A stretch of 64,000 nucleotides of DNA from Bythopirellula sp. (GTDB lineage: Bacteria; Planctomycetota; Planctomycetia; Pirellulales; Lacipirellulaceae), in NCBI GenBank assembly GCA_965216565.1, contig OZ244170.1, forward strand, positions 1,280,001 through 1,344,000, read 5' to 3'. Shown here piece after piece: positions 1 to 64,000 of the stretch (position 1 is its first letter; each line of letters starts with the position of its first letter). Made by a program: the position numbers and the translations under genes. The notes beneath the pieces were generated by a model. It ran no database searches, was not told the origin of the DNA, and was given only the letters and a program-made list of their open reading frames with translations.

Positions 1-1
1 C

Positions 2-622
2 AAGGAAATTGCTTCCCTTCACGATCGACTTAAGGTCCCCCATCGAAAGGAATTGGGACTGCGCGTTACCTCAGACGCCAGTATGGATCTGGTAACGAAA
101 GTGCTTTGTGGGCTGGTTAACAAACGCCTAGTAGCTCACTTCAATCGAGCCGGCGTACGATCATTGGGAATTTGTGGCGCCGATCAAGGAGTGATGCATG
201 CAGAATTCCTCAACCAGGCTCAGCTAGGCCGGGTTGGTGGGCCACCTACTGTTGAGGTAGATGAGATACAATCGCTACTCTTGACGACTCAGGTTTTAGT
301 GGTCTCTCCCGTGTGCCTCGGGCCAGATGGTGCGTTGCTGAATGTCAATGCCGATCTGGTGGCTCAATCGATGGCAGTCGCTCTCAATACCGAATGCCTC
401 GATTTTGTTACCGACGTCGATGGTGTGCAAACGGCGGAAGGCACAGCGCGATCGTTAGTTCCCGATCAAATCGAGGAGATGATTCAAAACTCGATTGTTG
501 AAGGCGGGATGATTCCCAAGCTACAAGCAAGTATTGCCGCACTCGGTGGCGGTGTATCCAAGGTCCGAGTAGGAAACTTGGAGAGCCTAAGCCAAGGGTT
601 GGCAACGGAGGTGGCGGCTTGA
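2..622 (+). CDS. argB: Acetylglutamate kinase family protein (5' end outside window)
   Basis: Frame open from base 2 (KEIASLH...). Motifs GLRVT, NVNADLVA, VTDVDGV and GGMIPK are typical of ArgB/amino-acid kinases. Confidence 0.85.
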   Translation, partial: KEIASLHDRLKVPHRKELGLRVTSDASMDLVTKVLCGLVNKRLVAHFNRAGVRSLGICGADQGVMHAEFLNQAQLGRVGGPPTVEVDEIQSLLLTTQVLVVSPVCLGPDGALLNVNADLVAQSMAVALNTECLDFVTDVDGVQTAEGTARSLVPDQIEEMIQNSIVEGGMIPKLQASIAALGGGVSKVRVGNLESLSQGLATEVAA

Positions 623-1188
623 AAACTGTAGATTCCAACATCTGCTCTAAGATGATATCGCACAACAGCAGGGTCTTTGAAAATCAAGTAGCTAGTAGCA
701 GTTCCGATGAAACTGCAGCAGTTGACTATGAACTTCAAGCCGCCGAGTTTCAGGATATTCAGTCGCTAATCCAATTATCGAGCGTCAATGTTCCTCACTT
801 GGCATTAACCACCGTCTGGGGAATTCCTTGGACTTGGAAACATTACACCGTCGCCAAGGACCAATCAGGCAGGCTGCTGGGGGCTGGATCTCTCCTGCCG
901 CTCGATAATTGTTTGGCTGAGATTCGCGGCTTGGTGGTCGAAAAGTGTCACCGTGATGCCGGGATAGCCTCCAAAATAGTTGAACACATGCTGAGACGAG
1001 CCCGCGTGCTGGAAATGAACGCAGTATGCGTGACACGCAAGCCGAGCTTCTTCCGTAAGTTTGGCTTTCAAGAAACGAATCCCGCTTGGCTCGAAATTCA
1101 ACAGCACCCCAAGCTGAGACGTGGCATTCTCGAAGATTCAGTTTCCCAACCTTTGGCACCACGCATTGCGATGGCCCTAGCCGGGTAG
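619..1188 (+). CDS. GNAT N-acetyltransferase, short ArgA-like (amino-acid acetyltransferase)
   Basis: LAEIRGLVV..HRDAGIASKIV acetyl-CoA motif and FFRKFGF. Overlaps the argB stop codon; start is uncertain. Confidence 0.7.
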   Translation: MKTVDSNICSKMISHNSRVFENQVASSSSDETAAVDYELQAAEFQDIQSLIQLSSVNVPHLALTTVWGIPWTWKHYTVAKDQSGRLLGAGSLLPLDNCLAEIRGLVVEKCHRDAGIASKIVEHMLRRARVLEMNAVCVTRKPSFFRKFGFQETNPAWLEIQQHPKLRRGILEDSVSQPLAPRIAMALAG

Positions 1189-1286
1189 CTGAAAGGCTTA
1201 CTATTGCAAAGCCAATCATGAAGTCATCACCAGCTAAACAGCCGATTAACAATAAGAACCATTCTTATGGGAGAGAAGGAATAAAT

Positions 1287-1853
1287 ATGAGTACAGCCAC
1301 GATGACAACCACTCGCCGACGGAAGCGTCGAACGAAAGAACAGTTTAAAGTCGTCCCAGCTCGCTGGGAGGATATGAAAAAAGTGGCCAACTTCCTGCGG
1401 TCGACTGCGCACTGGTATCAACCTATCGTCGAGCAGAAAGATATGTCGGAGCACGCAGTCGACAACCAATGGGCTGCAAAAAACTTCCAGCGGAGAGATT
1501 TTTATCTGGGTGTTGTAGAAGGTGAAGCAATCGGGACTATTTCACTGCAATACTTTAACAAGATGGCTTACGTTGGATATATCTATCTTGATGCAGAACA
1601 TGTCGGAAATGGTTATGGTCAGAAACTCATGAAATTCGCTGAGTCTAAAGCACAAAGCAAAGGCATGAAGGGACTCGCACTCTTGGCACATCCCGAGGCC
1701 ACTTGGGCCAAACGTGCTTACTTAAAGTATGGTTTCGAGATCGTGGCTTCCGACAAGGCAGACGTGCTAGCCTGGCAAAACGGCGTCCTGAAACCTTACT
1801 ACGAAGAGGACTTCGAACTCTACCACTTCGATTTCCCCACTGGCCAACGATAG
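1287..1853 (+). CDS. GNAT family N-acetyltransferase
   Basis: YIYLDAEHVGNGYGQKLM motif A and AYLKYGF. ATG at 1287 follows AAGGA; the ORF-track extension to 1086 overlaps the previous gene. Confidence 0.85.
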   Translation: MSTATMTTTRRRKRRTKEQFKVVPARWEDMKKVANFLRSTAHWYQPIVEQKDMSEHAVDNQWAAKNFQRRDFYLGVVEGEAIGTISLQYFNKMAYVGYIYLDAEHVGNGYGQKLMKFAESKAQSKGMKGLALLAHPEATWAKRAYLKYGFEIVASDKADVLAWQNGVLKPYYEEDFELYHFDFPTGQR

Positions 1854-1985
1854 CCGAACGGCTTCTACGTTGATCCTCTAGACTGCGGGAATGCAGTTGT
1901 ACTAACTCACCTCGGCTCGACGGGTCCGATTCTTTAATGGCCACCGTCGGGTTGTGTCATCCAATAACCACACGAGGCAATCCTG

Positions 1986-3245
1986 ATGTCGAATAACAAA
2001 CAAAATTTGAAAGGAAAAGTTGCTTTACTTGGCTATTGCGTACCAGCCATGGAAGCTTTGGATAAACTTGGACGCCCCTTCGTTTCGGTCGTGCCCCCCG
2101 ACTTCGAGTCTACGATGGAAGAGGCCGATCTCCCTTACGTCTTATGGGAATTCGGCACTGTCAACGAAAAGTCGATGAGCTTAGCGAAAACGCTAGGCGA
2201 TATGGGCGTGACGGTCGCGGTCCCACTCTTCGAAGAAACCGTAGAATGGGCCGGAGCACTGAATGGGCACTTCCGCGAAGATCGTCGACTCTTCACCAAG
2301 TATCTTTTGTTCCGCGACAAAGCGATGATGAAACGCAGGGCTCAAATGAGTGGTATCCGCGTTGGAGTTTTCGAAGAGGCAGAAAGCAAGGAAGACGTAC
2401 ACAGATTCTTCAAACGCGTGAACAAGGCACTCGCCAAAATCGACGGAGATGTTGAAGACCCTGTACATCTCAAACCGTTAGCTGCTGCTGGATGTGTGGG
2501 GCACTGCTTCATACGCTCCGTGGAGGACATCGAAAAACTCACGCACGAAAATTTTCCATGTCTACTTGAAACACATTTGGATGGCCAGGAGTTCTCCTGC
2601 GAGGTCTTCATCCATAACAGGAAAATCCGGTTTCTAAACATCAACGAGTATGTACACTTGGGGCATTCCAACTTTAGTCCTGCCTCGCCAAAACTCGACG
2701 CGTCTCGTGAACTAATCGAAAAAGCAGTTTATGAATTAATCGAGGCCTTCGACATCCAGTACGGAATGATTCATCCAGAGTTTTTCATCACGCCCGACGG
2801 CAAGATCAACTTTGGCGAGGTCGCAGCACGCGTGCCGGGTGGTCACATTTTTGAGTTAATACACAAAGCCTATGGATTCGATCCTTTTGCAGGATTCGTC
2901 TTGTGTGCAGATCCAGAAACATCGGAAGAAGAACTCAACGACTTCTTCCCAGACCCCGCTGACCATCAAGGCTACTCAGGTTGTTTGATGGTTTATCCCA
3001 AGCAGAAGGTCGTCACACGGGTCGCCCTGCCTGAGAAGCTACTGGCTGAGCCTTACTACGAGAAACACAATCTGTTCCAGCCTGTGAATGCAAAAGTTGC
3101 TGAACGGGCCGGGTTCGGCGATCACTACGGGACGGTCTACTTCCAAGGCGATGACGCCGAAGAAATGACCCGCCTGCTGCTCGACTACGAACAAGCAGAA
3201 TTCTACACCAATGACGAAGCTCGCGTTCCCGTGGAACAGGCGTAA
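1986..3245 (+). CDS. ATP-grasp carboxylate-amine ligase
   Basis: RDKAMMKR, LKP, E-x-H-L-D-G-x-E-F-S-x-E and HPEFF...FGEVAARVPGG motifs; GAGG upstream of the start. Confidence 0.85.
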   Translation: MSNNKQNLKGKVALLGYCVPAMEALDKLGRPFVSVVPPDFESTMEEADLPYVLWEFGTVNEKSMSLAKTLGDMGVTVAVPLFEETVEWAGALNGHFREDRRLFTKYLLFRDKAMMKRRAQMSGIRVGVFEEAESKEDVHRFFKRVNKALAKIDGDVEDPVHLKPLAAAGCVGHCFIRSVEDIEKLTHENFPCLLETHLDGQEFSCEVFIHNRKIRFLNINEYVHLGHSNFSPASPKLDASRELIEKAVYELIEAFDIQYGMIHPEFFITPDGKINFGEVAARVPGGHIFELIHKAYGFDPFAGFVLCADPETSEEELNDFFPDPADHQGYSGCLMVYPKQKVVTRVALPEKLLAEPYYEKHNLFQPVNAKVAERAGFGDHYGTVYFQGDDAEEMTRLLLDYEQAEFYTNDEARVPVEQA

Positions 3246-3258
3246 TCGAGGAGAATCC

Positions 3259-5256
3259 ATGCCAACGACAGAACTAGCAGGAGCCAAAATCGACGTCGTC
3301 CAACGGCTTGCCGCAAAGCTCGATACTGCCCTGGAAGAACTTACCGCTGCCAAGCCGTACGCAAAGAGTACGTATCAAACCAATGTGTTTCAAATTGCAG
3401 AGACGCTGATGGGTTCCGACGAAGGGCACAAAGCGCTACTCGCACGAGCACATCAGTTCGACCAAGCTGGAGTTTTCGAGGGTGGCCCCTGGGAAGACCC
3501 TACCAAGCTACAACCACCACTGGTTGCTGGTAGTTTGAAAGCCGCTGGAGTCTATCCTGTGGTCGAAACGCTCAGTGAACTGCGGATGCTTGCTATTGCT
3601 CGAGGTAACGGAAACGAACAGTCGAAAGTCTCTCAGCAAGAGGCAACTGACTTTCTCAACGAAGTGATGGCTCTGAATCTGGAATTCATTTTTCCGGCGG
3701 ATACAGAAGAGGAGCGGATCATGGGGGGGCCTCATCGCGACTCGAATCTTCGTCTCTTTGCGCTCATCGCGGAAGAATTGGGCATGGGCTCGCTGTTGGG
3801 CGATGTGGTCACGGAAATCGAACAGATCTGTGCTCAGCGTCCCATCATGACACGACGCGTGCGACGAATGATCGAAATGGCGTCTCGTATTCCCGACGAG
3901 CAATCGAGCCCCGAGATTTCCCAACGTCTGCAAGGATTTACTAAGGCGGTCAATCATCCCAGCCCCCTCAGTCGCGAGCATCCTGAACTCACCGCTTACA
4001 GAAAAGTTGTGCAAGAGTGTGATTACGCCACACTCGAGTCCGAAGCACGTGCGTTTGCGGTGACGTTGACACTCACGGGTCTCACCTCGCCACACCATGC
4101 AGTCCTGCTGCGATGCCTTCGAGCAAAAGAACCCGACTTGATTGGAACAGCGCTCGCGCTGAATGACTTGGGCGAAGCGGAGCTAGGACAGAATCTGGAA
4201 TTCGTCCAGCAGTTGATTCGCATTTGCATTCTGCCCGCGACGGCACAGAGCATCTACGGCTTCGCCAGAATCCTGGAACTGGGGTTATTATCGCGACAGG
4301 AAGTGTCGGCAGGCTTGCGACGCCTTATCGACCTGGATCTTCAATCGGATGTTCGGCGAAATCTGTTGGCTCAGCGACAGGTGCGTGACGGGGTAACGGC
4401 CAATGTTCTTTTGCTAGCCGGAGTCATTAGTGTTTTGGGACAGCCGTTAGGAGTGGGACAAGGAAAAAACCCCACCTGCCAATCAGCCCGTGCAATAAGC
4501 CTCTGGGCGCAACATGCGCACGGTTATCTTTTGGAGCTACTTGTATCAGCCGCTCGCGACGGCGTCATCGAAGTGGATTTCGAAGGAGAAGCTCTCCGCA
4601 CCGATAATCTAAGCGGAGGCGTGGCAACCCAAATAGACTTCGATCTCGATCCGGTATCGATCGTGCTCGTGCCCCATCTCGATGTTCTTTACTCGGCAAT
4701 GATGAAACGCGTTTCGCTTCGTCAAGAAGACGGGCATAAGTGGGTCAATCCCGCGTTCTACGGACGCTGGGTGTCCAGCGGTTTCGCAACGGTGTTTTCA
4801 GCCCTAAATCAAAAAGTCATCTCAGATTACGATGATTTTATTCGGAGATTCTATGCGACACACCATCCCGCGTACAACGAGGGGCATGCCATGATGTACC
4901 CCAGTCCGGTGGGCATATTGGTAACGAATGGTCACGGTGAGTATCTGGGGCCACATGCAATTTCTCTGCAACGCGTCTCGCAAGACAACGATGGCAAACT
5001 TCGTGCCTACTTTTACAATCCTAATAACGAGGGACGTCAGAATTGGGGGCGAGGGGTCGAACCAACCATCAACAGCCATGGTGAGCTAGAGGGTGAATCC
5101 TCACTGCCATTCCATGAATTCGCTACAAGGCTTTACGCGTTTCACTACAACCCGTACGAGGAGGGAGACGCGTACGCAGTACCAGCAGAAGAGATCCAAG
5201 AAATTGAGGAAGCCGCGAAAGCGACCTGGGGCAAAGCTTTCACGTGGTTGAGTTAA
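3259..5256 (+). CDS. Large uncharacterised protein with putative papain/calpain-like cysteine peptidase C-terminal domain
   Basis: ATG 3259 follows GAGGAG. GQGKNPTCQSA, PHAISL and YFYNPN have clan-CA-like spacing. Confidence 0.7.
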   Translation: MPTTELAGAKIDVVQRLAAKLDTALEELTAAKPYAKSTYQTNVFQIAETLMGSDEGHKALLARAHQFDQAGVFEGGPWEDPTKLQPPLVAGSLKAAGVYPVVETLSELRMLAIARGNGNEQSKVSQQEATDFLNEVMALNLEFIFPADTEEERIMGGPHRDSNLRLFALIAEELGMGSLLGDVVTEIEQICAQRPIMTRRVRRMIEMASRIPDEQSSPEISQRLQGFTKAVNHPSPLSREHPELTAYRKVVQECDYATLESEARAFAVTLTLTGLTSPHHAVLLRCLRAKEPDLIGTALALNDLGEAELGQNLEFVQQLIRICILPATAQSIYGFARILELGLLSRQEVSAGLRRLIDLDLQSDVRRNLLAQRQVRDGVTANVLLLAGVISVLGQPLGVGQGKNPTCQSARAISLWAQHAHGYLLELLVSAARDGVIEVDFEGEALRTDNLSGGVATQIDFDLDPVSIVLVPHLDVLYSAMMKRVSLRQEDGHKWVNPAFYGRWVSSGFATVFSALNQKVISDYDDFIRRFYATHHPAYNEGHAMMYPSPVGILVTNGHGEYLGPHAISLQRVSQDNDGKLRAYFYNPNNEGRQNWGRGVEPTINSHGELEGESSLPFHEFATRLYAFHYNPYEEGDAYAVPAEEIQEIEEAAKATWGKAFTWLS

Positions 5257-5292
5257 TTCAATCGTATTCAGAGCTTGTCCCACAACCGAAAA

Positions 5293-5332
5293 CCCCCTCC
5301 CCTAACCCCTCCCCCGCAGACGGAGGAGAGGG
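5293..5332. repeat. REP-like extragenic palindrome (CCCTCCCCTAACCCCTCCCC...GGAGGAGAGGG)
   Basis: Intergenic C-rich arm followed by a G-rich complementary arm. Only one clear copy in the window. Confidence 0.5.
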
Positions 5333-5364
5333 ATTTGGGATAGACACCGGTACACACGACTATC

Positions 5365-6543
5365 ATGAGTTTTGCTTTACCAACTCGACTGAAGGCAATC
5401 GAACCTTCGCAGATTCGTGAAAACATGCGAATCGCCCAAGAGGTTGGGGCGATCAACCTTGCGCAAGGAAGACCCGACTTTAGCACCGCTACGGAAATCA
5501 CGCAGGCCGCGATCGCAGCAATTAAGGCGGGGCACAATCAATACTCAGTGACGTGGGGAATTGAGGAACTTCGGCAAGCGGTTGTCGCTATGTTGACTCG
5601 TCGATTTGCCCTACAGTTCGATCCCGACACAGAATTGACCATCACTTGCGGAGTCACCGAAGCGATCGTAGCTGCCATGCAGGCTCTCGTTGAACCAGGC
5701 GACGAGGTTATCGTCCTGGAGCCTGCCCACGAGAATTACGTCCCTGCGATTCGGTTCGCCGGGGGTGTCCCGAAGTTCGTCACATTGCGACCTCCACAAT
5801 TTGATCTCGATTTGGAGGAACTAAAACAGACGATCAGCTCCAAGACCCGCGCACTAATTCTTAACACTCCGCACAACCCAAGCGGACGAGTCTTTACGGA
5901 AGAAGAGCTAACCGCGATTCTCAGCTTAACAACGGAGCACGGCATCTACGTCGTCACCGATGAGATTTACGATCAGGTGCTCTATCCACCGCATAAACAT
6001 GTTGCCGTAGCAACCGCTGCGCCTGAGCCGAAGATGATAATCACGACAGGTGGCATCTCCAAAACGTATGCCACGACTGGGTGGCGGCTAGGCTACGTTG
6101 CCGCAGAGCCAGAGGTTTCCAGCGCGATTCGAACCGTGCATGACTACTTAACCATTTGTGCACCGACACCTTTCCAATATGCGGCTTTGGCCGCATATCA
6201 GCTACCAGAAAGCTACTATGTGCAGCTTCGCGAAGATTTTTTAGCCCGCCGTAATTGTATGATGGAAGTTTTAGAGCAGAGCGGCTTCAAACCCTATCAA
6301 CCGCAGGGTGCCTACTATCTGATGGCCAGCTTCGACGCGTGGAAGTTCAGCGGCACGTCGCAAGAATTCTCCCGGCAACTGATCACCGAGGCAGGCGTTG
6401 CGGTCGTGCCGGGTACGGCTTTTTACTACCAAGACAAAGAACTTGGCAACAAGCTCGTTCGTTTTGCATTCGCGAAAAATCTCTCTGTACTCGAGCAAGC
6501 AGGGCAACAACTGGCCCTTCGCCAAAAAGAACTTGGATGTTGA
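5365..6543 (+). CDS. PLP-dependent aminotransferase class I/II (YbdL/kynurenine-aminotransferase-like)
   Basis: INLAQGRPDF, NTPHNPSG, VTDEIY, ISKTYATTGWRLG (PLP Lys), VRFAF. Confidence 0.9.
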   Translation: MSFALPTRLKAIEPSQIRENMRIAQEVGAINLAQGRPDFSTATEITQAAIAAIKAGHNQYSVTWGIEELRQAVVAMLTRRFALQFDPDTELTITCGVTEAIVAAMQALVEPGDEVIVLEPAHENYVPAIRFAGGVPKFVTLRPPQFDLDLEELKQTISSKTRALILNTPHNPSGRVFTEEELTAILSLTTEHGIYVVTDEIYDQVLYPPHKHVAVATAAPEPKMIITTGGISKTYATTGWRLGYVAAEPEVSSAIRTVHDYLTICAPTPFQYAALAAYQLPESYYVQLREDFLARRNCMMEVLEQSGFKPYQPQGAYYLMASFDAWKFSGTSQEFSRQLITEAGVAVVPGTAFYYQDKELGNKLVRFAFAKNLSVLEQAGQQLALRQKELGC

Positions 6544-6772
6544 AACTATCGACTTCTCGAGTTTTGGTTAACAACACTCGCAGGCATTCTATCAAGGAAG
6601 CCTTGCTCTGCTGGTAAAGAGCATGGTTAGAAATCGGGCCGAGGTATCGAAGCAAGCCCAGAAAGTGTTTGAACTTTCACAACCACAACGTAATAAGTGG
6701 TCTAACGCAAGCTGCTCGATATCGTCTGTCTGAGTTTCTTGTTAGACGACGGAGACCTAGTGCCCACAATAA

Positions 6773-6807
6773 GAGAGCCCTTCGATATTCTCGCCGAAGG
6801 GCCTTCT
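6773..6807 (-). terminator. Hairpin immediately 3' of tRNA-Pro
   Basis: GCCCTTCG-N10-CGAAGGGC inverted repeat just downstream of the tRNA. Confidence 0.55.
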
Positions 6808-6818
6808 GTCCCGTCAAG

Positions 6819-6892
6819 TCGGGCCGACAGGATTTGAACCTGCGACCTTTTGACCCCCAGTCAAACGCGCTACCAGACTGCGCCACGGCCCG
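6819..6892 (-). tRNA. tRNA-Pro(GGG)
   Basis: Reverse complement CGGGCCGTGGCGCAGTCTGGTAGCGCGTTTGACTGGGGGTCAAAAGGTCGCAGGTTCAAATCCTGTCGGCCCGA folds as a cloverleaf with anticodon GGG and a GTTCAAATC T-loop. CCA is not encoded. Confidence 0.97.
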
Positions 6893-7037
6893 TACAAGAT
6901 GCTGTAGTATATTGAGTTTCAGGGAGGGTTCCAAGCCCCTAATGTGCGGCGTAGAGAGGCTCTCAATAGTGTCACCCTTCATGCTGCATGGATGAGAGAT
7001 GATCTTGCGGCTCGCACACACTGTGAGAATGATATTT

Positions 7038-7223
7038 CTAACTGTCTCTTGTCTGGTATGCGGATCGATGGGCGGAGGGGGGCATCTTCTTAATCGTTCG
7101 AAATGTGCGATTGAAGTGCGGGAGGTTGCTAAAGCCATTCGAAAACGCGATGTCCGTGATCTTGTCGTCGATGTCAGTAAGTTGACGACGGGCCGCGGCG
7201 AATCGGATAGAGCTGGCAGTGAT
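7038..7223 (-). pseudogene. Remnant of AraC-family regulator (C-terminal HTH only)
   Basis: Start-less minus frame reads RFAAARRQLTDIDDKITDIAFSNGFSNLPHFNRTFRTIKKMPPSAHR, the AraC second-HTH signature. An in-frame TGA lies at 7224-7226. Confidence 0.75.
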
Positions 7224-7503
7224 TCATCTGCCAGCTTCTTATCCACCCGACGGCATCGAAAAACTAAGGCATGTCGAGGAGAACATATTCACTCATATCC
7301 GCGATGACGATGAGTCTGGTGCAGAAATTGTTTTTGAAAAAATGATGCTGGTGAAGTCGTCCGTATGAAAGAGCATAGCAATTACTGGCCAAAGATTGAT
7401 TAAACTCTTCTTTGTGCTCTCTGCAGAGTAGTCGCCTCTCGATTTAATAATTAGTTGGAACATACAGCAGCAACCCAGTTGAAGTATCCGCAGGGAAATG
7501 TGG

Positions 7504-10212
7504 TTAGGGCTGCAGCTCTGATTCTTGCTCTGGGGTTTTGAGGGAGGCCTCTGCCTGTTTTAGTAATTCACTCAACTCGCTGGCGTTATCTTGCTGAGGG
7601 TCGAGCTCAAGTGTTCGTCTCAAATGATAAATGGCACGCTTAGGTCTGTGGTATTCCGGCATGGCATAGATCGAAGCAACATAGCGATGCACTTTCGCGT
7701 AGTCGGGGTCGACTCGAAGTGCCCGTAGATAGAGGGCTAGTGCTTTGGGAATCTCCTTCCTGTTAAAGTGATGCACGCCCAGATTCGCAAGGGCAATGGC
7801 ATTCGGATAAAACGGCTTCGCAGCAACTGCCGCACGGAAATGCTCGATCGCTTCTTGCTCTTTGCCCTGCAGACGGTAGAGCTGAGCCAAATTGACGTGG
7901 GCAGCATCCTGCCGCGAATCGTACTCGATAGCCAACTTGTAGTGTGTCTCAGCAAGATCTAACTGTTCTCTTCTTCGATATATTAATCCTAGATTGTTAT
8001 GTAGGATGCTAAACTTGGGAGAGACTTTCAGAGCACGCTCTGCAATTTCAAGTGCTTCATCGTGTTCCCCTTTTTGGCTCATTAGGGCAGCCAGAGTTGC
8101 CAGGGCGCGAACTTGGCTGGGGTCGAATTTCAATGCGATTTGCAATTCTCGCATCGCTTGTTCAGTCCTGCCTTGATGGATGAGGATATTGGCCAGTCCA
8201 TCATGAGCAATTCCGTTGAGGCTATCCAACCGGATGGCGTTTTCGAAGGCATCGCGAGCTTCGTCAAACCGACCAAATACCAAGTGCAACATTCCGATCG
8301 CATTATTTGCACTAGGCCCTGTCGTGCCAGGATCCATTTCGAGTGCTTTGCGATAAAGGCTCAATCCTTCATTCGGATCGCCTCCTTGCACTGCGAGCTG
8401 GCCTTGAATCAGATAAGCCTGAGCCGATTCCGGCTCGATTGCAAGAGCCTTTTCCAGTGCCGATTGCGCCTCCTTGAAATCTCTTTGTCTGAGGTGGAGG
8501 CCCGCGATGCTTAGCCACAATCCTTCATTGTTGGGTTCTGTTTCGACCGCAAACTGCAAGTGTGTCATGGCTCGCTCGAGCTCACCCATTTGCTGGTAAG
8601 CATGTGCGAGGATCGATCGAGCGTAAACGTCCCCAGGACTTTCTGCCAAGGCCTGTTCCAAAATTGGGATAGCGCCGAGCGGATCTCCTTCGGCCTTCAA
8701 GTGCATTGCCTTCTGAACCATCTCCCATTGCAGCACTTGGTCTTTTGGGTCGAGTAGATATGCTTCCTCGATCTCGTCGTCGGAAGAAGTTTTGATATAG
8801 CCAAGAGCCGCGAGGCGACGCATCGCTTCGTCGTCGACTTCCATATTCCCCAGGTCGATGCCCCCCTTTTTCGCCAAGTAGGGATCGTCCCCAAGCCAAT
8901 TGGCTAGTTGGTTTCCGAATTCTTTTACAAGGTTAGGACTGTCATCGTGGAGATTGTTTATTTCACCTGGATCTTCTACCAGGTCGTAAAGTTCAGGAGT
9001 AGGAGCCAAGATATATTTGTAGTCATCCCTGCGCACACCGATAAGTGGTGCCCAACCATGCATCGTCATGGTAGCGATTGTTTCGATCAGTACCGATCGT
9101 TCATCCTCAGCGGATTGCTTACATAAGTTGATGCCATCCAACTCTGCTGGGACATCCATACCTAACAAGTGGAGGATTGTGGGTGCGACATCAATGAGGC
9201 ATGTCTGACGCTCAAGGATTTTGCCTGCGGGTAGTCCTCCGGGGGCATGCCAGATCATTGGGACATGCAGAGTAGAATCATAGACAAGAAGCGAGTGTGT
9301 TTGCTCGCCATGCTCACCCAATCCTTCGCCGTGGTCCGAGGTGTAGATCACTAATGTCTTATCACGGACACCCAGATCTTCTAACTGCGACAACAAAACT
9401 CCTATTTGAGAGTCGACATAGGCGATTTCGCCATCGTAGGGATCGTGCTTGTATTGACTGCGAAATGGTTCGGGTGGCAAATAGACGGCGTGGGGATCGA
9501 AGTAGTGGACCCACATGAAAAAGGGTTTGTCGTCCCCAGCATTTTCACGCAACCACTTGGTGGCAGGCTCATTCGTTAGCTCGGCAGCTCGTTCGCGAAA
9601 CATGTTGGCCGAGTACTTCATCCCTTTGGTCAAATCGTCGTGATACAGGTCGAAACCCTGATCTAGCCCGTAGCGGGAATCAAGGACAAAGGCTGATACG
9701 AATGCGCCCGTTTGATAGCCTTCCGCTTTTAGTCGTTCAGCGAGGGTTGTCACATCGTCTTGTAAACGAAAGGTACCATTGGCACGTGCCCCATGATTGT
9801 AAGGATACAATCCGGTCAATAAGGAGCTATGAGCTGGCAAGGTCGAAGGCGAAGGCGTGGTGGCGTGCGCACAAAGTATGCCATCGGCAGCGAGCCGATC
9901 GAGCACAGGGGTTTTCACTCCGCGATTGCCGTAACAACCGATGTGGTCGGCGCGGGTGGTGTCGGTTGTGATTACCAGAATGTTGTAGTCGCTGAGAGCT
10001 CCTAGCTGAGTATCAATGTGGTCTACTTCTTCGGAGTCTAAAGTAATTTCTCCAGTGATCGCTTCGCGTTCAAGCAATTGCTCGTAACGTCGTGCCAGTA
10101 GAGCCCAGAGGGAGGCGAAAAGAAGAACTCCGGCCAGGGCGATCCAGAAACGCTCGGGCCACTTTGACTGCTTACCAGAATTGCTGGCCGGTTGGGCTGA
10201 TTCGGACATCAA
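7504..10212 (-). CDS. Membrane-anchored sulfatase-like hydrolase/transferase with C-terminal TPR array
   Basis: N-terminal TM, ITTDTTRADH, STLPAHSSLLTG, HYFDPH, TSDHGE, HVPMI, ELYDL..DP.E, RLAALGY, followed by many TPRs. Confidence 0.9.
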   Translation of the reverse strand: MMSESAQPASNSGKQSKWPERFWIALAGVLLFASLWALLARRYEQLLEREAITGEITLDSEEVDHIDTQLGALSDYNILVITTDTTRADHIGCYGNRGVKTPVLDRLAADGILCAHATTPSPSTLPAHSSLLTGLYPYNHGARANGTFRLQDDVTTLAERLKAEGYQTGAFVSAFVLDSRYGLDQGFDLYHDDLTKGMKYSANMFRERAAELTNEPATKWLRENAGDDKPFFMWVHYFDPHAVYLPPEPFRSQYKHDPYDGEIAYVDSQIGVLLSQLEDLGVRDKTLVIYTSDHGEGLGEHGEQTHSLLVYDSTLHVPMIWHAPGGLPAGKILERQTCLIDVAPTILHLLGMDVPAELDGINLCKQSAEDERSVLIETIATMTMHGWAPLIGVRRDDYKYILAPTPELYDLVEDPGEINNLHDDSPNLVKEFGNQLANWLGDDPYLAKKGGIDLGNMEVDDEAMRRLAALGYIKTSSDDEIEEAYLLDPKDQVLQWEMVQKAMHLKAEGDPLGAIPILEQALAESPGDVYARSILAHAYQQMGELERAMTHLQFAVETEPNNEGLWLSIAGLHLRQRDFKEAQSALEKALAIEPESAQAYLIQGQLAVQGGDPNEGLSLYRKALEMDPGTTGPSANNAIGMLHLVFGRFDEARDAFENAIRLDSLNGIAHDGLANILIHQGRTEQAMRELQIALKFDPSQVRALATLAALMSQKGEHDEALEIAERALKVSPKFSILHNNLGLIYRRREQLDLAETHYKLAIEYDSRQDAAHVNLAQLYRLQGKEQEAIEHFRAAVAAKPFYPNAIALANLGVHHFNRKEIPKALALYLRALRVDPDYAKVHRYVASIYAMPEYHRPKRAIYHLRRTLELDPQQDNASELSELLKQAEASLKTPEQESELQP

Positions 10213-10320
10213 ATAAGTTCCCGATCCGTATGATTATTGGAGAGGCGATCTTTGCGAGTCCTTGGTGATGTTCCATTGTAGACTCACCACAGAGCACCGT
10301 CGCCCCGCTTTTGAGTTCAC

Positions 10321-10358
10321 AAAAAAATGAGCCGCAAACTCATTGAGTTGCGGCTCAT
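10321..10358 (-). terminator. Rho-independent terminator of PEP-CTERM gene
   Basis: ATGAGCCGCAA...TTGCGGCTCAT stem followed by a T7 tract on the minus strand. Confidence 0.85.
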
Positions 10359-10383
10359 GGGATCGTCTGGAATTCTCAGTGAC

Positions 10384-11547
10384 TTAGGCTAGAAGTCGCC
10401 GTTGCCGTCTTGCTCGGAAACCTAATCCCAAGGAAGCAAGGCCACACAACAGCAAAATGGGAGCGGCTGGTTCAGGAACATGCTCGATGCCAATGCTGGC
10501 TGTGGCGAGGAAAGGTACGGCGATTATTTGGCTTCCAGGAATAAAAGCCGTAAAAGTGCTCGCCCAAGTACTGCTCTTTAAGATAACCGTGCTTCCAAGT
10601 CGTCCGACATTGTGGACTAGAGTACTGCTTGCCACTCTATGAACAACGCCTGCCGGAAAGTGAATAAAGTGCCCAGTTGCGGGGTCCACGTTACGAGGAA
10701 TAACGTATGCACTTTGGAAATCGTTTTGGCTGGGATTGGCGTTTGGAAATGGGTTATTGCTATTCGCTTGATGTCCGCCTGCAGTGAGATGCAATCCCTC
10801 TAGATCGTTAATCGACGAAGGCACTAACACACGGTGGCTGTTTGCCCATTGCCACGTAGTTGATCCCGGCGTAGGGACGGGTATCGACGTGCTGCCAGGG
10901 CTGGAGGCAAGGTGAATGGTCGTCGTAGCCGTATTGATTCGTGTATAGACAAACGTTGAATTTGGTTGGTGGTAGATGTCGGCGAACTTCAAATTGATAT
11001 CGATGTCGCTGTTGTTGATGGGATTGGTATTCTTAGCGACCAAATCGAGCGTAATTGCGGGAAACGCGCTACTGGGATTCAGGGTGATACCTGAACCAAA
11101 AGCCGCCGGATGAAACACAGGGAAGATCTCAGCGGTGCTACCTGGTGCAGGGCCACCACCTGGGGTTGCTCCCGATAGGGGGAAGGAATGTGGCTGAGGA
11201 ACGCCGCCTACTTTGACTGCAACGATATCGACTTCCGAGGGATCAGCGAGATGAACTTCTACTAAGACGCCAGCCCAATTGGGTAGCGCAAAACCAGAAG
11301 AATTATGCACGTCGATCGGAATCGAAATCGACTGGCCAGCGGACATCTGGGGAGTCTTAATGTCGGTGATCAAACCGCCATTGGGGTCGGGAAGGCCGCC
11401 AGAAGTTGCGCCGAGTGGAGTTGGGGGCGCTCCGCCTGGACCCGTCAAGAATTGGCCAAGAGCGGATTCTAAATCCAATCCACTGAAAGCTAGGAAACAG
11501 ATTGCGGTCAGAGAAACGAAAACGAATCTATGGTACCCGGACTTCAT
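10384..11547 (-). CDS. Secreted PEP-CTERM sorting-signal protein
   Basis: Signal peptide (MKSGYHRFVFVSLTAICFLAF..., GAGG upstream). C-terminal VPEP + hydrophobic helix + RARRQRR. Confidence 0.88.
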   Translation of the reverse strand: MKSGYHRFVFVSLTAICFLAFSGLDLESALGQFLTGPGGAPPTPLGATSGGLPDPNGGLITDIKTPQMSAGQSISIPIDVHNSSGFALPNWAGVLVEVHLADPSEVDIVAVKVGGVPQPHSFPLSGATPGGGPAPGSTAEIFPVFHPAAFGSGITLNPSSAFPAITLDLVAKNTNPINNSDIDINLKFADIYHQPNSTFVYTRINTATTTIHLASSPGSTSIPVPTPGSTTWQWANSHRVLVPSSINDLEGLHLTAGGHQANSNNPFPNANPSQNDFQSAYVIPRNVDPATGHFIHFPAGVVHRVASSTLVHNVGRLGSTVILKSSTWASTFTAFIPGSQIIAVPFLATASIGIEHVPEPAAPILLLCGLASLGLGFRARRQRRLLA

Positions 11548-11846
11548 GAGAGCTATCCTCCAACAAGAGCCGAACATATACGCAGAACGCAACGCAAAGA
11601 ATCTCCCCAGCTCTGTTCCCCTAGAAGTGTGCTAGGTAATACCAAAGCACATCTCTAGAATATCCGAAATCTTGTACCTGATGAAGCTAAAATCAAAAGA
11701 AATTGTCACTATTCCAGACGTCTGATCCTCAAATAGCCAAATGACCTAATCTAGCTAGTAGGATTGATACTCTGGATAAAACAATTGAGATGAAGTCCAA
11801 CTGACTATCCGGGTCAACCTCTTGGCTCGGTCGTGCCCGTAACCTA

Positions 11847-14800
11847 TTGGGCGTTAATACCTTGCGGAACCTATTGATCTATCTAATGTTCTTCATAAGC
11901 GGGGCCACTGGTCTTGTTTACGAAGTAATATGGATGCGGGAGCTGCGTCTCGTACTTGGTAGCTCTGTAGAGGCAGCCTCGACGGTTCTGGCTACCTTCT
12001 TAGGGGGGCTCGCCGTTGGCAGTTTTCTAGGTGCGCGGCTTTCTGTGAAGACGAATCCCCTCCGACGCTATGCGTGGGCAGAGTTGATTGTCGCCATTTC
12101 AGCATTAGGTGTGCTGCTTTGGATAGCCGTTTATCAATCTGTGTATCCAACACTCTATGCGTGGTGCGATGGAAACCCGGCAGCATTAAGGTTGGTCCAA
12201 GTGATGTTGTCGCTGATGGCCATGGGACCGCCAACGATTGCCATGGGGACGACCCTGCCTTTGATCTCTCGCGAGATTGTAAAGAGCATGAATCGTTTCG
12301 CCTGGCATACGGGATTGCTATACGCAGTCAACACGTTGGGCGCAATGTCAGGTGCTTTTCTTGCAGGTTTCTATTTGCCCATCTGGCTGGGGATGCAGGG
12401 CAGTATCTTCGTAGCGGCCACAATTAATGTCTTGGTGGGAATCGCTGCTTGGGTGCTTTCAAATCAAAGTTCCGCTGTTGAGACAAGGCCAGAGGCTCGG
12501 GAGAGCAGAGATTCTTCTTCGACAGTAGCAAGAACAAGTGTAGCATTCCCTTTATTGCTGTTAGCGGGGCTGTCCGGCTTTGGAAGTTTGTCGCTGGAAG
12601 TCGTCTACTTTCGTATGTTGAGCTATCACACAGAAGGTTCGGTCTACAGCTTTTCTTTGATGCTTGTTTTTGTGCTCGGCTTTCTCGCCTTGGCGGCTTT
12701 ATGGGTGGCCCGCACTCTCGACGAACAAGACGCATGGCGGTTCCTGGCGTGGACTCAATGGGCCGTTGTCATGGTGCTGATGATTACGCCACTGGTGTTT
12801 GGCGGCTTACCCTATTTTGCGGGTTACGAGGCTGAAGACACATTTGGCGAGCGGATGATTCGATATGCAGTTACTAGCGCTGCAATTCTCGGGCCATCCA
12901 TGTTACTGATCGGAGTTGTCTTGCCATGCACGTGGAAAATTGCGGCCAAGGAACTTGCGGAGAGTGGGAAGGTGGTTGGCCTACTCACAGGAGTGAACAC
13001 CTTGGCGGCTGTTGCTGGTTCCTTGGTAACAGGATTTCTGATCTTGCCCTTTAGCGGTCTGGGAATAACAACATTTGCGGTGACCTGTATCTATGGATGC
13101 ATCGCAATACTGTCGATGCTTTACGGCTTTCGAGGATTTCGGCGGTGGTTGGGCAGTGGAGTCTGTTTGGCAATGATCGTGGTCTGGTTTCTGATAGGTG
13201 GCTGGCGCGTTCAACTACTAAGACTTGAGCAAGGACAGAAACTTATTAGTTTCAACGATGGGGCCGATGCTACTGTCGCGGTGATTGAGCGAGCCGATGG
13301 ACATCGCGTGCTTAAAGTGAACCACGACTATACCCTCGGCTCCAGTGCCGGTGCAGACCGTGAGGTTCGGCAGGGCCGACTCCCTTTGGTAATGCATCCT
13401 GACCCTAAGCGTATTGCATTTGTGGGAGTTGCTACCGGGATGACCGTAAGTGCGGCATTGGACTTTCCGGTGGATCGCGTTGCTGCTGTGGAACTGCTGC
13501 AAGGAGTCGCCGACGCTTTGCCATCGTTTTCTGAATGGAACGGGAACATAGCGAACCACCCCGATATTGAGATAGTCGTAGAGGATGGCCGTAACTTTCT
13601 GGCAGGAACCAGTGAGCCGTTCGATGTTATCATCAGCGACCTATTTGTTCCCTGGCACGCGGGGACCGGAGATCTCTATAGCGTAGAGAACTATCAGGCG
13701 GCTCGAAATCGATTGGCACCCGGTGGAATATTCGCGCAATCTCTGCCCGGCTATCAGCTCTCGGTCGAAGAGTTACGCAGTATTACGGCTAGCATGCTCC
13801 AAGTGTTCCCGAACATCGTGCTGTGGCGAAATGACTACGACCTCGAGTATCCGATCCTTTGTCTTACAGGTTTTCGCGATGAGCTGTCGCTAGAGCCTGA
13901 GGCAGTCGCGCAACATGCAAAAAGGTTTAGAGCTACTACGCTAACGCCTGCCAAGTTTTTAGCCGACCCCTCTGGTTTGCCTCTGCTGTTTGTCTGTGGC
14001 CCCAAGGAATTGGAAAAGTGGTGCGAAGGGGCTGCTTTGAACACAGACAACTACCCACTAATAGAATTCAGCTCTCCCAAGAGTCTATTTGAGCATAGGC
14101 AACACGAGATGGAGCCCATTCACGATCTATTGGCTGAACTACGTTCCCATCATTGGCCTTTTGCGCAAGAACTGGGAGATAAGCCGGTGCAAGAATTGTT
14201 TCGAATCACAGATCTAGTAGTCGCAGCACAGCAAGCCTTTCGGGAACATAATTTTGAGCGAGAATTTCGTAAGGTTCGAGAGCTCGCACAACTCGCGAGT
14301 GACTCACCCTCTGTGACAGGCTATGTGATGTTTGTGGCGAAGCGTTATCAGAAAAGAAAAATGAATGAGCGTGGCGTTGAGTTGTTGGAACTACTCACCG
14401 AATCGGAAAATCCTCCAATCGCTGTCCAACTCTCGCTTGCTACCGAGCATATATCTATGGGCAATAATGCGAAAGCGATACAACAACTTAAGAAAGCTGC
14501 TGAAAAGGCTCCTGATTCTTACCGAGTGCATAAGAGCCTTGTGGAACTATTGGATCGGGAGAAGGATCATGTAGGAGCGGAGCAGTATCTTCGCAAACTC
14601 ATAGAATTGAAACCTGAGGATCAGTTCTTGAGGATCGATCTCGCTAAGAATCTCCACCAGCAAGGAGATTTTGAAAAAGCACAATCAGAAGTTGGGAAAC
14701 TTATTGAAGAGTGGCGCGGTTCCAACAGTAAGGACGTTTGGAAATATCTGCGAACTTCAGGCCTGGGGCGATACATCGATCGATCAGATCGAGCCAGTTC

Positions 14801-14858
14801 TGAGGACGAACTGGCACCAGCAGAGACAACGACGACGAACCCGGCAGAAAAGAATTGA
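11847..14858 (+). CDS. Fused multi-TM (MFS-like) / spermidine synthase-like SAM-fold protein with TPR tail
   Basis: FFISGATGLVYEVIW, LYAVNTLGA, VGVATGMT, VELL, EDGRNFL, FDVIISD, NTDNYPLIEF and C-terminal TPRs. Confidence 0.88.
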   Translation: MGVNTLRNLLIYLMFFISGATGLVYEVIWMRELRLVLGSSVEAASTVLATFLGGLAVGSFLGARLSVKTNPLRRYAWAELIVAISALGVLLWIAVYQSVYPTLYAWCDGNPAALRLVQVMLSLMAMGPPTIAMGTTLPLISREIVKSMNRFAWHTGLLYAVNTLGAMSGAFLAGFYLPIWLGMQGSIFVAATINVLVGIAAWVLSNQSSAVETRPEARESRDSSSTVARTSVAFPLLLLAGLSGFGSLSLEVVYFRMLSYHTEGSVYSFSLMLVFVLGFLALAALWVARTLDEQDAWRFLAWTQWAVVMVLMITPLVFGGLPYFAGYEAEDTFGERMIRYAVTSAAILGPSMLLIGVVLPCTWKIAAKELAESGKVVGLLTGVNTLAAVAGSLVTGFLILPFSGLGITTFAVTCIYGCIAILSMLYGFRGFRRWLGSGVCLAMIVVWFLIGGWRVQLLRLEQGQKLISFNDGADATVAVIERADGHRVLKVNHDYTLGSSAGADREVRQGRLPLVMHPDPKRIAFVGVATGMTVSAALDFPVDRVAAVELLQGVADALPSFSEWNGNIANHPDIEIVVEDGRNFLAGTSEPFDVIISDLFVPWHAGTGDLYSVENYQAARNRLAPGGIFAQSLPGYQLSVEELRSITASMLQVFPNIVLWRNDYDLEYPILCLTGFRDELSLEPEAVAQHAKRFRATTLTPAKFLADPSGLPLLFVCGPKELEKWCEGAALNTDNYPLIEFSSPKSLFEHRQHEMEPIHDLLAELRSHHWPFAQELGDKPVQELFRITDLVVAAQQAFREHNFEREFRKVRELAQLASDSPSVTGYVMFVAKRYQKRKMNERGVELLELLTESENPPIAVQLSLATEHISMGNNAKAIQQLKKAAEKAPDSYRVHKSLVELLDREKDHVGAEQYLRKLIELKPEDQFLRIDLAKNLHQQGDFEKAQSEVGKLIEEWRGSNSKDVWKYLRTSGLGRYIDRSDRASSEDELAPAETTTTNPAEKN

Positions 14859-14921
14859 CAAGGCATGCGAGTTTATCTCTTTGCCATCATGAATTGCTTT
14901 TAGAATCTGAAGATAACAATT

Positions 14922-15521
14922 ATGGCTGCTAAAGATTCCTCATTCGTCACGATTATTTCGGGCCTACCTCGTTCCGGTACGTCCATGATGATGCAGATGG
15001 TCGCCGCCGGGGGCATGAAGGTGTTGACTGATCAGGTTCGAGAGGCAGACGATGACAATCTAAAGGGATATTTTGAGTTTGAGCCTGTCAAAGCCACTAA
15101 ACAGGACAACTCTTGGGTTAAGCAGGCAGTGGGCAAGGCGGTGAAAGCTATTTACGCTTTCTTGATCGACTTGCCACCTGAATACGAATATCGAGTAATC
15201 TTTATGAGACGTCCGTTGCAGGAGGCCTTGCGTTCTCAGCAGAAGATGCTTCAAAGACTGGGGCAAAAGGGGGCTACCGCAGACCCGGAGCAATTGACTT
15301 CAATCTTTGAGCGCCAGCTTGCGAAAACTGAAAGATGGCTGGCCGAACAACAAAACTTTCGGTGCCTGGATATGCACTATAGTCACGTTATTCAGGACCC
15401 CCTTGCTGCGGCGAATGCGATTTGTGAGTTCCTCGATACTCCACTCGATACACAAGCCATGTCAGCGGCGGTGGATCCTTCACTCTATCGTCAACGTAGG
15501 CTTGAAACGGAGAAGGAGTGA
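14922..15521 (+). CDS. Sulfotransferase family protein
   Basis: IISGLPRSGTSMMM PAPS-binding loop; IFMRRP...SQ 3'-phosphate motif. Confidence 0.85.
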   Translation: MAAKDSSFVTIISGLPRSGTSMMMQMVAAGGMKVLTDQVREADDDNLKGYFEFEPVKATKQDNSWVKQAVGKAVKAIYAFLIDLPPEYEYRVIFMRRPLQEALRSQQKMLQRLGQKGATADPEQLTSIFERQLAKTERWLAEQQNFRCLDMHYSHVIQDPLAAANAICEFLDTPLDTQAMSAAVDPSLYRQRRLETEKE

Positions 15522-15648
15522 GGCTACGAATTTGACAGTAGGTATATAGACGATGACAATAGCAAGTGCGTTTTAAGTGGAGACGCTTAAGACTGAGTTG
15601 TGGCCATTGGTCGGTTACGCCATCGCGCAAATACAAGTGTTACGCCAC

Positions 15649-17811
15649 ATGGTTCTTCATCTACTCGCAAGATACCTGCCGTTGCTATTGATTGCTTGTG
15701 CCGTGGTGGGCCCATTGGTTTTCTCTCACGTCGCTGCAGCGCAGACACAAGACGGTAACATCGGCCTCGCTTACATTGGTCCAGGTGCCGGTATTGCACT
15801 GTTCGGGTCGTTCTTGGCGGTGCTGATTGCCATGCTTTCCGCCTTTCTGGCAATTGTCACTTGGCCGGCACGTTGGGCGTGGCGATTTGTCCGAGGTTAT
15901 AAATCAAGAATGAAAGCCAAAGTTCGTAGGGTCGTGATTTTGGGTCTCGACGGGCTCGATCCGGATCTTGTCGATGAATATCTCGAAGAGGGGTTGCTCC
16001 CCAATCTTGCTCAATTGAAAGCGGAGGGAACCTACGCCAGATTGGGCACTACGTGGCCGCCGCTTTCACCCGTTGCCTGGTCGTCGTTCAGCACGGGCTC
16101 CAATCCAGGGAAACACAATATCTTCGATTTTGTATCGATCAATAACTCGACTTATCGTCCGCTAATGTCATCGGTTCGCATTCAACCGCCCCAACGACAT
16201 CTAGGCATAGGCAAGTATCGTATGCCTTTATCAAGACCTCGCATCGATGGGCTCCGGAAGAGCAAGCCATTTTGGAATGTACTGGGAGAGGCAGGAGTTT
16301 TCAGCGCGATCCTGCGAGTGCCGATCACTTTTCCGCCTGACAAATTCTATGGACTTCAATTGTCGGCCATGTGCGTTCCCGACTTGCACGGAACACAAGG
16401 CATGTTTGCCTATTTCTCTGAAGAAGGCAAAGAGGAAACGAACAAGAATGGAGATGCGGAGAGGACAGACCTTTCGGTTCAAAGAGACACTTCTGGCGTA
16501 ACCGGCTACCTGCCCGGCCCCGAGAATCCGCTCCGCAAAGATGGCCAGCAAGTGTCCTTACGTTTTGATGTTAAAAGGAATGCAAAGGGAAAGATCCTAC
16601 TATCAATTGCAGGCCAGTCCATTGAGCTCACTCCCCATGAACACAGCGAATGGGTACAGCTCCGTTTTCCTCTAGCTCCGGGAGTGAAGATCCGAGGGGT
16701 GTGCCGTTTCGTGCTCAAGCGTTTCGAGCCGCCCTTTGAGATGTATTGCACGCCGGTGAATATCGATCCCGACAAGCCAGTCTTGCCAATCTCGCACCCG
16801 AAAGTGTACGCCACCTATCTGGCTAAGCAACAAGGACCCTATGCGACGCTCGGACTGGCGGAAGACACGTCTTCGTTGTCGGAAGAGAAGATCACAGAGG
16901 ATGATTTTTTGGAACAAGCCTACGACATTCACTTAGAACGACAGAAGATGTTCTTTGACTCGCTGCAAAAGGTCCGCCGTGGGTTGATAACATGTGTATT
17001 CGACGGTCCGGACCGCATTCAACACATGTTCTGGAGGTTCATGGATGAGCGCCACCCGGCACGAGGCAGCGATCAAAAGCATCTCGAAAAGCATCGCGGT
17101 ACCATCCAGGAGATGTACTCAAGAATGGATGATTTGGTAGGTCGAACGAGGGAAGCTATCGACGAGAAGACGGCACTCGTGGTGATGTCTGACCATGGTT
17201 TTAAGCCGTTCCGACGTGGAGTTGATTTAAACGCCTGGCTGCTAGAAAACGGCTATCTGAAACTAAAGCAGAATGCAACGAATTCAGCAAACGAGTACCT
17301 GGAAGATGTGGATTGGTCGGAGACGCAAGCCTATGCAATTGGCTTGGCGGGGATATTTATTAATCAACGTGGCAGAGAAGCTGAAGGAATCGTCAAGCCA
17401 GGTACGGAGACGGAGGAGCTTGTCAAACAACTGTGCGAACAGTTAACTGGCTTAGCCGACCCTATGTGCGAAGAAGTAGCCATTCAACAGGCAGTCGCGC
17501 GAGAGGATGTCTACAGCGGCCCCTATGTGGACGCAGCGCCGGACCTGATCGTTGGCTACAACGTAGGCTATCGGGTGAGTTGGGATGCAGCCAATGGCAA
17601 GTGCGGGTCAGCAATATTCTCCGATAATAAGAAGGCCTGGAGCGGCGATCATTGTATCCATCCTGAACTCGTGCCGGGAGTTTTATTCAGCAATATAGAT
17701 CTTCGAAACGAGAAGCCGAACATTGTCGATCTCGCACCGACTGTTCTTGATCTTTTTGGCGTTAGCAAACCCGCTTACATGGATGGAGATTCGTTAGTCG
17801 CCGCGACCTAG
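15649..17811 (+). CDS. Alkaline phosphatase superfamily / type I phosphodiesterase-nucleotide pyrophosphatase, membrane-anchored
   Basis: LGLDGLD, TWPPLSPVAW, DRIQHMFW, SDHGF, WSGDH. Signal-like segment + AYIGPGAG + TM at the N-terminus. Start uncertain (15577-15649). Confidence 0.87.
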   Translation: MVLHLLARYLPLLLIACAVVGPLVFSHVAAAQTQDGNIGLAYIGPGAGIALFGSFLAVLIAMLSAFLAIVTWPARWAWRFVRGYKSRMKAKVRRVVILGLDGLDPDLVDEYLEEGLLPNLAQLKAEGTYARLGTTWPPLSPVAWSSFSTGSNPGKHNIFDFVSINNSTYRPLMSSVRIQPPQRHLGIGKYRMPLSRPRIDGLRKSKPFWNVLGEAGVFSAILRVPITFPPDKFYGLQLSAMCVPDLHGTQGMFAYFSEEGKEETNKNGDAERTDLSVQRDTSGVTGYLPGPENPLRKDGQQVSLRFDVKRNAKGKILLSIAGQSIELTPHEHSEWVQLRFPLAPGVKIRGVCRFVLKRFEPPFEMYCTPVNIDPDKPVLPISHPKVYATYLAKQQGPYATLGLAEDTSSLSEEKITEDDFLEQAYDIHLERQKMFFDSLQKVRRGLITCVFDGPDRIQHMFWRFMDERHPARGSDQKHLEKHRGTIQEMYSRMDDLVGRTREAIDEKTALVVMSDHGFKPFRRGVDLNAWLLENGYLKLKQNATNSANEYLEDVDWSETQAYAIGLAGIFINQRGREAEGIVKPGTETEELVKQLCEQLTGLADPMCEEVAIQQAVAREDVYSGPYVDAAPDLIVGYNVGYRVSWDAANGKCGSAIFSDNKKAWSGDHCIHPELVPGVLFSNIDLRNEKPNIVDLAPTVLDLFGVSKPAYMDGDSLVAAT

Positions 17812-17850
17812 TGGCTCCGGCGAGAACTTACTTCTTCAAGGTAATAATCT

Positions 17851-19905
17851 ATGCAGCGTCGCCAGTTTGTCAAAGTCTGTGCAACATCGGCTAGCGCTGC
17901 AATGCTTTCGTCGTGTAGTACCAACAGTCAGCAACGTTCAGAACGAAAGAAGCGAGTTCTGGTGCTGGCCTTCGACGGGTTGGATCCCCGCATTGTGGAG
18001 CAACTGATCGAATCTAAGCGACTGCCAAATTTCGATAGGCTTGCCCAGCAGGGTTCGATGGTGCGAATTGCCACGACCACCCCGCCGCATACTCCGGTAG
18101 CATTCTCCAGCATTATTACTGGCACAGATCCTGGCTCGCACCAGATATTCGATTTTATTCATCGCGATCCGAATCCTGTAAACGGTTTGCCGTTGCGTCC
18201 TTACTTATCTACGGCAGAGACTTCGGAGACCAACTATACACCTTCGGTTGGTGGATGGCGTTTGCCGTATTCTGGCGGCGAGACGCGGTTGATGCGAAAG
18301 GGCAAGCCCTATTGGGATCATCTGGTAGCAGCGGGTATCGATGCCGATGTGTATTATTTACCCGCAAATTTCCCCACCCAACCGCCGAGTGGGCCGGGAC
18401 GCTTTCGCTCGATCAGCGGAATGGGAACTCCCGACCTGCTGGGCAGCTATGGCGAGTTTACCGTATTCACTCCAAATGTTTCGCGGAGGGGACGTACCGT
18501 TGGTGGTGGTAGATTTGTTCGCTTGGCGCTACGTAATCATCGAGGATCTGCTGAGTTAACAGGACCGCCCAACCCACTATTGAAACCAAATGCCGCTGGA
18601 GTTTCGGAGCCGCTGAAAGTTGCATTGAATGTAGTGCGTGATCCAGAACACCCGGTTGCCAGAGTGAAGCTGGGCGGCAGCGTACAGTTGATCGCAGAAA
18701 ATGAATGGAGCGATTGGCTGCCGGTTGATTTTCCTACGGATCTGCCGGGCACAACGGTTCTCTCAAGCCTCGGTGCGCAACCGTCTGTTCGCGGCATGGT
18801 GAGAATTTTTGCCAAGCAAATTCATCCTCGACTGGAACTCTATGTGTCGCCGATCAATATCGATCCACTGCACCCTGTCGTACCAATTACCGTACCCGCA
18901 GCTTTTTCTCAAGAATTGGTTCGTCAGCATGGTCGCTTTCATACGCTTGGCATTCCCGAAGATACCAAAGCACTCAGCAGAGGTGCATTGTCAGAGGAAC
19001 AATTTTTGACGCAGGCGAAAACTGTGATGGCTGAACGAGTGGGCCAGTTTAGACATGCGTTATCCTCGTTCCAAAGTGGCTGTTTGTTTTTCTACTTTGG
19101 AGAGACAGATCTGGTGCAGCACATGTTTTGGCGTGACCGAGATCCAGAACACCCCGCCTTCGACAAAGAAGAATCTCAGCAGTTTGGTAAAGTTGTAGAA
19201 GACGTCTATTTGGGAGCCGATCGACTCGTTGGTGAGGCACTCGCCAAGCTAGGGCCGGACGATACCCTGATGGTTCTCTCCGATCATGGCTTCACTTCGT
19301 TCCGCCGCGGATTCAATCTCAATACTTGGTTACTGGAAAACGGCTATATTGATTTAATTGATCCGAAGCGTCAGGGAGAACAAGAACTGTTTCAGAATGT
19401 CGCCTGGGACAATACCAAGGCCTATGGTTTGGGGATGAATGGAGTTTATATCAATGCGATCGGTCGAGAAAAAGCGGGGGCCGTTTCAGAGAAAGAGTCT
19501 CAACGGTTGTTGAATGAAATTAGCGAACGTCTATTGGAGGTACGCGACCACAACGGCAGCCACGTCATAGAGTCGGTCCATAAGGTGGAAGACTTGTATC
19601 CGGAAGCTGATAGGAGCATCGCGCCAGATATGATAGTTGGTTACAATGATTCTTACCGGGCTAGTTGGGAAACCGTCCTAGGTAAAATGCCCTCTCAGCT
19701 ATTAGTTGATAACACGGATCGATGGAGTGGGACCCACCTGATTTCGGCAGATTTGATTCCTGGAGTGTTTCTCAGTAACAGAAAAGTCGAGAAGGACCAT
19801 TCCTCCATCTGTGATATCGCTCCTACCATCCTCGCTGAGTTCGGTATCGAGACTCCTACGGAGATGAATGGCGGACCTCTATTTTCAAAGGCATCAGATG
19901 TTTAA
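17851..19905 (+). CDS. Type I phosphodiesterase/nucleotide pyrophosphatase paralog with Tat/lipoprotein-like signal
   Basis: MQRRQFVK twin-Arg, LSSC, AFDGLD, TPPHTPVAF, DLVQHMFW, SDHGF, WSGTH. Confidence 0.87.
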   Translation: MQRRQFVKVCATSASAAMLSSCSTNSQQRSERKKRVLVLAFDGLDPRIVEQLIESKRLPNFDRLAQQGSMVRIATTTPPHTPVAFSSIITGTDPGSHQIFDFIHRDPNPVNGLPLRPYLSTAETSETNYTPSVGGWRLPYSGGETRLMRKGKPYWDHLVAAGIDADVYYLPANFPTQPPSGPGRFRSISGMGTPDLLGSYGEFTVFTPNVSRRGRTVGGGRFVRLALRNHRGSAELTGPPNPLLKPNAAGVSEPLKVALNVVRDPEHPVARVKLGGSVQLIAENEWSDWLPVDFPTDLPGTTVLSSLGAQPSVRGMVRIFAKQIHPRLELYVSPINIDPLHPVVPITVPAAFSQELVRQHGRFHTLGIPEDTKALSRGALSEEQFLTQAKTVMAERVGQFRHALSSFQSGCLFFYFGETDLVQHMFWRDRDPEHPAFDKEESQQFGKVVEDVYLGADRLVGEALAKLGPDDTLMVLSDHGFTSFRRGFNLNTWLLENGYIDLIDPKRQGEQELFQNVAWDNTKAYGLGMNGVYINAIGREKAGAVSEKESQRLLNEISERLLEVRDHNGSHVIESVHKVEDLYPEADRSIAPDMIVGYNDSYRASWETVLGKMPSQLLVDNTDRWSGTHLISADLIPGVFLSNRKVEKDHSSICDIAPTILAEFGIETPTEMNGGPLFSKASDV

Positions 19906-20092
19906 CTCCAAGAAAATCAGCATCGGCAAAGGGCTCTACGAAAAGCTCGCCAGTGGAGCCGAACAATCAGGATACTCCTCCACGGATGAGTACATTAGAC
20001 ACCTGCTGGAGAAGGAAGTGGCAAAGCTAGGCGACGATCAAGACCAGAAACTGGCCGAGGACCAACTCCGGGGCTTAGGGTATCTGGAATAG
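19898..20092 (+). CDS. Small ribbon-helix-helix/CopG-like protein with C-terminal LRGLGY motif
   Basis: MFNSKKISIGKGLYEKL...GYSSTDEYIRHLLEKEV...EDQLRGLGYLE; ATG overlaps the upstream stop codon. Confidence 0.75.
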   Translation: MFNSKKISIGKGLYEKLASGAEQSGYSSTDEYIRHLLEKEVAKLGDDQDQKLAEDQLRGLGYLE

Positions 20093-20122
20093 CCAAACAA
20101 CCATGGTGCGCTTCTTCCACGT

Positions 20123-20956
20123 ATGGATTCATTCAACACACTTCTCTGTAATATTACGAGCGCCGTTCTGTCGCCGCTTTCAAGCAGGTCGCCACTGTTG
20201 GCTTTGGTTCTTGTTTCAGCGTTCTTCGGTGTCGCGGTTGCCCTAGTATTTAAGTGGACGTCGAATCAAACAAAACTTCGTCACACAGTGGACCTATGCC
20301 GTGCACAAATATTGGCAATTAAGCTCTTTAAGGATGAGCCTAAAACGATTGTTGTTTCTCTAGGGAGACTAATGCTCTATACGCTTCAACGAATTTGGTA
20401 TTTAGTTCCTTCGGTAATAGCGATACTCGTTCCCACTATTGTGTTACTGATTCAGTTGGCTACCTGGTACGAGTACCGGCCTTTGGTTGAAGGTGAATCG
20501 GCAGTTGTGGAAATTCAGTTGACCGGTGATGCTTGGAATCATTATTCGGATATCCAACCTAAGACTCCCAGTCAGCTTGAGAACGAAACTCCGTCACTGC
20601 GAGATCGTGAACAGAAATCGGTTTCTTGGCGGATTCGCGCTGTAGAATCCGCACCTGCTGTGCTCGTGTGGCAACTTGGGGCCGAGACTATTGAGAAGGA
20701 AGTTGCGATCACTGATCGACCTGAGATGCTATCGCCGGTAAGTGTACGTCGCCCTTCATCCGGCTGGTTCGATCGTCTGTTGAATCCTGTGGAACGACCA
20801 CTAGCTAAGCAATGCCCCGCGGTTGGGATCGCGGTTCATCATCCTAAGCGGTCGACGCTAGTTTTCGGCTGGGACATTCCTTGGTGGCTGACAATGCTGG
20901 TCGTTTCGATGGTTGCAGCAATTCTGGTGAGGCCAGTCTTCAAAGTTCAGTTCTGA
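20123..20956 (+). CDS. Membrane protein, DUF106/EMC3/TMCO1 (Oxa1 superfamily)-like architecture
   Basis: TM1-FKWTSNQ-helical loop-TM2-soluble insert-WW...S...RPVFKV C-terminal TM. Confidence 0.6.
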   Translation: MDSFNTLLCNITSAVLSPLSSRSPLLALVLVSAFFGVAVALVFKWTSNQTKLRHTVDLCRAQILAIKLFKDEPKTIVVSLGRLMLYTLQRIWYLVPSVIAILVPTIVLLIQLATWYEYRPLVEGESAVVEIQLTGDAWNHYSDIQPKTPSQLENETPSLRDREQKSVSWRIRAVESAPAVLVWQLGAETIEKEVAITDRPEMLSPVSVRRPSSGWFDRLLNPVERPLAKQCPAVGIAVHHPKRSTLVFGWDIPWWLTMLVVSMVAAILVRPVFKVQF

Positions 20957-21080
20957 GTATTCGCATACGTTACGGCGCTCAGTTATCAACGAAAAACAGG
21001 ATTGGCATGCATTTAAACAGCGAATTCTAGCAGCCCAGTAAATCTAGTTCCGTGTTTGGTTTGCAGGGTGGTTATCCGTC

Positions 21081-22058
21081 TCAACAGTTGAAGTGCTTCT
21101 TGTAGACGTTCCAGGTCGTTTCGATAATTGTCTTCAAATCGCTATGCTGCGCCTTCCAATCTAAGGTCGATTCGATCTTTTTCGACTCTGCGTAGAGCTG
21201 AGAGGGATCGCCAGGCCGTCGATCGGTAAACTCCGCTGGAATTTCTTTGCCGGTTATTTCCCGAGTAAGTTCGAGAACTTCCAAAACACTGGTGCCCTGG
21301 GCAGTTCCCAGATTAAAGATATTACTCTGGTCATGTGTTACAAGATGATTCATCGCGCTGACATGAGCCGTTGCCAAGTCGCTGACGTGAATGAAGTCTC
21401 TGATACACGATCCGTCCTTCGTGTCGTAGTCTGTCCCGAAAATCTGCACCTGTGGTCGTTTGCCAACAGCAACTTCCATTAGCACTGGGATAAGATTGGT
21501 GGTTATTTGCTCGATGCCGGTTACTCTTCCCTGGACGTCGTAGCCCGATGCATTGAAGTAGCGCAGAGCAGAGTAGCGAATGCCCTTCAGCTTGTCGTAC
21601 CAATCCATCAAGCGTTCCATTTCCAGCTTGGTATAGCCATAGAAGCTTTCAGGGTTTGTCGAGTGCTGCTCGTCCAGGGGTAAGTACGTTGGCTCGCCAA
21701 AAACGCCGGCACTGGAGGAAAATACAATATTGCGAACACCATGTTCAATCATGGCGTTGAGAACATGGATCGTACCAGAGATATTGTTGACCGCGAACGA
21801 ACCGGGCTCTTCCATTGAGAGTCCGACATGTTTGAAGGCGGCTAGGTGGACGATACCTTCAATTCCTTCGGACATCGCGGAACTAATCTCGTCCGCTTTG
21901 CGAATGTCACCTTTGACAAATACTTCCTCTGGAAAAATGTTCTCTTCCACTCCAGAGGACATATCATCGAACACGGTCACTTGATGGCCCTGATCGAGAA
22001 ATTCACGGGCCACATGCGAGCCTATATATCCAGCACCGCCGATGACTAAGATATTCAT
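21081..22058 (-). CDS. galE: UDP-glucose 4-epimerase
   Basis: GGAGYIGSH, FSSSA, YGYTK, LRYFNA, DGSCIRDFIHVSDLA, RRPGDP. Confidence 0.95.
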   Translation of the reverse strand: MNILVIGGAGYIGSHVAREFLDQGHQVTVFDDMSSGVEENIFPEEVFVKGDIRKADEISSAMSEGIEGIVHLAAFKHVGLSMEEPGSFAVNNISGTIHVLNAMIEHGVRNIVFSSSAGVFGEPTYLPLDEQHSTNPESFYGYTKLEMERLMDWYDKLKGIRYSALRYFNASGYDVQGRVTGIEQITTNLIPVLMEVAVGKRPQVQIFGTDYDTKDGSCIRDFIHVSDLATAHVSAMNHLVTHDQSNIFNLGTAQGTSVLEVLELTREITGKEIPAEFTDRRPGDPSQLYAESKKIESTLDWKAQHSDLKTIIETTWNVYKKHFNC

Positions 22059-22533
22059 TCAATCCTGCATTTCGTTTTAGTAGCTACGGACTGTTGTTCG
22101 TTGATATTCAGTTCGCTTCTAGGACGTTCTGCGGCTTGCGGGGAGTTCTTATTGCTTACTGCCACGCACCGTCGAGAAGCCCGTCGCCGAACTGGAATAG
22201 ACCAGCGATTCATAGAATTATAAAGACCCAACCAATAGATGGGGAGGCCCTCAACCTGAACGCTAAATGTTCTGTGAGCGTCGGGGCAGGGCAGGGGAGA
22301 GCGAGATTCTGATGGTTCAGTATTCAAGTTTCCATAGCATCCCTCGTACTTTTCGATCTGCTGTAAGAAGGCTTCAGCAGGCAAGTAACAAGAACGCGAT
22401 TCCATGAGTCGGTCTTCTTCAGACTAAGCCTACGACGTCAGTCATAATCAAGATTAGGGAGAATGAAGCCGTCTGAATCCAAGTGGCAAGAAGCAGCGTT
22501 CGTCGGCGTTTAGAATTAGAACCGCAAATGGCC

Positions 22534-22625
22534 ATGCTGGTCGTCATCGATGAGTTTACACGCGAGAACTTGGCCATCTGTGCGGGTCAGCTGATGATGA
22601 TGATGTGGCAGTGACCTTGGAATCG
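22534..22625 (+). mobile_element. Degenerate IS3-family transposase fragment
   Basis: Translates MLVVIDEFTRENLAI (IS3 core motif L-x-I/V-D-E-F-T-R-E-x-L-A-I), then a frameshift and stop. Confidence 0.6.
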
Positions 22626-22785
22626 AATGCGAACTGACGGAAGACACCGCTATCAATTCGGGTCCCGTCATCGTGACGTCGAATTACGTCAAGCTGGCGT
22701 CTATCACCAAGCCAACCTTCTTTGCAGTTCTCAAATAGTCGCAATACAGACGCGGCCATCTTGCTACCGCGTTATTGGTGAACTG

Positions 22786-22801
22786 TGGCATACGCTTTGC
22801 A
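22786..22801 (+). promoter_or_regulatory. sigma54 -24/-12 promoter upstream of PRC-barrel gene
   Basis: TGGCAT-ACGCT-TTGCA, exact consensus spacing. Confidence 0.75.
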
Positions 22802-22877
22802 CCTGCAAGTTCCTAGGCCTCATCGATGGGATAGAGGCAATAATTTCTTCAAGCACCCCAAAGAAAGGGAACTACCT

Positions 22878-23450
22878 ATGAAGATTCAAAAGTTTCATGT
22901 TTTGTCAGCTTGCATTGCAGCAACAGCGTTGATCTGTTTTGCAGCATCGGTCGATGCGGAGCACCATGCAACCAAGGATAAGGACCACAACTCGACACAG
23001 CACAGTCAGGATGGGAGCCATACCCGCTCCGGACGGCTAGGGAATTTAGATAGCACGGTTTCTGGTTCAAATATTCGTGTGAGTGAACTCATCGGCATGA
23101 ACATCCAAAACCAGCAGGGCGAAAGTGTTGGCGAAATCAATGACTTGGTTCTCAATGGGAACTCGGGAAAAATCCGCTATGCTGCCGTCACTTATGGTGG
23201 TTTCCTGGGAATGGGAGACAAAATGTTTGCTGTGCCGTTTGAGTCGTTTCGAGTGCAGACTCAAGAGGACGACCATGACGATCACGTTCTGGTCCTGAAT
23301 GTGAACGAAAAGCAGCTCGAGGGAGCCCAGGGTTTCGACCAAGACAACTGGCCAGACTTTGCTAACAAGGATTTCACAAGCGATGTTGATCGTCGATTTG
23401 GAGTTGACCGTAATCGCAAGAAGGATGACCATCGGTCTTCGAACCGCTAA
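22878..23450 (+). CDS. Secreted PRC-barrel domain protein
   Basis: Signal peptide; SELIGMNIQNQQGESVGEINDLV...YAAVTYGGFLGMGDKMFAVP. Confidence 0.9.
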   Translation: MKIQKFHVLSACIAATALICFAASVDAEHHATKDKDHNSTQHSQDGSHTRSGRLGNLDSTVSGSNIRVSELIGMNIQNQQGESVGEINDLVLNGNSGKIRYAAVTYGGFLGMGDKMFAVPFESFRVQTQEDDHDDHVLVLNVNEKQLEGAQGFDQDNWPDFANKDFTSDVDRRFGVDRNRKKDDHRSSNR

Positions 23451-23535
23451 CGTGGGCTACACCTGTTAAGTTTGGCAATGTGTGGCATCGCGCCCTATCG
23501 CTATCAATTGCGGGTGTGGTAACCAAGGTCTTTAT

Positions 23536-23571
23536 TGAGCCGTCGCAGGTTGAACAACTTGCGGCGGCTCA
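23536..23571 (+). terminator. Stem-loop downstream of PRC-barrel gene
   Basis: TGAGCCGTCGCAGGTT-GAAC-AACTTGCGGCGGCTCA. Confidence 0.7.
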
Positions 23572-23857
23572 TCGTATGTTGCCAGGTTTCAATTTTGTCC
23601 TAGCCTAGACTTCAACACATGTACACAGTCAGAAATCGAAGTAACTCGGTTCACCTAGATGCCTGACCAAGTGTATCCGGCGGCTGAGATCATGGTATTG
23701 CCTTAGTCCGAATCCTCGGATTGTCATCTCACCCGCCGTATCCAGGTAAAAGCAATCAAGAGTTTGCTGCTGAGGACCTGCACTTCAGAAATATCTGGAA
23801 TTGGTGGGTGCACCGACTTCTAACCTACTCCTCAATATGAGAAAATCCCTGGCTACT

Positions 23858-25438
23858 ATGAAGAAGATCTTACTAATAGTCATCGATGCTCTTGCTTCCA
23901 GAATTATCAATCCGGCGATTGAACGAGGGAGCTTGCCCACCTTCCACGCCTTAATTCAGAAAGGCGTCTTTCGCCCTGAGTGCACTTCCATTTTCCCATC
24001 GATCACTCCTGCCGCGACTGCCTCGATTGCAACAGGAATGTACCCCACGGATCATCACATCGCGGGTGCATTCTGGTTTAACCGCGAAGAAGAGTGCGTC
24101 GCCTACTACGGAGATGACTTCTGGGTGATGCTCGAGGAGGGAATGCAGGAATTCTTCGATGAATTCCTGAACCATCTGAATCATAAACGACTTCACGCTG
24201 ATACCGTCTACCAGCGAATTGAGCGTCACGGAATGACCTCCGCGGTTCTAAATTTCATCTGGTTCCGGGGCGAAACGCGTCACGATGTTAATGTTCCCCT
24301 GCTGTTGAAATTGTTTCCCGGTGACGAGTTTTCGCCCCAAATATACGGGCCTAGAGTTCTGGGCTTGGCCGACTTTGCGAGTTCAGCCATTCCCGGCCGC
24401 GAAGAGAAGTTGCAGGCGACAGGTGGTATAACTCGGCGATTCGGTTTCCATGACGAAACAACAGCAGAGTACTTACTTCATTTGAGCACAGCCGAACCGT
24501 TTCCTGACTTCACGCTTGCCTATTTTCCGAACAACGACTATGCCAGCCACCAAGAGGGCCCTGCCGAGGCTCTGAAAGAGGTGCAAAAGGTTGACGACCA
24601 CCTTGCCGAGTTCATTGAAAGCCGTGGCGGAATAGATTCTTTCTTGAATGAATTTACCATCATCATATTGGGAGATCATTCCCAGTGCGACTTGAAAAAA
24701 GACGCCAGCGCTCGTGGAATCGATTTGAACGAAATGTTCAAGGACTATCAGATTGCCAAACCTGGTTCGCCTTGGAACGAAGAAGACGACCTGATGGTTT
24801 GCCCCAACATGCGTGCTTGTCATATTTACTTGCAAGACCGGTCCTCGTCTGCGAGAGACAGAGTCGTATCCCGCTTGCTTCAAAATTCTCGCGTCGATCA
24901 GGTTTTGTGGCGAGAGAGCGCTTGGGATCATGGTCAGGTAGAAAAAATAACCGATCTTACGACGGACAGATTCCATGTCCAAACTGAAGAGGACGATCTG
25001 AAATTCTGGTTCGCGGAGTCCGAGGATGCGATTTCCGGACGAGATATTTATGGAAATTCGTGGAGTTGGGAAGGCAGTCTGGCAGGTATCGACGCGAGCG
25101 TGAATGCTCAAGGCGTAATCGAATATGAGGGGTATCCCAATGCACTGGAGCGTATCGCAACGAGCTTTAGTCAATTGGCAAGTGATTTATGGGTTACGGC
25201 AAAGATCGGTTGCGAGTTTGAACTCAAGGAGACATCGATCCACGAGAGCGGATCACATGGTGCTTTGAATAGAGACGATTCTACAGCTCCTCTAATCATT
25301 GCAGGCCTGCCTGATGCGATTGATATACCAGAATGTCCGCGGGCCATCGATATTGCACCACTCTGCCTGCAAGCACTTGGCCTCCAAGACGAGGCAGCGC
25401 AACTTATCGAACAACGAGTCGCAGGCAAACCACGTTAG
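23858..25438 (+). CDS. Alkaline phosphatase family / nucleotide pyrophosphatase-like protein
   Basis: IVIDAL, SIFPSITPAATASIATG, DYASH, GDHSQ, GSHG. Confidence 0.85.
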   Translation: MKKILLIVIDALASRIINPAIERGSLPTFHALIQKGVFRPECTSIFPSITPAATASIATGMYPTDHHIAGAFWFNREEECVAYYGDDFWVMLEEGMQEFFDEFLNHLNHKRLHADTVYQRIERHGMTSAVLNFIWFRGETRHDVNVPLLLKLFPGDEFSPQIYGPRVLGLADFASSAIPGREEKLQATGGITRRFGFHDETTAEYLLHLSTAEPFPDFTLAYFPNNDYASHQEGPAEALKEVQKVDDHLAEFIESRGGIDSFLNEFTIIILGDHSQCDLKKDASARGIDLNEMFKDYQIAKPGSPWNEEDDLMVCPNMRACHIYLQDRSSSARDRVVSRLLQNSRVDQVLWRESAWDHGQVEKITDLTTDRFHVQTEEDDLKFWFAESEDAISGRDIYGNSWSWEGSLAGIDASVNAQGVIEYEGYPNALERIATSFSQLASDLWVTAKIGCEFELKETSIHESGSHGALNRDDSTAPLIIAGLPDAIDIPECPRAIDIAPLCLQALGLQDEAAQLIEQRVAGKPR

Positions 25439-25488
25439 TGGATGAACCCACGATGATTGCCGCATCACGCATTCGAGCCTTCTAGCGC

Positions 25489-26175
25489 CTATCCGAGTAG
25501 TGCGGCATCGAATCTCTTGTCGAATTCCGTGAACAATTCGAGGATATCGGGCCGATCCAACGCTTGCTGCACTTCATCAGCACTTGATTCCACTTTTGCC
25601 GAGGTTTTCAATTCACTTGGGGGTAGCTCAGACTTCGCCGTACTTTTCACATCCGACTGAGCTGCCTTCTTCCAGTGATCGATATGCGACAGAGCATCTC
25701 TTACTGCCGCGGTCACCGCCCGGAAGTCCATGCGGCGGAATGAACTATCAAATGCGTCTTTCATCTGTTTCGCTCGTCGAGAGTCGATCTCATCTCCACG
25801 GGCCAAGCAACGGTCAAGTGTCCGACCAAGTAGAACTGTCTTGGTGATTTCCTTAGGGATACTCCGAACAACAGTAAGAACGGAAATTATCTTGCGGAAA
25901 GGAAAGAGCAATAGTTTTATCGGTGCTTTCACGATGGCCGTCAAGCAACCACTGAGCCATCCGGTGCTGTCGGTATAGTAAGGCTCATACTGGTCCAATT
26001 GGCTATCGATGCCATGGGCCGCTAAGGTCTTGGAAACAACGAACTTCCTACACCGTTCAATCATTAAATCGTCAAGAAACGGAACGGGGACGTATCGCGA
26101 GCTTGCTGCAAGAATCCCTGCTGCAATCCATTGATGCATCAGCCATCCTTTTAAATTCTGCTCAGATTGGGGCAT
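25489..26175 (-). CDS. Hypothetical protein
   Basis: 228-aa ORF with AASSRYVPVPFLDD segment; co-oriented with the AI-2E gene. Confidence 0.7.
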   Translation of the reverse strand: MPQSEQNLKGWLMHQWIAAGILAASSRYVPVPFLDDLMIERCRKFVVSKTLAAHGIDSQLDQYEPYYTDSTGWLSGCLTAIVKAPIKLLLFPFRKIISVLTVVRSIPKEITKTVLLGRTLDRCLARGDEIDSRRAKQMKDAFDSSFRRMDFRAVTAAVRDALSHIDHWKKAAQSDVKSTAKSELPPSELKTSAKVESSADEVQQALDRPDILELFTEFDKRFDAALLG

Positions 26176-26245
26176 GATGCTAGGATGGGTGGCTTTGCTA
26201 GTGTCTTTGGGATGCGGTGCGGCTCTCGACTTTTCTTGTTTGCCG

Positions 26246-27445
26246 TCAGTCTTCCAAGAAGTCCTTTACATAAGCCTCTTCGACCCCCACCTTGGTGGCG
26301 GCCAAGAGTGGCGAAGCAACTGCCGCACCTAGAAACCCGAAAACCACCCCCATGATTGCTTGGAACGAAATCAACAAAGCCGGCGGCAGCGACACTTGTC
26401 TTTGCTGGATAAGAGGGGTGACAACATAACTTTCAATAATTTGCAATCCGAGATATCCAATAACCACCAGAAACACGACTGTGCCCCCTTTGGGCAGCGC
26501 GAACAGCACGGCCAATACTAGTGCGATCACTCCGCCAATATTTGGAATGAAAGTGAGCAGCGCGGTGACTATTCCTAGTGTAATCGCCATAGGTACTTGC
26601 AGCAGTAGTAACAACAGGCCAGCACCAGAACCTGTAATCATCATGGTTGCAAATCGGCCCACTAGCCAATTCCATAGTGCCTCGCCCATGAGATCCAGAA
26701 TCTCGCGAGTTCGCTCTCGACGGTCGACAGGAAACAGCTTTACCAAGCCATCTCGATATGTGTGTGGAGAGGTCGCCAGGAACAGACCGACGAAGAAAAT
26801 TAGTGCACTATTCACTAACAGTCCGAACGTGGTCTTAAACACGCCGGCCAAAGCAGACGCTCCTTTTTGGACGGTATTTCGCAGTGCAGACTGCTGGGCA
26901 GCTTTTGCACGATCCTGAGACGAATTGCTGCTCTGTTCGTCACTGTTTGCATTCTCGCTGTCTTCATTAGATGTGGGTTCATTCTTCGTCTCAGAATCTT
27001 TTCCCTCGTTGCTTTTCTGACTAGACGATTGTTCCTCGGGATCGGTGCCTGAAACTATTTCTCGTATAAAAGGAGTGGATCGCAGTACGGTGTTTAGAGA
27101 AGGATATCTATTAGCAAGTTCTCGAATGCGCTGAACTCCGTCGTCGGCCTGTTGGCTGGCTTGTTCAAACTGGTTATCTACTTGAACACCGAACATGCCG
27201 ACTAGCGAAACCGTGGCCAGTAATAAAGTAGCCGTGACGATTCCCAAGTTCCAAGCATAGTCCAGTGAAGTCAGCCTACCGAGCATTTGGCTGGTTCCTG
27301 ACAGAAAAACTCCAAACAAGACACTCAAGAACAGTATGAGGAAGAGTTCAGTGGCAATACTCATCGCAGCCCCGAACACCGTCAGGCAGGTGAGTAGGCC
27401 GACAGCGAGGAATATTAGCCTGGTAGGTGTCGAGGAAGTGCTCAT
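26246..27445 (-). CDS. AI-2E family transporter
   Basis: Multi-TM; LTFIPNIG, QIIESYVVTPLI, VSLPP, GAAVASPL. Confidence 0.9.
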   Translation of the reverse strand: MSTSSTPTRLIFLAVGLLTCLTVFGAAMSIATELFLILFLSVLFGVFLSGTSQMLGRLTSLDYAWNLGIVTATLLLATVSLVGMFGVQVDNQFEQASQQADDGVQRIRELANRYPSLNTVLRSTPFIREIVSGTDPEEQSSSQKSNEGKDSETKNEPTSNEDSENANSDEQSSNSSQDRAKAAQQSALRNTVQKGASALAGVFKTTFGLLVNSALIFFVGLFLATSPHTYRDGLVKLFPVDRRERTREILDLMGEALWNWLVGRFATMMITGSGAGLLLLLLQVPMAITLGIVTALLTFIPNIGGVIALVLAVLFALPKGGTVVFLVVIGYLGLQIIESYVVTPLIQQRQVSLPPALLISFQAIMGVVFGFLGAAVASPLLAATKVGVEEAYVKDFLED

Positions 27446-27706
27446 AGGTTGCGATGGATAGGTTTAGAAGGTTGTCCAATTGGTGTAGAGTGAAAAGAAT
27501 ATCCCTTAATCGTACCTGCTGAGCATACTGGACGATATAGTTAGCAAACGGGGCGACAAAATGTCATTCTGGCAACAAGAAATTGCGAAACATTGCTTAG
27601 AAGTTCCGTTGAACAATCTTAGAACGCGCCTAGAATCCCAGGACCGCGCTACTTTATATTTGTGGTTCTTCTGATATTCCTCTCATTTGCAATGGAGCAA
27701 CATGCA

Positions 27707-28231
27707 ATGGCCAATTCACAGGGTGATCCCAAATCGATTCGAATCGGGGTTTTTGACACTGTAGAGAATGCGGACCGCGCTCTTAGTTCGCTGCAGCAAG
27801 CGGGCTTCGGCGAGAATGAACTCTCGGTGCTCTGCAGTAATGAGACTCAAGCAAAACATTTCCCTCCTTCTCTGGTCGACGGAGAAGACGGCGACACAGC
27901 TAAAGCTTCTGCTGCGGGCAGTGTGATTGGTGCTCTTATTGCTGGGGCCGGCGTCGGTGCAGCGGGCTTAGCTACAACGGCTGGACTGCCGGTCATTGCC
28001 ATTGGCGCTATGGGTGCGGCAATGGCTGGGGGTGTTGCCGGCGGATTGACGGGGGCCATGGCCGAAAGAGGTTTTGAACCCCAATCAGCAGATTATTTCG
28101 ACCAAGCTGTAACTGAGGGCAAGATTCTGATTTCCGTTGAATCTGAGAATTCAGACCCGGCCCGCTTAAAGTTGGCAAGCGAGATTCTCAGAGATGCAGG
28201 TGCTGAACCAATCTCCCTGCTTGAAACGTAG
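27707..28231 (+). CDS. General stress protein (YflT/17M-like, Gly/Ala-rich)
   Basis: IGVFDTVENADRALSSLQQAGF, Gly-zipper TMs, FDQAVTEGKILISV. Start uncertain. Confidence 0.8.
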   Translation: MANSQGDPKSIRIGVFDTVENADRALSSLQQAGFGENELSVLCSNETQAKHFPPSLVDGEDGDTAKASAAGSVIGALIAGAGVGAAGLATTAGLPVIAIGAMGAAMAGGVAGGLTGAMAERGFEPQSADYFDQAVTEGKILISVESENSDPARLKLASEILRDAGAEPISLLET

Positions 28232-28240
28232 CAATTGGCT

Positions 28241-29413
28241 ATGAACTCTGAAGATCAATCTTGGAAGGTTGAATTGAAGGACTTGCTCGCCAAAGGTGCG
28301 TCGTCAGTTGACGATTTTATCGATATTCGCTGGCGAAAATTGCGAAGTCGATTCGGCTTGCAGGGCGTCCCTCAGATTCAGCCCTATATCGGGTATGCGA
28401 ACAGGGATCATGTGTGGTTACATGGGCGAGTGCTTGAGAATCCTCCAGAGGAGATGCCGGCGGACGATGCCAACTGGTGGGATAATGTGGGAGATATGTA
28501 TCGGCGCTTTGCCAGCAAAGAGGTCCCTGATGCGGCTATTTGCATTTCGATAGGGGCCGAAACATTTACGACAAAGTCTGACAAAGAAGGTTACTTTCAC
28601 CTTCAGGCGAACTACGCCCGATCGTCCGGAAGCGAGCTTTGGTCCACGGCCAGTTACCAGATTATTGACGGCTCAAATCAAGCAGCGGAGCATTCCTCGG
28701 TTCTAGGCCGGTTTCTAACGGTTCCCAACTCGGCACGATTCGGCATTATCAGTGATGTCGACGACACGATCATGCATACGAGTGCCACGCAGTTGTTGAC
28801 CGTGCTTAAGCTTACCTTCATGAGCAATGCTAAGACGCGCAAGCCACTAGATGGTGTCGCGGGACTCTACCAAGCTCTGCAAAATGGATCCAGCGAGGTC
28901 TCGGAACAGAACCCAATATTCTACGTCTCTAGCTCCCCCTGGAATCTTTTTGATGTATTGGAAGATTTCATCGATCTCAACGCAATTCCACTGGGGCCCT
29001 TATTATTGAGGGATCTCGGATTCGACGAAGACAAGCTTCTGGCAGAAGGTCACGGTCATAAGCTGGAAAAGACACGTCGTATCTTGAGGGCATATCCCGA
29101 GCTCCCGTTCCTCTTAGTGGGAGACGCCGGTCAAGACGATGCTGAGATATACGCCACGGCGGCGGCTGAGTTCGGCGACCAAGTGTGTGGTATCGTCATT
29201 CGGGACATCGACCCTGGTGCTTCGAGTAACTACGACCAGGCAGTCGGCCAATGGATTGAGCGGGCTCGAGCCAATGGCACGTCAATGCGACTTGTGGAAG
29301 ATAGCACTGAGGCTGCAGACTTAGCCATTGAGTTGGGATTAATAGGTCGCGATAGTCTTGAATCGATTTCCCGGGCAACACGCGCCGATCGGGAAAGGTC
29401 GGTCTTAATTTAA
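28241..29413 (+). CDS. App1-family phosphatidate phosphatase (DUF2183)
   Basis: IISDVDDT, FYVSSSPWNL, GPLLLRD, LVGDAGQDDAEIY. Confidence 0.88.
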   Translation: MNSEDQSWKVELKDLLAKGASSVDDFIDIRWRKLRSRFGLQGVPQIQPYIGYANRDHVWLHGRVLENPPEEMPADDANWWDNVGDMYRRFASKEVPDAAICISIGAETFTTKSDKEGYFHLQANYARSSGSELWSTASYQIIDGSNQAAEHSSVLGRFLTVPNSARFGIISDVDDTIMHTSATQLLTVLKLTFMSNAKTRKPLDGVAGLYQALQNGSSEVSEQNPIFYVSSSPWNLFDVLEDFIDLNAIPLGPLLLRDLGFDEDKLLAEGHGHKLEKTRRILRAYPELPFLLVGDAGQDDAEIYATAAAEFGDQVCGIVIRDIDPGASSNYDQAVGQWIERARANGTSMRLVEDSTEAADLAIELGLIGRDSLESISRATRADRERSVLI

Positions 29414-29455
29414 AACAGATTCGCATTCCGTCCCGCAATTTGAAGAGCGGTACGC

Positions 29456-30601
29456 TTAGGACTTGTTCCCGGCGGCTAAGAAGTTTCCCAACGGTGTGAG
29501 GGTTTGTGAGTGTTCTAACGTGATTTTCAGAATCACGAGCAAGGGAACTGCTAGAAGCACGCCTCCGATTCCCCAAATCCATCCCCAGAAGAAGACGGAC
29601 AAAATAATCATGACCGGATTGAGACTCACCGACTTGCTTAGCAATGCCGGAGTGATGAAGTTGGCTTCTAAAATGTTCAGACTGACATAAATCAATGGTG
29701 CCAGAGCAGCCTGCTCTAGGGAACTGAAATCGGCAAGTCCCACGACAAAGACTAACACGGCTCCGGTGGCAAGACCGGCAAAGGGGATGAAATTCAGCAA
29801 TCCGGCAGCAACTCCCCACAGAGCCGGATTGCTAAGACCGATCAACCACATTCCAATTCCGATTGCGAGCCCCAACAGCACATTGATAGCCGTAATCGTG
29901 AATAGATAAGACGAGATTCGATTTTGGATTTCTCTGGAAAGATCTACGACACGACGCTTTTCTCCCCAAGTCGGCATCAGTTCGACCAGCTTCAAAAGAA
30001 ACTGATCGCCTGCTGCGAGAAGGAAGAATAGCAAGATCAACATGATCGCCAAGCCGCCGAACACACCCCAAGTTGAGTTTACTAATGAGCCAAGTCTAGG
30101 TTGATCGATCTGTACTTCAATTGGCTCTTCGCCCGCCCTACTAGCAGTAAGGCTTTCGATTTTTTCGCTCGCCCTTTCAAGCTCTTCGAGGGGCTTTTGC
30201 ACTGGTTTGAGTTTCTCGCCGATGCTTTCGAAATACCCCGGTTCGGTGATAGTCGCAAACCAATGATTCGCAGGTTCCCAGAGTGCATCAATTCCTACTA
30301 AGGCAATTCCTCCAAAAGAACAGAATACCAGCGTGGCACTAATAGAGTGCGGAATTCGCAATTTTTCCAGCCACAGAACAATGGGCTTGAAGACGAGATT
30401 CAAGATCAAAGCCAAAGTGACAGGAAGCAGCAGCGAGCGAGTAAAATAGATCGTGTAAAAAGTCGCCAGCATGAGTAGGCAGGAGAGCAAGACATCCCTT
30501 CGCTCCCAGCCACCGGCTTCTTCAGCCAGGGCACACGGTTCCGCGAGTGACTCAGCTTTGTCTGCGGTTGCAGTCGTGTCCGCTGGTGGGTTGCTTTTCA
30601 C
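29456..30601 (-). CDS. AI-2E family transporter
   Basis: LLNFIPFAG, EANFITP, LNPV, WGIGGVLLAVP. Confidence 0.9.
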   Translation of the reverse strand: MKSNPPADTTATADKAESLAEPCALAEEAGGWERRDVLLSCLLMLATFYTIYFTRSLLLPVTLALILNLVFKPIVLWLEKLRIPHSISATLVFCSFGGIALVGIDALWEPANHWFATITEPGYFESIGEKLKPVQKPLEELERASEKIESLTASRAGEEPIEVQIDQPRLGSLVNSTWGVFGGLAIMLILLFFLLAAGDQFLLKLVELMPTWGEKRRVVDLSREIQNRISSYLFTITAINVLLGLAIGIGMWLIGLSNPALWGVAAGLLNFIPFAGLATGAVLVFVVGLADFSSLEQAALAPLIYVSLNILEANFITPALLSKSVSLNPVMIILSVFFWGWIWGIGGVLLAVPLLVILKITLEHSQTLTPLGNFLAAGNKS

Positions 30602-30813
30602 AGACTCTTCCAGTTTTTTGGGGGGCTGTGTTCAAATATTTCTTGCGGATTGGTCAAAGAATCTACCGCCAATCTATGCAGGTGCGACAATCCGACCGTT
30701 GTTTCCAGCTAAAACGTCAAATTGTCACCACCTATTTTTCGGTTGATTTCCAACATAAAATCAATCCAAGACTTATACTTGGAAAAACCCTGGAGTAACG
30801 CGACTTTCCCAAT

Positions 30814-30829
30814 CGGCACGCGGGTTGCT
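30814..30829 (+). promoter_or_regulatory. sigma54 -24/-12 promoter upstream of csbD-like operon
   Basis: CGGCAC-GCGGG-TTGCT. Confidence 0.75.
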
Positions 30830-31007
30830 CTCATTCATAGGTGAGTTGAAGTTGAACCGCAAGTTAATGAGCAATTTGCGTACCGGGTCGAAAGACTATT
30901 CCTAAGATCTGAGTAGAACCGATGGCGCACTTTAGCGGTGAAGAGTGCTTTTTTGAAACATCTTCAAAACACTCATTAGTAGCGCCTGATCAATTAAGGA
31001 GATTGAG

Positions 31008-31415
31008 ATGATTACTGAAGAACAAATGACCGGGAATTGGAATCAACTAAAAGGTTTGATTCGAGAGAAGTGGGGTCAAATCACCGACGACGAACTCCAA
31101 GAAGTGCAGGGAGAATTTGGTCAATTGGTCGGTATGATTCAGCAGAAAACCGGTGAGGCTCGTCACGAGATCGAAAGAACCTTAGACCGACTTAGTCAAG
31201 AGTCGGGAAGCCTAATCGACTCAGCTCATGATTACTTCAATCAAGCGAGTGAATCAGTCCGAGCGGCTGCTGGTGAAGTTGGCGACCGCGTCAGGTCTGG
31301 TTATTCCAATGCAGAACAGATGGTTAAGCAACGACCAGCCGAGTCGGTGGCAGTGGCTTTTGGCACAGGGTTGATTGCAGGAGTGATTGTTGGGTTGGTA
31401 CTGCGTTCGAAATAG
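31008..31415 (+). CDS. CsbD-like / DUF883 (ElaB/YqjD) tail-anchored stress protein
   Basis: GNWNQLKGLIREKWGQITDDEL CsbD motif; C-terminal RPAESVAVAFGTG TM; AGGAG RBS. Confidence 0.9.
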   Translation: MITEEQMTGNWNQLKGLIREKWGQITDDELQEVQGEFGQLVGMIQQKTGEARHEIERTLDRLSQESGSLIDSAHDYFNQASESVRAAAGEVGDRVRSGYSNAEQMVKQRPAESVAVAFGTGLIAGVIVGLVLRSK

Positions 31416-31530
31416 CCACGAGCATTTCAAGGTTTGCAGTAAACGCAATAATTCATCCCCTGCAGATGCGGTTCTAATGGCGAAGTACATTAGTAATCGT
31501 AATGCATCCGCCTAAAAGGAATATCGAGCA

Positions 31531-31857
31531 ATGGCTACACAAAGTTACCCAGAGAAAAAGTCGTTTGACGACCAATTCTATAACAGCACTTCCGGTGAAT
31601 ACGACTACGAACAGTATATGGAACGTGGCAAAGACCAACTGCGAGAAATCATGCAGGACAATGCGGGGCGAACTGTTCTCATTTCCTTAGCAGCAGGCTT
31701 TGGACTTGGATTGGTCATTGGTCAAGCGCTCGGTGGCTCCCCCAGGTCGTCCTCAAAGTGGAGCGATCGGATCGCAGCTGAAGGGTTGGGGCGAAAGCTC
31801 ATGGAAGGTGTCGAGGGGATCTTGCCCGATGCTGTTAGCAAGCACCTTAACAGTTAG
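31531..31857 (+). CDS. Small membrane-anchored hypothetical protein (DUF883-like TM)
   Basis: LAAGFGLGLVIG segment; AAGGA RBS. Confidence 0.75.
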   Translation: MATQSYPEKKSFDDQFYNSTSGEYDYEQYMERGKDQLREIMQDNAGRTVLISLAAGFGLGLVIGQALGGSPRSSSKWSDRIAAEGLGRKLMEGVEGILPDAVSKHLNS

Positions 31858-31881
31858 TTGCGTTGGGAGCTAAACTCGCTT

Positions 31882-32352
31882 ATGTCAAAGAACCCCAAGA
31901 ATGCTGATGAACTGCGGCGCCGGATGGATACCGTACGTTGTCATCTGAACGAAGATGTCGAACAGGTGGCTTCAAGCGTGCGTGTTAAGACCGACTGGCG
32001 ATACTATTTACGTCGTCATCCAGTGGCGGTTATTGCAGCTGCGACTGCCGTCGGCTACGCGGTTGTTCCTCGTCGAATAGAGAAGATCACTCCCGACCCA
32101 GCTACATTGCGTAAGATGGCGAAGGAGGAAGATCTGGTTGTCGCACCTCGTGCGAAGGCGAGTCAGAGCAATGGAATGGCCGCAAAGCTGTTGACGCTCG
32201 CGCTGACAGCTGCGAGCCGATCGGCGTTGGGATTCATCAGTGGAAAACTTGGAGAAGTCGCTGGCTTTAAGGCCGCTGAAAATTCGGGTTCTGGGGCTAC
32301 GGACTCAGTGGAGTCTGATTTTGACCAGCACAGTTCAGCTCGGCCGAGATGA
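31882..32352 (+). CDS. Hypothetical protein (YqjK/DUF3618-like)
   Basis: ADELRRRMDTVR...DWRYYLRRHP.. pattern within the stress operon. Confidence 0.7.
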   Translation: MSKNPKNADELRRRMDTVRCHLNEDVEQVASSVRVKTDWRYYLRRHPVAVIAAATAVGYAVVPRRIEKITPDPATLRKMAKEEDLVVAPRAKASQSNGMAAKLLTLALTAASRSALGFISGKLGEVAGFKAAENSGSGATDSVESDFDQHSSARPR

Positions 32353-32370
32353 TCCTAGCACCATTAGGGA

Positions 32371-32583
32371 GTGGAAATTGTGGCGATAGAATCATCCTAT
32401 ACGGGACGAACGTCCGATCCCATTGAGAATCGAAACAGCACTGTGATGCCAATGCAGCAGGCTCCTGCTAATTCACACTGGACACATAAGATTGAGAATT
32501 TCCTGGGCAAACACCCAGAGGCAACTCTGGCATTTGCTGTAGGTATTGGATTAGCTTTTGGTTGGTGGACTAAAAGAAAATGA
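32371..32583 (+). CDS. Small tail-anchored protein
   Basis: HPEATLAFAVGIGLAFGWWTKRK; overlaps the next ATG. Confidence 0.7.
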   Translation: MEIVAIESSYTGRTSDPIENRNSTVMPMQQAPANSHWTHKIENFLGKHPEATLAFAVGIGLAFGWWTKRK

Positions 32584-33071
32584 ACACAGCAAACGGTTCA
32601 GCAGCATCGTCAGATGCGAATGTACGGAAGAGCATGCAGGCGCTTGCACGCGATGCAATTGAGCTCGGCGAACTCCAAGTTCAATTGCTCAAGTTAGACG
32701 CATCGGAGTCTGCAAGGGGACTACGCGGCGGTATCGTACTGTTGGCGATCGCAGTTGTAGCCCTGTTTGCAGCGTTACCGATTGTCCTGTTAGCTGTAAC
32801 TGAAGCGTTGGTCGTCCACCTGGAGCTATCTCGTATTCTCGCCCTATCCATTTCTGGGGGGGGAGCACTTCTACTAGGCGGTCTACTGCTTTTAGCTGCA
32901 TGGGGATACTTTCGCCATGCACTCACTACGTGGGGACGTTCCACTGAAGAGCTCAACCGCAATATGGACTGGCTAAAGTCGGCACTACAAGCCGATAGCT
33001 CGTCACAATCTGCTGTCAGAAAACCAACTGAAAAAACTCACAACCCATCTAGGAGTCCTCAATATGGCTGA
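32580..33071 (+). CDS. YqjE / holin-X superfamily membrane protein
   Basis: ELGELQVQLLKLD, two TMs, STEELNRNMDWLK. Confidence 0.8.
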   Translation: MNTANGSAASSDANVRKSMQALARDAIELGELQVQLLKLDASESARGLRGGIVLLAIAVVALFAALPIVLLAVTEALVVHLELSRILALSISGGGALLLGGLLLLAAWGYFRHALTTWGRSTEELNRNMDWLKSALQADSSSQSAVRKPTEKTHNPSRSPQYG

Positions 33072-33264
33072 TTCAACAGTCGAGCAACAAGCTGATTCTT
33101 ATCGTACGACACAAGGCCAGTATGCGGCGAGAGGGACTAATTTAGATCCCAAGGGCGACTTGGTCGATTACGTCAAGGAATATGCCCGAGAAAAACCTGA
33201 GGTCGCAGCACTTTGGTGCTTGGGGATCGGTTTTGTATTGGGTTGGAAGCTAAAGCCCTGGTAG
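33064..33264 (+). CDS. Small tail-anchored protein
   Basis: YAREKPEVAALWCLGIGFVLGWKLKPW; AGGAG RBS. Confidence 0.8.
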   Translation: MADSTVEQQADSYRTTQGQYAARGTNLDPKGDLVDYVKEYAREKPEVAALWCLGIGFVLGWKLKPW

Positions 33265-33289
33265 TATCGCACTAAGATCATTCGCGATC

Positions 33290-34183
33290 TTAGGGAGCGA
33301 CGTGTGGATCTGAAGATGGTAGAGGACTTTCAGGATTTTCTTGCCGGGCTCGAAGCGCTTGAACAAATTCTGCGCCAAAAAAGAGTACGCTTACTGCATA
33401 GTAGGCCCAGAGCATGACAGCCATGAAAGTGCCGAGTACTCCGTAAGCGCCTCCATATCGTTGCCCGATCACAAATTGTGCGAGTAGCTGTCTACCAATT
33501 TCCCATGCGATGGCCGCAAAAAGACCTCCAGCGATCGCATGGAGCCAAGATACGTCAACCTTAGGTATCCAGCGATAGATCAGAGAGAACGCAATGACGT
33601 TGAGGACCAGGGTTACTCCAAAATCAAGTAACCAACCTAGCTCTTCACTCCATGGTAAGATCTGATTCGATGCTTCTTGGATGGAAGTCAAAATAACCCC
33701 TGCTAGGAAAACACCCATAATCAACCCACCCAGTGCTAAAAGCATCACTAGGGCTTTGAGGCGTTTTTGCAGGACGTTCAGCACAGAGTGCCAAAGGCCT
33801 CGGTTACTCTTAGGCTCGATATTCCATATCCAATCGAAGGCGTGGTCGAATTGGGAAAACATCGCCAGGGCAGCTATTAGGAGAGTGATTACTCCTGTCG
33901 GTCCACCCACATGGGCTTTCCCGCGGATTTGCTCGAAGACTTCCCCTAGTTGACGTCCGAGTTCAGGGGAAAGCTGCTCCGAAACTGCGTTCATGAGCTG
34001 CTGCTCTGCTTCCCTGCCTGAATCCGTACCGCTAAAAAAGAATCCAAGCCCAGAGATCAAAATGAGCAGCATCGGAAAGAGAGAAAGTGCAATATAGTAA
34101 GCAACTCCTGCAGCGAGGAGAGGACCACCATCCTGCGACCAACGTCGATATGCATCAGTAAGTAGGTTCAATGCCGATTTCAC
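33290..34183 (-). CDS. YihY/virulence factor BrkB family membrane protein
   Basis: LAAGVAYYIALSLFP, YGGAYG..G, LWAYY...FFGAE. Confidence 0.9.
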   Translation of the reverse strand: MKSALNLLTDAYRRWSQDGGPLLAAGVAYYIALSLFPMLLILISGLGFFFSGTDSGREAEQQLMNAVSEQLSPELGRQLGEVFEQIRGKAHVGGPTGVITLLIAALAMFSQFDHAFDWIWNIEPKSNRGLWHSVLNVLQKRLKALVMLLALGGLIMGVFLAGVILTSIQEASNQILPWSEELGWLLDFGVTLVLNVIAFSLIYRWIPKVDVSWLHAIAGGLFAAIAWEIGRQLLAQFVIGQRYGGAYGVLGTFMAVMLWAYYAVSVLFFGAEFVQALRARQENPESPLPSSDPHVAP

Positions 34184-34620
34184 TGATCACCTTGGCTCTC
34201 CATCTCTTGAATATACTCGCTGGCGAACGACTTTTTTTCGCCCTCGTCTAGAACCTTCCCTGCGAGTTGAAAAATCTCCTGCTCTTCTTCATCGAGATGA
34301 TGGATCAATTTCTCCTCCAGTTTCTTGGCGGTAGTCAGCCATCCTGATGAACTACGGTCAGTCTTGTCAAGCTCTGCGATAAGCTCATCAAGCTCGTGGT
34401 GCTCGGCTACACCATGGCGTGCTTTCTCCTGAGTTAAATCCTTTTCCATTAAAGGCACATAGAAGTGGCGTTCTTCCGCTACAGCGTGCTTCTCCAACTC
34501 AGCTTTCAGTTTCGAATAGAGTTCTTCTCTGCCGTCGCTATCGCCATGCGTTTTGGCCAGCAGCTTGACAAGCGTACGTTGCTTTTCATGGTCTTTACGT
34601 ATTGCATCAAAAATGTTCAT
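34180..34620 (-). CDS. Hemerythrin HHE domain protein
   Basis: DH..QR, HAVAEE, EHHELD, HHLDEEE. Confidence 0.9.
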   Translation of the reverse strand: MNIFDAIRKDHEKQRTLVKLLAKTHGDSDGREELYSKLKAELEKHAVAEERHFYVPLMEKDLTQEKARHGVAEHHELDELIAELDKTDRSSSGWLTTAKKLEEKLIHHLDEEEQEIFQLAGKVLDEGEKKSFASEYIQEMESQGDQ

Positions 34621-34710
34621 TGCAGTGTTCTTCCGGCTTAGGGGTTCACAACGCCAAGCCAATAACAGCGGCCGAGTAATGGCAAACAGATTAGCAGCTT
34701 TGGAGTGCGG

Positions 34711-34986
34711 CTATTCGACTTCTACTTCAACGCTATTGCGTTCCAGGTCATTGCCAATTTCATCCACGGTATCCTCAACATCTTCGGCGGCTTCTTCGAT
34801 TGGCCCATCAGCATCTAGGTTGTCACCTTCCAAAGCTTCTCCTGTGTCATCGATTGTTTCGTCAATTCCCTCAGCAGCTTCCTCGACTGGACCCTCGTTG
34901 ACGTCCACTTCGCAGCCGGTAAGGCCGAGGCAAAAAAAGGCAGCAAAGATCCCAGTAAGATAAAACGGGCGGATAAATTTCGGCAT
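34711..34986 (-). CDS. Small acidic lipoprotein with internal repeat
   Basis: Lipobox LTGC; GPVEEAAE/GPIEEAAE duplication; GGAG RBS. Confidence 0.8.
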   Translation of the reverse strand: MPKFIRPFYLTGIFAAFFCLGLTGCEVDVNEGPVEEAAEGIDETIDDTGEALEGDNLDADGPIEEAAEDVEDTVDEIGNDLERNSVEVEVE

Positions 34987-35043
34987 GACTCTTCTCCAAT
35001 TTATGAGGATGTGTGAAAAAACTTTGTGATTGTAAAACTGTGA

Positions 35044-36087
35044 TCATTCGCCATTGCTGAACTCACGATAGGCATCACGATGCTTGGCTGGCTTCGGTGG
35101 GTTTTCACCTGCGGGCCAACCTTCGCGTTGCTTAGTGCGGTCGCCATCTGTGGCCTCTGTTTGATCGTGAAACAGTTGAACAGTAGTCGGATAAGGCATG
35201 TCGATGTGTGCTTCGTCGAGTGCTTCCTTAATGTTAGAGATAACTTCGTGCGAAGTTTTTACGACACTAGCACGGTCCGATTTGCTCCACCACCGAGCTC
35301 TTAAATTCACACTGGACCCTGCCAACTCTACGGCCAGAATCTCAGGAGCTGGTTCGCTTAATACCCCATCGGAATTCTCAATTGCCTTCAGCATGACCTT
35401 GGCTGCTTCACGTAGATCATCGCCGTAACCGATTCCTACGTCGTATTGCGAGCGATGAGTGTCGTGGGCAGTCTTTACAACAACCGGGTTGGTGTAAATC
35501 TGACTATTTGGGATTACCACTCTTTGACCATCATACGTTTTAATTATCGTCGCACGAGTTTCAATCGATTCTACGGTTCCTTCGTGATCTCCTGAAACGA
35601 TCTGATCCCCCACGGAAAATGGCTCGCGAAGTAGAATTAATATCCCTGCCATAAAGTTCTGCAGGATGTCCTTAAATGCAAATCCAATAGCAACACCACC
35701 AACTCCCAGTGTTGTTAGCAATTTTGCAGGTGTAACCGACGGTGCGATGACGGCGACTGCCACCATGAGACCCACAAAAATAAGTACCCATTGCGCGAGA
35801 CGGCCCAGTACCTTGCCGACATTTGCTGTTTCGCGTTCAGCGGTTGTGCTGCGTATAAAACTGCGGACGACTTTTGCAAGGATGAAAAATACTGCAAATA
35901 CAAGTATCGCAATAGCAAGGTGAGGTAAACGAGACAACGTGGAGTCGATCATGTTGTCGAGCGTCTCCCACACGCTCTTGACACTCATATCGATTGTTCC
36001 TGCCTTATCTTCAGTAGCATCACTGTTTTCGCCAGTTCCTTGTGCCTGGGCAAGCAACCACAATATTTGCATCCGCATTCTCCACAT
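35044..36087 (-). CDS. mscS: Small-conductance mechanosensitive channel family protein
   Basis: GVAIGFAFKDILQNF, PFSVGDQI, V-I-PNS. Confidence 0.9.
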   Translation of the reverse strand: MWRMRMQILWLLAQAQGTGENSDATEDKAGTIDMSVKSVWETLDNMIDSTLSRLPHLAIAILVFAVFFILAKVVRSFIRSTTAERETANVGKVLGRLAQWVLIFVGLMVAVAVIAPSVTPAKLLTTLGVGGVAIGFAFKDILQNFMAGILILLREPFSVGDQIVSGDHEGTVESIETRATIIKTYDGQRVVIPNSQIYTNPVVVKTAHDTHRSQYDVGIGYGDDLREAAKVMLKAIENSDGVLSEPAPEILAVELAGSSVNLRARWWSKSDRASVVKTSHEVISNIKEALDEAHIDMPYPTTVQLFHDQTEATDGDRTKQREGWPAGENPPKPAKHRDAYREFSNGE

Positions 36088-36157
36088 CTAATGAGATTTA
36101 AGAGTTACTGTTTCAAATTCTGTTCTGCGTAAATTAATCAGAGAGCATGCGCAGGTC

Positions 36158-36292
36158 TTAGAGTCGTCCGGTTAGCAGCATGATGATCAAGATCAATAGG
36201 ATCAATCCTCCTAAGCCGCCAACATAGATGTTTTGAATGAGAGCAGCGACGATGAGAATGATGAGTACCGTACCGAGTAAACCGTAGCGCAA
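36158..36292 (-). CDS. 44-aa small membrane protein (DUF3309-like), absent from ORF track
   Basis: TTG start after GGAG; MRYGLLGTVLIILIVAALIQNIYVGGLGGLILLILIIMLLTGRL. Confidence 0.75.
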   Translation of the reverse strand: MRYGLLGTVLIILIVAALIQNIYVGGLGGLILLILIIMLLTGRL

Positions 36293-36413
36293 GATTCTCT
36301 CCAATAGCTAGTAGTTAATGCTTAGGCCACGCCGCAAAATTGTGAAATGATCCGGGGGCAAGTCGATGTTTCTATTACTTGACCAACAGATTACTGATTG
36401 CCGATCAAGTGAA

Positions 36414-36590
36414 TCACTTCGTAACAATAATCCACACTGCATGAATGATGCCGGGGATATAGCCAAGTAAAGTCAGCAATAGGTTTAGCCAAAAGTGCTT
36501 TCCTAACCCCACTTCCAAAAACACGCCAAGAGGCGGTAGGAAGATTGCCAATAATAGTTTGATGATGTCAGAGCCTTCTAAACCGCTCAT
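36414..36590 (-). CDS. yqaE: YqaE/Pmp3 family stress membrane peptide
   Basis: LLAIFLPPLGV...NLLLTLLGYIPGIIHAVW; GGAGG RBS. Confidence 0.92.
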   Translation of the reverse strand: MSGLEGSDIIKLLLAIFLPPLGVFLEVGLGKHFWLNLLLTLLGYIPGIIHAVWIIVTK

Positions 36591-36692
36591 GGAAACACTT
36601 CCTCCAGTGATAATCCAAATCAATTTGTTACTTGTTATTTCAACTGGGACTCTAGTCCTAGAGGTCGTTATCACAAGCCTGAAAAACTTGGT

Positions 36693-36708
36693 TGCAAACG
36701 GCATACCA
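36693..36708 (-). promoter_or_regulatory. sigma54 -24/-12 promoter upstream of yqaE operon
   Basis: Minus strand TGGTAT-GCCGT-TTGCA. Confidence 0.7.
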
Positions 36709-36918
36709 AACTCAAAACGGCGCAGTAGTTGCTCTTGAGACTGAGGTTGGCGGCTAGTCACTGGCCAAGGTTGGCTGGGATAGCAGACTGTGGAAGGCAC
36801 AATTCATCGTTGATGAAAGAGTGAATGTAGAAAAACTAAACGTAAAAATCGCACCATAGAGCATTTCAGTCGCTCGTCAGGCTTTTGAATCGGACCTGTG
36901 TCCGTAGAGAGATTTAGG

Positions 36919-37293
36919 ATGGATGAGAAGAGCAAGCCACTGCAATTGATGATTGCCGATGACGATCCACTTTTTCGTCGTGGTGTACGCCAGCTTGTCG
37001 GTCATCTGGACAATCTGTCGCTTTCCGCGGAGGCCGAAGATGGGGTCGAGGCTGTTGAAAAAGCCATCAAACACTCGCCCGACGTGGTGCTTATCGACTA
37101 CCAAATGCCCAGGATGGATGGTGCAGCGGCTGCTCAAGAAATCCTTAAGGCTCGCCCAGAAACAAGGCTAATTGCAATTTCTGCATATTTGGATAAGCAA
37201 TCTGCGGCGGCAATGATCGATGCGGGCGTGATGGCCCTTTTCGCAAAGAATGAGGGGCCATCGAAGTTGCTGGAACTATTGAAGACTCTCTGA
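36919..37293 (+). CDS. Stand-alone response regulator receiver
   Basis: IADDDP, VVLIDYQMPRMDG, ISA, K; no output domain. Confidence 0.85.
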   Translation: MDEKSKPLQLMIADDDPLFRRGVRQLVGHLDNLSLSAEAEDGVEAVEKAIKHSPDVVLIDYQMPRMDGAAAAQEILKARPETRLIAISAYLDKQSAAAMIDAGVMALFAKNEGPSKLLELLKTL

Positions 37294-37330
37294 ACCGTTT
37301 TGCGAAGCTTGACTCTGATTCTTAGCTCGT

Positions 37331-38023
37331 TCAGCAGCTCTTGTCTTCGCTGTCTTGCACCCAGAGGGCTGCGAGGCGAATCAACTCGTTTAGATTGGAT
37401 ATGGCCAATTTCTTTTTAATTCGGTCTCGATGAGTCTCGATGGTCTTGCTACTCAAATGCAGATCTTCGGCAATCTGATTCGTGGTACGACCCAACCCAA
37501 TCGCTTCAAAGACTTGAAGTTCTCGATTGCTAAGCAACTCTACGGAGACAACATCTGCATTTTCACCGTTACCGGAGTGTGTTCCCGAATGAAGTAAAGA
37601 CTCGCGCCCCAGCTTCTGCTTGAGAAGAAGCTGATTCATTTCTGGGCTAAGAAAAACATCACCGGCAAGGACAGACCTGACGGCCGTGATTGTCATCTGG
37701 GGGTCTTCATCTTTGCTGACGAAACCAGAAGCGCCCGCATTAATTGCTCGTTCTGCATAAACACGTTCGTCACGGCTGCTAAGTACAAGGATTCTCTGAT
37801 CGGGATAGGCAGCGGCAAATTCATCGATAAGCTCGAGCCCCGATCCTTGCTGGAGGGATAAATCAACAATGATCAAATCCACCGGTTCTTTTTGGAGCGA
37901 TTGTCTCGCCGCATCCACAGATGCGGCGACTCCGACAACACGCAGATCCCCTTCTCGTTCGAGCAGCTCGGTCAATCCTCGCTGAAACAAAGGGTGATCT
38001 TCGACTAGAAAGACATTGATCAT
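37331..38023 (-). CDS. NarL/FixJ-family response regulator (receiver + LuxR HTH)
   Basis: VEDHP, IVDLSL, LSNRELQV...KTIETHR. Confidence 0.92.
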   Translation of the reverse strand: MINVFLVEDHPLFQRGLTELLEREGDLRVVGVAASVDAARQSLQKEPVDLIIVDLSLQQGSGLELIDEFAAAYPDQRILVLSSRDERVYAERAINAGASGFVSKDEDPQMTITAVRSVLAGDVFLSPEMNQLLLKQKLGRESLLHSGTHSGNGENADVVSVELLSNRELQVFEAIGLGRTTNQIAEDLHLSSKTIETHRDRIKKKLAISNLNELIRLAALWVQDSEDKSC

Positions 38024-38089
38024 GCTTTAAAAATATGAACGTTTTGGCACTTGGCAGAGTGGTGAGATGTCTATAGTTGCTGTAGAGAT

Positions 38090-38104
38090 TAGGGAATTTT
38101 CCTA
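38090..38104. promoter_or_regulatory. Palindrome TAGG-N7-CCTA between divergent regulators
   Basis: TAGGGAATTTTCCTA in the intergenic region; resembles LuxR/NarL-type operators. Confidence 0.35.
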
Positions 38105-38208
38105 CATCATTTTCAGACATCGCCCGACTACATTCAAGCCGCCAGGCGGGTAATAATTTGCAGTAAATATTCGGAAACACTCTCGTGGATAGCTAAAGGG
38201 GACATAAA

Positions 38209-39222
38209 GTGCATAGTGGGGATACAAGTATAACGGCAGTAGTACCCCTGCAATTTCAGGGACAGATTGAACCGATAACTTCTAATACAGAGAGATTTCC
38301 CTGGCTAATCGGCAAGTCGAGCAGCTTTACACAAGTGGTGCAACAAGCAAAGCGGGCAGCCGAATCTGATTGCCATGTGCTTATCACGGGCGAGACCGGG
38401 ACGGGAAAAGAACTCATCGCCCGAGCCATCCATGAGACAAGCCAGCGATCGGGTGAACTTGTGGCCGTGAACGTGGCCGCCGTTCCCGAAGGGTTGGTCG
38501 AAAGCGAGTTGTTCGGACACGCTCGTGGGGCATTTACTGGTGCCTCCACTGCCCGCGATGGTTGCTTTATATCCGCTGAGGCGGGCACGCTGCTGCTAGA
38601 CGAGGTGGGAGACCTCGATTTGCCCTCTCAGACAAAACTGCTCCGTGTGCTCGAGGAACAGCGAGTTCGACCTGTGGGCAAAGACGAGTTGACTCGAACC
38701 AACGCTCGCGTTCTCGCGGCAACTAGTCGCAACCTGGAAAAACTTGTTCAGGAAGGCAAGTTCCGACAGGATCTATTCTATCGCCTCAATGTATTGAGGA
38801 TTCATGTGCCTGCCTTGCGAGAACGTCCCGACGACATTCCTCTGCTGGTGGACTTCTTCGTCAAAGATGCCGCAAACCGACACTGCAAAGGAAAACTGAG
38901 AGTCGAAGCGTCTTTGATGGAATGGCTGAAAGTTCATCAGTGGCCTGGTAACGTCAGGCAACTGCGGAATATCGTGGAGAGTCTTGTTGTTCTGTGCGAT
39001 AGCGATCTGCTAAAAATCCAGGATCTTCCTGAGGTCCCTGAACAAGACCAATCAGCAGATGAAGTTGCCTGGGAGGAAGGGACCTTGCGAGAAATCGAAA
39101 ACCGATTAATCCGCCAAAGATTAAAACGCTTCGATGGAAATAAGCGACTTGCAGCTCAATCTCTAGATATTTCAGTAAGAACTATCCAACGCCGTATCGC
39201 AGATGTAAATCTAATCGGGTAA
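38209..39222 (+). CDS. sigma54-dependent enhancer-binding protein lacking N-terminal regulatory domain
   Basis: GETGTGKE, ESELFGH, GAFTGA, LLDEVG, DLFYRL, WPGNVRQL and a Fis HTH; only about 30 aa precede the AAA+ domain. Confidence 0.92.
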   Translation: MHSGDTSITAVVPLQFQGQIEPITSNTERFPWLIGKSSSFTQVVQQAKRAAESDCHVLITGETGTGKELIARAIHETSQRSGELVAVNVAAVPEGLVESELFGHARGAFTGASTARDGCFISAEAGTLLLDEVGDLDLPSQTKLLRVLEEQRVRPVGKDELTRTNARVLAATSRNLEKLVQEGKFRQDLFYRLNVLRIHVPALRERPDDIPLLVDFFVKDAANRHCKGKLRVEASLMEWLKVHQWPGNVRQLRNIVESLVVLCDSDLLKIQDLPEVPEQDQSADEVAWEEGTLREIENRLIRQRLKRFDGNKRLAAQSLDISVRTIQRRIADVNLIG

Positions 39223-39288
39223 ACTTAGCGGATATTGAACACCCACGATTCTGCACTTCCAGGTGCTCACACTCCCGGAGCACACTCT

Positions 39289-40365
39289 ATGACCACTTTC
39301 AAAGTCGATCCCTGGTTCTCTCATCTTGCCGGCTTAGGGTCTACAGGAGTCATGATGTTTGACCCAGATGGGGTCATTCAGTTTGTTAGTGGCCCTGCTC
39401 GAAAGATCTTGCACGTAGATGTCGAAGATCATGTCGAGGACTGTATTGAACCTCTTGCAGATGAATTAGAAGAAATTGTTACGCAATGTGGTTGCTGCGA
39501 AGAGGGGGATGGCCTTGATGAATTATCCAGAATCGTGGAGATCTCCGCACCCGTCGATCCAAAGCAGGTACGCATCAATGCCACGAAGATCGAGCTAGAA
39601 GACTGTCAGGGCACTCTGATATTGATTCAGGACCTGAGTATCGAAAGTCAAATGCAGCGTGATTTGCTTTTGGCTTCTCGATTTCGGAATGTTGGGCAAC
39701 TATACCAATCCATGGCCCACGACCTTCGGAATCCCGTTGGCCTCATTCGCATTTACGCCGACTTGCTGCAGGGGACTTTCGACCTGTTACCAAATTCAGA
39801 GTCGACCACGGTCTCGAAGCAGCGCGAGCATCTGGATGTTATCGTCGACGCGATCAAGACAATGGACCAGTCTTTAGACCTCTTGTTCGATGAGTTAGTC
39901 GTCTCTGAAAACGATTCTGGCGTCATCGACGTACGATCCGCTGTGGCCGCAGTCATTCGACTAGCCGAAGCTCAGGCAAAGCGTCAGAAAGTAACAGTCG
40001 TTGCTAGTCTGCCTGGTGATACAGTTCACTTGCATGGAAACGAATCACAGTTCCGCCTGGCCTTACTCAATATTGCCAATAATGCACTTCAAGCTATGCC
40101 TGATGGTGGCGAACTGAGAATTACCTTAGAACTGCTACCTGACAAGACCGAGATTAGCTTTGCTGACAACGGTAAAGGGATTTGCAAAGATCTGCTGAAT
40201 CGGGTTTTTGATAAGTACTACAGCACCAAGCGGTCCGGCACCGGGATTGGGCTTCACATTGCCCGGGAAACGATTGAAGAGCTAGGGGGTGCAATTGGAG
40301 TGGAGAGTCTAGCCGGTGAAGGATCTAATTTTAGTATCACCCTACCAAGGTATGATCGTGAGTAG
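39289..40365 (+). CDS. Cytoplasmic PAS-like sensor histidine kinase
   Basis: AHDLRNP H-box, N-box, DNGKG and GTGIGL G-boxes; no TM. Start 39235 or 39289. Confidence 0.9.
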   Translation: MTTFKVDPWFSHLAGLGSTGVMMFDPDGVIQFVSGPARKILHVDVEDHVEDCIEPLADELEEIVTQCGCCEEGDGLDELSRIVEISAPVDPKQVRINATKIELEDCQGTLILIQDLSIESQMQRDLLLASRFRNVGQLYQSMAHDLRNPVGLIRIYADLLQGTFDLLPNSESTTVSKQREHLDVIVDAIKTMDQSLDLLFDELVVSENDSGVIDVRSAVAAVIRLAEAQAKRQKVTVVASLPGDTVHLHGNESQFRLALLNIANNALQAMPDGGELRITLELLPDKTEISFADNGKGICKDLLNRVFDKYYSTKRSGTGIGLHIARETIEELGGAIGVESLAGEGSNFSITLPRYDRE

Positions 40366-40449
40366 TTTCTCAGTTCTCATTTCATGCCTCAACCTACCAC
40401 ATTAGCCGCTAGTCTATTGGTGAGATAGAAAGCGCCTCAGACAATATCT

Positions 40450-41847
40450 ATGAACGACTCTGTTGGCACGATTGCCAGATCACTAGTGACCGCCGTCCTG
40501 TCGGTTTTTCTGCTGTCCGCTGTATCTTATGGCCAACCGTCCGATGAACCTGAGGGAGCGACTGAAGAAACAGTACCCGAAGTAACTCAAAACGTCGAGG
40601 TAGAGCCACTGGCGGAAGACTCGGATATTGCTACACGCCTTACTCGAATCCTTGAAGCAACCGAGTGGTTCGTTGCACCGGAAGTGGAAGTTGATGAGGG
40701 CGTCGTTTTTCTAAGAGGAAAGGTAGATAGCGAACCTCACCGGGAGTGGGCTGGCAACTTGGCCGGTAAGACGCAAGACGTGGTCGCCGTTGTCAATCGC
40801 ATCGAAATCATCGAGAAATCGATATGGGATATGTCGCCGGCGTGGAACGAAATCAAAGAACTTGGAAAACAATCCGTACGCAATGCACCTCTATTTGCAG
40901 TTGGCATCTTGCTCATGGCAGCAACCTGGATGGCAACTCGCTGGGCAGTGAAGGCCGCTCGTTCTATTTTCAGCAGCCAATTCAAGAGCCAGCTTCTGCG
41001 AGATGTCGCTGCCCGTGCAATCGCCATACCAGTCTTCTTAATGGGCCTCTACTTGATACTGAAGGTATCCGGGCTAACTCAACTAGCAATGACCGTGATC
41101 GGGGGCACGGGATTGATTGGTCTGGTGATTGGTTTTGCATTTCGCGACATCGCAGAGAACTTTCTTGCCAGCATCTTGATAAGTATTCAGCATCCGTTTG
41201 CTCGTGGAGACAGGATTAGAGTCGCAGAATACGAAGGCTTTGTCCAAAGCGTCAATACACGGTCTACCCTGCTGATGACTCTGGAGGGGAATCACGTCCA
41301 GATCCCAAATTCCAAGATCTACAAAGAAACCATCACCAATTATACAGCGAATCCAAATGCGAGACTCGGCTTTACAATTGGAATCGGATACGAGGACTCT
41401 ATAGCACAAGCCCAGAGCATCGCGCTGGAAGTGCTGCGAGAGCATCCTGCCGTTGTCGATGATCCTGAGTCCTTAGTCTTGGTCGATGCATTGGGCGCCG
41501 CCACTGTGAATTTGCGCGTCTATTTTTGGGCAAACACTACCGAATTCAGCGACATTAAAGTCCGCTCAGCTGTGATTCGCCAGATCAAGAGCGCTTTTGA
41601 AGAACAAGGGATCTCTATGCCAGACGAAGCGCGGGAAGTGGTGTTCCCTTCCGGCGTACCTGTGCGAATGCTTTCAGATGAATCGGAGCAGCAGGCAGTT
41701 GCCAAGCAATCACGATCGGATTCTAGTCGGTCCGAAACGACAGTTCATAGCGCCGAAGGCGACCTGAAGAGCGAGTCGCATGAAATTAGCAAACAAGCCC
41801 AAAAAGCCCGCTCTCCTGAGGCCGGCGAAGATCTTCTTAAGGGTTAA
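40450..41847 (+). CDS. BON-domain mechanosensitive channel (MscS family)
   Basis: Signal peptide, BON (VDEGVVFLRG...VVNRI), GFAFRDIAENF, IPNS. Confidence 0.9.
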   Translation: MNDSVGTIARSLVTAVLSVFLLSAVSYGQPSDEPEGATEETVPEVTQNVEVEPLAEDSDIATRLTRILEATEWFVAPEVEVDEGVVFLRGKVDSEPHREWAGNLAGKTQDVVAVVNRIEIIEKSIWDMSPAWNEIKELGKQSVRNAPLFAVGILLMAATWMATRWAVKAARSIFSSQFKSQLLRDVAARAIAIPVFLMGLYLILKVSGLTQLAMTVIGGTGLIGLVIGFAFRDIAENFLASILISIQHPFARGDRIRVAEYEGFVQSVNTRSTLLMTLEGNHVQIPNSKIYKETITNYTANPNARLGFTIGIGYEDSIAQAQSIALEVLREHPAVVDDPESLVLVDALGAATVNLRVYFWANTTEFSDIKVRSAVIRQIKSAFEEQGISMPDEAREVVFPSGVPVRMLSDESEQQAVAKQSRSDSSRSETTVHSAEGDLKSESHEISKQAQKARSPEAGEDLLKG

Positions 41848-41880
41848 CTTGCAAGCACAGTTGTGACCATTGAAGGGTAG

Positions 41881-42261
41881 ACGAATCTGGTCCACGGCTG
41901 CGACATTCAGTATGACCCCGAAATTGATAATGTATTCGAAAAAGCGGGTGTCGCGATCGAATGAACTGCGCCACGCACTCCGAACCCGAATGCATTTATC
42001 GAGTAAAGGATAAGTTCACTGAAGCGAGTGTGCCTCAACCGGTCTATTTGTTTCGGTGGTGAGCATATTGACCACATCGCTTCCGAGTATGGTGACTTTA
42101 CAATGGGAGTGAGGCCCCGTCAGCGCATGAATAATCGGCCACTACGAGTGAGCAGCAGTATAGGTCGACTGCGCGGCTGGCGACGCAAATCGTCGGCTGA
42201 TCTTCTTGATTGCGCAGACAGCGTTGCACTCAGAGATGAGATTCTCCTAAGCGGGTTGTGA
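41881..42261 (+). pseudogene. Decayed integrase-core (rve-type) transposase
   Basis: LVHGCD..Y...D..F...GV.IE*TAPRTPNPNAFIE*RISSLKRVCLN..ICFG..H...RPRQ...N matches the HDRD..PNxNAxxER..SxKxECL..RPHQ pattern. In-frame stops at 41962 and 42004. Confidence 0.8.
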
Positions 42262-42563
42262 GATCTATAACTGGATGGCGAATTGTCAACTCTAGATGTA
42301 GGTTATTCAATCTTGTCGCTTAAGACTGCTCACAAGAGCCTTTTAGCGAGCTGCTATTTAGTCTATTGAAGAATACCTGTTTGTAGTGAAAATGAGATGG
42401 CTGATTCACATGCCATTGAAACTTTAATATGTCTCATGGTATTGAAGATGTGGCAGCCGTATATGATGACTACAATTGCGATCCTGGACACTGGGAATAG
42501 ATTACACATAAGGTATCACTCTTTCACAGTGAACGGCAAAACTCTTTTCTCGCGAGACCCACA

Positions 42564-45500
42564 GTGAATCTAAAATGGTTTCTCACAACAACTATTCTTG
42601 TGATGGTTGTCATAGGTTGTGAAGGAAATGCTCTCCAGGACGATGTGGAGGTTGCGGGAGAGATGGCCGTCCCTTCTGCGATCGATGCCGACGTTATTCC
42701 ACTTCATAACCGCGTGATTGGACAGATGGGACAGTTCAATTACGATGCCGCCGTGGCGGGCTATCGGCGGCTCGTCGATGCGTTTCCGCAAGCTGATCAA
42801 TTCAAAGTCGACTTGGCAATTGCCCTGCTCAACCGTCGACAGGAAAAGGACCTTTCAGAATCTGGGGAGCTACTCGCCAGCATCTTTGACTCCTCGCCTG
42901 AAGTCTTGCGTGCCAAGTATTGTCAGGCGTTGCTGCTTTTTCACGAAGGAAAAACTAAGGAGGCGAACCAGCTCTTTCGCAGCGTAGCGGAGGCTGATGA
43001 GGAAGATAGTTATGCTGTGTTCTACGTCGGGCAGACTGAGTTCTTATTAGCGAACTTTGAAACGGCCCTCGCGCAATTCGAGGAAGCGGCTCAGATTGAT
43101 CCATACTTGCGGAGTGCCTATTACGGCGCATTTCAGGCTGCCCAGCGATTGAAGCAACGGGATAAAGCGCGGGAGTACTTGAAGCTCTTTCAAAAGCTCG
43201 ATACGAACCCGCGGGCTCGCCTCGCGGAACTCAAATACACTCGGATGGGCCCCAAGGCAGAGGTCAGTCGACCCCGATCGGAAACGCCCCCTCCTGGGAG
43301 ACCGAAAGGTTCCATATTCGCTGCCCCTGCGCCCCTGGAGATTGAGAATTTCAGCGCGACTGACTGGGCCGGCAATGATGCATCGATACCGAGCATCACG
43401 ATTGCGGATTTGAACAGTGATGGGCACAGTGACCTTTTTATTCCCAGAATAGCCGCTACTGAAGAACAGGCATCCACCAATCTAGTATTGCTGGGCTCTG
43501 AGGATGGGTTTCGCCGAGACGTAGATTCACCGCTTGCGAATGTTGGACAGGTGAATACAGCACTTTGGGGAGACTACGATGACGATGGCCTGACTGACGC
43601 TTACCTCTGTCGGAATGGACCGAACCAATTGTGGCGTCAGGATCCCGCGGGGGAATGGCAAAATCTCACCGAAGTGACAAGGATATCGGCCGGTGATAAC
43701 AAAACAATTGATGGAGCCTGTTACGATGCCGATCACGATGGCGATCTAGATTACCTTCTGGTCAACTCCGACGCACCTTTTGAGCTATTGAATAACAACC
43801 GAGACGGCACATTCCGCGCTGTGGCAGATGAGATGGGGATTGAGGGCGACCGTCAGGGGACTCGTTTGATCGTGGCTGATGTGGACAGAGATGACGATGC
43901 GGACCTGATCCTCGTTAACGAGAAACCCCCTCACCAAGTGTATCTGAATGATCGCCTCTGGAGGTATCACCCCGCCTCCGGCTTCGAACAACTGAAAGGG
44001 ACGCCAATTGAGGCGGCCTTGGCTGTTGATGCCGATGTGGATGGGCAGGTGGAAATTTACTCATTCGGGGAAAAAGGTCTGCAACGTTGGCAGCCCGATG
44101 AAGAAGATCAGTGGCAGGCTGAGCAACTAGGGACACAAAAGGGCGAGAAGAATGCTGGCTCAGCCACATTACTAATGCAAGACTTCGACGGCGATACAGA
44201 GCTGGAAATCGCTTTGCAAGTCGGCTCTGGGATTCAGTTGCTTGACCTGGAGGGAAAAGAACTTGAGAGTCTACAGCACAAAAATCTCGTGGGCCCGGTT
44301 GCGGCTCGCGCACAATTGAATGGCCCGGATTTGATTGCATTCAGTTCTCAGGGGCCTCCCTTGCATTGGGCGGCGGGTGAGGGTCGTTTCGATTTTGCAT
44401 TGCTCAGTCTGTCTGGGAAAACCGATAAAGCAGCCGAGATGCGCTCCAACGCGTCAGGAATTGGAGTGCGAGGTGCTGCGCGGATTGGCTCGCGCTGGTC
44501 GCCGGTCTCTCCTTGGCGGCTCCATTCTGGGCCCGGCCAAAGCCTGCAGCCCCTCGCTATCGGATTGGCTGGTGCAGATGAGATCGATTATCTCCAACTT
44601 GTCTGGCCAGATAGTGTTTCTCAAACCGAAACCAATCTCGCTGCGGGACAGATGCATCGGATCGCAGAAACGCAACGTCAGGCAGGTAGTTGCCCTTTAG
44701 TTTTTGTTTGGGATGGCGAGCAATTCCGGTTCGTAGCCGATATCCTTGGAGCGGGTGGGATTGGATTCAATCTTGGTCGAGGTGAATACTACCCTCCGCG
44801 ACCAACGGAGTCACTCATGTTGTCTGCCGACAGTATTCACCCAAGAGATGGCAGGATCGTCATCAAGCTCGGCGAACCGATGGAGGAGATTTGCTACTTC
44901 GATGGAGTTGGCTTGTCAGCGGTCGATTTGCCTGAGGAATACCAAATAGTCCTCGACGAAAGATTTGGGGGGACTGATCCTCAACCCACGGGTGCGTCGG
45001 TAATCTACCGCTCCGAGTTCCTGCCCATCCACGCAACCAATAATCGCGGCGAAGACATCACCACCACATTGGCCAGTGTAGATCGCGTGGCTGCTCCGCT
45101 GAGACGAACCGATCGGCGTTTTATTGGGCTGACGGATCCCCATGCGATCACCCTAACATTCGCCCAACCGCTCAGCGAGTTGGAAAACCCGGTACTTATT
45201 TTCGATGGCTGGGTGGAATATGCGTATTCGCAAACTGCCTTTGCTGCTTGGCAAGCAGGGTTGGAATACCTGGAGCCAACGATTGAAGCCAGGGATGAAA
45301 ATGGCCAATGGCAAATGGTACTGGAAAGGTTTGGCTATATGGCGGGAACCCCTCGACGTTCCAGTGTGCCGATTCCCAAACACAAACTACCCAAGGGTGC
45401 CACAGAGCTTCGCATAAGCAGCAATATGCAGATTTATTGGGATCGCATTTCCGTTGTCGAGTCAATTCACGACTACCAAGTCAACCTCCGAGAACTTCAA

Positions 45501-45926
45501 TTGGAAACGGCAGTAGTTCAGGATGTGGGATTCTCGCAAAGAACACTCTTTGATCAGCGGTATTCCGTCTACAGCTATCAAGATCGGCCTCCTTTCGGAG
45601 ACGCTCGCCATCCACGCGGATTCTACACCTCGTTGGGCGAAGCAAGAGAGCTGGTAAGATCGACAGACGATGCGGTTGCAATTATCGGCCCAGGGGAGGA
45701 GGTGCACTTGGAGTTTGCTCAGGCGAGCAAGAACGTGCCAGACGGTCATCGTCGCTTCTACATTTTGCAGGTCGATGGTTGGTGTAAAGATTCTGATTCG
45801 TTCACCAAAGACTCTCGCAGCGTTGAGCCTCTGCCTACACGCGGTATTCCCCTCTCTGAGGAAGAGCAGGCCCATCGCAATAAGCTACATTCTGAGTATA
45901 ATACGAGATATCGTTCCGGCTGGTAA
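42564..45926 (+). CDS. TPR + FG-GAP/VCBS repeat + ASPIC/UnbV-like lipoprotein (CRTAC1-like, extended C-terminus)
   Basis: Lipobox VIGC, TPRs, repeated DxDxDGxxD motifs, SNASGIG..WPD, GSCP C-terminal domain. Confidence 0.88.
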   Translation: MNLKWFLTTTILVMVVIGCEGNALQDDVEVAGEMAVPSAIDADVIPLHNRVIGQMGQFNYDAAVAGYRRLVDAFPQADQFKVDLAIALLNRRQEKDLSESGELLASIFDSSPEVLRAKYCQALLLFHEGKTKEANQLFRSVAEADEEDSYAVFYVGQTEFLLANFETALAQFEEAAQIDPYLRSAYYGAFQAAQRLKQRDKAREYLKLFQKLDTNPRARLAELKYTRMGPKAEVSRPRSETPPPGRPKGSIFAAPAPLEIENFSATDWAGNDASIPSITIADLNSDGHSDLFIPRIAATEEQASTNLVLLGSEDGFRRDVDSPLANVGQVNTALWGDYDDDGLTDAYLCRNGPNQLWRQDPAGEWQNLTEVTRISAGDNKTIDGACYDADHDGDLDYLLVNSDAPFELLNNNRDGTFRAVADEMGIEGDRQGTRLIVADVDRDDDADLILVNEKPPHQVYLNDRLWRYHPASGFEQLKGTPIEAALAVDADVDGQVEIYSFGEKGLQRWQPDEEDQWQAEQLGTQKGEKNAGSATLLMQDFDGDTELEIALQVGSGIQLLDLEGKELESLQHKNLVGPVAARAQLNGPDLIAFSSQGPPLHWAAGEGRFDFALLSLSGKTDKAAEMRSNASGIGVRGAARIGSRWSPVSPWRLHSGPGQSLQPLAIGLAGADEIDYLQLVWPDSVSQTETNLAAGQMHRIAETQRQAGSCPLVFVWDGEQFRFVADILGAGGIGFNLGRGEYYPPRPTESLMLSADSIHPRDGRIVIKLGEPMEEICYFDGVGLSAVDLPEEYQIVLDERFGGTDPQPTGASVIYRSEFLPIHATNNRGEDITTTLASVDRVAAPLRRTDRRFIGLTDPHAITLTFAQPLSELENPVLIFDGWVEYAYSQTAFAAWQAGLEYLEPTIEARDENGQWQMVLERFGYMAGTPRRSSVPIPKHKLPKGATELRISSNMQIYWDRISVVESIHDYQVNLRELQLETAVVQDVGFSQRTLFDQRYSVYSYQDRPPFGDARHPRGFYTSLGEARELVRSTDDAVAIIGPGEEVHLEFAQASKNVPDGHRRFYILQVDGWCKDSDSFTKDSRSVEPLPTRGIPLSEEEQAHRNKLHSEYNTRYRSGW

Positions 45927-45956
45927 ACGAGTCTCATTGCATCGTCTTCTACTGTT

Positions 45957-48797
45957 ATGGCTTCTGCTCAAACGTCTGCCAGGCGCAAGCCATATGTTCC
46001 TGCAGTAACCCCACGGTTGCGGGTTTTTCTGACGATCGTTTTTGTATTGGTCGCATTGCTGGGCGCCAATTCGATCTATCTCGTGACCGTGACGATCCTC
46101 GAGGCGATTAGCACGAAGACCTACCAGAACTACTTCTACCAATTCATGTTCCTGGGGCACCTCGTACTGGGGATTCTACTGATCGTCCCATTCTTGGTCT
46201 TCGCTATTCCCCACATGCGAAATACCTGGCAGCGGAAGAATCGCCGTGCCGTGTGGATGGGCTATGCCCTGTTTGGGACCTCTCTCCTACTTCTGGTTTC
46301 CGGGCTGTTGCTCACGCGCGTTGGACCTCTAGAGATCAAAGGGCCCACTAAGCGAGCTGTCATTTACTGGTTGCACGTCATTGCCCCTTTGGTTGTCGTC
46401 TGGCTCTATTGGCTACACCGGCTAGCGGGGCCGCGTATCAAGTGGAAGTTGGGGCTCGGGTATCTGTTGTTTGTTGGATTCCTGGGGGCCACGATGATTG
46501 GGTTTCAGAATTCTGACCCGCGAAACTGGTACCAAATCGGATCTCCCGAGGGTACCAAGTACTTTGAGCCTTCCCTTGCCAGAACAGCCAATGGAAAATT
46601 TATTTCAGGGGAAGCGTTGGACAATAACGCCTACTGCCAGGAATGTCATGCCGACGTCCATCAAGGTTGGGCTGAGAGTGCCCACCGATTTAGCTCGTTC
46701 AACAACCCCGCCTACCTGGCAAGTGTGCGCGAGACTCGGCAGTTTTCGCTGACCCGGGATGGGGACGTGCGTCGGTCGAGATTTTGCGCTGGCTGCCACG
46801 ATCCCGTTCCCTTCTTCTCCGGTCAGTTTGATGACCCCAACTTCGACGATGTTCGCAATCCAACCGCCCATGCCGGGATCACCTGCACCGTGTGTCATGC
46901 CATTACCAACATCAATAGCCCGCGCGGCAATGCCGATTACACCATCGAAGAGCCGCTCCACTACCCGTTCGCATATAGCGAAAACGAATTGCTGCAGTGG
47001 CTAAACCGGCAACTGATTAAAGCGAAACCTTCTTTTCACAAAAAGACTTTCCTGAAGCCGTTTCACGAGTCGGCTGAGTTCTGTAGCACTTGTCACAAAG
47101 TACATCTTCCGCAAGAACTCAACGATTACAAATTCTTGCGTGGCCAGAACCACTACGATTCTTTTTTGCTCAGCGGAGTCTCAGGGCATGGTTCGCGAAG
47201 TTTCTACTATCCAAAGCAAGCGGAAGAGAACTGCAACGATTGCCATATGCCTTTAACCGAGTCGGATGACTTTGGGGCACGCATTTACCCAGGAAGCGAC
47301 TCGTTGAGTGTCCACGATCATTTGTTCCCTGGCGGTAACACGGCGCTGCCTCATTGGCGCAAGAATGAGGAAATCGTGAACCGGCAACAGGATATCTTGG
47401 AAGGATCCGTGCGTGTCGACATCTTTGGAGTTCGGGAAGAAGGCAGAATCGACGGCGAGCTGACAGCGCCACTTCGGCCAGAATCAAAGGTATTGGCACC
47501 TGGCTCGACTTACCTGTTCGAAGTCGTGGTCCGAACTTTGAAACTAGGGCATTTATTCACACAGGGAACGGCTGATTCCAACGAAGTCTGGCTGGAAGTT
47601 ACCCTCAAGAGCGGGGATCAGGTCATTGGCCAAAGCGGTAAGATCGACGATTCCTCTCGTGTCGATCCTTGGTCTCATTTCATCAATGTCTTCATGCTCG
47701 ATCGTGAAGGGAATCGGATCGCCCAGCGGAATGCAGAAGACATCTTCGTTCCTCTCTACAATCATCAAATTCCGCCCGGAGCGGGGCAGACAGTTCACTA
47801 TCAGGCAACTATCCCTGCAGAGGCTACTGAACCAATCGTCCTAGAGGTGAAACTCAAGTATCGAAAGTTTGATCGAGACTTTGTTGCTTTCATGGCTAAG
47901 ACACTAGCTCCTGAGGAACTTCCGCGAGGCATCAAGGAAGCCGAAGGCAGGATTGTGAATTCGTTGCCCGTCACCACTTTGGCCAATGATCGTATTGAGT
48001 TTTCTATCGAAGGGCAGGATGAACTGGCCGCAAATCCCGCCCGAAATATTCCTGACTGGCAACGATGGAATGATTACGGCATCGGTTTGTTGCTGAAGGG
48101 TCGGGGGCAGCTTCGCCAGGCGGAGGATGCTTTCACAGAAGTCGAAACGCTAGGTCGGTACGATGGACCGTTGAATCTTGCTCGAGTCTATTTCTCAGAG
48201 GGCCGACTCGACGAAGCGGTCGCTGCCATTGAACGAGCAGTCGAGCACAAGAGTCCCGCTGCACCCCCGTGGACCATGGCCTGGCTAAGCGGAATCGTCA
48301 ATCGGCAACAGGGACATCTTGAGAGTGCAATTAAGAACTTTCAAGCTGTGCTCTCCAAGCCAAACCAGGCGATGCGTTCTCGCAACTTCGACTTCCGATT
48401 AGACTATGAGGTGATCAATCTGCTTGGTCAAACTCTTTTTGAACGTGCTCGGCAACTACGCGGCAAGCAAAACAGTACTCTTCGGCAAGCACTCTTCGAG
48501 CAGGCAGAAGAACAGTTCCTGACCACTTTGGTGATCGATCCGGAGAATGTCGACGCGCACTACGGCTTGAACCGACTTTATACGGCAATGGGCAAGAGTG
48601 AGCTTTCACTGAAACACCAGCAGCTTCACGAGAAGTATCGTCCTGACGATAATGCGCGCGACCAGGCTGTAAGAGCCGCCCGGCAGAAGTACCCCGCTGC
48701 AAACCATGCGGCTGAAGCGGTAGTGATTTACGATCTGCAAAGGCCGAGTGAGCAGCTTGAGAGAGAGGCTGGCGTTGGTAATTCCGCCAGCAAATAA
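45957..48797 (+). CDS. Membrane-bound multiheme cytochrome c (5 CxxCH) with TPR tail
   Basis: N-terminal TMs with His; CQECH, CAGCH, CTVCH, CSTCH, CNDCH; TPRs. Confidence 0.9.
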   Translation: MASAQTSARRKPYVPAVTPRLRVFLTIVFVLVALLGANSIYLVTVTILEAISTKTYQNYFYQFMFLGHLVLGILLIVPFLVFAIPHMRNTWQRKNRRAVWMGYALFGTSLLLLVSGLLLTRVGPLEIKGPTKRAVIYWLHVIAPLVVVWLYWLHRLAGPRIKWKLGLGYLLFVGFLGATMIGFQNSDPRNWYQIGSPEGTKYFEPSLARTANGKFISGEALDNNAYCQECHADVHQGWAESAHRFSSFNNPAYLASVRETRQFSLTRDGDVRRSRFCAGCHDPVPFFSGQFDDPNFDDVRNPTAHAGITCTVCHAITNINSPRGNADYTIEEPLHYPFAYSENELLQWLNRQLIKAKPSFHKKTFLKPFHESAEFCSTCHKVHLPQELNDYKFLRGQNHYDSFLLSGVSGHGSRSFYYPKQAEENCNDCHMPLTESDDFGARIYPGSDSLSVHDHLFPGGNTALPHWRKNEEIVNRQQDILEGSVRVDIFGVREEGRIDGELTAPLRPESKVLAPGSTYLFEVVVRTLKLGHLFTQGTADSNEVWLEVTLKSGDQVIGQSGKIDDSSRVDPWSHFINVFMLDREGNRIAQRNAEDIFVPLYNHQIPPGAGQTVHYQATIPAEATEPIVLEVKLKYRKFDRDFVAFMAKTLAPEELPRGIKEAEGRIVNSLPVTTLANDRIEFSIEGQDELAANPARNIPDWQRWNDYGIGLLLKGRGQLRQAEDAFTEVETLGRYDGPLNLARVYFSEGRLDEAVAAIERAVEHKSPAAPPWTMAWLSGIVNRQQGHLESAIKNFQAVLSKPNQAMRSRNFDFRLDYEVINLLGQTLFERARQLRGKQNSTLRQALFEQAEEQFLTTLVIDPENVDAHYGLNRLYTAMGKSELSLKHQQLHEKYRPDDNARDQAVRAARQKYPAANHAAEAVVIYDLQRPSEQLEREAGVGNSASK

Positions 48798-48824
48798 CAT
48801 CTATTAATAACTGAGGGCAATGCG

Positions 48825-50660
48825 TTGATTCCCCCACAAGAACCCGACGATACGACCCAAGACGATGCCATCATCGGCCAGGCTTTCAAGTGGTCGCTGA
48901 TTGTTTTCGTATCGGTAGCTGCTGTGGTAGGAGCAATCGTTTGGTTTTATCGCGCGGGAAGTGAACCTGTTGAGGAAAGTCAACCGGAGGTCTCGTTACC
49001 GGAAGTACGAAGCCAGGCGATTGAGACTGTCCCCGATTTGCCATTCACAAATGTTACTGACGCAGCGGGCATCACTTTTGTTCACGAAAACGGTGCTGTG
49101 GGTGAAAAGCTCCTTCCAGAAACCATGGGGGGAGGAGTGGCTTTCTTGGACTACGACAGTGACGGCGATCAAGACCTTCTCTTGGTGAACTCTTCGGTGT
49201 GGGATGACGTCTCGCCTGACAACCGGCCAACAACTGCCCTGTTCGAAAACGATGGTCTCGGACAATTCACCGATGTTAGCGTTCAGGCTGGGATTGATGT
49301 GAATTGCTATGGCATGGGGGTCGCTGTTGGCGACTACGATAATGACGGCGATCCAGACGTATTTATCTCTGCCGTGGGATATAACATTCTGCTGCGAAAC
49401 GATAACGCTGTTTTTGTTGATGTCTCAAAGGAAGCTAGAGTGCAAGGCGAGGAAGATCGCTGGAGCACCAGTAGTGGCTGGCTAGACTACGATAACGATG
49501 GCGATTTGGACTTGCTGGTGGGCAACTATGTGCAATGGTCCGCCGAAATTGATCGTGCGCAAGATTTTCGCTTGACCGGCATCGGTAGAGCCTATGGCCC
49601 CCCTTTTTCCTTTCAGGGCACATTTCCCTACCTCTATCGCAACGAAGGCGATGGCACTTTCACTGATGTATCTACACCCAGCGGCATCCAGGTTAAAAAC
49701 GAGGCCACGGGCGTACCGCTCGCAAAGACCTTGGGGGTCGCGATTGTCGATGTGAACCACGATGGCTGGGTCGACATCGTACTTGCCAACGATACCGTCC
49801 AGAATCAATTGCTGGTCAATCAGCAAGATGGAACTTTCGTTGACGATGGTATCGCCTCTGGAATTGCTTTCGATGCCAGCGGTAAGGCACGCGGTGCAAT
49901 GGGAATCGACGTCGGTTGCTTCCGAAACGACGATTGTCTGGCGATCGCCATTGGTAACTTTGCAAACGAGATGAGCGCACTTTATGTCTCAGACGGAACG
50001 GACGTCGTGTTTACTGATGACGCCATTCCGAGTGGACTTGGCCCTCAAACTCGTAGCGACCTCTGCTTCGGACTATTCTTCTTTGACGTCGATTTGGATG
50101 GACGGCTAGATCTATTCGCGGCCAATGGGCATCTAGAGGACGACATCAATCTGGTGCAAAAAAGTCAGTACTACCAGCAGCCTCCCAAGTTGTTCTGGAA
50201 CGCCGGATTCAGCGGCGATACTGAGTTTGTAGCCGTATCCAAATCAAACATGGCAGACCTGGCCAGTGCCTTGGTGGGCAGAGGCGCGGCCTATGCCGAC
50301 ATCGATGCCGACGGAGATCTAGATATCGTCATTACACAAGTCGATGGTCCTCCCGCTGTGTTGAGAAACGATCAACAAACGAACCATCATTTTTTGCGAC
50401 TAAAGCTAGTCGGTGAAACTTGCAATCGCGATGCAGTCGGCGCCTGGGTCGAAGTGCGGCAAGGAGAACAGACTCTAAAGCGTCGAGTGATGCCCACGCG
50501 CAGCTACTTGTCACAGGTGGAATTGCCGGTGACAATTGGGCTGGGCAATGATCCAAGCGTTGATGAAGTACGCGTGCATTGGCCTGGCGGAAACATGCAG
50601 ACCGTAGAGGATATTGTCTTGGACGGCTTAACAATCGTGAGACAGCAGACCGATGAATAA
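48825..50660 (+). CDS. CRTAC1 family protein (FG-GAP + ASPIC/UnbV)
   Basis: ETMGGGVAFLDYDSDGD, multiple DxDxDG repeats, NRDAVGA, SYLSQ, WPGG. Confidence 0.92.
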   Translation: MIPPQEPDDTTQDDAIIGQAFKWSLIVFVSVAAVVGAIVWFYRAGSEPVEESQPEVSLPEVRSQAIETVPDLPFTNVTDAAGITFVHENGAVGEKLLPETMGGGVAFLDYDSDGDQDLLLVNSSVWDDVSPDNRPTTALFENDGLGQFTDVSVQAGIDVNCYGMGVAVGDYDNDGDPDVFISAVGYNILLRNDNAVFVDVSKEARVQGEEDRWSTSSGWLDYDNDGDLDLLVGNYVQWSAEIDRAQDFRLTGIGRAYGPPFSFQGTFPYLYRNEGDGTFTDVSTPSGIQVKNEATGVPLAKTLGVAIVDVNHDGWVDIVLANDTVQNQLLVNQQDGTFVDDGIASGIAFDASGKARGAMGIDVGCFRNDDCLAIAIGNFANEMSALYVSDGTDVVFTDDAIPSGLGPQTRSDLCFGLFFFDVDLDGRLDLFAANGHLEDDINLVQKSQYYQQPPKLFWNAGFSGDTEFVAVSKSNMADLASALVGRGAAYADIDADGDLDIVITQVDGPPAVLRNDQQTNHHFLRLKLVGETCNRDAVGAWVEVRQGEQTLKRRVMPTRSYLSQVELPVTIGLGNDPSVDEVRVHWPGGNMQTVEDIVLDGLTIVRQQTDE

Positions 50661-51624
50661 GCTCATTGAAGATCGTTTTGCAGAGAAGACGACCGCTCAC
50701 ATTCGAGAATTGGCGAAGTCGAGCCCGGCCATGCGGGCTATGTATCTATTCGATGAGGAGCACGAAAATCACCCTGCAAACCGCGATGTCGATTTGTTTC
50801 TCGAAAAGCAACTTACGCAGACCAAAGGGGTCGTCTACAAATATCCTGGGCGAGTGATCATTCTGCTCAGCTATACCTGCGCTGCGAATTGTCGATACTG
50901 CGAGCGGCAAGATCGCGTTGGAGTGGGTCTAGACGCACAAGGTCGGCTCACAGAAGCAGAAATCGAACGGGCGGCTACATTTGTTGCCGAACACGAAGAG
51001 ATTTCCGAAGTTATCTTTAGCGGGGGCGATCCACTAACTCACCCGACGGGCCTGGCCCTGGCGGCGAAGCTTATCGCAGACATTCCTCACGTTCGCATTC
51101 TACGCGTCCACACGCGTTATCCGTTGCAGTTGCCCGAGAGGGTCGATTTCGAATTGATTGAGCAGCTCGAGGCATTGCCACCGACCTTTTATCTTAGCCT
51201 CCACATCGATCACCCTGACGAACTCACCCCAGAGACGGAGCTTGTGATCGAGAGACTGCGGAGAACGGGTGCAATCTTGATCTGTCAGTCCGTATTTCTG
51301 AAGGGTGTTAACGACAACGTAGAAACACTAGCCAGGCTGTTTACTCGCCTCGCGGAATTGGGCGTGCGGCCGTATTACATCTATCATTGTCATCCAATCG
51401 CCACGACGATGCGTTTTGTGATGCCACTTGCCGATGAGATTGCCATCATGAGCCGGCTTCGCGAGCGGATTAGTGGCATCGCTTGCCCTCAGCACATATT
51501 TGAAATGAGGCATACGACAGGCAAGTTGGTTGTACCCACAGATCATTGGGACGTAAACTTGGCGGAAGTAAGAGATTTTCAAGCGAACACGATCGATGTT
51601 GATAAAAGTGCCTTAGAGGTCTAG
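50653..51624 (+). CDS. KamA-family radical SAM aminomutase-like protein
   Basis: YPGRV, CAANCRYCER, SGGDPL, HIDHP, QSVFLKGVND, VRPYYIY, GK PLP lysine. Confidence 0.88.
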   Translation: MNKLIEDRFAEKTTAHIRELAKSSPAMRAMYLFDEEHENHPANRDVDLFLEKQLTQTKGVVYKYPGRVIILLSYTCAANCRYCERQDRVGVGLDAQGRLTEAEIERAATFVAEHEEISEVIFSGGDPLTHPTGLALAAKLIADIPHVRILRVHTRYPLQLPERVDFELIEQLEALPPTFYLSLHIDHPDELTPETELVIERLRRTGAILICQSVFLKGVNDNVETLARLFTRLAELGVRPYYIYHCHPIATTMRFVMPLADEIAIMSRLRERISGIACPQHIFEMRHTTGKLVVPTDHWDVNLAEVRDFQANTIDVDKSALEV

Positions 51625-51628
51625 CCCA

Positions 51629-52162
51629 TTGATCCAGCCTGATAACGGACTCATCGATTCTTGCTCACACCAAGAGTGTGGGTACGCGTGTTGTGACTTT
51701 GGCGCCAATAATTATATCGCACTTTATCCAGGCGAAATCGCAGAGGCGATTGATCGTGGCCAGTCACTGAGCCATCTCGATTACGTTGCCGATGGACGTG
51801 GGGGCCACCGAGCCGTTTGTCGCGCCAAGGACCGAAGTGATTGCGACGGCGGCTATAAGCCCCTCGATTGTTCCTCGTACCCTCTTTTCCCGGTAGTGGG
51901 AGAAACCGGAATTCTGGAACTTGGGCTCAAGGGGGAGAAGTGTCCGTTACAGCACTTTCATCTCCGCGATCACGGTGCCTGGGTCCTTCGGAAATGGCGA
52001 GAATTATTGGAGACCGTCCCCATGCTCGGAGAGTGGATCCGGCGTACAGATTTAGTGGGATACATCACCTGGAGCGAATCCCCTGAGGTGGCCAGCGCCC
52101 ATGCCTTAAGCAAAGATCCAGACGATGCGCTTGTGAAAGAGTGCTCGTCGGAGTCAAGTTGA
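51629..52162 (+). CDS. Cys-rich protein, YkgJ/CxxCxxCC-like metal or Fe-S cluster protein
   Basis: CSHQECGYACC, C-x7-C, KPLDCSSYP, KCPL. Confidence 0.7.
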   Translation: MIQPDNGLIDSCSHQECGYACCDFGANNYIALYPGEIAEAIDRGQSLSHLDYVADGRGGHRAVCRAKDRSDCDGGYKPLDCSSYPLFPVVGETGILELGLKGEKCPLQHFHLRDHGAWVLRKWRELLETVPMLGEWIRRTDLVGYITWSESPEVASAHALSKDPDDALVKECSSESS

Positions 52163-52278
52163 CTATCCTCTTCTTTTCCAACATAGACGCTCCAAAAGCT
52201 TCGGGTTAAAGTGAGGGGAGCGCTACTTAGCCACTTCTTCGAGCCTTATTTTAACTGTCGATCCACCCTCACTGGTTC

Positions 52279-54096
52279 ATGGAAACTTCAATGCATTGTT
52301 GCCAACGACTTGTTTTGCTGCTTACGCTCTCAGCCGCGATAGTGGGGTGCCAGCAAAACGAAGGCCGCAAGCCTGAACTTGACTTGCCTATCGAAAAGAC
52401 AGCCAGCAAGGATCAGCAATCAGAGCAAGAAACAACAACGGAGACGCCTCCCGCCCAATCGGAAGGCAGCAAACCAGTTGATTCGAAGGATGAAGCACTG
52501 CTGATTGAAGTCACCGAACAACTTGGCCTCGATAGCAATATAGAACGCTGGCCGGACGGTGCTCACCTCACTCCTGAAATCACACCCGGTGGCGTCGCCC
52601 TCTTGGATTTCGATCAAGATGGCGATCTTGACATCTACCAGATTCGGCATGGCAAACCTGCCGAGATGCCGGGTGCCTTCCAGGATCCAGCGCCCAACCG
52701 TCTCTTTCGCCAGGAACCGGACGGCACCTTTAGCGAAGTCCCAGAGGCAGCCGGTTTAGCAGATCCCGGCTATGGGCATGGCTGCGCCGTTGGCGATATC
52801 GACAACGACGGAGACGTAGATGTGTTTGTAACAAATTATGGAGCCAATCGACTTTATCAGAATGAGGGAGGGACGTTCCGCGACATCACTGAGCAAGCCG
52901 GCATCGAGGGCGAACATTGGAGTTCGGCCTCCGCGTTTTTTGATTACGACCGCGACGGGCTACTCGATCTGTTTGTTGTGCACTTCGGAGTGTTCGACCC
53001 CACTCGCCGTTGCGATGCAGCGGGAAAACCGGGAACCGCGGATTATTGCGGACCCCACTTATTCCAAGGCGTGACCGACCAACTTTACCGCAACAATGGT
53101 GACGGCACATTCACCGACATTACCGCGGCGGTTGGTATTACAACGGCAGCACGCGGCTGGGGAGTAATTTGTGCTGATTTGAACGCCGATGGTTGGGCCG
53201 ACATTTACGTGTGCAACGACGAAGAGCCGAATCAGTTGTGGATCAATGACAAAGAGGGAGGATTCTACGATGAAGCCATGCTCTCCGGAGTGGCAGTCAA
53301 TGGATTTGGACGCGTGGAAGCAAGTATGGGGGTCACAGTAGGTGACGTGAATGCAGATGGGAAATTTGATCTATTTATGACACACGTTGCCAGCGAGACA
53401 AACACGCTCTATACGCTAACTGGCGAAGACTTGTACGACGATGAGACCTCTATGGCAGGAATGGGGTCAGTCGACTTGCCCTACACCGGATGGGGTTGTG
53501 GTCTGTTAGACATTGATCACGACGCAGACCTCGACCTGGCAATCGGAAATGGTCGCGTCGCTATCGGGCCTGTTCTGAAGGGAGCCGATTTGGGCCCCTT
53601 CTGGAATCGCTATGCGGAGCCGAACTTGCTTTTTCTTAATGATGGATCGGGAAGCTTCTCCAACGTCAGCAATCAGTCCGGTTCGTTTGCTGGCGTTCCC
53701 AGGATGACGCGTGGTCTTGCCTTTGGCGATTTAGATAATGACGGCGATATCGATTTGGTCACCAATAGCATCGATAACCACCTAAACGTATTTCGGAACG
53801 AAGCCCCTCAGCCTGGCACTCACTGGCTTCAACTCAGGCTTATGACAGGCAAACGCGACGCCATTGGTGCCCGAGTGCGACTGACTACCGACTCGGGTGA
53901 ACAAGTACGCTTCATGTTGCGAGCTTACAGTTATCTTGCCAGCAACGATCCCCGTGTCCACTTCGGATTAGGGCAGAACCAGAAAATTAAGTCGCTGGAG
54001 ATTCTTTGGCCCGACGGTGAACAAGAGCGATTTTCGCCGACCGAGATCGATCAAGTGGTGACTCTTAACCAAGGTCTAGGTGAGCCAATTCCTTAG
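52279..54096 (+). CDS. CRTAC1 family lipoprotein (FG-GAP + ASPIC/UnbV)
   Basis: Lipobox IVGC, GGVALLDFDQDGD, RDAIGARV, SYLAS, HFGLG, WPDG. Confidence 0.92.
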   Translation: METSMHCCQRLVLLLTLSAAIVGCQQNEGRKPELDLPIEKTASKDQQSEQETTTETPPAQSEGSKPVDSKDEALLIEVTEQLGLDSNIERWPDGAHLTPEITPGGVALLDFDQDGDLDIYQIRHGKPAEMPGAFQDPAPNRLFRQEPDGTFSEVPEAAGLADPGYGHGCAVGDIDNDGDVDVFVTNYGANRLYQNEGGTFRDITEQAGIEGEHWSSASAFFDYDRDGLLDLFVVHFGVFDPTRRCDAAGKPGTADYCGPHLFQGVTDQLYRNNGDGTFTDITAAVGITTAARGWGVICADLNADGWADIYVCNDEEPNQLWINDKEGGFYDEAMLSGVAVNGFGRVEASMGVTVGDVNADGKFDLFMTHVASETNTLYTLTGEDLYDDETSMAGMGSVDLPYTGWGCGLLDIDHDADLDLAIGNGRVAIGPVLKGADLGPFWNRYAEPNLLFLNDGSGSFSNVSNQSGSFAGVPRMTRGLAFGDLDNDGDIDLVTNSIDNHLNVFRNEAPQPGTHWLQLRLMTGKRDAIGARVRLTTDSGEQVRFMLRAYSYLASNDPRVHFGLGQNQKIKSLEILWPDGEQERFSPTEIDQVVTLNQGLGEPIP

Positions 54097-54205
54097 AGCG
54101 TTTAGCATGTGTTCTTGGGATCGTCAGCGGAAAGACAGCGACTATAATGGAGGAAGCGTGGTTCTTTCCTACTTTTCTTGAGCTCAGAGGCGATTCACGA
54201 CTTCT

Positions 54206-55417
54206 ATGCTATTGCGATCAATCCAGCTAATACTGCTTTCTGTTTCTTTTTTGTTGGTAGCCTTTCAAGCTCCTTTGTCGATCTCGGCGCCTCTCGAAAC
54301 GACGCCGAACCAGTCGGACTCAAAGAGCGAACCGAGGGCAATAACGGAATTGCACCAACAGGCAATTGCTCTCTACCGCGAGGGAGAAATTGCAAAGGCC
54401 GAAACACTGTTTCGCAAGATTCTGAAGAAGGATCCCAGATTTGTCCCGGCCCGATCCGATCTTGGAGCCCTGCTCGTCGGCCAGGGGCGTATGCAGGAAG
54501 GCATGGCTCATTACCAACTTGTTGCCCTCAAGTTGCTCCCAGACAATCCGACTGCTCGTTACAAATATGCACTAGTACTCTTGAAAATGCGTCGCGACGC
54601 CGAAGCAGTCAAAGAGCTGAAGAACACTCTTCAACTAGATCCGGAGTATGAGGTCGCACGACGAAATCTACTCAAGGTCCTGCTCCAGAATAATGAGTTC
54701 ATGCAGGCCTCTCAGATTTCAGCTGCGGGAGTCGAGCTTCATCCGGAAGATGGATCGTTTCACAATGACCATGGTGTCGTACTTATGAAGCTAGGGAAGT
54801 TTCCTGAAGCAGCAAGAAGCTTTCGCAAGGCCGTTGAGCTGAATGCAGAGCATCCCGATGCCCACTACAATCTGGGACTTTCGCTGAACGAGCAGTGGAA
54901 GTTGGAGGAATCAGCCGAGCAACTGCGTGCAGCCCTCAAGTTACAACCCGACTATATTGATGCCCTCTACAATCTGGGGCTCGTGTACGCTCGTATGGGA
55001 GACGTCGAGAATGCACGTGATTCATTGGGGAAAGCGATCGAACTAAAGCCTAATTACTATTTGGCTCACCATGAGCTAGGTATGTTGGCTATGCGAGAGG
55101 AGGATTATCGCACCGCTGTGAGACATTTTACCGAGGCACTGCGCCATCAGCCTGGATCTCGGAAAAGCCAGTATCAATTAGGACTCGTGATGATGAAAAT
55201 GGGCAAACCGAAGTTGGCCATACCACAGTTCCAGGGGGTATTGAATCGCTCCGGAAGCAATGCCGACGCACGTTTCCAAATGGGACTCGCTTTGGACCAG
55301 GTTGGACGCCCACAGGATGCTCTGGCTCAATTCCGCGAGGCGCTCTGGCTACGACCAGACTGGAAAGAGGTGGAGGAAAGAATCTCGCAGATTGAGAACG
55401 GGACTGAAGATCAATAA
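54206..55417 (+). CDS. Secreted TPR repeat protein
   Basis: Signal peptide and about 9 TPRs (AHYNLG, ALYNLG etc.). Confidence 0.88.
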   Translation: MLLRSIQLILLSVSFLLVAFQAPLSISAPLETTPNQSDSKSEPRAITELHQQAIALYREGEIAKAETLFRKILKKDPRFVPARSDLGALLVGQGRMQEGMAHYQLVALKLLPDNPTARYKYALVLLKMRRDAEAVKELKNTLQLDPEYEVARRNLLKVLLQNNEFMQASQISAAGVELHPEDGSFHNDHGVVLMKLGKFPEAARSFRKAVELNAEHPDAHYNLGLSLNEQWKLEESAEQLRAALKLQPDYIDALYNLGLVYARMGDVENARDSLGKAIELKPNYYLAHHELGMLAMREEDYRTAVRHFTEALRHQPGSRKSQYQLGLVMMKMGKPKLAIPQFQGVLNRSGSNADARFQMGLALDQVGRPQDALAQFREALWLRPDWKEVEERISQIENGTEDQ

Positions 55418-55425
55418 CGGGATCG

Positions 55426-55854
55426 CTATTTAGCATCCGATTGCAAATTGATATCGATCACGTTGCTTCCCTCCTCAATGGTATACTCCAGACCGGAAGT
55501 TTCTGTGTTCCCGTATTGCCTTGGTACCAAATACTCTCCTGGCATAGGCAGTCCTCCACCCTCTGGCTTGACAACCTCTCGTGCAGAAATGGCTACCTTG
55601 TAGTGGCCAGTATCGAGGCCAGTTTCTCTATTGGTTCTCACTTCGTAGCTACCATCGCTCTCAATCAGAGCAGTAGCTCTCATGCCTTGCCCGGAGGGCA
55701 CAAATGCGATCGTCCCTGTGTCTAACGGCACTCCGTCGACTGAAACCGTTCCAGAAACCTGGGCTGGTTTGCCACCGCACCCAGAGAAGGGAACAAGCAA
55801 CAACACTAGAGCAACTGGCAGACACGATGCTGTGAGTGGATGAGGAAACTGCAT
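55426..55854 (-). CDS. Planctomycete carboxypeptidase-regulatory-like lipoprotein (DUF1559 partner)
   Basis: FSGCGG lipobox, VSGTVSVDGVPL, G.YKVAI, VP..Y....TSGL. Confidence 0.88.
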   Translation of the reverse strand: MQFPHPLTASCLPVALVLLLVPFSGCGGKPAQVSGTVSVDGVPLDTGTIAFVPSGQGMRATALIESDGSYEVRTNRETGLDTGHYKVAISAREVVKPEGGGLPMPGEYLVPRQYGNTETSGLEYTIEEGSNVIDINLQSDAK

Positions 55855-55951
55855 TAGAAACCAACCGTAGAGACGCTATCTTGATTCTCAGGGCCCGGAT
55901 GTGAACCTACACCCGTTGAATGCCTGCTAGATTATCGCCTTTTTCACGCCT

Positions 55952-57082
55952 CTAGGGAAGCTGCGCGACTTCATTTCCCGCCTTGGTAGACAGACTTCGA
56001 TAGAGCTGATGGTCGATTCCTTCTTGGAGAAATCGCACAGACGCGTCAGCCATGGCAAAATTTCCGCCTCCCGGATGAAGGCTTCGAAAACCTCTCACGT
56101 TCACCCATTCCAGCCCCGATGAGATTTCCTCGAGCGAAAGGGGAGAGAAGTAATTGAACTGCATATTGCAACTCGCCCAATCGCCTTCAGAGAGATAGGC
56201 CGTCGAATGAGGATCCTGTTCGACTACCGATTCGCCTACCATAAATGTGCTGCTTAAACCGTCGGTGATACGCTTAAACGGAATTGGGTCGTAATAGCTG
56301 AATTTCCAGAATAGTCCGTTGCAGCCCAGGCTCTCAAAGCAGCCAGGACTGGTGCCCGAAGATGAGTCATTCCAGAGCCCATCTGGGAATGGAAAAATAT
56401 GTTCGAGAATCGTAGTATCACCTGCGACGCCTTTATAATTGGTTACTGCTGAGACAACATTGCGCGTGGCAGATTTGTCTAACCAGGGATACATACCCAC
56501 CCTGGGGAAAGCCGAGGCGTCTGACGGACAGGTGAGCACCGGAAGCTGCCTGGTCAATTCCTCGCGAACTTCTGGCCGTCCCATGCCTCGGCCGTTCCTA
56601 CTGGTGGCCAAGAAGTTCATGTTTGAAGAACTGGGATCATCGAATCCAGGCTTCATGGCTTCGTAGAACGCACTTTGTTCCAGTTGAGGCAAAATCGCCA
56701 CGATCCAGCCGCGACCATTGAGATTGTTCTCTCGCTTATACTCTGACGGATCAGGATTCGATCCCAGAGCCGGATCAGCATAGAACTCACCACCGAACCT
56801 ACCAGTGGTGCTGTCTGCCGCTGTAACGCCATAAGGGAGATGGCCGTTGCTGTTATGGTAGTTGTGGATGGCCAGAGCGACGTTCTTGACGTTGTTTGCG
56901 CACGACATCCGGCGTGCGGCTTCTCGCGCGGCCTGCACCGCAGGCAGGAGAAGCGCCACCAGCACACCAATAATGGCGATAACCACTAACAACTCAACTA
57001 GTGTAAAACCCTTCCGCGAGCTGCCCCATCGTGGAAGGTGTAGATTTCTTTTCACAGTAAATGCACTCTCCAACCAGCTCAT
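55952..57082 (-). CDS. DUF1559 prepilin-type N-terminal cleavage/methylation protein
   Basis: GFTLVELLVVIAIIGVLVALLLPAVQAAREAARR, ITDGLSST, H-x9-D (HPGGGNFAMADASV). Confidence 0.95.
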   Translation of the reverse strand: MSWLESAFTVKRNLHLPRWGSSRKGFTLVELLVVIAIIGVLVALLLPAVQAAREAARRMSCANNVKNVALAIHNYHNSNGHLPYGVTAADSTTGRFGGEFYADPALGSNPDPSEYKRENNLNGRGWIVAILPQLEQSAFYEAMKPGFDDPSSSNMNFLATSRNGRGMGRPEVREELTRQLPVLTCPSDASAFPRVGMYPWLDKSATRNVVSAVTNYKGVAGDTTILEHIFPFPDGLWNDSSSGTSPGCFESLGCNGLFWKFSYYDPIPFKRITDGLSSTFMVGESVVEQDPHSTAYLSEGDWASCNMQFNYFSPLSLEEISSGLEWVNVRGFRSLHPGGGNFAMADASVRFLQEGIDHQLYRSLSTKAGNEVAQLP

Positions 57083-57197
57083 AACTGGTAATCTCTTGCG
57101 TGGTTTGGTTTTTCCAACCTGAATTACTAGCCCCAGTTTTTGGCAGAAATAGATGCGGCGGCTATTGAAAAAAACAATAGAAGGAGCCAATCTGCGT

Positions 57198-58643
57198 TTA
57201 GGTGCGGTACCTTCTACCCATTGTGCACATCACCATACCGAAGGCTATAACAATGCATGAGGGTTCCGGAACAGCATTGAGCAACGGTACCGGAATAAGC
57301 GCTATATCGTTTCCGCCTGCTCCATACACGTAAGTAATTGCCCGCCCGCCACTATTCGGAACGAAAGCACCTTCCGGCAGTCCCTCGAATGAGCCGTTGA
57401 TTGCGGTAAGACTTTGATTGTCCACCAGCAGGATATCTCCGAGAGGCGGAGCGTTTGTAGTCAGATCAACAACTAGGCTCGCAGAACCTTCAGACAATCC
57501 GTAGTTGGCTTCATAGTCAGATAGGTCACCCACGTTAGGGTCGGTTTGCCACAACAGGAAATCAAGGCCAGTGACTGTGCCGTCGAGGTCAAAGTCGCCG
57601 GCAATGCCTAGATCATTCAGCCAAACACTGTCAGTTACCTCGATGGGGGTGACTCCACCTGAGTCAGAGGTGAAGCTAAGAGTTCCTTTAGCAATCGTTT
57701 CATTACCAGCTCCTGCGCTGTTGTAGCCCATTTGCAAAGAGGTGGCAATTATTGATGCAGTGCTGCCAGTGATGCTCACCACGCCGGTCGCGTCATCTCG
57801 GCCTACACGGAAGTTTTCGATATCTAGCTGAGCGGTGCCACTTATGTTAAGAGCCCCTTTGGCGCCCCCATTCTGCCCGACATTAAGTTCTGAAAAGACG
57901 TTTAAGCTGCCTCCAGAAATATTGTATTCTCCCTCGGCATCATTTTCGCCGATGTTGAACCAATTAGCGACTTCTACTGTTCCACCGGTCTGATCGAGCT
58001 GGCCGTAACCACCATTGTTGTGGCCCAAGTTCACGGCACCGACTTCCATTAGAGCGTTACCGCTCACCGTTATGTATCCTTCATTGCGGTTGTTCGGGTC
58101 GGGGTGAGGTCCACCTTCAGTACCCACAAGCAACGCAGGAGTGTTATTGAATATTGCACTTCCGGACAAGTTATATCGACCGATTGACGGATTCGATGCC
58201 GAACCATTCGCTCCAATAAATGCCCAGTTGCCACTGGTATTGAGAGTACCGGCCGAGTGATTTAGTGTGCCGTCTCCGCCGTCTCCATTTCCAATACGTA
58301 AGTCGCGAAATGTATTTGCAACTGCAACAGGGCCATTTAAGTCTACAACCGCAGGATTTTGGTAGGCTTGGCCATCTCCGCCGTTATTGGGATCAGAAGT
58401 TCCGACTTGGCCAATGACCGCATCATCGACTTCCGTTGCGCTGCCTGGGAGCGGATTGGTTCCAGGTATCGTGTTATTCTCCCAGTTATTGGGATCATTG
58501 AAGTCGGTAGTACCTGCTCCGCCGTTGAAGACTATCGCCTCTGTTGTGGTTGGAAACAAAAGCAGCAAAGTACAACCAAAGCATGCAGACAAAAAGCACT
58601 GCTTTACTGAATATTTGAAAACACGCAGATTCATTTGATTCAC
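57198..58643 (-). CDS. Secreted Gly/Asn-rich beta-solenoid-like PEP-CTERM protein with dockerin-like insert
   Basis: Signal peptide, G-x-Y-N-x-S-G-G repeats, GDFDLDGTVTGLDFLLWQ, VPEP + TM + RRYR. Confidence 0.88.
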   Translation of the reverse strand: MNQMNLRVFKYSVKQCFLSACFGCTLLLLFPTTTEAIVFNGGAGTTDFNDPNNWENNTIPGTNPLPGSATEVDDAVIGQVGTSDPNNGGDGQAYQNPAVVDLNGPVAVANTFRDLRIGNGDGGDGTLNHSAGTLNTSGNWAFIGANGSASNPSIGRYNLSGSAIFNNTPALLVGTEGGPHPDPNNRNEGYITVSGNALMEVGAVNLGHNNGGYGQLDQTGGTVEVANWFNIGENDAEGEYNISGGSLNVFSELNVGQNGGAKGALNISGTAQLDIENFRVGRDDATGVVSITGSTASIIATSLQMGYNSAGAGNETIAKGTLSFTSDSGGVTPIEVTDSVWLNDLGIAGDFDLDGTVTGLDFLLWQTDPNVGDLSDYEANYGLSEGSASLVVDLTTNAPPLGDILLVDNQSLTAINGSFEGLPEGAFVPNSGGRAITYVYGAGGNDIALIPVPLLNAVPEPSCIVIAFGMVMCTMGRRYRT

Positions 58644-58770
58644 CCTTTATTCCGAGTTACCCGATGAAGGTACTTTTCACAATAAGCATTTGACGAATGC
58701 AGGAGTTCCACCCAGAAGAATCCTACATTGCCTGTAACTGATTCAGCGATTGCTAGTCTGTTCAAGAAAC

Positions 58771-58798
58771 AAATACACTGAAATCCACAAAAGTGGAC
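58771..58798 (-). promoter_or_regulatory. Candidate ECF sigma promoter
   Basis: Minus strand GTCCACTTTT-N12-GTATTT, with the same boxes and spacing as the motif upstream of the ECF gene. Confidence 0.7.
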
Positions 58799-58863
58799 AA
58801 GAAAATCGCAGGGATCTCGATTTCTATCAGACTCTTGGAACCTCTCCGTTCAGCAATGGACAA

Positions 58864-58899
58864 TGGGCTACCTGAATTCTCATGAGTTCAGGTAGCCCA
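58864..58899 (-). terminator. Hairpin between the two PEP-CTERM genes
   Basis: TGGGCTACCTGAATTC-TCAT-GAGTTCAGGTAGCCCA. Confidence 0.7.
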
Positions 58900-59032
58900 C
58901 TGAATACCGATATTCACTTCGGATGTGGGCAACCACCTGCATGCTTTTGCAAGAATGCAGCCCTGCCATCATCTCGAGAGCAAAATCTCTAACAAATTGT
59001 CAGCTCAATGAATAAGCAGAGGTCTGCATTAC

Positions 59033-60280
59033 TCAGAAGCTGCTGTTGCGGCGTCTTGTCCACAAACTTGCTCCCACGCCAACTACAAGCAACATGCATG
59101 TCATGGGCTCGGGAACGAGAGCAATATTGTTGCCATCGCCAAACGTGTAGGTGATGGTTCGTCCGTTACTACCAGGTACTGCAGCACCTTCTGGCAGACC
59201 TGTGAACTCGCCGGTGAGCGATCCGCCGACGTCGACCAAAAGGATCGCGCCACCTGGATCTCCGCCGCTGAGGTCAACACTCAGGTTAGCGATGCCATTG
59301 GTTCCCCCTTGAGCATTGTTGAGCGTAACGTTGCCCACTACGTCGAGCACACTCACGCCACCGCCGTCGGAGAAGAAGTTCACGGTACCTGAACTATTGT
59401 TGCTAAACCCACCGTCGTTACCGGCAAGTGATAGTTGAGCTACATCGAAGTTCACGCCACTACCATTGACATTGAGGACGCCGGTGCCATCGTCACGGCC
59501 AAGGCGGGCATTGCCACCGCTGATGGCGGAGGAACCACTAACATTCAAGGTTCCACTAGCACCGCTATTCTGTCCGACAGACAGTTCGCCAAAGCTCAAG
59601 CTGCCGCCGGTCATGTTGTATTCACCTGTGGCTCCACCGGTGTCGCCGATGTTCATCCAATTGCTTACTGCGACAGAACCACCGGATTGGTTCACAATAC
59701 CGATGTTGTTGTCGTTGTTACCAACGCCAAGAGCGTCGGCGTTTAATTGTGCTGTGTCTGCAACAGAAATTGTGCCGACGTTCTCAAGACCAGCCGCATG
59801 TGGCGTGCCACCGGTGCCAGTCAGGATCGGACCACCAAGGTTATTCCAGACTGCGTCGTTTGAGAGATTGTAAGTACCAGTCGACGGGTTGTTCGGGTCA
59901 CCATCCACACCGATGAAGGCCCAACCACCAGAATTAAGTGTGCCACCGCTCTGGTTGACGACACCGACGGCATTATTCAAACGACCAACTCGCAATTCAC
60001 CGATGGTGTCGGTGGTAAGCGGGCCAGAGATATTGGCCGTGGCGTTTAGAAGAGCTCCTGCCACAGCGCCAGGATCAACACCAACATCGATCAGGCCATC
60101 TGCTGCGGAGGGAAGAGTGTTTCCGGTCCAGTTATTGGGATCGTCCCAGTCGCCGGGATTTGCAGTATCGCCGTCGAAGCCGCGCTGAGCTACTGCTGTT
60201 CCGGCGATTAGGCATGTACACATTAGCACAGCCAGCAGTGATGAAAGATTATTGAACAGTCTTCGCTTCATTAGGGTCAC
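59033..60280 (-). CDS. Secreted PEP-CTERM protein, paralog of 57198-58643
   Basis: GGAGG RBS, signal peptide, shared DPNNW / WAFIG / GLPEGA blocks, VPEP + TM + RRR. Confidence 0.9.
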   Translation of the reverse strand: MTLMKRRLFNNLSSLLAVLMCTCLIAGTAVAQRGFDGDTANPGDWDDPNNWTGNTLPSAADGLIDVGVDPGAVAGALLNATANISGPLTTDTIGELRVGRLNNAVGVVNQSGGTLNSGGWAFIGVDGDPNNPSTGTYNLSNDAVWNNLGGPILTGTGGTPHAAGLENVGTISVADTAQLNADALGVGNNDNNIGIVNQSGGSVAVSNWMNIGDTGGATGEYNMTGGSLSFGELSVGQNSGASGTLNVSGSSAISGGNARLGRDDGTGVLNVNGSGVNFDVAQLSLAGNDGGFSNNSSGTVNFFSDGGGVSVLDVVGNVTLNNAQGGTNGIANLSVDLSGGDPGGAILLVDVGGSLTGEFTGLPEGAAVPGSNGRTITYTFGDGNNIALVPEPMTCMLLVVGVGASLWTRRRNSSF

Positions 60281-60723
60281 CCTCCAATCGTTTGAAATAG
60301 GCTATCAGCCATGAAAATCAAAACTAAAGATACGAAACTATTAATTGCCTCGGAAACCGTGAAGGCTCCAAGCATGTCTGCCATCGATTCTTATGGTGAA
60401 CAAAACCAGACAAGTTTGCCCTGAAATCTAACTTCAAGACACATTTGCGAGAGGCACACGACTCGTAAAGTTAAGAAGAGACGACTCTAGCACTTCACTT
60501 ATGTACCTATCTATGCATCTTATACTGAGAAAGCCCCAAATCTTCCCAGGAAAAACTCAAAAAAGTCGCCCAATCCCTGAAACAAATTTTCACAGAGGAT
60601 GTTAGTGCCACATAAACACTATAGATTCGCAAATTTTGTATGGCATCCGGAGATTGCCGTGCAAACAAAGAAATACGGCCCAGATTCAGAATCAACAGAA
60701 ATCAATCTGAAGTGAATTTTCTA

Positions 60724-60751
60724 GTCCACTTTTCCACAGTGGAGCGTATTT
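60724..60751 (+). promoter_or_regulatory. Candidate autoregulatory ECF promoter
   Basis: GTCCACTTTT-N12-GTATTT, 85 nt upstream of the ECF start. Confidence 0.7.
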
Positions 60752-60836
60752 GATTCTGAGGAGAAAGAACGATCTGATGGGGGGTGTCCCCAGAGTCGAG
60801 GATTGTTGCTTGGCTAGATGAAGTTTCAGGAAGTGC

Positions 60837-61385
60837 ATGGAAAGATTTAATCCATCATCGAAATCAGGGGACTCTGAGCGAATAGCCGAGTTTGTGGAAC
60901 TGTATTCGCAGCACTACCAACGTTTGCAGTATTACGTGATGGCTTTGCTGCCAACCCCGACCGATGCAGCCGACGTGCTACAGGAAACAAGTTTGGTCTT
61001 GTGGAAAAAGTTTGAAACGTTTGAATCCGGGACCAACTTCTTCGCCTGGGCGTGCACGATTGCTCGATTGCAAACAAAGAAGCACTACCAGTCGACGAAT
61101 CGCAGTGCCGTGCTGCTAGCCGAATCCACGCTTGAGCTAGTTGCGACTGAAGCGATGGAAGCTGTCAATAATCCAACACTAGCGATGGACGCGCTGGAGT
61201 CGTGCCTTGATAAGCTCGATGAATCAGACCGAAAGTTGATCTGTCGCCGATACGAGGCCGGTGTCTCTGTGAAGGCGATTGCGGCTGAGATTGGTGTCAC
61301 CCCAAATTTCCTATCCAAGACCTTTAGTAGAATTCGACGTAACCTGCTGACTTGCATTCAAGCAACTCTAGCAAGAGAAGCATAA
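60837..61385 (+). CDS. ECF sigma-70 factor (Rhodopirellula/Verrucomicrobium type)
   Basis: DAADVLQET..LWKK, GTNFFAWACTIAR, ALESCLDKL, RIRRNLLTCI. Confidence 0.93.
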   Translation: MERFNPSSKSGDSERIAEFVELYSQHYQRLQYYVMALLPTPTDAADVLQETSLVLWKKFETFESGTNFFAWACTIARLQTKKHYQSTNRSAVLLAESTLELVATEAMEAVNNPTLAMDALESCLDKLDESDRKLICRRYEAGVSVKAIAAEIGVTPNFLSKTFSRIRRNLLTCIQATLAREA

Positions 61386-61410
61386 GAACCGATTCATTCC
61401 GTACACAAAT

Positions 61411-63837
61411 ATGTCCGACAACTCCCATAGCTCTCGATCGACAGCAGACGTTGACCAGCTCGATTCGGCCAAGCGTCGCGAATTGCACAGGTTGTGCGGC
61501 CGCGCCTACGACGAAGTCTTGACCGAGGAGGATAAAGCTCTGCTCGACACTCTTCTCTCTGAAAGTCGAGCTGCCAGAGCCTTGTACTTTCAATACGTTG
61601 AACTTCACACACTAATGCTCGCCAAAGTGGGCATCGGTGAGCAGCGCGAAGCCGAGGCGCTAAGGGAACGTGTCAGTGCTGAATGTGGCGATGAGGAAGT
61701 TGACGCTACAGATTCATTGAAGAGAGTCGCGAACCACACTTTACAGAACGCCAACCTTAAGAGCCGTGCGAATCTCTTACTTAGCCTGGCCGCGTTACTG
61801 TTGCTTGCTGTCACCGTTGGCGTTGCAGTGTTTTCCAATCAAGCTGCAAACAGTCCGCAAAGTTCAACGGTCGCTGAATCGCAATCAGTTTTAGACAAAA
61901 GCGTTGTTGGCGCTGAAGAACCCGTAAATCAAATTCAGTTAAGCTACATGTCACCGGCAACGCAATGGCTGGGGGATGCATCGTTCGGGCCATCGAACGA
62001 GATTCCATCTGGTCAGCGACTGCAAATTGGCACCGGTGAAATTGAACTTACCTACGCTTCCGGGACCAAGCTGCTTCTCGTCGGCCCGGCTGAATTCTTG
62101 GTCGAACCCATTGGGGGGCAACTTTACAGAGGAGGTTTGGTTGCCTCAGTTTCGGAAGAGGGCCATGGGTTCACCATCACCACGCCTAGCGGCAAAGTTG
62201 TCGACCTTGGTACAGAGTTTGGCGTAGCCGTCGACGACTTTGGTCTGTCCGAAGTAAGTGTCTTCCAAGGTAAAGTAGAAGCCTTTTACAACCTCCCAGA
62301 CGGCCGCAAGAAGAAGCACGAATTAACCAAAGGACGCGGGTTGCAGTGGAACGAGAAAGATCACCAACTCTTGGACGCTGATTTGCGTCGCTTCGCCGCC
62401 TCGGTTCTAGATCAGATGCCGAGGGGTGAACACACAGATTCAGAAGGCCGTGTCACGCTAGTGGACAAGTTTCGGCAGGCGTCCTTAGATCATCGCAAGT
62501 GGAAAGTCCTAGGGGATGTGAATACCACAGTCGACGGGTTGCGACTCAATGGGGACGGTACTGCAGAGAATCTCCCCTATGTGATTTCGAGTAGGGAGTA
62601 CGATCCCTCGCAAGGACCGATCTCTGTGACCTGCGATTTTCGATTTGTCGAAGGTAGCATTTTGGGCCCAGCTTCCTTATCGGTACTGACACGTTCAGTG
62701 GATCAGCGGGGAGTCGCACTTGGTCCCTCGGCGGGCGTTCTTGCTTCCTGTGCTCGCTGCAGTCTCGAAATTAATGCGAATGACCCGCTAGACGGTGTAC
62801 TCTTGACGGGAATCAAGATGGAAAGCGACCGAGAAGTTTCCCACCTCTCTGGGAGTCGTTTCCACCAGCCCTTGCCAAATGCGACCTATCGGCTCGTTGT
62901 TCAGGATGACGGTGTCAATGTGACCCTTACCGTATCTCTGCGAGATAATCCTTCCATCAGTAAGACGGTGACATGTCGTTCGCTATTTCGGGGCGGTGCA
63001 AATCACATTGCAATTGAAGGGGCGCTTGCGGGGTCGGTGATAGTCGACGAAGTAAGGATCACTCAGGATCTAGCCGGCGAGGCTCTTTCTAGCTATGCCG
63101 ATTTCACTTCCATGCTCCATCGGCAGCGACTGCAAACTAGCATTGAACAAGAGATATTCAAAACATTCGTCCCAACCAATGGGAAACTTGTTTTAGAAGA
63201 CGATTTTGAGGACGAGCAGCTCAACCAGCAGCTCTGGAACACGCTGGGAGAAACTCGCATTCTTGACGGGGCAGTTCAGCTAGGTCTTCCGAATGATGAA
63301 GGACGCATCAATACGTGGAAGGCTCGTCCCTACCTAATTACCCAAGACGAATACGACCCAGGCGTAGCATCTCTTACAATACTGGGAAAAATTACCTTTG
63401 CCGATAACTTTCTAAACGGGTACGGAGCTTCGTTCGCAGTCATGACTCGCGCTGACAGGGAGCTGGGGCAGGGACCTGGTTGGGAATACTCGATCCTCCG
63501 CCAGGGTATGCGCGCTAACTTCTGGCCCGCTGCGTGGAATTCGGAACACAGCTTGGAAATCCACGAAAAACCTTCGTCCAACACAATCACACTACTGGCC
63601 ACCCAAGGCGCGGAAGTCGACCCCAAGAAAAAATCCTATCTGTTCCAAGTAATCGACGACGGTAGCAATGTTGCTCTTACGATCGTAGACCCTCTACAGC
63701 CGAAGTTTCCCATTAAGATCTCTTCACCAACCAACACTACGCTCCGAACTGGTCACATTGGCTTCGAAAGTTGCTGGGGTTCTCCTATCTTGCTCGATAA
63801 CATTCGGATCTATCAAAACTTCGAGAGATCCGAATAG
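61411..63837 (+). CDS. FecR-like anti-sigma factor with duplicated extracytoplasmic beta-sandwich domains
   Basis: N-terminal anti-sigma helices, TM, GFTITTPSGKVVDLGTEFGV..VFQGKV, two similar C-terminal repeats. Confidence 0.88.
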   Translation: MSDNSHSSRSTADVDQLDSAKRRELHRLCGRAYDEVLTEEDKALLDTLLSESRAARALYFQYVELHTLMLAKVGIGEQREAEALRERVSAECGDEEVDATDSLKRVANHTLQNANLKSRANLLLSLAALLLLAVTVGVAVFSNQAANSPQSSTVAESQSVLDKSVVGAEEPVNQIQLSYMSPATQWLGDASFGPSNEIPSGQRLQIGTGEIELTYASGTKLLLVGPAEFLVEPIGGQLYRGGLVASVSEEGHGFTITTPSGKVVDLGTEFGVAVDDFGLSEVSVFQGKVEAFYNLPDGRKKKHELTKGRGLQWNEKDHQLLDADLRRFAASVLDQMPRGEHTDSEGRVTLVDKFRQASLDHRKWKVLGDVNTTVDGLRLNGDGTAENLPYVISSREYDPSQGPISVTCDFRFVEGSILGPASLSVLTRSVDQRGVALGPSAGVLASCARCSLEINANDPLDGVLLTGIKMESDREVSHLSGSRFHQPLPNATYRLVVQDDGVNVTLTVSLRDNPSISKTVTCRSLFRGGANHIAIEGALAGSVIVDEVRITQDLAGEALSSYADFTSMLHRQRLQTSIEQEIFKTFVPTNGKLVLEDDFEDEQLNQQLWNTLGETRILDGAVQLGLPNDEGRINTWKARPYLITQDEYDPGVASLTILGKITFADNFLNGYGASFAVMTRADRELGQGPGWEYSILRQGMRANFWPAAWNSEHSLEIHEKPSSNTITLLATQGAEVDPKKKSYLFQVIDDGSNVALTIVDPLQPKFPIKISSPTNTTLRTGHIGFESCWGSPILLDNIRIYQNFERSE

Positions 63838-63852
63838 CGAGAACTTACATAG

Positions 63853-64000
63853 ATGAAACCTGCCTTCTCGAACGTCACCGTACCCAGTCTTGGCGCTCAT
63901 TCTTCATTGGTTACGCAGTGCGTCGCATTTCTTTTGGCAGTAGCTTCGTTTCTAATCTTTGCTGTACCTCTGGAAGCAGAGAGCCTACCAGCGATCGAAC
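63853..64000 (+). CDS. Start of secreted protein (truncated by window end)
   Basis: ATG 15 nt after the FecR stop; open to the window end; signal-peptide-like VAFLLAVASFLIFAVPLEA. Confidence 0.65.
   Translation, partial: MKPAFSNVTVPSLGAHSSLVTQCVAFLLAVASFLIFAVPLEAESLPAIE

Follow-up and report, generated by a model that had tools for sequence, protein, structure and literature searches.

A predicted radical SAM/PLP aminomutase of a planctomycete belongs to a separate KamA clade with a replaced lysine-binding residue

Introduction

Lysine, glutamate and arginine are, to our knowledge, the only established substrates of radical SAM/PLP 2,3-aminomutases. The lysine 2,3-aminomutase (LAM) of Clostridium subterminale (KamA/AblA, NCBIfam accession TIGR03820, PDB entry 2a5h) binds the carboxylate of its substrate through Arg134 and also possesses a Zn site and a Gly-rich loop. 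In PMC3965090, two aspartate residues are described as binding lysine in LAM, and the corresponding residues of glutamate 2,3-aminomutase (TIGR04368) are Lys and Asn. Glutamate 2,3-aminomutase thus provides a precedent for a changed Asp pair accompanying a changed substrate (PMC3965090).

We analyzed a KamA-like gene in a 64,000-nucleotide stretch of a Bythopirellula genome (the window). An initial sequence-only reading of this gene had proposed that its product carries swapped substrate-binding residues and is a 2,3-aminomutase of new specificity.

Results

A KamA-like protein with a LAM-type fold

The KamA-like open reading frame (Table 1) encodes a 323-residue protein with a Radical_SAM Pfam match. 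The gene is real; we found 644 homologues, the closest at 85% identity. Translation places Cys76, Cys80, Cys83 and Arg85 in the sequence CAANCRYCER (positions 50878-50907), His247 in YYIYHCH (51373-51393, His codon at 51391) and Glu284 and Lys291 in IFEMRHTTGK (51496-51525, codons at 51502 and 51523). The reading frame and each of these motifs, His247 and Glu284 included, lie where the sequence-only reading had put them.

Table 1. Features of the KamA-like gene and its surroundings, in positions of the window.
Feature	Position	Strand	Basis
TPR + FG-GAP + ASPIC lipoprotein-like protein, 1120 aa	42564..45926	+	
Membrane protein, 946 aa, with multihaem cytochrome c and TPR parts	45957..48797	+	
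FG-GAP/ASPIC-UnbV protein with N-terminal membrane anchor	48825..50660	+	
KamA-like radical SAM/PLP protein, 323 aa, His/Glu/Arg subclade	50653..51624	+	ORF
CxxxCxxC cluster motif, followed by Glu84-Arg85; start of clade motif CERQDRVGVGLD	50878..50907	+	
His247, position of LAM Asp293	51391..51393	+	LAM alignment
Glu284-Met285-Arg286; Glu284 at the LAM Asp330 position, Arg286 subclade-specific	51502..51510	+	
Lys291, position of LAM PLP lysine Lys337	51523..51525	+	LAM alignment
177-aa partner protein with eight invariant Cys	51629..52162	+	ORF, TTG start
Second FG-GAP/ASPIC-UnbV protein, lipoprotein-like signal	52279..54096	+	
Secreted TPR protein, 403 aa	54206..55417	+	

A phmmer search of all PDB chains returned LAM (2a5h) as the sole match (E = 1.1e-37), with query residues 55-294 aligned to residues 104-340 of the 416 in LAM. 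This alignment pairs LAM ‘yyiyqcd’ with ‘yyiyhch’ and LAM ‘vvdapggggk’ with ‘ifemrhttgk’, and the residue equivalences are therefore those originally proposed. His247 occupies the position of Asp293 and Glu284 that of Asp330, so that neither member of the Asp pair that holds the lysine epsilon-amine in LAM is conserved. Compared with LAM the protein is truncated at both ends, as the sequence-only reading had noted, by approximately 49 residues on the N-terminal side and 47 on the C-terminal side, and it contains no cysteine downstream of Lys291. Short length was rejected as a special feature, because EpmB-type and TIGR03822-type proteins share it (both models are also 321 positions long).

The structure model of the KamA-like protein (pLDDT 90.8) adopts a LAM-type fold. 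Of the PDB entries, 2a5h is by far the closest to it (E = 8.8e-23), with a TMq of 0.82 across 315 columns; the second-best match has a TMq of only 0.53. No export signal is apparent in the translation of the KamA-like protein or in that of the 177-residue protein encoded downstream. Predicted promoters and terminators were no more numerous than in shuffled sequence.

Scores fall below all curated family cut-offs

We assigned family membership where an NCBIfam HMM score was at or above the curated cut-off. The best-scoring model for the KamA-like protein is TIGR03822 (‘AblA_like_2’), at 221 bits against a cut-off of 396.25. Scores were likewise below the cut-offs for EpmB (TIGR03821, 187.8 bits, cut-off 369.3), glutamate 2,3-aminomutase (171 bits, cut-off 650) and LAM (159.3 bits, cut-off 525.4). 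Arginine 2,3-aminomutase (TIGR04468, 186.6 bits, cut-off 600) is distinguished by score as well. The general KamA family model (TIGR00238) gives 180.5 bits, under its cut-off of 199.2, versus 304 bits for the EpmB-type gene of the same genome. Features of this general family are present in the form of CxxxCxxC (C76, C80, C83) and K291 at the position of LAM K337.

The genome’s own EpmB is encoded elsewhere, divergently adjacent to efp, and carries Asp/Glu/Lys at the positions of LAM Asp293, Asp330 and Lys337. EpmA is also present (335.7 bits, cut-off 286.9), and AblB was not found in the genome. This separate canonical EpmB-efp-EpmA set supports a new specificity for the KamA-like protein. Among the neighbors annotated from 35 to 58.6 kb of the window there is no efp, epmA or ablB-type gene, in agreement with the sequence-only reading.

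A separate clade lacking Asp at the LAM Asp293 position

We surveyed 18 loci together with the best 120 and best 150 matches and built a tree of 257 sequences. The KamA-like protein falls in a clade of 130 sequences (support 1.0) on a long stem (0.54) that spans Planctomycetota, Actinobacteria and Proteobacteria. Successive sister groups of the clade carry Asp/Asp. None of the 130 members has Asp at the Asp293 position, and all but one (129/130) have an acidic residue at the Asp330 position. The His/Glu/Lys set defines a monophyletic group of 50 sequences (support 1.0), with His at the Asp293 position in 50/50, and the remaining 80 members have Gln, Ala, Met, Ile or Glu there. Signatures at the two Asp positions include Gln/Asp, Gln/Glu, His/Glu, Ala/Glu and Met/Glu. 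Replacement of Asp293 characterizes the clade as a whole and is not peculiar to the gene in the window, which qualifies the proposed new specificity. The Asp293 position varies so much among clade members that specificity there may not depend chiefly on it.

The proteins that pass EpmB or TIGR03822 cut-offs differ at this site: all 14 that we aligned, including the genome’s own EpmB, have Asp at the 293 position. Asp/Glu/Lys occurs in five of the six proteins above the EpmB cut-off, and again in the genome’s own EpmB. Glu is therefore the EpmB norm at the Asp330 position. As EpmB is a lysine-using enzyme, we rejected Glu284 as a diagnostic swap. The proposal of swapped substrate-binding residues consequently holds for Asp293 to His, invariant in the subclade, and not for Asp330 to Glu taken alone. 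The acidic residue at the Asp330 position leaves a basic substrate, lysine included, compatible with the sequence.

Other residues further delimit the clade. Arg286 is present in 50/50 His/Glu sequences, and sequences of the Gln and Asp types have Gln or Pro at this position. All 50 His-type sequences keep E84, R85, Q86, D87 and R88, as do 67-68 of the 68 Gln-type ones, and CxxxCxxC, SGGDP and Lys291 are invariant in two alignments (A1 and A3). The clade has its own motifs (CERQDRVGVGLD, HIDHPDEL and PQH...VPxxHW), which are missing from LAM, EpmB and glutamate 2,3-aminomutase-like sequences. PLP binding could also differ, since a RHTTGK stretch replaces the GGGGK of LAM. Public databases name close relatives ‘L-lysine 2,3-aminomutase’. 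Our literature search found no paper on this clade or its proteobacterial operon, a weak blank given that ‘2,3-’ phrases are not searchable.

An eight-cysteine partner protein

The TTG start of the partner gene lies 4 nt past the KamA-like stop. The partner is directly downstream of the KamA-like gene in three of four independent loci (the window, L001 and L002). We identified 13 relatives of the partner, all of them unnamed or named hypothetical, with invariant cysteines at C12, C17, C21, C22, C64, C72, C81 and C105.

None of 13 partner-family members matched a Pfam family at E values up to 10. The partner’s structure model had no Foldseek match in the PDB at E <= 0.001, and a wide VIA-align fold search gave no usable PDB match (top Z 2.6). 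Like the YkgJ family (Pfam accession PF03692, CxxCxxCC), the partner has a CC pair close to its N-terminus and, further along, a [KR]P..C..[YW]P[LF] stretch. Its cysteines are collinear with those of one of the genome’s own YkgJ proteins, and its ESM Atlas features match YkgJ-named clusters at 0.93. It differs from YkgJ in lacking the Pfam match (the genome’s two true PF03692 members score 54.9 and 33.7 bits) and in the C-x4-C-x3-CC spacing of its first cysteine group. Comparison with YkgJ by hhalign was not significant (E = 0.061 over 92 columns and 0.057 over 15 columns). Complex prediction for the KamA-like protein and the partner gave a score of 0.00, which is evidence neither for nor against an interaction. 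We take the partner to be a co-inherited accessory; it probably binds metal or an Fe-S cluster and may serve as an electron donor or structural helper.

Genomic contexts

The Planctomycete neighbors of the KamA-like gene encode extracytoplasmic proteins, none with an obvious need for a beta-amino acid, which counts against an aminomutase function. An FG-GAP/ASPIC relative is directly upstream of the KamA-like gene in 4/4 independent loci; in the window, the last 8 nt of this upstream gene are also the first 8 nt of the KamA-like gene. The multihaem protein contains five CxxCH motifs in its translation, and a relative of the secreted TPR protein follows the partner in locus L002. MscS-type channels are encoded 9-15 kb upstream of the KamA-like gene.

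Inheritance of this island is patchy. Among 27 genomes from the genus, two carry the KamA-like gene with the accessory island, and the multihaem cytochrome protein is found in the same two genomes (on the same contig as the KamA-like gene in G316). The literature search, with the limit given above, found no paper on the Planctomycete FG-GAP/ASPIC island either.

Contexts in Proteobacteria and Actinobacteria look like small-molecule biosynthesis. Relatives at 50-58% identity adjoin ATP-grasp ligases, an NRPS condensation domain, acyl-CoA-ligase-like enzymes and HemL/GntE-like aminotransferases, neighbors in keeping with an enzyme that provides a free amino acid as a building block. In 10/10 proteobacterial loci, a phosphoglycerate-dehydrogenase-like enzyme is paired with the KamA-like gene.

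Discussion

The evidence tips slightly towards a radical SAM/PLP aminomutase of a separate, uncharacterised KamA clade whose product is a beta-amino acid different from beta-lysine. In terms of identity, the protein is probably an aminomutase of the known LAM-fold kind without action on lysine. The new specificity originally proposed draws partial support from the invariant His, the wide margins by which the substrate-specific NCBIfam models are missed and the separate EpmB set; the acidic Asp330 position, with a Glu that is usual in EpmB, tells against it.

We propose that the enzyme is cytoplasmic, requires a [4Fe-4S] cluster, SAM and PLP, and most likely works as LAM does. A free alpha-amino acid would form an aldimine with PLP, displacing Lys291, and its carboxylate would be held by Arg85. 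The cluster on Cys76/80/83 would cleave SAM to yield a 5’-deoxyadenosyl radical, and the amino group would move from C2 to C3. His247, Glu284 and Arg286 would recognize the side chain, presumably that of a polar or charged amino acid. Because these residues stand in place of the LAM Asp/Asp pair, the predicted product is a beta-amino acid other than beta-lysine. Our guesses at the substrate are ornithine or diaminobutyrate, which would suit a tighter pocket, or an arginine-type compound, in view of GntD/GntE-like neighbors.

An ordinary LAM, in which Glu284 and His247 hold the epsilon-amine and beta-lysine serves as an osmolyte or secondary product, appears unlikely. It would agree with the public names of close relatives, the retention of Arg85 and Lys291, the nearby MscS-type channels and the acidic Asp330 position, as EpmB handles lysine with Asp/Glu. 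Against it are the very low score with the LAM model (159 bits against 525), the replacement of Asp293 in 130/130 clade members when it is kept in every aligned EpmB or TIGR03822 protein, the failure to find an AblB-type acetyltransferase in the genome and the dedicated EpmB that this genome already has.

There is also a small chance that the clade uses the LAM fold for another radical reaction with no 2,3-amino shift, with or without PLP, for instance a different PLP-radical rearrangement, or chemistry on a substrate other than an amino acid. Several observations would fit such chemistry: the missed general KamA cut-off, the clade’s own motifs, the changed Gly-rich loop ahead of the PLP lysine and the phosphoglycerate-dehydrogenase-like enzyme of the proteobacterial loci. 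The PLP lysine and carboxylate Arg are nevertheless invariant clade-wide, and we found no positive evidence for any alternative reaction.

The KamA-like enzyme and the eight-cysteine protein may form a cytoplasmic module of two proteins in which the partner supports the mutase as its own Fe-S or Zn accessory, and the product, a novel beta-amino acid, is used by, or attached to, the co-inherited FG-GAP/ASPIC and multihaem cytochrome island. We regard this as a long shot; if true, it would tie radical SAM aminomutase chemistry to a Planctomycete extracytoplasmic system. It is highly improbable that the pair acts not on a free amino acid but on an island peptide or protein, for instance at the free N-terminal residue of an FG-GAP/ASPIC protein: the overlapping start, the upstream arrangement in all four loci and the co-inheritance of the island would fit, but the carboxylate-binding Arg is retained, the wider clade sits in small-molecule contexts, the neighbors bear export signals that the pair lacks, and we know of no KamA-family member that acts on proteins.

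The clade is well separated, spans three phyla, differs from LAM at a position known to govern specificity and has its own motifs, and is therefore an obvious place to look for a new beta-amino-acid-forming activity. Activities of this type have uses in natural-product biosynthesis and biocatalysis, and a substrate result would also allow clade proteins now publicly named ‘lysine 2,3-aminomutase’ to be renamed. The Planctomycete subclade raises the additional questions of what role the orphan eight-cysteine partner has and why the two genes are inherited together with an envelope island.

Comparison with known aminomutases

The KamA-like protein shares with C. subterminale LAM the CxxxCxxC motif, the Arg after the third Cys, the PLP lysine and YYIY. 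It differs in Asp293 to His, Asp330 to Glu, Pro332 to Arg and GGGGK to HTTGK, and its shorter termini leave it without the Cys-rich C-terminal part of LAM. EpmB (YjeK), the aminomutase of EF-P beta-lysylation, is similar in length and has Glu at the Asp330 position. Unlike the KamA-like protein, EpmB has Asp at 293 in 6/6 labelled proteins and in the genome’s own copy, and the KamA-like gene, unlike epmB, does not adjoin efp. The TIGR03822 lysine-2,3-aminomutase-like proteins are also of similar length, and their seven aligned above-cut-off members have Asp at 293 and fall outside the 130-sequence clade. Glutamate 2,3-aminomutase carries a Lys/Asn signature (P0199-like), where the KamA-like protein has His/Glu.

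Sequence and structure of the KamA-like protein

On balance we favour, by a small degree, reading the KamA-like protein as a radical SAM/PLP aminomutase of the lysine 2,3-aminomutase (LAM) type with a non-lysine amino acid as its substrate. A phmmer search against all PDB chains matched LAM alone (2a5h, E = 1.1e-37), with query residues 55-294 aligned to residues 104-340 of 416. The protein is thus shorter by ~49 residues N-terminally and ~47 C-terminally; the sequence-only reading had LAM's extensions missing at both ends. Translation recovers the three motifs that this reading had located (see table), and the alignment bears out its replaced aspartates: His247 lies under Asp293, Glu284 under Asp330 and Lys291 under Lys337. 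No cysteine is present C-terminal of Lys291.

Coordinates of the KamA-like gene, its motifs and the surrounding island
Feature	Position	Strand	Description
KamA-like ORF	50653-51624	+	323 aa by translation
CAANCRYCER cluster motif	50878-50907	+	read from translation
YYIYHCH motif	His247 at 51391	+	read from translation
IFEMRHTTGK motif	Glu284 at 51502, Lys291 at 51523	+	read from translation
Partner ORF	51629-52162	+	TTG start 4 bases past KamA-like stop; 177 aa
Island gene 1	within 42564-55417	+	TPR/FG-GAP/ASPIC lipoprotein-like protein
Island gene 2	within 42564-55417	+	946-aa membrane multihaem cytochrome with TPRs
Island gene 3	within 42564-55417	+	FG-GAP/ASPIC-UnbV protein, overlaps KamA-like start
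Island genes 4, 5	within 42564-55417	+	KamA-like gene, then partner
Island gene 6	within 42564-55417	+	second FG-GAP/ASPIC protein
Island gene 7	within 42564-55417	+	TPR protein

A Pfam scan of the protein returned only the generic Radical_SAM domain. KamA-type models are nearest in NCBIfam, yet the protein falls under each curated cut-off: TIGR03822 (AblA_like_2; 221 bits, cut-off 396), EpmB (188, 369), arginine 2,3-aminomutase (187, 600), general KamA (180.5, 199.2), glutamate 2,3-aminomutase (171, 650) and LAM (159, 525). The AlphaFold model (pLDDT 90.8, 51 relatives as input) has 2a5h as its top PDB structural match by far (E = 8.8e-23, TMq 0.82), followed by viperin-like enzymes (TMq 0.53). 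A different radical reaction on the LAM fold, with which these sub-threshold scores are compatible, seems unlikely for a protein with the LAM catalytic motifs.

A clade without Asp at the LAM 293 position

A word-indexed search identified 644 homologues. Scores in an exhaustive search of 50%-identity representatives drop steeply (401, 332, 305, 251, 239) and then plateau at ~180 bits. We aligned 257 sequences, comprising the window protein and 119 others among the best 120 of the 644 word-search homologues, 128 of the best 149 other representatives (21 of <270 aa or >520 aa were left out), the EpmB of the same genome and eight locus proteins. At LAM positions Asp293/Asp330/Lys337, the signatures were Asp/Asp/Lys (92 sequences), His/Glu/Lys (50), Gln/Asp/Lys (49), Gln/Glu/Lys (19), Asp/Glu/Lys (19), Ala/Glu/Lys (6), Met/Glu/Lys (4), Glu/Asp/Lys (4) and Lys/Asn/Lys (1), with 13 others each seen once.

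FastTree places all Gln, His, Ala, Met and Ile forms at 293, together with one of the four Glu/Asp/Lys sequences, in a single clade of 130 (support 1.0, stem 0.54 substitutions per site). Its three successive sister groups are Asp/Asp, bar one Ser/Asp sequence. The motifs CERQDRVGVGLD (immediately after the cluster cysteines), HIDHPDEL and PQH...GK..VPxxHW are clade-wide and absent from LAM, EpmB and glutamate 2,3-aminomutase-like proteins. The 50 His/Glu sequences are monophyletic (support 1.0) and invariably carry Arg286, where the rest of the clade has Gln or Pro. We found no paper on this clade in a literature search that did not reach phrases with '2,3-' or cover key older papers.

Passages of the SFLD paper state that both Asp residues bind lysine in all LAM family members and that Lys and Asn replace the pair in glutamate 2,3-aminomutase (PMC3965090). 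Our labelled set of sequences passing NCBIfam cut-offs (six EpmB, seven TIGR03822 and the EpmB of the same genome) has Asp at the 293 position in all 14 aligned members. Glu occupies the 330 position in five of the six EpmB proteins and in the same-genome EpmB, which rules out Glu284 as a diagnostic change. Of the swapped substrate-binding residues proposed from sequence, His247 thus stays informative and Glu284 does not; His247 and Arg286 are, judging from the alignment, the informative changes. Because the 330 residue is acidic in 129 of the 130 clade members, a basic substrate is possible for the clade, and so for the KamA-like enzyme.

The same genome (G000, contig C1) encodes a KamA-family protein at C1:3599521-3600465 (304 bits), which carries YYLHQLD and VQELPGEASK and whose gene is divergently adjoined by efp. 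It also has an EpmA/GenX gene (335.7 bits, cut-off 286.9); an AblB-type acetyltransferase was not found in this genome. The lysine enzyme is therefore already present in this genome, and the window gene is a second paralogue, different from the EpmB-type gene beside efp. That it encodes an ordinary lysine aminomutase is improbable given His247. In the efp locus (L019, C1:3598021-3601965), outside the window, the same-genome EpmB has 343 aa and an Asp/Glu/Lys signature and is followed by an RlmN-like radical SAM gene; EpmA lies ~27 kb away (C1:3571269-3572177). The KamA family has one more hit in this genome, a weak third one (53.6 and 26.9 bits; L021/L022, C1:2084281-2085240), inside a 488-aa open frame.

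The planctomycete island and the eight-cysteine partner

The KamA-like gene lies in a same-strand run of seven genes, its start overlapped by 8 nt by the stop of an FG-GAP/ASPIC-UnbV gene. The partner follows directly 3' in the window and in loci L001 and L002, and is absent there in L003; L027 and L001 are one contig, so we count four independent loci. The partner is directly downstream in three of these, an FG-GAP/ASPIC gene directly upstream in all four, and a cytochrome-TPR gene two genes upstream in three. Five more partner relatives appear to share contigs with His/Glu proteins, judging by equal contig sizes.

Among 61 related genomes, 34 have a KamA-family match at E <= 1e-40. Identity exceeds 70% in just G000 and G316, the other genus genome with the island, and other matches are 33-40% identical. 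The cytochrome-TPR protein (E <= 1e-100) occurs in the same two of 27 genus genomes, and the two genes share a contig in G316. A 301-genome phylum sample gave just two other matches at E <= 1e-60, both 40-41% identical, of the Asp/Asp type and adjoining a Ddl-like ATP-grasp enzyme. The island is thus an accessory block of patchy occurrence that is inherited as a unit, which supports, short of proof, a functional link. In translation, all island proteins but the KamA-like protein and partner begin with a signal peptide, lipoprotein-type signal or membrane helices. That the enzyme acts on a peptide or protein of the island, with which the shared inheritance would be compatible, is very improbable.

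In the spans L025:1459-3464 and L026:471-3719, from another planctomycete family, the Asp/Asp KamA-like gene encodes 319 aa and overlaps the ATP-grasp gene; next in L026 is a 408-aa ORF whose product, by eye, resembles a DmpA-type aminopeptidase. Immediately upstream of the island, window 35044-41847 encodes a pair of MscS-type mechanosensitive channels, of which one contains a BON domain, together with a sigma-54 activator, histidine kinase and LuxR-type response regulator. Window 55952-58643 (-) encodes two adjoining proteins. One is a DUF1559 protein that bears a methylation motif at its N-terminus; the other, of 481 aa, has no Pfam family and a C-terminus that resembles a PEP-CTERM sorting signal (VPEPS, hydrophobic stretch, RR).

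The partner has 13 relatives in a large protein collection, each unnamed or called hypothetical, and eight cysteines are invariant across the family. It has no Pfam match even at E 10, and its model (pLDDT 78.8) no usable PDB structural match. Its ESM features resemble those of YkgJ-named clusters (0.93), and hhalign against a YkgJ protein of the same genome gives collinear cysteines with an E of only 0.06. We therefore call it an orphan eight-cysteine protein, possibly a remote YkgJ relative; its cysteines suggest a metal or Fe-S role.

Relatives in other phyla and proposed specificity

Proteins 49-58% identical to the KamA-like protein occur in Actinobacteria and Proteobacteria. All 10 proteobacterial loci have a phosphoglycerate-dehydrogenase-like gene directly upstream; some of the same loci also encode an ATP-grasp enzyme (6/10), a 404-aa protein without family matches (7/10) and a second KamA-like protein, very divergent and ~450 aa long (4/10). 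In one Pantoea locus there are, in addition, a GntD/VioC-like hydroxylase and an MFS exporter. Actinobacterial loci encode HemL/GntE-like aminotransferases, acyl-CoA-ligase-like enzymes and an NRPS condensation domain. The partner occurs in none of these loci, which look like small-molecule pathways using a free, unusual amino acid.

A Rahnella operon (L008:3635-11755) runs from a LysR regulator through the phosphoglycerate-dehydrogenase-like enzyme, a Gln/Asp KamA-like protein, the ATP-grasp enzyme, the 404-aa protein and the second KamA-like protein (132 bits to TIGR00238) to a metallo-beta-lactamase-fold lactonase-like protein. This layout, repeated in L009, L010 and L012, looks like an undescribed small-peptide pathway.

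If the protein is such a non-lysine aminomutase, the substrate side chain would be read by His247, Glu284 and Arg286. As guesses only, the substrate might be a shorter basic amino acid in a tighter pocket or one of the arginine type. The enzyme offers a clean, testable target for new aminomutase specificity; its partner is an orphan and its genomic setting is unusual. It has the fold and catalytic motifs of LAM, with a sequence outside each curated family.
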